A DNA stretch of 38,204 nucleotides from Seison nebaliae. Lineage: Eukaryota. How positions within the stretch are numbered: position 1 is the stretch's first letter; each line of letters begins with the position of its first letter. This document shows positions 1-38,204 of the stretch, in pieces. The DNA lies in NCBI GenBank assembly GCA_023231475.1, contig JALJEE010002290.1:1-38204 (forward strand). Reading direction: 5' to 3'. Below the pieces are notes generated by a model. The model worked only from the letters and a program-made list of their open reading frames with translations. It had not been told where the DNA came from and made no database searches. Both the position numbers and the translations under genes were made by a program.

Positions 1-600
1 GTACTTAGCTAACAGACTACTACATCTACGTTTCATCGGGAGAATATCACGAAAGTTCGGAATAGATCTATTCTTAAACCGACTGGTCGTTGTCATCGAG
101 ATGGGAAATGACGATAATGAAGAAAGAGAAAAAGAAATTGAAAAAGACGTATCACTAATGGAGACGAGAATATTCGACATCATAATAGATAACCAATATT
201 TAAGGGCTTCAGGAAGTTTACAGAATGAACGGAAAGTTTGGGGCCCATTATCATTGGAGGAAGGAGAACGGTTGCCCATACTCACGTAATTACGATTAGC
301 TTCTGAGTTCTGTAGAACGAAATCTAGTGAGATTGGAATATGATCAGAGAGAGAAGAAGGAATAGAGTCATGTAATAGAGAACATCCCAACACGTACCTT
401 CTCAATGAAGAAGACACGATGATGTGATCGATCCATGAGCTACCACAAGAAGAGATAAATGAACAGGTGTTATGAGGATGGAAAGCACGATCGACACACC
501 ATGCTTGAGAAATAGAGAGGAATTCCTCCAGCCTAGTTAGCGAAGATAAACTTCTGTCGAAGTCAATGTTAAGATTTCCAACGACAACGAAGACAGGAGT
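1..600 (-). mobile_element. Non-LTR retrotransposon (LINE) ORF2 fragment: C-terminal half of an APE-type endonuclease domain, 5'-truncated, running off the window edge
   Basis: Manual translation of the minus strand 600->1 gives 200 stop-free codons. It is absent from the ORF track because no stop lies in the window. The frame reads TPVFVVVGNLNIDF...SSWIDHIIVSS...SLSDHIPISLDF, with the GD(F/L)N-like (579-568), IDH (432-424) and SDH (348-340) motifs in APE order and spacing. In-frame TAA TAA lie immediately upstream of 600. Confidence 0.85.
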
Positions 601-1103
601 TTATTAATAATGGGTGAGTTTATAATCCCTAGATCGAACCTAACAAGTGAAAAGAAAACCGAAATTTTTATCGAGAGAAAGTTTAATTTAGGGGTTACTA
701 TATTCAACTTGCAGAGAATTGACGGGATGAGTTTTCTTTTCTGGTTCTAATCAAACAAAATAATCTTTAGACGTTCCAATTTTCAATAAAGTGAAAACTG
801 TGATCAATTTTAGTATTATTTGTTGGGTGTAGAATTATGTGAGATGAAGCAATTATAAAAACAAAGAAAGTATATTAAATCTGATAAATATAAGAATTAT
901 AGAAGATGAATTAGGGAAATGAAATTTTGCTTGTTCTCCTTTAAAAAAAAACCGGTAGACAGACGAAAAATATTGTGTAATTAGTATTTGGTGGGACATT
1001 CGGTGATTGGTGTTAAAATTAAAAATTTGGTAATTTGTATAAAATGTCTTTATGTATTTCACAGTTTGATCGACGAATGGTGAGACTGAAATAATAATGG
1101 AAG

Positions 1104-2859
1104 TTAAGCTGAATGTGAATTTGAATTAAATTTGAACTTTAAGTATATCGACCGATGTGCATTGAATATTGTGGGGGTCCATAAAATATGAATTTGTCGA
1201 GTAGATGTTTTTTTCAAAAATAAATTATTCAAATTTCCCATTAATCCTTTCATGTTACACTGTTGATTGTAATTGACATAGAGAGTATCGGATGACGGTT
1301 TTGAATCAACAATTGATTTTAATTCCGAAATGAACTTCTGTTTAGAGAGTGAACGATAATATTCCTCTTTCTCTTTAATAAGTCGTTGCAATCGACAACT
1401 TATCATTTTCATTGAATATGTCGAATTCTCATCATTTTTCAAGTTGGTTGTTAGACTACCGAAATAATTCTGTTTATTCCAGTCATGAATTTGTGCAATG
1501 AATCCACTAATGGCATTCTCGTCCGTTTCATTCGAAGTGGATGGTAACGATATGGAAACTAACAAGAATGTAAGAAGACAATGAACAAAAGATAAATAAA
1601 AGAAAATTAGAACTTTCTAGTTGTTTTTCTCCATTTTTATTTCTCGTACTTTTCATAAAAATTTCATAAAGGGAAGAGATTCCCTGATGAATATGACGTA
1701 CAGATTGACATGTGATATCGGTGAACATTAAATTTTTACAAATAAAATTATTATGATCTAATTCCGATAAGTGATGTAATTCGCTGTATACGGAAAGAAA
1801 TGGACTGATTCCATTATCATCGTCTAATGACGGTGATGGAGTTGTCTCGCTAAAATGGAATTGTAGACGAACAGTATCAGACACGATCGAACGACGAACT
1901 ACATTCTCCTCTACATAATATTGCCAATTGTTATTTATTTGTTGGAAGTTGATCGTGCGAATATCTTTCGAATACAAATCGGAAATACTTCTGAGAATTT
2001 CGGAATTATTTCCCAAAGTGACGGACGACACGTCGTCGATTCTCGCTTTAGAAATTATTCTTCTTCCTAATGATTTGAGTAACTCATTCCGTTGGATCTC
2101 TTCATTGGCATTGTTGTGTTTGTAGAACAACAATTTACTTTTGATCTCTCTCTCTGATTGGTACAGTAGCGAATCGACAAATTCATTATTTGTCTTGAGA
2201 ATCATCTCGAGATAATTCTGTAATTTTTCCTCGTTGTTCATGAGAGTTTCAATCAAACTTTTCAGTTGTTCGATATCGAATTTTATAAATTTCGATGTGG
2301 TGATGGTAAATGAGCAGGGTTGTTGCTTCACTAAAAATAAATTGGCAAGAACAGTAATATGAAGAATATCCAGTGTGACTTTAGGAATTGATTGTATTCG
2401 ATAATAACATGAGGTCAAAGATCGACGAATCGAAGGTTGTCGAATGTTAACTGGATGGTCATCGATCAATGACGCTAATCGATCGGGTAATGTTACGAGA
2501 ATGTTTTCAGTAATGAATTGTTTGGGAGCTAAGAGGAAAGCCCAATTATTAGTAGATTTATGACGGTTCTGTTGATATAAGAAATATTTGAAAAAGTTCT
2601 CAATAACAATGGATTGGGAAGTAAGTTTATGAATTTTTTCTGTCCTCAATTTTGATTTGAACATTTTACTGTATCGGTAGAAATAGTTTCGTTTGTCGAT
2701 GTAGTTCGACAAACGATTGATGGATGATGAGCAGCTGTCGTGGAGATGTGTGGAGAGCGGAATATTTGAGATTTCATCCAAGATAATACTGGAATCGATT
2801 GATAAGGATTCATTGAAGAGAATGACGAGAAATAGCACGACGAGTTTAGACGGAAACAT
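1104..2859 (-). CDS. Secreted protein of unknown function, about 566 aa, 2 exons (2859-1614, 1558-1104)
   Basis: N-terminal signal-peptide-like MFPSKLVVLFLVILFNESLS. A 55-nt GTT...TAG intron (1613-1559) joins the 443-aa and 153-aa ORFs in frame (...QLE-I-SISLP...). No family recognised. Confidence 0.75.
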
Positions 2860-3649
2860 TATGGGTAAGAAGTGATGATTTCAATAAAATCTTTTCGACA
2901 AGTCGGAACATTAAGAGAAAGAAAAAAATAACAAGATTAATAATGACTAGACAGAAAATAAAATGTTTAATTACAATCACAATGAGAAGATTGTCGAATA
3001 ATTAGGAGAATGAAGGAAATCACCGAGGCGTGTCCATTTAAAGTTGAGGAAAATATAATTGGAAATGAACGATGTTGTGTAATTAGAAAAATATGAAACA
3101 AAGACAAAACAAAACAAATGTTAATGAAAATTCCAAATTGTTTCATCAAATGTATCGGGAAAAAAATAAACAAACCTATTTCGACAACTTCACAAACAAC
3201 TTGTCATTATGATTTGGATGCGACATTTCTCGATACTCATCTTACCTCGTCGACGAAGAGAAGAAATTATGTAATTTCATGGTAATATAAAAATAACAAA
3301 TGGAAAATATATCTAATCAAATTCATCATTAATCTTCGTTTAATTCAATCAATTCATAGTTACAATCTCATCTAGCTATAAATTAGTTAGTTGCAAATGA
3401 TAAACATTGTAACGGATAACTGACTGAGAGGAAATATTTATCTTTTCCTTCCCAATCTAAAGACGAAACTATTAAATAACGATCATTTCATTTGAGAAGA
3501 TTTCTTCAATTCTTTTTCTTTTTCGTCTACCGGTATCGTTTTTTCAACTTGGAAGTAGTGAGCAGGTAATTTATGAGCGTGGAAACCATAAAATGTTCTT
3601 AATTAGAAGTAACATAATTCTATCATTCGAATACGGAACAACGACACAC

Positions 3650-3726
3650 TAGTTAACTAAATTAATTGGAAGGCAAGATCTTGCCTGGTCTTGAGCAAGG
3701 TCTTACTGACAGTCGAATGTCAGTAA
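3650..3726. repeat. Cluster of adjacent palindromes and hairpins
   Basis: TAGTTAACTA (3650-3659); perfect 16-bp palindrome AGGCAAGATCTTGCCT (3671-3686); wobble stem GGTCTTG-AG-CAAGGTC (3687-3702); 9-bp stem TTACTGACA-GTCGAA-TGTCAGTAA (3703-3726). Confidence 0.7.
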
Positions 3727-4305
3727 AAAATTCCAATTGATTCTATTCAAAAGTTGAATCGGAAAGTAGTGGAAATAGAAAGATGTATATTGTGATCAGA
3801 AATACTTTAATTTCATCTGATAAGAATTATGAGAATATCATAGCAAACTAGATATCCACCTCCATGCAGCACACTTACTAATTTTTGTTAATTATATTAA
3901 GTGATCACCACTCTATTGAATGATGAGAATTAATGAGATTTTAACATGATTTCATAAATTTATTGATTTATTCTCAAGGAAAATATTTATTAGTGAAATA
4001 TGTCTTGTTTTTGAGAGTGTGGGTGGTAAATAATTTAGGAAAAGGAAATTAGTTTAATTGAATAAAAATTAAGTGATCAAATTCAATAAAGAAATCGGCA
4101 AGACAAATGAGAAGAATAACAAATTATCATGTTTCTAAAAATTGGGAGAATTCGAACGGAATTTAATCTACGTCGTCAAAATGTACAAAAGCGGACCATT
4201 TTCTATTGGCGCATTCGTTTAATTTTCATAAAAATTATGACATATTTTGTGGCCTATTCGGAAAGAGTGAAAATAAATTGAGAGTACATTTAATATAAAA
4301 AAGGT

Positions 4306-4785
4306 TTACATGCGATTGTATGATGTCGTTCGCTTTTTGTAGAACGTGTAGGCAGCGAATGCAATGAAAGTTGGCGCAGCCGCAAGAAACATCCCCCCAA
4401 TGAAACTACCCAAAGAAAATGAACTTTTCTTCGGTTTTTTCGTTGTCGTTGTCGGCGCTATCGTCGACGTTATCACTGGTACTTTTGTTGTTGTTGTTAT
4501 GATAGTAGTAGTAATAGTGGTGGTAGTAGTAGGAGCAACTGTCGTAGTAGTAGTTGTGGCGATTTTAGTTGTCGAAGGAGTTGTTGTTGTTGTTGTTGTT
4601 GTAGTGGTGATACTCTTCGTGGTTGTAGTAGTAGAAGAAATACTCGTTGTTGTAGTGCCATTAGTAGATGTGGCATTTACCTCGACGTCGTTGAAATTAG
4701 GAATGGCCGTGGCGGTTGGTGCGGAAAATACCAATGCCAAAATGGAACAAATGACGAAAATGAAGATGGTGAAATTACGATTCAT
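4306..4785 (-). CDS. CD164/porimin (TMEM123)-family type I sialomucin, 159 aa, single coding exon
   Basis: Signal peptide, Thr-rich mucin stalk, juxtamembrane SFSLGSFIGGMFL (family motif FD.xSFIGG), TM helix, basic stop-transfer residues and a terminal YNRM (Yxx-Phi sorting motif, like YHTL in CD164). Confidence 0.85.
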   Translation of the reverse strand: MNRNFTIFIFVICSILALVFSAPTATAIPNFNDVEVNATSTNGTTTTSISSTTTTTKSITTTTTTTTTTPSTTKIATTTTTTVAPTTTTTITTTIITTTTKVPVITSTIAPTTTTKKPKKSSFSLGSFIGGMFLAAAPTFIAFAAYTFYKKRTTSYNRM

Positions 4786-5272
4786 CGTGGAAATAAAACT
4801 CTAATAAATCTCTGAAAAGAATGAGAAATGTTGACGAAAGATGAAAGAGTGACGCGATAAAATGTCGAGAAGAGAAATTAATATAAATTATGAAATAAAA
4901 AACAGGAGGAAAGTGTAAATTATATTATAAGACGTTTTCTGCAACTCACATCAATGTGAGTGTGCTATATTTATTTAGTGGGTGATTTTCTTTGAAAGAG
5001 AATGATTAATTTTCTTTCTCGTGTCAATAGATTAAGTTCGGTTGAAAAATCTTCTTAAAAGTCTTAGCTCAATCCGACAAGTTAGTCAACTTTCTTTTAT
5101 GTTTACATGTGTGAACGTATTCCATTCATTAATCATCTTATGCAAACGGACTCTCGTACATACTCGGCACGAACATTAGATAAACAAGGTACAATTGTGT
5201 TGAATAATATTTACATTTGTTGAGTGAGCACGTAAAAAGTGGAGAGAAAACGAAGAGAAATAATTCGATGCT

Positions 5273-6766
5273 TCACCAATTCATTTCTGTTAAATTTAAT
5301 GCAGGAGCATTGTTTGTCTTATTAAGAAATTGCATGTCAATTAATTTATGAAATTCATTTCTATCAATTTGCTTCTCTACTGACACAAGCTGCTCTTTTA
5401 AACGTTTCATCATTTCTTCTCCATTCTCCAAGTAATCGTGTCGATTGTGCAATGACTCATTCCAATTCTTTATAGAAAGATCCATATTCGTCTTCTTTAA
5501 TTGTCCTCCTCCATTCAGACATCCATTCGGACATGCCATCATTTCAATAAATATCACATTCTTTCTATTTTCGATTTTAAGTTTACGAATTGCTTTCTGA
5601 ATATTTGCAAATCCATAAATCTTTAATAATCTCCAAGTGTTACCTGACGTATCTGTTAAATGATATTCCAAATAATTCTTATTCTTTCTTTGACATTCCA
5701 CCATTACTCCCTCCATCTTCTCTTTCAACACATCAAGTATAAAATCGACATGACCATCACTTGTTGCAGCCGATCTTCTTCCACTCAATTTTTTCTTCAA
5801 TTGAATTTCATTTATAACTGACAGTTCATTCAACTCCTCACTTCTCATCTCAATCAATGATAATCCATCCAAATTAATCAATCGATCCACCTCATCTAAT
5901 TCATCGAATTATTTTGTAATTAAAATCAATTCTCTAACCCGTTGTCAATACACAATGAATATTCGGTAATTTCTCTTCACGATAAACTTCCAATTTCTTA
6001 TCATAACATGACGCAATAGTGATATGAATGAAATTCTCACCGAACTTCTTTCTTAACAATATTCCTATAATTTCTTGAGCTGATCGAAGTGGACAAATGG
6101 ATTTTAATAAATATTGAGTGGTTCTCGTCTTTTCCGCGTAACATGTCCATCCTGGACACGAACTACAAATTAAAGGAAATCGATTCTCGTTTGCTGATAG
6201 AATGTCCTCGATTATCATCATTTCTTTCATTTTCAATAATTCATGTCCCATTTCCGTCGTTATCACATAGTGACAACCTTTAGTTAAATGAATCGACAAA
6301 TATCATCAATAATAAAACCTTTCTCATGGAAATAATTCGAAAGTTTCTTCTCAATCATTTCGTTCGTCTCATTCTCTCGATTGGCAAACGAGCTGATACA
6401 TTGACTTGCTATCGACACAACAATTATTTTCTTTTGACTTACTAAAATTGGAGAATTAACAAAAAAAAGTTTTTCAATAAATTTATAAACGATTCTCCTT
6501 CAATAACTTATTGAATTGATCGGGATTTTGTTCGGATAACAGAATCGATTCAGATGACGTTATACATCCACTACAAGCCAAACAATCTTTCAATGAAATC
6601 GGTTCGAATTTCACATCTTTCTCATTCGTCGATGATACTTGGCTTCCTGGAATAATGCATTCCTTCCATCAATTTTAATATTTCTTTATCATAAAAACCG
6701 AACTAATGAAGGATTGATGAAGTCATTGAGATCATTCAATTTTAATCCGCTAGAAAAATTTGCCAT
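5273..6766 (-). CDS. CIAO3: Cytosolic Fe-S assembly component 3 (NARFL/IOP1/Nar1), 439 aa, 5 exons (6766-6704, 6662-6491, 6441-6319, 6277-5939, 5895-5273)
   Basis: Spliced frame has FSSGLKLNDLNDFINPSLECIIP, ISLKDCLACSGCITSSE, SSCPGWTCYAEKT, CYDKKLE, EMMACPNGCLNGGGQ and a C-terminal Trp, all Nar1-family hallmarks. Introns of 41, 49, 41 and 43 nt restore the frame (1320 nt total). Confidence 0.93.
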
Positions 6767-6959
6767 TTCAAGTAATTTTTTAATAATATAATAATATATA
6801 ATAAGACTTATAATTCTAATTTTGGGATTATTTTGGGAGAGAAAAACAAAATATTTATTAGTTTCATTAAACAAAATGTTGAAAATGAAAAATTTCATCT
6901 TCCTCTTTCTGTTTTAGGTTAAGCGATTTGCTTTTTCAATTCGTTGAAAGTGAAGAAAG

Positions 6960-7184
6960 ATGAACAGAACGATCCAATTTATCAGAGAGTTTCACAAACC
7001 GTTAATACGGTTTCGTTATGGTGTCAACATGAAATTGGAATCGAAAGAATTAGAAGAAACGACGACGCAGTCAAAAAACGATGGAAATAAGAGTCTGTTC
7101 ATTGAACAAATTCCAACAAAATATTATCGAAGATTTGCTGGAGAGGATGAACAATTATGTATCAATCAAGGAGGAATTTCATAA
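6960..7184 (+). CDS. KGD4: Mitochondrial 2-oxoglutarate dehydrogenase adaptor KGD4 (MRPS36/YMR31 family), 74 aa
   Basis: N-terminal HKPLIRF and C-terminal IPTKYYRRFAGEDEQLCINQGG match the family pattern H.PLI(R/K)F ... LP.KYRR......E...I..GG. Confidence 0.85.
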   Translation: MNRTIQFIREFHKPLIRFRYGVNMKLESKELEETTTQSKNDGNKSLFIEQIPTKYYRRFAGEDEQLCINQGGIS

Positions 7185-7391
7185 CTATCTCCCTCCTCCA
7201 ACTCTTCACTTAAAAGAAATAATTTATGAAATGAAAAAATAAAATTTTTTATTGTTTATAAAAAGGAGAGGAGGAAAATATATAGATTGTTCTTTTTTTT
7301 CATTCTCATTCTTCATCAACTTTCTTTTGAAAGAAGATTTCTTTAAAATTTGTATGAGAATAAAAATTAGTTGATAATTATTGAGTGTTGT

Positions 7392-8300
7392 TCATAAGAT
7401 GTTGATCCTTCCCACGTCTAATAGAAAGCCATTCTTTATCTGTCTTTTGCAAGTACACTCGAGACCAGACGTATTATATCTCCCAATGAGGAATTGACAT
7501 TTCGGACATTTGATTTCTCCTTTTTTACCTTTCGTTTTTGCCAAATTACAATCGGAATTACATTCGATGAAATCATTACAATTCAAATGGACACCATCAC
7601 CATAGTTTTGCAATCTTTCCAATTCACTGGGTGATTGATTGGCAATGAAGACCATATGTCTCTTAAACGTGTCTTTCTCACACAATGTCACCCTACAATG
7701 CTTACATTGAACTTCTTTGTGTTTGGCTTCTTGGAATTGTTTCTCCAATTCTACACTTAATTCTTTCTGTAATTGATGAATTAAGTCGGTGACTGTGTTA
7801 AATTTGGGATGTTTGTGAAGGAGAATTTGTGTGTAATCTCCAAATAATTCGTGCGTAATATCACATTTCATAAGACTATAAATTTGAAGTTGGTGTTGGA
7901 ATCCAATATTTGGATTGACATATCTCCTTTCTCGCACATATTTTAATGCTTCACGATCTCCCATCTTCTTCGACTTCATTAAATAACTTATAACGATTGT
8001 TGGTGATCGGGAGAATCCAACCAGACAATGAACAAACACATTCTCACTTCCATCTTTTTTGAATTTATTTATAAATTTGTAACATTCCTCAAATCGACTC
8101 AATAAATCCGTTTGGGGCATATCAGCTACATTGATATGTAAACATTCGATATTGAGCGTTTTCGCCACTTTCTCCACTGCTTGGAAACTGTTCCGTTCGA
8201 TGATTGAGATGATTCCTCGAATGTTGTGACGTTCGAAGAATTTTCGGTTTTTCCCATCCTGCAAACTTCCCAGATAGAGGTACTCCTCAATTTTAGACAT
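7392..8300 (-). CDS. DUSP12: Dual-specificity phosphatase 12 (YVH1-like) with C-terminal zinc-binding domain, 302 aa, intronless CDS
   Basis: ATG at 8300 (MSKIEEYLYLGS). Catalytic VHCLVGFSRS, acid loop VADMP, NPNIGFQHQL. C-terminal CKHCR...H...C...CPKC...CTC zinc ligands typical of DUSP12/Yvh1. Confidence 0.88.
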   Translation of the reverse strand: MSKIEEYLYLGSLQDGKNRKFFERHNIRGIISIIERNSFQAVEKVAKTLNIECLHINVADMPQTDLLSRFEECYKFINKFKKDGSENVFVHCLVGFSRSPTIVISYLMKSKKMGDREALKYVRERRYVNPNIGFQHQLQIYSLMKCDITHELFGDYTQILLHKHPKFNTVTDLIHQLQKELSVELEKQFQEAKHKEVQCKHCRVTLCEKDTFKRHMVFIANQSPSELERLQNYGDGVHLNCNDFIECNSDCNLAKTKGKKGEIKCPKCQFLIGRYNTSGLECTCKRQIKNGFLLDVGRINIL

Positions 8301-8943
8301 TTTACACAACACTCTTTTGAAAATAGAAAAAAAAAATTAATAAATGAGAATAGGGGAATGATGGGGAAGAAATCCACAATATTTATTTACAAATTAGATT
8401 GTTTCATGAAAAATTGTTCATCTGCTTCACGCTATTATTTCGAACGGAAGTCGTTATTCTTAGCAGGTCTAATATAAAAAATTACAACTAATTTAATAAC
8501 ATTCTTACATTGGAAGATTGGAGAATTATGGGCGGATATATTTTCGCCACACGATTTCTCCTAAAAAATTACTTCTTAAAATTAGTTCAACAAACTTCCC
8601 TCGAATATTATACACGTGAAATTCATTTGAAAAATTTATTCAAATGATTATTTCTCAATCGGAAATTAATTCGATGAATAAATAACTTTCTTAATTAACT
8701 TATGAGTTAAATGGAAATTAATTCATTTTCTTTTTGTAATAATAATTCAACAGATATTACACGTCGATTTTGATGTATTTAATAAGAAATTGTGGTGAGT
8801 TGGAATATTAATTAAAGAAATGTTGAGAAATAGTTTCACAAGATCGTCGTCCCTTGCGTAACGATTATAATGAGGAGAGAGAAGAAATTGAATTTAATGT
8901 TCCACCTCTAATGTGCTCTAGATGATTAGAGATGATTCATTTA

Positions 8944-9860
8944 TTATTTGGTATTACGATTCATCAGTAACAGTTCGTCATATTTGGATACATCTTCGAA
9001 AATTAAGTTGAATTGTTCCATTCGCTAAAGAAAAAGTGGCGAAATGAAATGTTAGAAAATGGAGAATGAACTTTCCGATTAGGTAAACATTTCCCGAAAC
9101 ATTCTAATAGAAGAGGTTCTTCCTGGACAGATTGTTGGAAATCTGTTAACGAAACACGACCATCATGATCCTTATCCTAAAATGGAATGAAATGGAAATT
9201 TCATTATTGTCTCTCAACCATTTTCTTTAATGCAATCTCCACTAATTCTTTAGTGCTCTCTTCTGGATCTTCTTCACTTGGCTGCTTGATGACGCTATTC
9301 TTCAACATTTTGAACATTTCATCACGAGAAATAAAAGAATCTCCATTTTCATCATAAACATTAAAACAAACTAAAAAAAATGATTGTTAGATCGAATTCT
9401 GTTATTAGAGAGAAGAAGAAAACATTTAATTTTTTCCGATCGTTTTCCTCGAACGAACACACTTAGTCCCGTCAACCATTCTTTCATGCAGAGTGATGAA
9501 TCATTATCTCTATCGAAAGCATGATGAACTAGATTAGTTAATTAATTTGAATGTTAAAGGAATGAAGGAGAAACCTCGGTCGATGAGCATTGCATCAGTT
9601 AAATCAAATGTGTTGTGAAGAAAATCACAAAATTTTGAACGATCCAACTTACCATCTTTTGAATTTTTTGTCAATTGAATGAATAAAAGTAGTAGAGTTT
9701 CCATTTCGGTGGTTGAGACTAGAAAAAAAAATTTTAAAAACAAAAAATCATTTCAGAGAAGATGAAAACAGTGTATCGGTTCATCAATTGATCTGATGAC
9801 TTCCGACATCGTCTTCCGAGTTAACGAATCGATATGATGTCCTTTCTGACGATTTGGCAT
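8944..9860 (-). CDS. EFCAB1: Calaxin (EF-hand outer dynein arm-associated calcium sensor), 225 aa, 6 exons (9860-9770, 9718-9575, 9528-9424, 9370-9219, 9176-9072, 9024-8944)
   Basis: Manual splice gives HFSTTEME...[35 protein letters not shown]...[12 protein letters not shown]...[42 protein letters not shown]...[23 protein letters not shown]...[13 protein letters not shown]. Introns are 51, 46, 53, 42 and 47 nt. Mostly missed by the ORF track. Confidence 0.93.
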
Positions 9861-9881
9861 TTTGATTAAATGTGAATCCTG

Positions 9882-9894
9882 GTAATTTAGCAAC
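9882..9894. promoter_or_regulatory. Degenerate RFX X-box near the calaxin start
   Basis: GTAATTTAGCAAC has a perfect RGYAAC half-site, the same spacing as the 10011 box and 11/13 identity with it. Confidence 0.45.
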
Positions 9895-10010
9895 AAGCTG
9901 AGAATATGTATTAATTTCTCATTCGGAATAATTTGGAGAAATGTAATGAAAGCTTCTTGTCGATTGTTAAGCGTGAGAATTTGAAAAAAATTAAGTTTGT
10001 TTTCTGTGCA

Positions 10011-10023
10011 GTAACCTAGCAAC
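10011..10023. promoter_or_regulatory. RFX X-box in the calaxin/CCDC146 bidirectional promoter
   Basis: GTAACCTAGCAAC fits GTNRCC-N(0-3)-RGYAAC exactly. It lies 20 nt upstream of the CCDC146 ATG, between two divergent motile-cilium genes. Confidence 0.75.
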
Positions 10024-10043
10024 TACGACAACTATCGAGAGCG

Positions 10044-13000
10044 ATGGATGATGATAAAATACCACACATTGATAAGTTGAAGGAAGAGTTAGGAGCATAT
10101 GAGATTGATGAGTTTTCGATGGAGAAAGAGGACGATGAACGACATTTGACGGTTGACGAAATTTTGGAGAAGGTTAAAAATTAGTTTTCGTTGTTTTGAT
10201 GCATTGTTGTCCTTAATCTACTTCCTCCAATTAACTCATTATTTTTAGTTGATAGAGGAAAAATCGATTAGTGTTCCTCATGCAGCTAAACTGCACGAGA
10301 AATATGAACATATGAAAGAAATTCTGGAGAAGGTTAAAGGAAGTGAGACATCATTCCTCCATTCGGCAAAGAAGTTGACAAATGAATTAGAAAATAAAAA
10401 AAGTATTATTTCTCAATCTGAATCTACAACGACTAAATCTACCGTCAATGACGGGAGTGAAACGGGTAAATTACGTCAGGAATTATTGAAAGCGTACAAT
10501 GAACTCGCCTTATTTGAGGAACGGGAACAAGCTCAGGAGATGCTCATTAGTAAGTTGAAGATTGAGAAGGAGTTATTGCAGAAAGAGAGTGAGCGAAATG
10601 AGAAGGCGACTGAAATGAGGAAGTTCCTCAACAACGCAAAAGAGGAACAAGATGAAATTAAAAGTGACATATCGATGACTAATCAAAAGATTGGTCAAAT
10701 GAAGGAAAAGATTCATGAGTTGAAGGAAGATTTAGCGCGGAAAGAAGATGATCTTCGAGAAATTCGAAGAACAGAAGAAGATCTTCAAGTTTTTCTCACT
10801 CTTCTTCTCCATTGAGAGAATTCATTTGGAAATTAGATGGAAATTAGTAACGCGAAAAAAGAGAAAGAAAAATTCCTCAAATCACAAAGTGATATCGAAA
10901 CGAAAATTAAGTTTAATTTTTTTTCGTTTTTCTAATTTGTTAATAACAAGTTTCTTTTAGAATTGAACAAACCAATGATGCAAAAAGAACAAATGATTAC
11001 AGTGAATTATCGGAAAGAATATTGGGAGAGGAACAATCGAAACGAAGTTTAGAATCGAAAACTTTAGACGGATTGCAACAAGTGGAGAAGTTGCAAGCGA
11101 AAATTAATATACAAAATAGTCGAATTGATGGTATTCTGATGAAGACGAATGAAGAGAAAGTGAATCGGGAAAAATTAGCGAGAGACAGGTTATTTCTCAA
11201 ACCGATGGTTTTATTAAAAGAAAAAAATTTTCAGCGAAATGTTAAGTCTCAGTTTGAAACATACGGAAGTGGAGAAGAAGCAAGGAGTGGAAGAGAATTC
11301 GCATGCTCGCCACGAATGTGATCAGTTGAACAAAACGTTGAAAAAGAAGGAGCATGATATCAAGATGATGGTGGAGAATATGAAAAATATTCGGAATCAT
11401 TTAGATGACTTAAAATTTCAGAAGCAGACGCTCGAAGTCAAATACAAATTAGATGGAACATCGAAATTATCTGCGGATGAACAATTTGAGAATCGTTTGA
11501 ATGCTCTGCGCCAAGAAACGATAAATTTACGACGTCAATTATTAAAACAAGATGGAATTACAAGTAACTTCTCTCAACAATTTGAATTGTTATTAGAAGC
11601 GGAAGACAATTTGATGTATCAACAATCCAATTGTCGAATAGAGTCCATCGAATTATTGAGGATTGGAACCATAAAAGTTATTCCTTATAATTTATCAGTG
11701 GATCGTTAATATGGTTTATGATAAGAGTGAAGAACGAGAAAATAAAGCGAGAGAAATGAGAAAGGCCAAGGAGAAATTGAGAGAAGCCGAAGAAACGATA
11801 CATATGAAAGATGCGGCGATTGAGAATTTGGAAAAACAAATGAAATTGTTGAACAATCGTTTATCGATATTCACTGAAATTTATGGAAATATGAAACAAG
11901 AAAGGAACAAATATGTCTCTCGAATTCAAAGTGCCGTCCAGAAAACGAATGAGATCAAAGAGAAACTGAAAATTAAACAGAATGAAATCGATATTTCTCG
12001 ATCAACATTAATTCATAAAGATAAGTTTTACATATTTTTCTTATGAAATTTCCTTTAACTAATGAAATATGTTTAGACAATTACAAAAAACTAGAATGAA
12101 ATTAACTCATTCGTTGAAGATGAGAGATGAAGTGAGGTCGGATATTCAGAAGGAGATAGTGATCAAAGGTAAACTCAATGAGAATAAAGATCAAGTTCAA
12201 ATCGATATTGAAAAATATTCGCGACTATCCAATTTGTTGGAGAAGCAATTCGTTCAGTTACGAGAGAAATACGACGAAGGAAACAAATCGAGAAATAAAT
12301 TGTTGGTAATTTTCAATTCCGTTTTTTTACCACTTCTTTTTTTAGGAGTGTGGATTTCGCTAAACGTAATCAGGAATTTGTGGTTCTTAATGAGAAGTTT
12401 AACATTCTTGAATCGAAAATTAGCGAAGCAGAGATGTCGATGCAAGCGAGAGAATCAGAAATTAAATTCCTCGATCTCATGAAGAAAGATGACGAACGTC
12501 AAATTGATATTTTGCACAATCGTTTGAGTTGTAACAAAGATGTGGGACATGAATTGACCGGGAAACAAATCCAACTTTCCATCATCAAAGACAAGATTTC
12601 GAAGATGAATGAGAAAATCGAAAATAATCCTGCTGTCCGTTACATTGATAAGGAGAAGACTATCGACATAACGAACGTTATGAAGAAGATTGAGGGATTG
12701 GAAATTGAACGGACGAATAAAGAACGATTATTATTAGAGAAAGAGTTTATGTTACAACAAATTTATTTGATGACAAGTGCTATGGAGAAGGATGTGGAAA
12801 AGTGTCGGAATAATTCACTGAAAACGGCAAAAACGGTTAAATTGACTCATTTTAAAATTATACCATTTTCTTTTCAATAAAAAACCATTGATTTTTCCAG
12901 GTGAATAAAGACGGACAGGAATTACGTGAGATAACCAAACGAATTATGAGTAAAGTGGCAGAGATTGCAATGATTAAGGCACAGTCTTTTGTCATTGAAC

Positions 13001-13344
13001 ATTCGGCAGATAAACTAAGGAAAGAAGTGGAGGAGGCATATAGAAATTATGAAATGAATGAAGCGCCAACGAAAAAGATTGAGAAAGAATGGATACAATT
13101 TAATCGAATTAATAGAATGACAATCGGTCAATCTATCGATTTCTCGAAAGAATTTATCGATTTTTATGAAATGAAAGATGGAACATTCACTACAGCGGAA
13201 CCACGACCAACAGCTTATGAATGTGTAACGAATGAACTACCATTATCGAAACCGTATGGTGCATTGGCACCATTTAAACCCCAAAGTAACGGTGCTAATA
13301 TTCGTCATATTCGTAAACCGAATATTCCTTCGATCGAAATTTAA
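10044..13344 (+). CDS. CCDC146: Coiled-coil domain-containing protein 146 (axonemal, MBO2-like), 956 aa, 9 exons (10044-10172, 10249-10788, 10837-10910, 10961-11188, 11235-11676, 11726-12024, 12077-12301, 12346-12835, 12901-13344)
   Basis: Long coiled coil with KQERNKYV and the diagnostic C-terminus TTAEPRPTAY...LPLSKPYGALAPFKP...GANIRHIRKP...IEI. Eight GTT-AG introns (76, 48, 50, 46, 49, 52, 44, 65 nt) join all ORF fragments into 2871 nt in frame. Confidence 0.92.
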
Positions 13345-13575
13345 ATAAATTTTTCCGAGAGGAAAATGAAATTATTTCTTTTTGAATTTAATTAAACTTT
13401 CCTAATCAACTTTGTCTGGGAAATGTTTATTGAATGATATCCATCAATTGTAACGAAATGAAAGATGAGTAATAAAATGTCCATATAAATACCAATTATT
13501 TCTCTCCCGTATTAGATAAAGTGAATTAACATCCGAGATATTTCCTTCTTGTCATCTTTTCTTTTTCGGTCGATA

Positions 13576-13875
13576 ATGCAATCATCTTTTGCAAATAATC
13601 CATCTTCGAATAATTTGAATCAAACAGTATTCAATTATTATAGAAGAGCGAGATCAGTGGCAATTTTAGGATCGTTATGTGCTTCATGTATGGCTTTCAT
13701 TTTCTTTCCTTTATTAGCTGCATCTATGTTGGCATTGGTTATCTATTTCGGGAAATGGCTCGACACATTACAAGACGTCACTACATCGTCAGGATTGTTG
13801 AAATCGATAGATTTTCGATGTTTTGCGATTCTTTTAATTGTCATATTCCTCCAACTTCGACATTACATTCGATAA
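13576..13875 (+). CDS. Putative small membrane protein, 99 aa, unknown family
   Basis: ATG at 13576. Hydrophobic stretches SVAILGSLCASCMAFIFFPLLAASMLALVIYF and CFAILLIVIFL, with coding-like composition in a short gap between two genes. Confidence 0.5.
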   Translation: MQSSFANNPSSNNLNQTVFNYYRRARSVAILGSLCASCMAFIFFPLLAASMLALVIYFGKWLDTLQDVTTSSGLLKSIDFRCFAILLIVIFLQLRHYIR

Positions 13876-14022
13876 TCGATTGAACTCTACGAATCTCCTT
13901 ACTGGCAAATAAGGAGAAGTATTCAACACAATTACCTCTTGTCTCATGGAACGGGAAGAAGATGGGTTGAATTTGAGAACGATAAATTTATTTAAATTTT
14001 TAAAATAAAATTTCACCCTTCT

Positions 14023-15836
14023 TCAAATGATGACTGCTTTTCTTAAAGGAGTTTGATATAAATTGGAAGGAAGATTAGAATTAAGGAGATTAATATGCAC
14101 AGGATTCCCCGCCATGATATTGATGGGCAGATACCATTCAATATGGAAAACATTTAGATGAGTTTTGGTTTGTGGAAGTCGAAGTTGTTTAAATGTTTTC
14201 CTTTTTCCAATCAATCGTTCGTCGGAATGTATAAATTCTGTTTTCGATAATAATCCTTCATCATCTATATATTCACCCATCGTTCCTGGCCACCAACGAA
14301 ACGAATCATTATAATTGGCGAGATTAGTAGTAGTGATCAGTTGTTTGTCATAACTGAGAAGGAAATCGAATTTTAAACGATATTTCACATTGACACAAAT
14401 CGTCTCAAACGAATGGTTGGAGGAATAAGGTACATGAATTGAGAATGGAACACGCGATTCTTTCGGAAGACAATTATAGAATTTTTGAGTTACAACTCTC
14501 ATTGAATGTTGTTTACTGTCAAATGATTCCTCATAATTTTGAAGAAGTGAATAAGTCTCTTTAATAATTTCATGACATTCAAGAGAAATGAGACATTTAA
14601 TACAAAACAAATTGGAATCTTTAAAAGACAAATATCCATTAATTTCACTGCCGAGACGGTAAGTCAAACTGTCGGGTGGATTAACGAATGACTTGAGATA
14701 TTTTGAGGCGTTCCCTCGCAACAAAGTTATAACTGACACGTTCTCACCTTCACTCAATGATATATCGAAGGATTGAAGTGATTTCGAATATGACGTGAGA
14801 GATTGAATGAATTGGAGAAGGAAATTGAGTCGGAGTCGATCGTTGGTATGATGCCAAGCACTTTCTTTCACATAAAGTAAATTGGACGTGTACAAATTGA
14901 CCTTGTCCAAATACAGTTTTTCTGCATGGTTTTCATTGACAGATTCATTCGATTTTTTCCCATAATTCAACCAAATCGATTCCATCAATTTCTTCTGATT
15001 TAGATTGAAAATTTCGTCCTTCAAATTCTTCATATGATTTCCGTTCAATTGACGATAGAACTGAATGAGAAGATTATCATTATCCTCTTCGTCGTCAAGG
15101 AGACGGAAAGCATTCAACATCGAATTTTCGTCCTTATTCCAGCCATTGGTCGATTGAGAAATGAGATAGAGATTCTCTCGCTCTCTCATCGTCTTTTCTG
15201 TCTGTCTCATTCGATTGCTTGATATTCCTTTACTTGTCTGAATGAATAATTCATTTAATTCTCTCAGTTGGAGAACGTTGAAGGGGAAGACGGATGTAGA
15301 GAATTGTTTGTTTGGTCGTTGTAAACAAACGATAATACGATGGTGATAACTGACATCCCTACCGATGTAAGTTGGAGGAACGTTGATCGGAATCATTTCT
15401 TCATATTCAACTAAATAAAATTGAAATGAAAAACGATAAGATTAAAACGAACATTCTATGGATGGTAATTTATTGGTGAGTTGTAGTGATGTACAAATAA
15501 ATTGCACGTCGCTACAATAACATAAATATCCTTTTTCGTCTGCAATTCAATATCACATAAAAGTTTAGTGAACGTAAAAATGAAACATGATCTATGAGGA
15601 TTGAACGAATAACGATTCTCCGTCTTCTTCGCCAATTCTTTATTGCGAATAAATTCTAATGGAATTCTCACGTTCCTCGACGATAAGTAACATCGACATT
15701 GCATTTGGACCAGTGCCCAATTAATGGCTTCCTCCTCCACATCTTCTTTTAGACTTAAACTAATCTGAGCACGAACTCGTTCGCCACCAATGTATGTCTT
15801 CCGTTTTCTGAAATGAACACTTACTTCGATCATCAT
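14023..15836 (-). CDS. RGP1: RAB6A-GEF complex partner RGP1, about 574 aa, 3 exons (15836-15587, 15539-15453, 15410-14023)
   Basis: MIEVSVHF...YIGGE...INWALVQMQC...FNPHR...EYEEMIPINVPPTYIGRDVSY...CLQR, later YRLGSEING, SFETICVNVKYRLKFDF and EWYLPINI, following the Rgp1 pattern. Introns are 47 and 42 nt. Confidence 0.88.
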
Positions 15837-16588
15837 TCAATTCATTTCATTCATCAACATGTACTACTAAGCCAACTAACTGAAACAAATTAATTAAAAC
15901 TATCTTAATAAACACAACAGAAACTACAATATACAATTAGCGGATGTCCAAGTTGTGACTGGCGAATTTTGCTACATTTGGCTCTTATTCTTATTTTTTC
16001 GATACAAAAAACTACATTCATGTCAAACAAAAAATAGGCAGGCGGCAACGCAATAAACGCAATCAATCAATTCGAATATTACACTGTTATATACGAATGT
16101 TCGTTTCCATTATGTTTCAATTACGAAATATAAATCGAAAAAATAACTTAATAATAACAGTAATAATATGATTTAAGGGAAAATGTGATTTTTGTATAAA
16201 ATTATTTAAGTTATATGAAAAACTTAATTGGAAGGAACCACGAATTCGAAAGCAGCATTGCTAAACATGAAGTGACTGTGGAGATTAATGGTTTGTCATT
16301 TTATTTCTTCCTTATATTCCTAGTCCTATAATTATTTTTCTTTATGTCTTCCTATGATGATTAGGTTGATATTGATGAACCATAATATTCGAAAAAAGTT
16401 TCCTTATTAGGTTACATTATGATATTTTAATTACGTTTTGTTAGTGAATTGTCATAGTAACTCACAGTAATAACTTGCAAGAAGATTGAGAGGCCAAAAA
16501 TTAAAGAAGGAGTGAAGATAATAATGAGTGAAATATAAATATTATTTATTAGAATAAAAATTTAAGTGAATTGTTCCAAAACTTTATA

Positions 16589-16715
16589 ACACGTCATTGA
16601 TATCGGAAAAAAATAAAGGAGTAGGCTCTCATCGTTCGCGATTTGAATGAACGGAAAATAATGAAAATTTAAAATTTTTAAAATAATTCAAAAAGCTGAC
16701 ATTATACACGTCATC
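16589..16715 (-). promoter_or_regulatory. Two UPRE/XBP1-CREB3-type bZIP sites upstream of CRELD
   Basis: ACACGTCAT at 16589-16597 and ACACGTCATC at 16706-16715 (minus strand ATGACGTGT and GATGACGTGT), about 300 and 185 nt upstream of the CRELD ATG in very AT-rich DNA. Confidence 0.5.
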
Positions 16716-16897
16716 GTTGTTATACGTATAATTTAAGCGCAATAATTGAATTGAAAAAAAGAACGAACAAACAAATTTATTATTTTCCTCATTTCATATT
16801 TTTTCCTTATTGAAGTTCCCATTTGCATTATATACACGGACATTTTCCGGGGAGATTTTGAATAAAATCATTTTCTGTTTATTTCATTTAATACCAA

Positions 16898-19033
16898 ATG
16901 ACTAAAATTTGCTGGTCTGCGACATTGCTTCTACTAATTCCCTTTCTATCCGTCGTCTATGGGGACAATGATCTGTTGCTGAGATGTCGTTATTGTCATG
17001 AAATTGTCGACGATTTCCAGAAGGTTTCTTCTTATTATTTCTTGAAAAAAGTTGTTATAGTGAATTATTGACGTTAGGGTTTAGGTTCAACAAAAAAAGG
17101 AAATTTCGGAGGTGGAAATTCTGATTGGGAGTCGAGTCGCTTAGGAAATTATGAAACGAGTGAAACGAGATTTTTGGAGATATGGGAGAAGTTGTGTGAG
17201 AATTCGAAAGAAGTGAAACAATGTCATTATTTGGCGGAGGAGTTAGAAGAACGGATTGAAGACTGGTATATGGAGAAGCAAGAGAAAGAACCGAATCTCT
17301 TCAATTATTTATGTGTAGAAGGGAATAATGGATGTTGTCCGAAAGGGACATTTGGTCCAAAATGTGGAGAATGTCTCAGTGATAACAATGGTCGCATCTG
17401 TTCCGGTCATGGTAAATGTGATGGTGATGGATATAAATTCGGTAATGGAAAATGTTCTTGTGACACTAGTTATTCCGGTGATTTATGTGACGAATGTAAA
17501 GAAGGATATTATGAAACAAAGAATGATAATGGAGATTTTGTTTGTAAAAGTTTTTCCTCTCATTCTCCTTTCTCATTCTTTCACAATAATAATTATTCTG
17601 TACAGAATGTCATGAATCGTGTAAAGATGAATGTACGGGCGAAGGAGCCATATCATGTATAGAATGTGGTATCGGATGGGAACGTGTAGATAAGAAGTGT
17701 GTGGACATTGATGAATGTGCATTGGAAGATAAAGGAAATTGTACTGATGGAACATATTGTTTCAATTCCAGAGGATCTTTCAGTTGTAAACGTTTTCTAT
17801 TCTATTTCTATTTTTAAAACTAAATAATTTTAATATATTTCAAGCGTGTAATCGTGCTTGTAGTAAATGTTTTTCTGCTGATAAGAGTAATTGTGAAGAA
17901 TGTTCAACCGGTTATCGACATGTGGAAAAAGATGGAAAGAAGATCTGTCTCGATATCGATGAATGTATCGCCGGTCATGATTGTAAAGAAAATGAATTTT
18001 GTGTCAATCGAGCTGGCTCTCATGAATGTGGAAGTTTATCACTTTTATCAATTTTTCCATTTTTAATTATATTTCAATAGAATGTCACGAAGCTTGCACT
18101 AGTTGTGATGGACCAAAACATTCTCATTGTTTCCATTGTAACAACGGTTTTATTGAAGATGAAAAAGTGAAAAAATCGAAGAGTAAAAGAAAGAAGTGTA
18201 TCGGTTCTATTAATTCACTTTTTTTTTTAATTTTCACAACTTCTTTCACAGATGTCAATGAATGTGAGACTGGGCAAATTTCGTGCAATGACGGTGAATA
18301 TTGTGAAAATAGTGCGGGCGGTTATAAATGTTCGGATTGTCATCGAAATTGTGAGAGCTGCACTGGAGGTAAAAGAACGAATTGTCTCACTTGTTCCGAA
18401 GGATTTATGAAGAAACTTACAAATAAAGATAAAGATGCGAAAGAAAATGAAATTCATTGTATCGGTTCCATTTCTCCATTATCTTTTCCATACATTTTAT
18501 GCATTTTTCAAATTTTAGACAAAAATGAATGTGAAGATCGACCGTGTGAGACAGCGCAATATTGTAAGAATCTGCCCGGTAGTTATGAGTGTCACGGTTA
18601 ATTGATTCTTTTAATCATTCATTCATTTCCAAATCCACACCAGATTGTCATCCATCATGTAAGACATGTGGCGGATCAAAAGATAACGTTTGCTCATCAT
18701 GTTTCGATGGTTATGAATCCAATCAACAGAATAATACTGAAGCGAAATATTTCAGATGTGTTGGTTCGTAACTAATCGATTATGATGTGACTGATAATTT
18801 TTTTTTTAGATATCGATGAATGCAAAGACAAACCTTGTAAATCCGATTTGGTGTGTACGAATACTCCCGGATCATATTTATGTGAACGAGAAATTGATAT
18901 GATGAGACGAACGGTGAAAGAAATACGTTCAGGTAAAGACAGTGATGATCCGAAACCAATTCCTCAAGAAGGAGATCTCTATGACGAGATGGACGTTGAA
19001 GAAGATAGTCAACAGAAACATGATGATCTTTGA
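16898..19033 (+). CDS. CRELD2: CRELD2-like soluble ER protein with expanded furin-like/cbEGF array, 576 aa, 9 exons (16898-17023, 17078-17549, 17606-17791, 17845-18033, 18081-18203, 18252-18464, 18519-18596, 18644-18763, 18810-19033)
   Basis: Signal peptide, CRYC (CxxC), WE-domain signature NFGGGNSDWE...YETSETRFLEIWEKLC, EGF CSGHGKCDGDG, five furin-like plus cbEGF pairs, no TM helix, and a C-terminal HDDL ER-retrieval signal. Eight introns of 46-56 nt give 1731 nt in frame. Confidence 0.92.
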
Positions 19034-19455
19034 TCATGTCACATAAGAAACAAACTCACATTCCACCACATTCACTTAACAATGACAAGTTTATCATAAG
19101 AAGAATTTTTTCATCTCAAATTCTCCTAAATTTCCATTCACTTCAACGACTACTCACAACAAGTCGTAAGAGAGAATAAATTTAAATTTGTTTTTTAATT
19201 TATTATTTCGATATGAATTTCCCACTCTCCAATTACATTATCAACAAATAATAAACTTTGTTATCTTTGTTAAAATTTGAATGATAATTCACTTTCATTC
19301 ATTCATCCTCATATTCATTCAATAAGTATAACTTTCCAATAATTTTCAATAAAAAAATAAACGTTAAACAATTTAGCATGAGGGAAAAATTTCTTCAAAT
19401 AAAAAAAAAGATATTTAAAAAAAGAGTGGAAATTAATTACTAAATTAGTAATCTT

Positions 19456-20140
19456 ATGAGAGTGCTACCGTTTATAAGAAAGCAAAATAGTCATTCTGAT
19501 CGAGGATAAATTATAAAGATGGACAATTGGCGTTAAAGAGATGAGAAAGAAGAATTGATTAAAGAACATTAATTGAGGAGAAGTTAAAAATAAATAGTTT
19601 AAATTTGGGGGGTATAGATGAATTACATCCCTCACAATTCATTTTGGATTTTCAAACATACCCGAAGCTTTTCCAACAACTATATACAATTCACGATAAC
19701 GGCAATATTTTAAGGAATATTCCCCAAAAAGACAAGAATTATACAGATAAAAGTGTATTCAGAGGGAAGAGTATTATGAAGATTCCTTTAATCCGGATAA
19801 GTATAATAAAAATCTTTAGAGTAATTATGAACGATTGGTTTGTGATTCATCCTTAACAAATAATTTATCGGAAGTTCAGATATTTTTAGAAACCATCAGA
19901 AATAAATTAGTTATAATAAAAGAAAATTAGTTAAAAAGTATAGAAGGAAACCTGCATCATCATCGACGGAATTATTAGGTAAGTTAAAGAATTATCGGAA
20001 GGACAACACGATTTAGTTTTACAGAGAAGTTTCTAGGTAAATCTTATATAAATTAAACGTAAATGGAAAATAATATAAACTCAAAAGAATAATTCTGTTC
20101 ATTGTAAGTGTGCTGCGAAAGGACTTTAAAACTACGAAGT
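19456..20140 (+). pseudogene. Possible heavily decayed retroelement integrase remnant
   Basis: Broken frames carry HSDRG (19492-19506), an ER...RTL..KLK-like segment, YTIH and a KFLG.SYI...VNGK*YKLK segment resembling a GPY/F domain, in integrase order. There are many stops and frameshifts, and the motifs are short. Confidence 0.3.
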
Positions 20141-20276
20141 TTTTTAACAGTTTTAATTTTAAATGAATAAAAAATAAAATGTAAAATTCAAAGATAAATT
20201 TATTTGGGAAGAAATGTAAAATTAAATATAATAAAATTAATATGGTATGGATAATTAACGACTTTTAAATTGATTC

Positions 20277-20444
20277 CCAAAATTCTTAACCAAATAATAT
20301 TGAGATTTGAGTAGAATTCCAAATTTTTGAACCAAATAACATTTAAATTTGTGTTGAACTCCAAATTTTTGAACCAAATAACATTGAAACTTGTGTTGAA
20401 CTCCAAATTTTTGAACCAAATAAGATTGAAATGAGAGAAGAATT
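20277..20444. repeat. 42-bp tandem repeat, 4 copies
   Basis: Units start at 20277, 20319, 20361 and 20403. Consensus is approximately CCAAATTTTTGAACCAAATAACATTGAAATTTGTGTTGAACT; the two inner copies are the most similar. Confidence 0.92.
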
Positions 20445-20554
20445 CCATAAATATTAAACACTTGGTCGATTTGGTTGAAACCATTCGGTTTGGTAGTCTC
20501 ACGAAAAGGGTTCAAAGTAATCATGTGATATTTGATAGATGACAAGACGAATAA

Positions 20555-20966
20555 TATTGGTCCTGATGATCTTCCACTAATTGGACAGGACCAATAGTCT
20601 ATGTACTCCTCCGAGCTGACAGTAATCTTGAAAGGTAATATACTATCAGCTCGGAGTATAATAACCCTTATATAAATTGACCTATTAAGCCCTTATATAA
20701 ATCAGCTTATTAAGCCCTTATATAAATTAGCCTATTAAGCCCTATACAGCAGCATTAACTGAAGCATTGTTACTTCAGCAACTGTGCTGCCAAAACCCTT
20801 ACACAACATTTTGCTTCCTTCGAAGCACCCCCTAGATAAAGATTCAATATTATTCTTTATTGAATCTTAACTGAAATACTTTCCAACTAAAATTGAAAAG
20901 GCTATTGTTGTTCTGTAAACTGATGTTGTTAATTCTACACATCATCATTGGACGTACATCCAATGA
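20555..20966. other. Dense array of stem-loops (candidate structured ncRNA or mobile-element terminus)
   Basis: Stems: 20555-65/20586-96 (11 bp); 20609-19/20646-56 (11 bp plus inner AGTA/TACT); 20749-54/20785-90 with 20759-64/20773-78; 20812-17/20822-27; 20839-49/20858-68 (11 bp); 20921-26/20939-44; 20945-52/20959-66 (8 bp). Confidence 0.7.
20665..20742. repeat. 25-bp tandem repeat, 3 copies, each with a TATATAAA box
   Basis: CCCTTATATAAATTGACCTATTAAG / CCCTTATATAAATCAGCTTATTAAG / CCCTTATATAAATTAGCCTATTAAG starting at 20665, 20690 and 20715. Confidence 0.92.
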
Positions 20967-21304
20967 ATGTCGTTGTGAAATAAAGAGAAATTTATTAAAT
21001 TCTTAAATTGGAAGCTTATCTGTTTTAGGCTTTTCTTCGACAGAATAATGGGAGTAAAACTTATTTATGTTTTTATGGAACTTATATTTTATCTTTCAAT
21101 TATCACCAAGATAAATTGAACGTTTTCTTAAGCTATTCCTTCAAATACTTTTTATTTATTATTTTTATTGGAGAAATGTTTGAAGAAGATCTGACCATGA
21201 TATCTAGATGGAAAATATGACAATAATTTCTAGTATTTGGTAGATAAGTGAATTGAATTTAAAATTGAGGCTGCAGATCAACACGTTAGTTTTAAACGTG
21301 AACG

Positions 21305-24300
21305 ATGATGGATGATGTCTTATATTACGATATTTTCCAACTCTATAAAATAGTTCATGGATTTTCGGACGACAGTGTTCGTTTCTTAGAAAAGGAATTC
21401 ATTGCTCAAAAGTTGACATATATATTATTCAACGAGAGGAAAGATCGACAATTTAGTTTCCTAATCACTTATGGATTGAATATTTTGAATTATTTCATTC
21501 AATTACATATAGACAAACATGGAACTAACCGTCAAAAATTCTTTATTGATTACATATCGATTGCGGCACATTTGGAGAAGTTATCATGTTATTATGTTAA
21601 TTTTAATCGATCACTTATGGAGGAGATGGAATTGGTGAAGGAATTAATTTTTTCGAAAGCGGATACACGTCTTCTCCTCAGTTATCGACGATTGTTATTG
21701 GAATCATCGAATGTCTGGTATCGTCTTTATGACGAAGAATTATTCGATAATATTGAAGGCAATTTATCGATTCGGAATGATATTAAAAGATTGATAAAGA
21801 TTGGAAAGGAAAATTTGTGGGATAAGAAACATTCATCAATTCATCTCGATATTTTTCGTGATGATTTCTATTGGATGGAATTAGAAGCAGAAAAAGAGGT
21901 TAAAGATGGAATAATCAAATGGTTCGCCATGGAAGATGGGAAACGATTACCATTGAATACGTACGAGAATGATCGTGAAATGATTAAGAATAAATTGGTG
22001 AATAATATTACTCTACCGAGAAATTTGAAAGTTTATGGTTCGTTTCTCATATTTCTTTCGAAACAAGAAGATAATATATCACAAATGGAATTGACACGAT
22101 TCCATATGAATGATGAGATAAGAAATCGAGAAATGGAATTAATCAAATTTATTCATCATTCAAATATTCCTGCATTCTTAATTTCGGGTGAAATCGGTTC
22201 AGGAAAAAGTAGTTTTGTGAAATATTTTGCGAATAAATTGAGGAGGAATCTCATCCAAATTCAAATGCATGATTCTCTCGATATCAATTCATTGATTAGT
22301 ACATATCGATTCAATGAATCATCATCGAATGAGATTCAAGTTGTCAACGGAATTTTAGTTGATGCAATGGAGAAAGGAAAGATTGTTCTGATTGAGAATG
22401 TGAATTATGCAAATGAATCAATCATCTCTTTCTTCCTTCATCTTATGAGACAAATGAGAGAATATGAAAACGTTTCCAATGATCCACATAATGCATATGA
22501 AGAAGATCGTTGTTATGGTCGAAGATATCATATTCATCCAGAATTCATGTTATTCTTTACGATCGATAAGAATGAAATGAAAATAGAAAATCGAAATAAT
22601 CTCTTGAAATTTTTGATGAAGGAATTACCATTGATCAATGTATCAGATCATCTTGTTCCCGGATTTGAAGATGGAGGAAATTTAGAGAAATATTTAGAGG
22701 AATTTATTGGGAGAATGTTTAGAAGATTGAAGAGAATTGGTGGAGTGCTCTCACGTGTCTTCCTCCAGATGAAAGAAATAATTGGAGATAATCGAAAAAG
22801 AAATTATCGTCGACAATATACATTCCGTGATATAATTCGATCATGTAATTTATTAATGGAAAGAATTGAAACGAATAAAATCGTTGATATCGATTGTCGT
22901 GAATATATTCCACTCATTTATATCGTTTTATTATCAGTGTATGTGGGACATTTGGGATCATGTGATGAAGAGCGATTGATTGTTCAGAAACGAATTGGAA
23001 CAATTCTACAAATCGATTTCCATCAATTTGATGTATTAGAAAATTATTCATTAGTGACGAATATCCATCATGTTTGTGATGAATGTAGTGCTTATCAGAT
23101 GAATGAGGAGGAAGTGAAAACAGAAACATTTGTAGAGATTGGTGAGAGTCTTCGTTTACTTCAACATCTCAATGTTTGTATTCAATTAAATGAAACGGCA
23201 TTAATTGTAGGAGAAACAGGATGTGGGAAGACGACATGCATCAAATATTTAGCAAGTCAATTTCATCAGAAACTTGTTACCATCAATATGAGTCATGATG
23301 TAGAATCACAAGATCTCATCGGATTTTATCGACCTACTGAAATTCTTTCTATACTTAAAAGAATATTTGATCAATATCTCAAATGGTTCAATATTTGGAT
23401 GAGACTGGCTACATATCTCGATCAACGAACGAGAATTACTCTCAGTAAGAAAGTGGTGAGTACATTAAATCATGTACATGATTGGTTGTGTGAAAATTTC
23501 GAGAAAGTAACACTCCATAATTTTCATACATTCCGTCAACGACTTCGATTCAATTTGGAAATTATATTATTGTTAATGGAACGAGATGAAAATAATCAAA
23601 AAATAGTTCATAATCTTATCGATCAATTAAAGAAGATTTCTTATGGGAAATTGAATAATAATCGACGTCATATTTTTTTTGAATATCAAATCGGAATTTT
23701 AACGACAGCTATCGAGAATGGACATTGGATTCTTTTCGATGAAATAAATATGGCATCTAACGAAACATTACAAGTGATTATACCATTATTAGAAATGAAT
23801 GAACGATTACCATCAATCACTCTCTTCGAACGAGGTGATGAGAAACCGTTGAAGAGACATGAGAATTTCCGAATGTTCGCTACAATGAATCCATCAAGTG
23901 ACGTTGTTAAGAAAGAATTACCACCAGTTATTCATCAGAAATTCTTTGAACATTTCATGACGGAACCGACAGGAAAAAAAGATTTGGAAGAGATCGTATC
24001 GTCATATTTGAAATATTTGAATTCAGATCGTCGTGATCCGATTGTTGAGAAGATCGTTGACATCTATCAAACCATCAAACGACGATCGAAACATGTGACG
24101 GTTTGTTTGAGGAATTTATGTCGTTCAATGAGATCGTTCGCTTCTTTCTTGAAACATTTCACTATAAAACAATCATTATTTCATTCATTACAAATGGCCT
24201 TCGTCACTTCAACATCAGACGAATTAATTCGGAAAGAAATCAGTTCACTTATCAATTCGACGATAGCTGATCTGCCATTACATTTCAATCTTTTTCTCAG

Positions 24301-27300
24301 AAAAGATGATAAATATTTGAATGAAGAGAATTATGAAATGATCGAAGGATTTCCTCTTCGAAGAGTGAATGATCGAAATAAAATAACAGATAATATTATC
24401 AATGAATTATTAAATCGAAATACTACTACTACTATTACATCAGTCACTCCAATGCAACATATTATTACGGAGAGTGTTCGACGGAATGTTGAGATAATTG
24501 CCAGATCGATTTTTGATGAGAATCATTATCCAATGTTATTGGAAGGAGAGACGAGTGTTGGAAAGACATCTGTTATCACATTTATCGCTAATAAATTAGG
24601 TCGTCGATTAACTCGAATTAATAATCATCAATTTATTGATGTGCAGGATTATGTTGGAAGTTATTCGTTGAATGTTAATGGATCAATGAAATTCAATGAA
24701 GGTGCTCTCATTCAAGCGATGAAGAATGGTGATTGGATTCTTCTCGATGAATTGAATTTAGCACCAGCAGCTGTTTTAGAATCTTTGAATTGTCTCCTCG
24801 ATGAAAATAAAGAATTGACGATATCGGAAACGGGCGAAATAGTGAAAGCTCATTCTGATTTCATGTTATTCGGAACTCAAAATCCTGCAGCTCGTTATGG
24901 AGGACGGAAACAATTATCGAGAGCTTTTCGAAATCGATTTATCGAATTGAATATTTACGAACCACCATCATTAGAAATTGTGGAGATTCTCGAGAAACGA
25001 TGGAATATGCCAAAAACATATGCTCGATTATTAGTGAAAGTGTCGAATGAGATCGAGAAACATCGAAGTAAATCAGGAATTGATGCTGGTATGAGACATG
25101 GTTTGGTGACATTAAGAGATTTGTTCCGATGGGCAAATCGATATCGATTAGGTGATATGGAATGGAAAATCGATTGGAAACAATATCTCGCTGATCATGG
25201 AATGATGTTGTTGGGAGAACGTTGTCGAGAGAAAGATGATCGAGAAATGATCCGTCAAATTTTAGAGAAAACCTTTTCCACCAAATTGTCCGATGATCAT
25301 TTATATGGAAAGAATGCCAAATCGAATGTAACGAAAAATATCATAAAAAAATGTTTGAAAATTTTGAAAGATGATGGAATCAAATCAGAATTCCAATTGT
25401 CTTTAACGAAGAATTTATTGAAGACGATCGTTCTCTCCATTGTGGCAATGGAATATCAGGAACCAATATTGTTAGTAGGAGAAACGGGAATTGGAAAAAC
25501 GAGTATTTGTCAATGGATCACTTCTCTCTATTATAATTACGAGAAAATGAATAATAAATTAGATATTATCAATTGTCATTTGAATTCGGAAACATCTGAT
25601 TTTATCGGTACTTTGAGACCATCACGTGGTGGGAAACATTTATTCGAATGGTATGATGGTATACTTGTTAGATGTATGGAAAATGGATATCATCTCTTAA
25701 TCGATGAAATATCGCTAGCTGAAGACGCAGTAATTGAGAGAATCAATTCAGTTTTGGAACCAGAACGAACGATTTATTTAACGGAAAAATTCCATGCTAC
25801 TCAAGAAATGATAGATGATGATAACGATGATGATGATGATGATGATGATGATATAGGAAAGAAACGAAATGCAGAAGATGATAATTGTGAAGGAGAAAAA
25901 CGAATTCGATTAAACGATCCTTCATCAAATCAGGACAAATCTGATCATTCGTTAAATAATCAGACGGTTGATAATGAGAGAATTGTGGAAGAGAAATATG
26001 ATCATATGAAAATTGAATTAAAAGCGAAAAAATCATTCCGTTTATATGCAACAATGAATCCTGCTGGTGATTATGGAAAGAAGGAATTATCGACAGCTCT
26101 CCGAAATCGTTTTACAGAAATTTGGATGGAGGAATCATTCGATATTGATGAATATTTCAATTTGGCAAGTAATCGATTAGTTCGTTCATTAACAAGATTA
26201 CCAAAAGGAACACATGATCGTTTCACTAGAATGTTGGTGGATTTTTGGATGGAATTTAAAGAAGATAAAAATAATTTATTAGCAACAACAACAACAACAA
26301 TAACATTGAGAGATTTTGTGAATTGGATACGTAATGCGATAGGAATTTATGAGAGGAAAACTGATCCATTATTTGGAAATGCTCAATCAATTTTTACAGG
26401 AATTGTCGATTCATTTATGATAACGATTGGTTATTATATTGGGACTGATTATTATACAAATCGATTGGAAGAATTGACGAAACAATTCGTCATTAATCAT
26501 CCACGAGCGAAAGAAAAAAAAATTTATTTATCATATTTAACACGTCAATCCATGTCGATTTTTTCCCCTCAATTCAATTTAACTTTTCCCATTAGACAAC
26601 AATTGAAATCGAATGTTTTTGATTTTACTAACGAAACTGCCCAACGAAATTTACGTCGTCTCATCAAATGTATTTCGGTTGAAGGACGTGCAATTCTTAT
26701 CGAAGGTCCACCAGGTACTGGTAAAACAGCATCAATCGAACGTTTGGGATCATTAATGGATATTGATGTGAGACGAATAAATTTATCGAATCAAACTGAA
26801 TTATCTGATTTATTCGGAAGTGATTTACCTAATATTGATGAGGAAATGATTGTCAATTCACAAGAACAATCGAAAGAATTATTCAAATGGATAGATGGTC
26901 CAATGTTAGCAGGAATGAAGAAAGGTGATTGGATTTTATTAGATGAAATGAATCTCGCTTCACAAGCCGTATTGGAAGGATTGAATAGTTGTCTCGATCA
27001 TCGAGGTGAAGTTTACATTAGTGAATTAGATCGAATATTTAAAATTAATTCACGTTCACGAATTTTCGCTACTCAGAATTCAGCGGAAACATGTATCGGT
27101 CGGAAACATTTGCCAAAATCATTTTTGAATCGTTTCATGAAATTATATTTCGAACAATATCAAATTAGTGACATGAAACAAATTGTAGAAATAAAATATG
27201 GGAAGAAGAATAAGTTCGATCTCTTTAACATCATTCCTCAAATCCTTCAACATTTCCCATCATCTCTTTATCATATCAATATTCGAGATGTGGAGAAATT

Positions 27301-30300
27301 TGCCGTTCTTCCAACTACACAACTCTCAGAACAACAATTGATTATATTATTGAAATATTATTTATCCAATTTATTCAATGTGGATTGTGAGAGAGTTATC
27401 GATGAAATATTTCCAACATATGCAAATCATTTTCAAATGATTCTCTATCATTCTCCTCTCAATCTCATCAAAAAGAGAAAAGATAAATATTATTTAATGA
27501 AAGAAGAAGAAGAAGAAGGAGAAAATGAGGAAGAGAAACAATTGAAATCTTTCGATATCTTCAATTTACCTTATTGGCGTCTTCCTAATAAATTAGATTC
27601 GAATTTCATTCAAATTTTAACAATTTTCAAAAATTGTCTTTCCTCATTCCCTAATCAACTCTACACAATCACATCTGATCTCTTTCCATCTGTCATTCGA
27701 TCACTTCGTATTCTTTCTACTCATTTTCATATAAATTTACTCTCATTCGTTTGTCACAGTGAAATGGAAGCAGATGATTTATTCGGCACTTATGAACAAT
27801 ATAATCTCAATCGAACACTTAACAAATTCCTCGATAATATCTTCCTTCGACAACGCAGTCAGAGTATATTAAAAGAAGAATTACGAGATCTTCGTCAAAC
27901 ACATCGATATTCATCAAATGGGAAAATGATACGAGAGAAATTGATTTGTATCGATCAAATAATCAAATCAGAATTTACGAGTTTGAGGAAAGCGTTCGAG
28001 AGAATGAAAAAAACGTTCCAAATCGATTTGAACACATTCCAATCCGACGAATATAATATGGATCATTTAAAAGGAAAATTTCAATTTGAAGAATCAAAAT
28101 TCCTGGAAATGGTTCGCAAAGGTGGTTGGGTCATTATGGAACATGCGAACTTATGTTCTCCTTCATTTATCGATCGATTGAATTCATTATTCGAAACAAA
28201 AGGAGAATTAATCATTAATGAAAATATTGGAACATATTCGATTCGTGCACATTCAAATTTCCATTTATTTCTTCTCATTCATCCTGATGCTCGAAATGAT
28301 AAACAATTATCAGCTCCACTCATCAGTCGTTCTATTCAATTGAAATTTTGTGAAGAATTGAATGAAGAGAAGAGTATCATTGCAAAACATTATCAATCAT
28401 TATTGACGAATGAAAAACTTTTTCATATTCTTCAAAGAAATTTCAGTTTTGATGTATCGGATGTTTATGATAAAGTGATCGATATTAATTGTTGTGAGAT
28501 TTTATTGAAAGAGAAGAGATTATTCGAATTCGTCTATTTTTATTTGTTCGATGACGATATACGATTAAAAGGCAACGAAACCGTTACTAACATCAAATTA
28601 TCAGGATTCTCATCAATTCTCATCAATTTCCTTTTCAAATTTTACGAAGAGATTCGCGTCGATAAATTATTCTTCGAATATACAATCGATATTATTCTCA
28701 TTCGATCTTATTTCCAATCAAAACGACGTCATCCAATTCTTCATGACATTTATCGATTCCTTAATTTGTATCTAGTCTACCGTTTGTATGGTGCGAGATA
28801 TTTACATTTGTCCATGTTCCGTGGTGTCGATAAAATCGATAGACATTATAATATTCTTATGAATTATATGTGGGAGGAACGTGAAGAGGAGAATGGACAA
28901 TTCCATTCGATGGAATTACCATCATATAATGAACCATTCAATTTCCAGACGAATAATGACGAGAAGAATTCGTTGGAATGTTATTTCAAATTTTTCATAA
29001 TTATTCATCGACTAAAAATTAAATCATACGAATTGTCGATAGAATCTCTCATCGAATTGATCTACCGAACTCGTTCTTCCGTCTACCTCCAATCACTCAG
29101 ACGATTATTAAACGAATATTTGAAATATTTAAAAAATCAAAATTTGTTGGATGTTAATCGAATGAAAAGTTCATTCTCTCAATATTTCCCATCAGAATAT
29201 TCCCATTTCAATAAATGGACGTTAATGCAAACGATTATCGAATTCAATCGATTCGACATCTCACAAATAGAAAAGAAGAAAAAGTTACAACAATTGGACA
29301 TTATGCCAATGGATGATTTTAATCGATTTTCTCTCGACATCATTCGAAAAGATGATTTTTTGAAAATGATTCATAAGAAATTATTTGAAACGATGAAAAA
29401 TGGTGAATTATCAAAAAATATCAAATCGTTACCAATGCCTAATTTGTTGGAGATTTGGAAAGCTGATTTCGATACATTACTACCCAATTATGTATTCGTT
29501 GAAATAGTGAAGAAGTATGCATATTATCAAGTTGATGAGATTAAAGAGAAATTGCTCAATATTTATGAGACAAAAGGAAAACTTCGAAAATCCATTGATA
29601 TGGAACGATGTGAAATGCTTCGACAATTCTATTTCAAAGATAACAACAACAACAACAACAACAATAAGAAGAATAAGGACAAGAAGGAAAATAGTGAAGA
29701 TATGAATAGTGATTTGAGTTTTCATCGATTAACCATCACCGACATCGAATGTGAAAAAGAATTGAATTTTGATATAATTAAATTATCCGAATTAATTCCG
29801 TTTGATGAGTTCAATGTTCTTTATAAAGCGCTCAGTCTTTCACTCTCCAACAATGACGATGTACAATCCAATATGAAACGATTTGTCTTGCCAGTTATTG
29901 ATCGATTGATGGCAGCATATGATTTATCTGGTTTGAAATCGCTCATATATTATCAATTACATATTATCGCTCAATGGCGATTATTTTCACGTCAACAACG
30001 TCGAATGATGCATAATACGTTGATATATGATGGGAATGTATTAAGTGCAAAATTGAATGTACAATTATTGATTTATTATCATTCGGAAATCTCTCCCAAT
30101 TCCAACTTTCTCCAATTGGAAGAGATGCGTCATAAATTTTTATTTCGAAATATTTATATGAATTTAATGGAAATGAAACAAAAAGGATTGACCACTTTCC
30201 ATCATCTCGATGACGAAACTGATGATGGTATCATGGATGATGAGATCATGTCACAAACAATGACAATAAATGACGGAAATTTCGGAGAAGAAAATATTTC

Positions 30301-33300
30301 CGATATATCGTCGATGGATGAAGAGATTTGGGAATTGGTGAAAAATTCAGCTCAATTAATGATGAAATCACAAAAGAATCGAAAGACGATAATGGAAGAT
30401 ATGAAAAATTTGAAAGATATTATCGCACTCTTCTCTCTCTACACTCTCCAACAACAACGGAAGAATATGCCAAATAAACGACACGTATATATGTCAGCAT
30501 TTTGTATGCTTCAAGAATTGATAGCAATGACGAAACAAACGAATGAAGTGAGAAATTCTTTTCTTTTCCTCTCATTCAAACGAATTCTTATCGATCCCAC
30601 CACTTATCATCAATCGATTATTGAACGAAATCGTTCTCGTTATGATGGAAAGAAACGGAATTCAGCCGTCATTGACGTATCGGAGAGATTAGAGAAATTG
30701 ATTGAACAAATTAATTTGAAAGTGAAAGAACTTCTTGAAGTATTCGTCGATGATTCACGATTGGAAGAAATGAAACGGAATTTCTGTGAATATTTCCATC
30801 GAAAACGATCCATTCCAAATATTCTCGTTTGTGCCACTCTTCTCAGGAAACATGTCATCGAATTTAATAAAAACGTTTCAGCAAAACGATCATTCCCAAC
30901 AATCATCATCGATCAATTGAGGAGAATCACAATCCAATGTCGTCAATTGGAATTGGATGATTTGAAAAATATTCTCATCGAAACAGAAAATTCGACTCAT
31001 ATCTTCGCCTTAAAATGGTTTCCAATGCTCATTTCACTCTTCACCATCGACCAATTAGCATGTCGATCCTTCCATGAAATAAAAACGATTATCTTCGATT
31101 TCATAACAAATTCGTCTGTTGGTGAATATCGTCAACGTGTCAATATTTTAGGAATGCTCCTCAATTATTTAAATTATCTAATCAGTGAAGATGATGGTGA
31201 CAAATTAGAAAGGAGATGGAAAATATTGAAATATTTAAGGAAATTTGTGCGTATTCTTTACGAATTCCATTCATATAATTTCATTTTCGAAAATAATGTT
31301 CAAAATTATCGAACATTATCTAACTCGTTTGATGTGAAATTGAAGAGTCAAATTAAAATTCTTTCATCTTTACTCAGCAATTGTTCGATAAGTGACAATT
31401 ATCGTTCGACTATCACAAAATGTTTTGACGTCCAACGAGAATATGGTGCCAGTCTAAAAGAACCGATTCATTCCATACGATGGAATTGGAAACATGTGAA
31501 GAAATTTGATGGAATTTCTTTTTTGAATCAATTTAAATTTGTCTATTATCTCTCTCGTGATGAAAGTCGTTTAATGGTCGATTATTTGAAATATGAACGA
31601 GAAGAATTAAATTTGAAAGAAATGAAAGAATTGACGATATCTCTTTTGAATGATTATGGTGATGAGAGTGGAGAGATTCGACGTCGTGCTCAATCATTCC
31701 AGAAAGAAAGAAAATTAAAGAAATTCGATGAGGAAATTGTTGAAAAGGAGAAAAAAGATTTGGCTCGATCAGCTAATCATCTCCAACAGAATTTCCAATT
31801 AACTCTCAAACAATTATTAGATAATTTATTCAAATTCAAATTATCATATCGGAAAGGTGAACGACTTCTTCATCAATTCGAAAAGACATCATTAACACAA
31901 CTTATATTCAATCATCAAACACTTCATCAATTAATCATTGAACGAGAATTGAAGAAAAAAGAAAGAAAATTTCCATATGTACATCAATGTGAAGAATTGG
32001 GAAATTCTCTCTTGAATTTGGAAGTGATATTACTCAATTCTATTTTCAATAATCCAAATCTTCGTAATAATCGGAAGAAAGAGAAACATAATTTATCGTT
32101 AAAAGGATCGAAGAAATTGATTCATCAACTCACTTCATATCTCATTCATTTCATCGATGAATCATTTAAGGAAATCGTTATGATGGATGAACTTATTAAA
32201 CGATGGAATGAATCGAAAAAACATTTCCATCTTTTCAATTTGATTATCTCATGTAAATCAGTTCGACATTCATATTCGACGGAAATAGAAACGAAAATTT
32301 TTGATAAATTTATCGGTCAACTAATCGAATTACAAACGATTCTTCAGTTCGATAATGAGTCAATAGAACAAACGACATTGTTAACGAAATTAGATTTCTT
32401 CATTGAATTTTTGAACGATGTTCAATGTCAATTAAGTGAATGGAATGTTTTGAGAATGTCGAATAAACATTTGAATTTTATGCCATATTTAATTCGTTTG
32501 AATGAGAAACAAATAAAAGAATTGAATTTGATGAGAGAGATGAAAGAGATAGATATAATTCAATTATTGGATAGAACAATTAATTGTGGAAAGAAATATT
32601 TTGAAGAGAATATTATTAATTCCATTAAATCCAATTTCTCTTATCTCACTTATATTTTAGAAGAGAATTCGACAAATTTCTTGAAGAATTTTCCGAATGA
32701 AGAAGAAGTGATGGAATGTCTCATACATCCGACTTTGAATGAAGCAGAAATATTATTCCGTTGTGAATTACAATCAATATCGAATATTTGGAGGAAACGA
32801 TCAGAAATTGGACGGGAAGATTTGATGGAATTAATGGAATTGAATAATAATCTCTCCAATCGATATGGAGTGGAGAAGTTTTATGTGAAATTCTTGAAAC
32901 TTTCTCTTCAACATCCACAAGAGAATTACGAGGAATTGAAGAAATTATGGAAAGAAGAAATGGATATATTTAATGCGATTTTAAAAGAACATTTTAAACG
33001 TCATTGTGAGAAACGTGAATTGTTAAACGATCTCATCAAATTCATCATTTATTCGAATGAGGAAGATATTTGTAATTTCGAAGGAATTGATCTTTGTTTA
33101 GAAGAAGAGAAACAACAACAACAACAACAACAACAGCAGAGTGGTGATGATGGAAGTGAAACGGAACCGAGTGGAATGGGTGATATTCAAGATGAAGATA
33201 TAATGGATGATGGAACGAAGAATGTATCAGATGAGATACAATGTGAAGAAGAGATCGAAGGTTTACGTAATGACGATAAGGATAAACCGAATGAAATTGA

Positions 33301-35698
33301 TGAGACGGAAGAGAAAGATGAAAATGGAGATTCGAAGGAAAACGGAATAGAAATGACCGATGATTTTGACGTACCTGACGAAATGAAAGATGAAGGTGAA
33401 TTGGACGAAGAGACGACGGATCAAGAGAAGAATGAATTAGAAAATCAAGAAGGTGAAGTGAATGATCAGGAAGAGATTTTGGATAAGAATCTTTTCCCAG
33501 ATATCGACGACAATAATGAGGATGACAACGATGAAACAAAAAAAGAGAAAGAGAATAAGATAAATGAAAAAGAAAATGATGATGATGATAATAATAATGA
33601 TGATAATGATGATGATAATGAAATGAATGAGAATGAAATGAAAAAAAAAGATGATGAAGAATGTCGAAAGGATGAAAATACAAATAATAAGATGAGAAAT
33701 GATGGAAGAACAAATGAAAATGATGATAATTTGGGAAATGATGAACCGATTGAAAATGATGATGATTTGAATAAAGATGAATTGACGGAGAATGTGGAGG
33801 AAGATAAAGAAGAAGAAATGAATAATGATAATGAAGGAGAATCAACAACATTTTCTGATGATGAGAATATTTCTGATACGAATGAAAACGATAAAGATAC
33901 AATAATGGATGAAATAGACGATAAAGATGATTCAAAAGAACATCAAGATAGTGATGTGAATGATGAAGAATCGTGTGAAAATGAAGAAGATAATAATGGA
34001 GATTTCGATACTCCACCATCAGATAAAAAAGAAGAAATGAAAGGAGAAGATGATTTGGAAATATCGACTGAATTAGAAAAACGAAATGAACATGATGATA
34101 CGGAGATGACAGAAGCGAATGAAGCGATTAATGAGAATAATGAGAAATGTGAAGAATCGTCTGCTGCACAATGTGCAAATGATTCAAATGAATTAGATAA
34201 TGACGAAGATCAGAATGGAGATAATGATGAGAAAGAAGAAGAAAAATTCATTTCATCAAAATCAGGAAAATCAGCTGATGAGAAAGATGATGACGATAAG
34301 AATAACAATGAAGAAGATTCCTCAAATAAAATAGATGAAAATGATGAGAATAATCAGAAAGAAGATGATCTCCAATATGAGACGGGTGAATCAATATCAA
34401 CGAAACAAGAAGGTGATTCATCAAACGATCCGAATTTAGAACGGAAACCTCACCAGAAGAAGAAGAATGAGAGGAATGATCGCGAAATCATTGAAGAAAA
34501 TCAATCGACAATGAAAAAAGAAGAAATTAATGAGGAAAATATTAAGAATGAAAATGAGAAATCGAATGAAGATAATCAGACTCGACAAGGAAAACGAATG
34601 ATAGATGATGATGAAGAAGAGAATGTTGGAGAATCAGAAGAAATGATGGAAGATGGTCGTCTCGATTATGATACATTTTGTTCTATACTCGATTCATATA
34701 AACAAATCGATTCGATAGAAAATGAGAAAAATATTGAGAAATTCGGAAATGATTTAAATTCAAAAAATTCAAATCACAATATCATTGACGATGACAATGT
34801 GGTAAATAATGAGAAGAAATTGAATGTGAAAGTGATGAATGAACATGGACCGTTATTATGGAAAGCTGCCTGTTCCACCAGTCGACATGAAGCGACGGAA
34901 TTAGCGGAACGATTGAAAATCATTCTTCAACCAGATGTTTTCTCCAAATTTGAAGGTGATTATCGAAGTGGAAAACGTTTAAATATGAAACGATTAGTCT
35001 CTTTCGTCGCTAGTGATTATAGGAATGATCGAATATGGTTACGTCGTCGTCGACCTGATCGTCTTCAACGTCATATGATTATTGCCGTTGATGATTCATT
35101 GTCAATGAAAGAAACGGAATGTCAAGTTGTCGCTTATCAATCCATCGCATTATTAGCTCAAACTGCCATGTTTTGTGATATCGGTCGATTCGGTATTGTT
35201 TCATTTGGTGAACATGTTCATCAATTACATAAAGATCATATGCCATTTTCGATGAATGATGGAATTAAAGTTTTCTCTCAACTCTCTTTCAATGATAATC
35301 AAACGAATTATAATCAACTTTTAAATGAATCGATCGAATTATTTGATGACTCATCATCTTCAGGTAATGATCGAATAGAAAATTTATTGATAATTCTTTC
35401 AGACGGACGTGGTATCAATCCAAATCAATTAAAATCATCCATAGAAAAATTAAATGATCGAAACGTTTTCATTCTATTCATCGTTCTTGATCAACGAGAA
35501 AAGAATGCTGATAATTGTAAAATGTCAATCTTAGATCTCAACACAGTATCATACGACGAGCAGAGAAATATGAAAATAGAAAAATATATCGATAAATTTC
35601 CTTTCGATAATTATATCGTTGTCAATGATTATCGGAAAGTTTGTCGCATCATATCGAACAGCGTCGAATATTGGTGTCGACGATTAATGAACATCTAA
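21305..35698 (+). CDS. MDN1: Midasin (Rea1) AAA+ ATPase of 60S biogenesis, 4797 aa, uninterrupted ORF
   Basis: Tandem AAA modules (GEIGSGKS, GETGCGKT, GETSVGKT, GETGIGKT, GPPGTGKT plus a degenerate sixth), TQNP...YGGRKQLSRAFRNRF, a long linker, a D/E-rich tail, GDYRSGKRLNMKR and the MIDAS motifs IAVDDSLSM...ILSDGRG. An in-frame TGA lies just upstream of the ATG. Confidence 0.97.
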   Translation: MMDDVLYYDIFQLYKIVHGFSDDSVRFLEKEFIAQKLTYILFNERKDRQFSFLITYGLNILNYFIQLHIDKHGTNRQKFFIDYISIAAHLEKLSCYYVNFNRSLMEEMELVKELIFSKADTRLLLSYRRLLLESSNVWYRLYDEELFDNIEGNLSIRNDIKRLIKIGKENLWDKKHSSIHLDIFRDDFYWMELEAEKEVKDGIIKWFAMEDGKRLPLNTYENDREMIKNKLVNNITLPRNLKVYGSFLIFLSKQEDNISQMELTRFHMNDEIRNREMELIKFIHHSNIPAFLISGEIGSGKSSFVKYFANKLRRNLIQIQMHDSLDINSLISTYRFNESSSNEIQVVNGILVDAMEKGKIVLIENVNYANESIISFFLHLMRQMREYENVSNDPHNAYEEDRCYGRRYHIHPEFMLFFTIDKNEMKIENRNNLLKFLMKELPLINVSDHLVPGFEDGGNLEKYLEEFIGRMFRRLKRIGGVLSRVFLQMKEIIGDNRKRNYRRQYTFRDIIRSCNLLMERIETNKIVDIDCREYIPLIYIVLLSVYVGHLGSCDEERLIVQKRIGTILQIDFHQFDVLENYSLVTNIHHVCDECSAYQMNEEEVKTETFVEIGESLRLLQHLNVCIQLNETALIVGETGCGKTTCIKYLASQFHQKLVTINMSHDVESQDLIGFYRPTEILSILKRIFDQYLKWFNIWMRLATYLDQRTRITLSKKVVSTLNHVHDWLCENFEKVTLHNFHTFRQRLRFNLEIILLLMERDENNQKIVHNLIDQLKKISYGKLNNNRRHIFFEYQIGILTTAIENGHWILFDEINMASNETLQVIIPLLEMNERLPSITLFERGDEKPLKRHENFRMFATMNPSSDVVKKELPPVIHQKFFEHFMTEPTGKKDLEEIVSSYLKYLNSDRRDPIVEKIVDIYQTIKRRSKHVTVCLRNLCRSMRSFASFLKHFTIKQSLFHSLQMAFVTSTSDELIRKEISSLINSTIADLPLHFNLFLRKDDKYLNEENYEMIEGFPLRRVNDRNKITDNIINELLNRNTTTTITSVTPMQHIITESVRRNVEIIARSIFDENHYPMLLEGETSVGKTSVITFIANKLGRRLTRINNHQFIDVQDYVGSYSLNVNGSMKFNEGALIQAMKNGDWILLDELNLAPAAVLESLNCLLDENKELTISETGEIVKAHSDFMLFGTQNPAARYGGRKQLSRAFRNRFIELNIYEPPSLEIVEILEKRWNMPKTYARLLVKVSNEIEKHRSKSGIDAGMRHGLVTLRDLFRWANRYRLGDMEWKIDWKQYLADHGMMLLGERCREKDDREMIRQILEKTFSTKLSDDHLYGKNAKSNVTKNIIKKCLKILKDDGIKSEFQLSLTKNLLKTIVLSIVAMEYQEPILLVGETGIGKTSICQWITSLYYNYEKMNNKLDIINCHLNSETSDFIGTLRPSRGGKHLFEWYDGILVRCMENGYHLLIDEISLAEDAVIERINSVLEPERTIYLTEKFHATQEMIDDDNDDDDDDDDDIGKKRNAEDDNCEGEKRIRLNDPSSNQDKSDHSLNNQTVDNERIVEEKYDHMKIELKAKKSFRLYATMNPAGDYGKKELSTALRNRFTEIWMEESFDIDEYFNLASNRLVRSLTRLPKGTHDRFTRMLVDFWMEFKEDKNNLLATTTTTITLRDFVNWIRNAIGIYERKTDPLFGNAQSIFTGIVDSFMITIGYYIGTDYYTNRLEELTKQFVINHPRAKEKKIYLSYLTRQSMSIFSPQFNLTFPIRQQLKSNVFDFTNETAQRNLRRLIKCISVEGRAILIEGPPGTGKTASIERLGSLMDIDVRRINLSNQTELSDLFGSDLPNIDEEMIVNSQEQSKELFKWIDGPMLAGMKKGDWILLDEMNLASQAVLEGLNSCLDHRGEVYISELDRIFKINSRSRIFATQNSAETCIGRKHLPKSFLNRFMKLYFEQYQISDMKQIVEIKYGKKNKFDLFNIIPQILQHFPSSLYHINIRDVEKFAVLPTTQLSEQQLIILLKYYLSNLFNVDCERVIDEIFPTYANHFQMILYHSPLNLIKKRKDKYYLMKEEEEEGENEEEKQLKSFDIFNLPYWRLPNKLDSNFIQILTIFKNCLSSFPNQLYTITSDLFPSVIRSLRILSTHFHINLLSFVCHSEMEADDLFGTYEQYNLNRTLNKFLDNIFLRQRSQSILKEELRDLRQTHRYSSNGKMIREKLICIDQIIKSEFTSLRKAFERMKKTFQIDLNTFQSDEYNMDHLKGKFQFEESKFLEMVRKGGWVIMEHANLCSPSFIDRLNSLFETKGELIINENIGTYSIRAHSNFHLFLLIHPDARNDKQLSAPLISRSIQLKFCEELNEEKSIIAKHYQSLLTNEKLFHILQRNFSFDVSDVYDKVIDINCCEILLKEKRLFEFVYFYLFDDDIRLKGNETVTNIKLSGFSSILINFLFKFYEEIRVDKLFFEYTIDIILIRSYFQSKRRHPILHDIYRFLNLYLVYRLYGARYLHLSMFRGVDKIDRHYNILMNYMWEEREEENGQFHSMELPSYNEPFNFQTNNDEKNSLECYFKFFIIIHRLKIKSYELSIESLIELIYRTRSSVYLQSLRRLLNEYLKYLKNQNLLDVNRMKSSFSQYFPSEYSHFNKWTLMQTIIEFNRFDISQIEKKKKLQQLDIMPMDDFNRFSLDIIRKDDFLKMIHKKLFETMKNGELSKNIKSLPMPNLLEIWKADFDTLLPNYVFVEIVKKYAYYQVDEIKEKLLNIYETKGKLRKSIDMERCEMLRQFYFKDNNNNNNNNKKNKDKKENSEDMNSDLSFHRLTITDIECEKELNFDIIKLSELIPFDEFNVLYKALSLSLSNNDDVQSNMKRFVLPVIDRLMAAYDLSGLKSLIYYQLHIIAQWRLFSRQQRRMMHNTLIYDGNVLSAKLNVQLLIYYHSEISPNSNFLQLEEMRHKFLFRNIYMNLMEMKQKGLTTFHHLDDETDDGIMDDEIMSQTMTINDGNFGEENISDISSMDEEIWELVKNSAQLMMKSQKNRKTIMEDMKNLKDIIALFSLYTLQQQRKNMPNKRHVYMSAFCMLQELIAMTKQTNEVRNSFLFLSFKRILIDPTTYHQSIIERNRSRYDGKKRNSAVIDVSERLEKLIEQINLKVKELLEVFVDDSRLEEMKRNFCEYFHRKRSIPNILVCATLLRKHVIEFNKNVSAKRSFPTIIIDQLRRITIQCRQLELDDLKNILIETENSTHIFALKWFPMLISLFTIDQLACRSFHEIKTIIFDFITNSSVGEYRQRVNILGMLLNYLNYLISEDDGDKLERRWKILKYLRKFVRILYEFHSYNFIFENNVQNYRTLSNSFDVKLKSQIKILSSLLSNCSISDNYRSTITKCFDVQREYGASLKEPIHSIRWNWKHVKKFDGISFLNQFKFVYYLSRDESRLMVDYLKYEREELNLKEMKELTISLLNDYGDESGEIRRRAQSFQKERKLKKFDEEIVEKEKKDLARSANHLQQNFQLTLKQLLDNLFKFKLSYRKGERLLHQFEKTSLTQLIFNHQTLHQLIIERELKKKERKFPYVHQCEELGNSLLNLEVILLNSIFNNPNLRNNRKKEKHNLSLKGSKKLIHQLTSYLIHFIDESFKEIVMMDELIKRWNESKKHFHLFNLIISCKSVRHSYSTEIETKIFDKFIGQLIELQTILQFDNESIEQTTLLTKLDFFIEFLNDVQCQLSEWNVLRMSNKHLNFMPYLIRLNEKQIKELNLMREMKEIDIIQLLDRTINCGKKYFEENIINSIKSNFSYLTYILEENSTNFLKNFPNEEEVMECLIHPTLNEAEILFRCELQSISNIWRKRSEIGREDLMELMELNNNLSNRYGVEKFYVKFLKLSLQHPQENYEELKKLWKEEMDIFNAILKEHFKRHCEKRELLNDLIKFIIYSNEEDICNFEGIDLCLEEEKQQQQQQQQQSGDDGSETEPSGMGDIQDEDIMDDGTKNVSDEIQCEEEIEGLRNDDKDKPNEIDETEEKDENGDSKENGIEMTDDFDVPDEMKDEGELDEETTDQEKNELENQEGEVNDQEEILDKNLFPDIDDNNEDDNDETKKEKENKINEKENDDDDNNNDDNDDDNEMNENEMKKKDDEECRKDENTNNKMRNDGRTNENDDNLGNDEPIENDDDLNKDELTENVEEDKEEEMNNDNEGESTTFSDDENISDTNENDKDTIMDEIDDKDDSKEHQDSDVNDEESCENEEDNNGDFDTPPSDKKEEMKGEDDLEISTELEKRNEHDDTEMTEANEAINENNEKCEESSAAQCANDSNELDNDEDQNGDNDEKEEEKFISSKSGKSADEKDDDDKNNNEEDSSNKIDENDENNQKEDDLQYETGESISTKQEGDSSNDPNLERKPHQKKKNERNDREIIEENQSTMKKEEINEENIKNENEKSNEDNQTRQGKRMIDDDEEENVGESEEMMEDGRLDYDTFCSILDSYKQIDSIENEKNIEKFGNDLNSKNSNHNIIDDDNVVNNEKKLNVKVMNEHGPLLWKAACSTSRHEATELAERLKIILQPDVFSKFEGDYRSGKRLNMKRLVSFVASDYRNDRIWLRRRRPDRLQRHMIIAVDDSLSMKETECQVVAYQSIALLAQTAMFCDIGRFGIVSFGEHVHQLHKDHMPFSMNDGIKVFSQLSFNDNQTNYNQLLNESIELFDDSSSSGNDRIENLLIILSDGRGINPNQLKSSIEKLNDRNVFILFIVLDQREKNADNCKMSILDLNTVSYDEQRNMKIEKYIDKFPFDNYIVVNDYRKVCRIISNSVEYWCRRLMNI

Positions 35699-36444
35699 TA
35701 ACAATTATGTAAAATAATTCAATCACAAATTTCAATTAATATTTTCTACTATTTTCTTTTCATTTCTCCCATCCTCATTTTGTTACTACCTCGAAATTTG
35801 TAAATTTTTCAATTTCGACTCAGTTTCCACAATTCTAAATTTGTCAATACATCACTTTATCAAAAAAGTATTTGATTAAAATAAAATCTTTAATTTTAAA
35901 TCTGAAATTTTTTTTTTAAATTTTATATTGAATAAGTTGTAGATATTAATTCCGACATTATACTATCTATAAGGAAATTTGAAGAAACAAACTTAAATTT
36001 TCAATGAAATAAGATATTAAAAGTTTAACAATATGAGATATCTGATACTTTTGCTGTATGTTTTTCACATTATAAAATTACTATTATTATATTGAATGAT
36101 AATTTATTAAAAGTTATCGTTCACGAAATGTCATTGAAATCAGACGATGATAATTGTGGAAATAATGTTGGAACTGTTTTCCACATACTTTTTTTGGTAA
36201 TTGTATTTTTTCGTTATCTATTTCGTAATTCCTATGATTTTTTTTCATCATCTTTTATTAGAAAAATTAAGTTTTTATTTTATACTGTTGATAAGGAGTC
36301 TTGAATGACTACCTGTGGTAATTCTATGGTGAAAAAATTCTAAATATCGTTAAATAAAATACAACTAAAAGACATCGAACAATAAATTTAAGTTGATGTA
36401 AAGGAATTCTTATGTTGTGTAAAGCAATTGTGTAAAGTTTATAT

Positions 36445-36538
36445 GCCTCGGTAGCGCAGTTGGTTAGCGCGTCAGTCTCATAATCTAAAATATATATAAG
36501 CAATCTGAAGGTCGTGAGTTCGATCCTCACCCGGGGCA
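36445..36538 (+). tRNA. Elongator tRNA-Met(CAT) with a 20-nt intron (36483-36502)
   Basis: Acceptor GCCTCGG/CCGGGGC plus A73, D-arm GCGCAGTTGGTTAGCGC, anticodon arm TCAGT-CTCATA^A-TCTGA with CAT at 36479-81, T-arm GTGAG-TTCGATC-CTCAC. The exons closely match eukaryotic elongator Met, and the insert sits at canonical 37/38. Confidence 0.93.
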
Positions 36539-36543
36539 TAAAG

Positions 36544-36548
36544 TTTTT
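36544..36548 (+). terminator. RNA polymerase III terminator (T5) of tRNA-Met
   Basis: TTTTT begins 6 nt after the discriminator base. Confidence 0.7.
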
Positions 36549-37276
36549 AGATTTTTTCGAAATTATTTCGTCCATCAGGATTCAATGAGTCAAAATTTTT
36601 CTCGTATCAGTTCTCATGTGTGATCAAATAGATGAAAATCGCATTAGTAAAATAAAATAAAATAATTTTTTAATTTTAGTTCAATAAATAAAGAAAAAAA
36701 TTTTAAATTTCGAATCTTCCACTAGAAAGATAGATCTGAAGTTAAGTTTAAATGAAGAGTTTGATAACTAAAAATTGTTTCTAAAAACAATTTAAAAGAA
36801 TAAAAAACAACTGATAAAATGTTAGAGAGTCGTTGTTTCTCATACAAAGTTGTTAAGTTGAATTGGAAAAAATTTAATTTGTTTCTCTTGAAATAAGCTT
36901 CATAGTTTCAGTTCAAAAGATAAAAGTTCCAGATTTTATGTTTAAAATCGAATGGTATAAAGGAAAGCGAATAATTCAAAAATATTTTTTTTAAAATTAA
37001 TATCGAGTTTAAAAGGAAATTCCATGTTTATTATATTTCTATGTGTCTATGTCTGTTGAATGAATTGTTGAAACGTTTCATTGTTGAAATAAATCGTTAA
37101 GAGAAATGAACGAAATTCTCGAATAATGTCTTCTAATTTGCTTCGAAATTTCAGTCTCCATTTTGTTCTTTGATTCCTCACAGGACAATTTGTAGGATGA
37201 TATTTCGAAGTAAGTTAGAAGATTTTAAAGAGAAAACGAAATATGGAAAACGTTTTACACAAAGCTCATCAGATAA

Positions 37277-37397
37277 TATGACGGGAAGGAAATATTATTC
37301 CGTTATAATGGGTTATTAACTATTTCCACAAATTTTAACTGGAAATAGTTATGGATTCTATAAGGGTTTTATTAATCATATTATTAAGGGGCTTAAT
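37277..37397. repeat. Two hairpins plus TAAGGG motifs resembling the 20.6-kb repeat in inverted orientation
   Basis: TATGACGGGA/TTCCGTTATA (37277-86/37298-307, two G-T pairs); perfect 12-bp TAACTATTTCCA/TGGAAATAGTTA (37317-28/37340-51); TATAAGGGTT (37359-68); TAAGGGGCTTAAT (37385-97). Confidence 0.55.
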
Positions 37398-38204
37398 CTC
37401 TAAGAGAATAATGGCATTTTCGAAAATCGGCAAATTCAACTACTTATCCAATTGAAACTGAAAAATACTGAAAAAATATAGATAGTTTTGATATCAGATT
37501 TATTGGATGGATGAAATGTGATATGACGAATGGTATGAAAAGTTTAAATATATTCTGAATTAATTGTCAATATGATTAAAAACTATACAATGACGTTACC
37601 TATTTGGAAAAACTCAATTAATAATTATATTTATATATAAATAAATAAGCTTATGAGTACTATACTACTATGTTAATACAATACCCTTTGAAAAAGGAAA
37701 GATTTGGCCAGAAATTGTTGTTACAAATGAACTCATGATCAAGTGGAATAGATAAAAATAAAACATTCGCTATGTAATCATCTAACTATTTGTCACCATA
37801 TTTTTGGTATTACCAAACAAAAATAACAAACCGCTATCATAAAGTTTTCACATTGAAAGCAACCCGTGAAAGAAGATGATGAATTCAAAATATTTTACAA
37901 TGACGAGAGATATCGTTCAAGCAGTATAGCCGAAAAAGGTGGCAATTTTACAATGGCAAATAAAATAGACCCGAAGAATATAATAGTATAATGTTTTTAG
38001 TATATATTTATTTATATTAACAAGACAATTTTTGAATTGGATGTTCTAACCAAAATATTATAGATCGATACCGAAAATACTTTCTGATCATGGATTCTGA
38101 TGATCATATTTTCTATTCATGGATTAATTTGTTTAATAAAATTTAAGAATCATCTACAATGTTTTCTTTGTTCATTAATTTTTTATTTGTTATTTCTTAC
38201 AGGT

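Follow-up and report, generated by a model that had tools for sequence, protein, structure and literature searches.

Introns of animals usually start with GTA or GTG, and U12-type introns carry an RTATCCTT donor together with a strong branch motif. The published precedent for GTT donors is the GUUUGU of Entamoeba. In the consulted parts of the source, GUUUGN is given for 97-98% of Entamoeba donors, and the U1 RNA, altered in step, reads ACAAAC where it faces GUUUGU (Roy and Bowser, bioRxiv 10.1101/2022.06.08.495308). In C. elegans, 44% of donors are of the //GURAG type according to the sections consulted (PMC11347140). A literature search found no report of a GTT-only donor pattern in an animal.

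The window considered here is the whole of a 38,204-nt stretch of DNA from Seison nebaliae, a marine relative of rotifers, and its proteins carry that species name in the database. GTT forms the first letters of all 28 introns predicted in six neighbouring genes, five of which carry 2-8 introns each. A preliminary description had listed these 28 donors, and every hexamer was recovered with its position and strand:

1559..1613, minus strand: orphan gene intron, 55 nt, GTTCTA..TAG; the least supported of the 28
6663..6703, minus strand: CIAO3 intron 1, 41 nt, GTTCGG..AAG; database model, best on homologue profile
6442..6490, minus strand: CIAO3 intron 2, 49 nt, GTTTAT..TAG; database model and homologue profile
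6278..6318, minus strand: CIAO3 intron 3, 41 nt, GTTTTA..AAG; database model, no in-frame rival
5896..5938, minus strand: CIAO3 intron 4, 43 nt, GTTAGA..TAG; database model, at least 25 bits above three GTG/GTA rivals
9719..9769, minus strand: calaxin intron 1, 51 nt, GTTTTC..TAG; no in-frame rival
9529..9574, minus strand: calaxin intron 2, 46 nt, GTTTCT..TAG; colinear with PDB 7rro_I3 residues 72/73/74
9371..9423, minus strand: calaxin intron 3, 53 nt, GTTTTC..TAG; 7rro_I3 residue count 107 to 159 fits introns 3 and 4 jointly
9177..9218, minus strand: calaxin intron 4, 42 nt, GTTGAG..TAG; 7rro_I3 residue count, jointly with intron 3. A low-depth related piece stops exactly after GTT
9025..9071, minus strand: calaxin intron 5, 47 nt, GTTCAT..TAG; no in-frame rival
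10173..10248, plus strand: CCDC146/CFAP58-like intron 1, 76 nt, GTTAAA..TAG; database model, junction ungapped against 8glv_LP
10789..10836, plus strand: CCDC146-like intron 2, 48 nt, GTTTTT..TAG; database model, ungapped against 8glv_LP
10911..10960, plus strand: CCDC146-like intron 3, 50 nt, GTTTAA..TAG; database model, ungapped against 8glv_LP
11189..11234, plus strand: CCDC146-like intron 4, 46 nt, GTTATT..CAG; database model, homologue alignment gapped, GTG rival
11677..11725, plus strand: CCDC146-like intron 5, 49 nt, GTTATT..AAG; database model, ungapped against 8glv_LP
12025..12076, plus strand: CCDC146-like intron 6, 52 nt, GTTTTA..TAG; database model, ungapped against 8glv_LP
12302..12345, plus strand: CCDC146-like intron 7, 44 nt, GTTGGT..TAG; database model, ungapped against 8glv_LP. 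A better canonical site, G/GTAATT, lies 4 nt inside the intron
12836..12900, plus strand: CCDC146-like intron 8, 65 nt, GTTAAA..CAG; database model, ungapped against 8glv_LP
15540..15586, minus strand: RGP1 intron 1, 47 nt, GTTTCA..CAG; in-frame rivals all GTT. A low-depth related piece stops 4 nt into the intron
15411..15452, minus strand: RGP1 intron 2, 42 nt, GTTCGT..TAG; Pfam Rgp1 match starts just past the acceptor, GTA rival at -42
17024..17077, plus strand: CRELD-like intron 1, 54 nt, GTTTCT..TAG; database model
17550..17605, plus strand: CRELD-like intron 2, 56 nt, GTTTTT..CAG; database model, repeat spacing
17792..17844, plus strand: CRELD-like intron 3, 53 nt, GTTTTC..AAG; database model, repeat spacing
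18034..18080, plus strand: CRELD-like intron 4, 47 nt, GTTTAT..TAG; database model, repeat spacing
18204..18251, plus strand: CRELD-like intron 5, 48 nt, GTTCTA..CAG; database model, repeat spacing
18465..18518, plus strand: CRELD-like intron 6, 54 nt, GTTCCA..TAG; database model, repeat spacing
18597..18643, plus strand: CRELD-like intron 7, 47 nt, GTTAAT..CAG; database model, repeat spacing
18764..18809, plus strand: CRELD-like intron 8, 46 nt, GTTCGT..TAG; database model, repeat spacing

Once spliced, five of the six genes are full open frames of 439, 225, 956, 574 and 576 aa. The earlier claim that every intron restores the frame holds for these five; it does not hold strictly for the orphan gene, whose unspliced frame is itself open (443 aa versus 566 aa when spliced) and whose donor faces a GTA rival at -36. 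The unspliced orphan protein, starting from 2859, was not found in the database, and the gene gave no usable Atlas match. The database proteins P0121 (CRELD-like), P0122 (CCDC146/CFAP58-like) and P0123 (CIAO3-like) map back so that every junction has exactly one GT..AG solution, and in 20 junctions out of 20 this is the donor first described. The comparison covers the 20 introns of these three genes; the intron calls rest on DNA-level models, and the database annotation may come from gene-prediction software that had learned the same bias. On the homologue profile, the described CIAO3 model reaches 349 bits and seven rival models at most 338. The calaxin junctions are colinear with PDB 7rro_I3, the cysteine spacing of intron-free repeat copies is kept at 7 of 8 CRELD junctions, and 7 of 8 CCDC146 junctions fall in gap-free stretches of the alignment to 8glv_LP. 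An in-frame rival without T at +3 exists on paper for 18 introns, and rivals lose wherever homologues permit a clear test; the ten introns that have no such rival are all GTT. Judged from sequence, most tested junctions are backed by homologues and intron-free repeat copies, and the GTT pattern at the predicted introns is confirmed as real. It is not an assembly error, since DNA runs match the contig: four runs from one sample matched 16960-18880 without differences, and run X1 matches the listed pieces between 502 and 17855.

The introns resemble U2-type introns in their GT..AG ends, which restore the conserved frame, and in a pyrimidine-rich 3' end with a YAG/HAG acceptor. The AG lies 41-76 nt downstream of the donor, 26 of the 28 introns measuring 41-56 nt; position -3 is T18 C6 A4 G0 and position -5 is T in 19/28. 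A CTRAY branch-point match occurs in six introns at scattered distances, and no RTATCCTT donor was matched among the 28. As previously described, GTRAGT-type donors are absent from the 28 introns: +3 is always T and never a purine, +5 is G in only five, and both +4 (A6 C7 G2 T13) and +6 (A10 C3 G2 T13) vary. A GT at +6/+7, of the shifted-register GTT-NN-GT type, was seen once, and G at +6 twice. From +4 to +14 the composition is close to that of the intron bulk, save for a slight excess of +5G (p=0.04). The information at +4 to +8 is 0.03-0.10 bits against background, and with intron T at 0.50 from +4 onward, +4U and +6U (13/28 each) are at background. The proposal of a three-letter GUU donor stands as regards the invariant +3T and the scarcity of signal beyond it, and has to be qualified for the slight +5G and for a weak exon-side signal (-1G in 12/28, p=0.006; -2A in 17/28, p=0.008; -3A in 16/28, p=0.02).

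The argument that AT richness would favour A as much as T was wrong. TpA is avoided (odds 0.60), so T is favoured over A from the start (after GT, A 0.19 versus T 0.41). The pattern survives this corrected null. Under the window-wide GT-to-GTT rate of 0.40, 28/28 GTT has a probability of 7e-12; the T share of intron interiors (0.50) gives 4e-9, P(T|T)=0.56 gives 8e-8, and the harshest null, about 0.70 from the T that follows 23 of 33 internal intron GTs, gives 5e-5. Donors also differ from these internal GTs directly (Fisher p=0.0012). If introns are independent, the GTT share in this sample of six neighbouring genes has a one-sided 95% lower bound of 0.90. Across the genome, +3U is very probably near-fixed.

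Intron look-alikes provide a control for the reading of +3U. Those starting with GTT number 4/32 in coding strands versus 31/75 antisense (p=0.0035), and at a stricter threshold 1/15 versus about 6.9/18.5 in synonymous shuffles; some matches overlap, and the difference becomes less marked as the threshold is tightened (p=0.024, 0.044, 0.057). Two natural negative controls lie in midasin, a 4,796-aa protein whose gene is intronless in the database:

26544..26595, plus strand: 52-nt U-rich GTC..TAG look-alike in midasin, intron-like score 9.9, apparently unspliced
27708..27759, plus strand: 52-nt U-rich GTA..CAG look-alike in midasin, score 9.6, apparently unspliced

The former contains a nested 42-nt GTC version from 26554, which seven of nine spanning homologues prefer kept and two prefer cut. 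The latter scores within the range of true introns, and its removal would shift the frame. The depletion of GTT look-alikes in coding strands, together with the apparently unspliced GTC and GTA look-alikes, therefore suggests that +3U is read and not passive. The preliminary claim of active reading gains support in this way, and we consider it probable. A non-T GT is found nearby in 13 introns, and in 6 of the 13 it pairs better with canonical U1 than does the modelled donor. Two low-depth related pieces extend as far as a donor, and both end 3-4 nt into the intron.

It is likely that intron starts in Seison are recognised by a splicing component that has itself been altered, possibly the U1 RNA. 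Our best guess, held tentatively, combines a U1 with A at nt 6, which would read +3U, with definition of short introns. An intron would first be found by its size (41-56 nt), U-richness and HAG end, probably with the aid of a TIA-1/Nam8-type U-binding protein. The predicted U1, 5'-ACUAACCUG, would then fix the register by its three Watson-Crick pairs with GUU, and by a further pair in those donors that have -1G, while U5 loop 1 may grip the A-rich end of the exon. Pairing at the distal positions +4 to +6 would have been given up; we propose that +3 is as fixed as +1 and +2 because a mismatch in the core could then no longer be compensated. Metagenome contigs contain intact U1 genes whose nt 6 is A at four loci, in two versions (138-141 bits), with a fifth locus at 85 bits; all five are non-Seison. 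No snRNA gene was found within the window. It speaks against such a U1 that only about 5 Watson-Crick pairs of 9 would form on average, few for a stable duplex, and that +3 is not invariant in other animals despite canonical U1 pairing. Most lineages with altered donors, namely yeasts, Giardia, Trichomonas, Thecamonas and Mamiellales, have kept a canonical U1 according to the consulted parts of the report (Roy and Bowser). GTT also occurs at many tandem donors of C. elegans and Arabidopsis, for which the consulted parts of the source describe no changed U1 (PMC1779574). In favour of U1, the contact of human U6 G44 with +3 is weak (PMC11732430, in part), which leaves U1 nt 6, a known base-pairing partner of +3 (PMC1779574).

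It is nonetheless conceivable, if rather unlikely, that the catalytic core reads +3U, through U6 (a G44-U wobble with U6 unchanged, or an A there) or an altered Prp8 pocket; U1 itself would be canonical, degenerate or lost. Such a reader would account for the likeness of +3 to the catalytic +1 and +2; invariance at +3 with no signal beyond resembles an active-site rule, and the slight enrichment of +5G also fits. The consulted sources are compatible with it in that U6 G44 faces +3 (PMC11732430), GUUUGU pairs better with an unchanged U6 (Roy and Bowser), C. merolae and trans-splicing can do without U1 (PMC10158995) and trans-splicing occurs in rotifers (PMC11347140). Better U6 pairing predicts +4U and +6U as well as +5G, however, and +4U and +6U are at background; Entamoeba, for its part, changed its U1 and kept the ACAGA box (Roy and Bowser, in part). 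An improbable reader is a protein, either a diverged U1-C or LUC7 or a TIA-1/Nam8-like factor at the intron start, acting with canonical snRNAs. The 50% U of introns from +4 onward fits such a protein, as does Entamoeba, where the consulted parts describe a highly diverged U1-C and a retained NAM8/TIA-1 candidate (Roy and Bowser), but a U-tract binder should raise U at +4 to +8 above the intron bulk, and no such rise was seen. Least probable is the absence of any special reader. In that case U-rich introns, TpA avoidance and a relaxed choice of 5' splice sites would make +3U no more than a strong majority, which the small sample and the trained gene models would have sharpened. TpA avoidance, the T after most internal intron GTs, the sampling of six adjacent genes and the paper rivals of 18 introns speak for it. 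Even the harshest null is rejected, however, the introns lacking a non-T rival are GTT as well, rivals are beaten in every clear homologue test, and a passive bias leaves the exon avoidance of GTT look-alikes unexplained.

We incline to the view that, in an intron-rich animal, an obligatory three-letter GUU took the place of the ancient donor code of six bases. Pairing with U1 outside the core would have been abandoned, or U1 lost or rewritten, and the third base would now be enforced like the catalytic GU. If true, 5' splice-site recognition has been rewired throughout the genome of a metazoan. Most reports of transformed donors concern intron-poor microbes, in which the signal becomes longer and stricter; the many-intron animal seems the opposite, with one base changed and fixed and the rest dropped. 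Seison donors offer a direct test of whether U1 nt 6, U6 G44 or a protein enforces +3, and of the minimum of donor sequence that suffices where introns are located by their size and U content. GTT donors also matter for the annotation of seisonid and related genomes.

Compared with the systems described in the consulted parts of the literature, the Seison introns share GT..AG ends and a pyrimidine-rich 3' end with canonical metazoan U2-type introns, and a weak exon-side A/A/G bias with U5-class AG//GU donors (PMC11347140, PMC11732430). They differ in that the U6-class //GURAG is found in none of the 28 donors, -1G is limited to 12 and +3 is never a purine. GTT can also serve as a donor start in C. 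elegans and Arabidopsis, with their short or U-rich introns; those species tolerate it as an alternative, with canonical U1, and in Seison it is the only form seen (PMC1779574). Entamoeba, the model case for A at U1 nt 6, shares the near-fixed +3U of its GUUUGU(U), GT-AG introns and an AT-rich genome. It fixes +3 to +7, however, has few introns and keeps its branch point under constraint, whereas in Seison only +3 is fixed (U at +4 in 13/28, G at +5 in 5/28, U at +6 in 13/28), no strong branch motif was apparent among the 28 introns, five genes hold 2-8 introns and the host is an animal.

All 28 donors assigned by the preliminary description to six genes of the window were confirmed in the sequence at their coordinates. 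They open introns of 41-76 nt, 26 of the 28 being 41-56 nt long, with an interior of 50% T. The source, Seison nebaliae, is a seisonid rotifer with a genome of ~46 Mb, compact genes and two strains, according to the accessible part of PMC8351084. In the first rows of the transcript-alignment table of that paper, deletion gaps are mostly 42-92 nt and resemble the introns described here, and the six exon/intron length chains gave 0 matches among 19,906 rows forming part of that table. Identical database proteins, labelled Seison nebaliae, exist for the CRELD-like, CCDC146/CFAP58-like and CIAO3-like genes; the three database proteins, mapped back, allow a single GT..AG solution at each junction, with the same donors in 20/20 cases. 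Because annotation can share a bias, frame-compatible GTA, GTG or GTC donors lying at most 45 nt from the modelled donor were also listed as rivals; they are present for 18/28 introns and absent for 10/28. Sequencing runs X1, X2 and X5 behave as DNA, run X6 yielded no matching piece, and the window shows zero differences from the DNA runs across the pieces listed. Low-depth pieces ~82-88% alike were seen in runs X2, X4 and X5 at 9216-9372, 15583-15743 and 17883-18011. Their changes are mostly at third positions and towards G/C; a second, related lineage is present in the DNA.

As judged from sequence comparison, rival donors lose where homologues exist. For CIAO3, a profile of 90 full-length homologues (out of 149 retrieved) gave 349 bits to the modelled splicing against 308-338 for seven rivals. 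PDB 7rro_I3 aligns colinearly with the exons of calaxin over three junctions, the cysteine spacing of intron-free repeat copies is kept at 7/8 CRELD junctions, and 7/8 CCDC146 junctions fall in gap-free regions of a weak CFAP58 alignment (E 2e-9). No relevant Pfam match was found for RGP1 exons 1-2, no PDB match for RGP1 exon 1, no PDB match at 1e-20 for CRELD and no usable Atlas match for the orphan gene. The least secure donors are those at 1613, 11189 and 15452.

Features of the window
1-600, minus strand: LINE-like endonuclease fragment (Pfam Exo_endo_phos_2), multi-copy
1104-2859, minus strand: orphan gene with a hydrophobic N-terminus
4306-4930, minus strand: mucin-like membrane protein gene (MGC-24/CD164-like, weak Pfam match)
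7392-8300, minus strand: dual-specificity phosphatase (Pfam DSPc), intronless, exact in database
13576-13875, plus strand: membrane protein of 99 aa, exact in database
~20270-20450 and ~20660-20740: short tandem repeats, intergenic, before midasin
21305-35698, plus strand: midasin, 4,796 aa, intronless; exact intronless protein in database
36445-36538, plus strand: tRNA-Met(CAT) gene with a ~20-nt insertion after the anticodon

The LINE-like fragment has raised depth and many variants. Splicing of the orphan gene adds ~150 aa with a faint carbonic-anhydrase match (E 0.0075); without splicing, the C-terminus of the protein would be a hydrophobic tail. In the mucin-like gene, whose protein starting at 4785 is absent from the database, a U-rich stretch ending in TTTTCAG lies 26 nt upstream of the ATG and may mark either an intron in the 5'UTR or an acceptor for trans-splicing. 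The phosphatase is presumably DUSP12-like. The intronless midasin gene adjoins genes having one intron per 200-300 bases. The insertion in the tRNA-Met(CAT) gene is probably an intron; a tRNA-Met with an intron is unusual among animals.

The pattern is real: all 28 modelled introns begin GTT. The probability of 28/28 T at +3 is 4e-9 under the T content of the intron bulk and 5e-5 under the harshest null, namely internal intron GTs followed by T (23/33). The remark that AT richness would favour A as much as T was mistaken, since T follows 0.40 of window GTs and TpA is avoided (odds 0.60 over the whole window, TpC at 1.49 and CpG at 1.33 being in excess). Positions +4 to +14 hold 0.00-0.16 bits relative to the intron bulk, +5G occurs in 5/28 introns (p=0.04), and the exon side has weak biases to -1G, -2A and -3A. 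The introns fail the GTRAGT feature, as had been claimed. A shifted-register reading of the donor as GTT-NN-GT was rejected, that pattern occurring in 1/28 only.

To find look-alike introns, all GT..HAG stretches of 41-56 nt within 24 kb of coding DNA were scored for intron-likeness, with +3 left out of the score. Those beginning GTT number 4/32 in sense versus 31/75 in antisense (p=0.0035; 0.024, 0.044 and 0.057 at stricter thresholds), and synonymous shuffles of the coding sequence gave a T share of 0.37. Two look-alikes in midasin have scores like those of true introns:

26544, 52 nt: begins GTC
27708, 52 nt: begins GTA

Removal of either would break the 4,796-aa frame, which is intronless in the database. 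Midasin has seven in-frame look-alikes; spanning homologues exist for 2/7, and 36/36 and 7/9 of them favour the piece being kept. In 6 of the 13 introns with a nearby non-T GT, that GT offers canonical U1 better pairing than does the donor of the model; G/GTAATT, four bases within intron 12302, is an example. Two low-depth pieces of the related lineage, ~85% alike, cross an exon and break off inside the adjoining intron, one after 3 bases, immediately behind GTT, and the other after 4; a search for further such reads at CRELD gave 4 low-depth pieces, none reaching a donor. Look-alikes, better non-T sites and related-lineage pieces agree in suggesting that GTT is selected rather than passive. 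Depletion of GTT and GTRAG words in coding DNA was discarded as unspecific (GTT observed/expected 0.96 and 0.64, GTA lower, GTRAG z=-0.2). At 10325-10337 (plus strand) an exon carries GGAGAAG/GTTAAA, the same context as donor 10173; GTT alone is insufficient, because this site is unused in the database model.

Short U-rich introns would be located by intron definition, and the three bases GUU would then set the splice register. The reader of +3U is tentatively taken to be a U1 snRNA with A at nt 6 (A6 U1), at somewhat below an even chance. U1 nt 6 is the known pairing partner of +3 in the accessible part of PMC1779574, and the Entamoeba U1 is changed to match GUUUGU; most odd-donor lineages are without a matching U1 change, both statements coming from the accessible part of Roy and Bowser (bioRxiv 10.1101/2022.06.08.495308). 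An A6 U1 would need help from proteins, since it would form only ~5 Watson-Crick pairs on average. Reading of +3U by U6/Prp8 is rather unlikely; U6 G44 meets +3, weakly, in the accessible part of PMC11732430. A protein reading +3U itself is improbable. Passive bias with no reader, which the preference for T after GT would suit and the look-alikes speak against, is the least probable.

An Rfam scan of the window found tRNA only. Metagenome contigs, none of them Seison, were scanned for U1 genes whose nt 6 is a purine; of the nine loci detected, four are intact A6 genes, one is an A6 copy and four are chance matches, which were set aside. The three matches of a U1 pattern scan in viral contigs were likewise all chance.

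U1 loci in metagenome contigs
L004:1080-1240, L007:343-503, L005:2888-3048 and L009:347-507: intact A6 U1 genes, two versions, 138-141 bits
L006:1-2934: U1/U2 cluster with one U2, a canonical U1 (121 bits), an A6 U1 (85 bits) and two cut U1 copies

The intact loci have flanks 80% alike, repeat-rich and non-coding; their host looks animal-like. The variant therefore occurs in nature, and a conserved variant U1 of this kind could pair with GUU donors.

In the literature searched, whose coverage leaves out most subscription papers, neither an account of GTT-only donors in an animal nor a description of a Seison or rotifer donor consensus was found. Splice-signal terms returned nothing on donors in the accessible parts of PMC8351084 (main text and both supplements), PMC10125929, PMC3464624, PMC10639083, PMC7310846 and PMC8022279. 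Compared with U2-type introns, those of the window are alike in their working and unlike in failing the GTRAGT feature. With Entamoeba they have +3U in common, whereas the fixed +4 to +7 of Entamoeba is absent from them.
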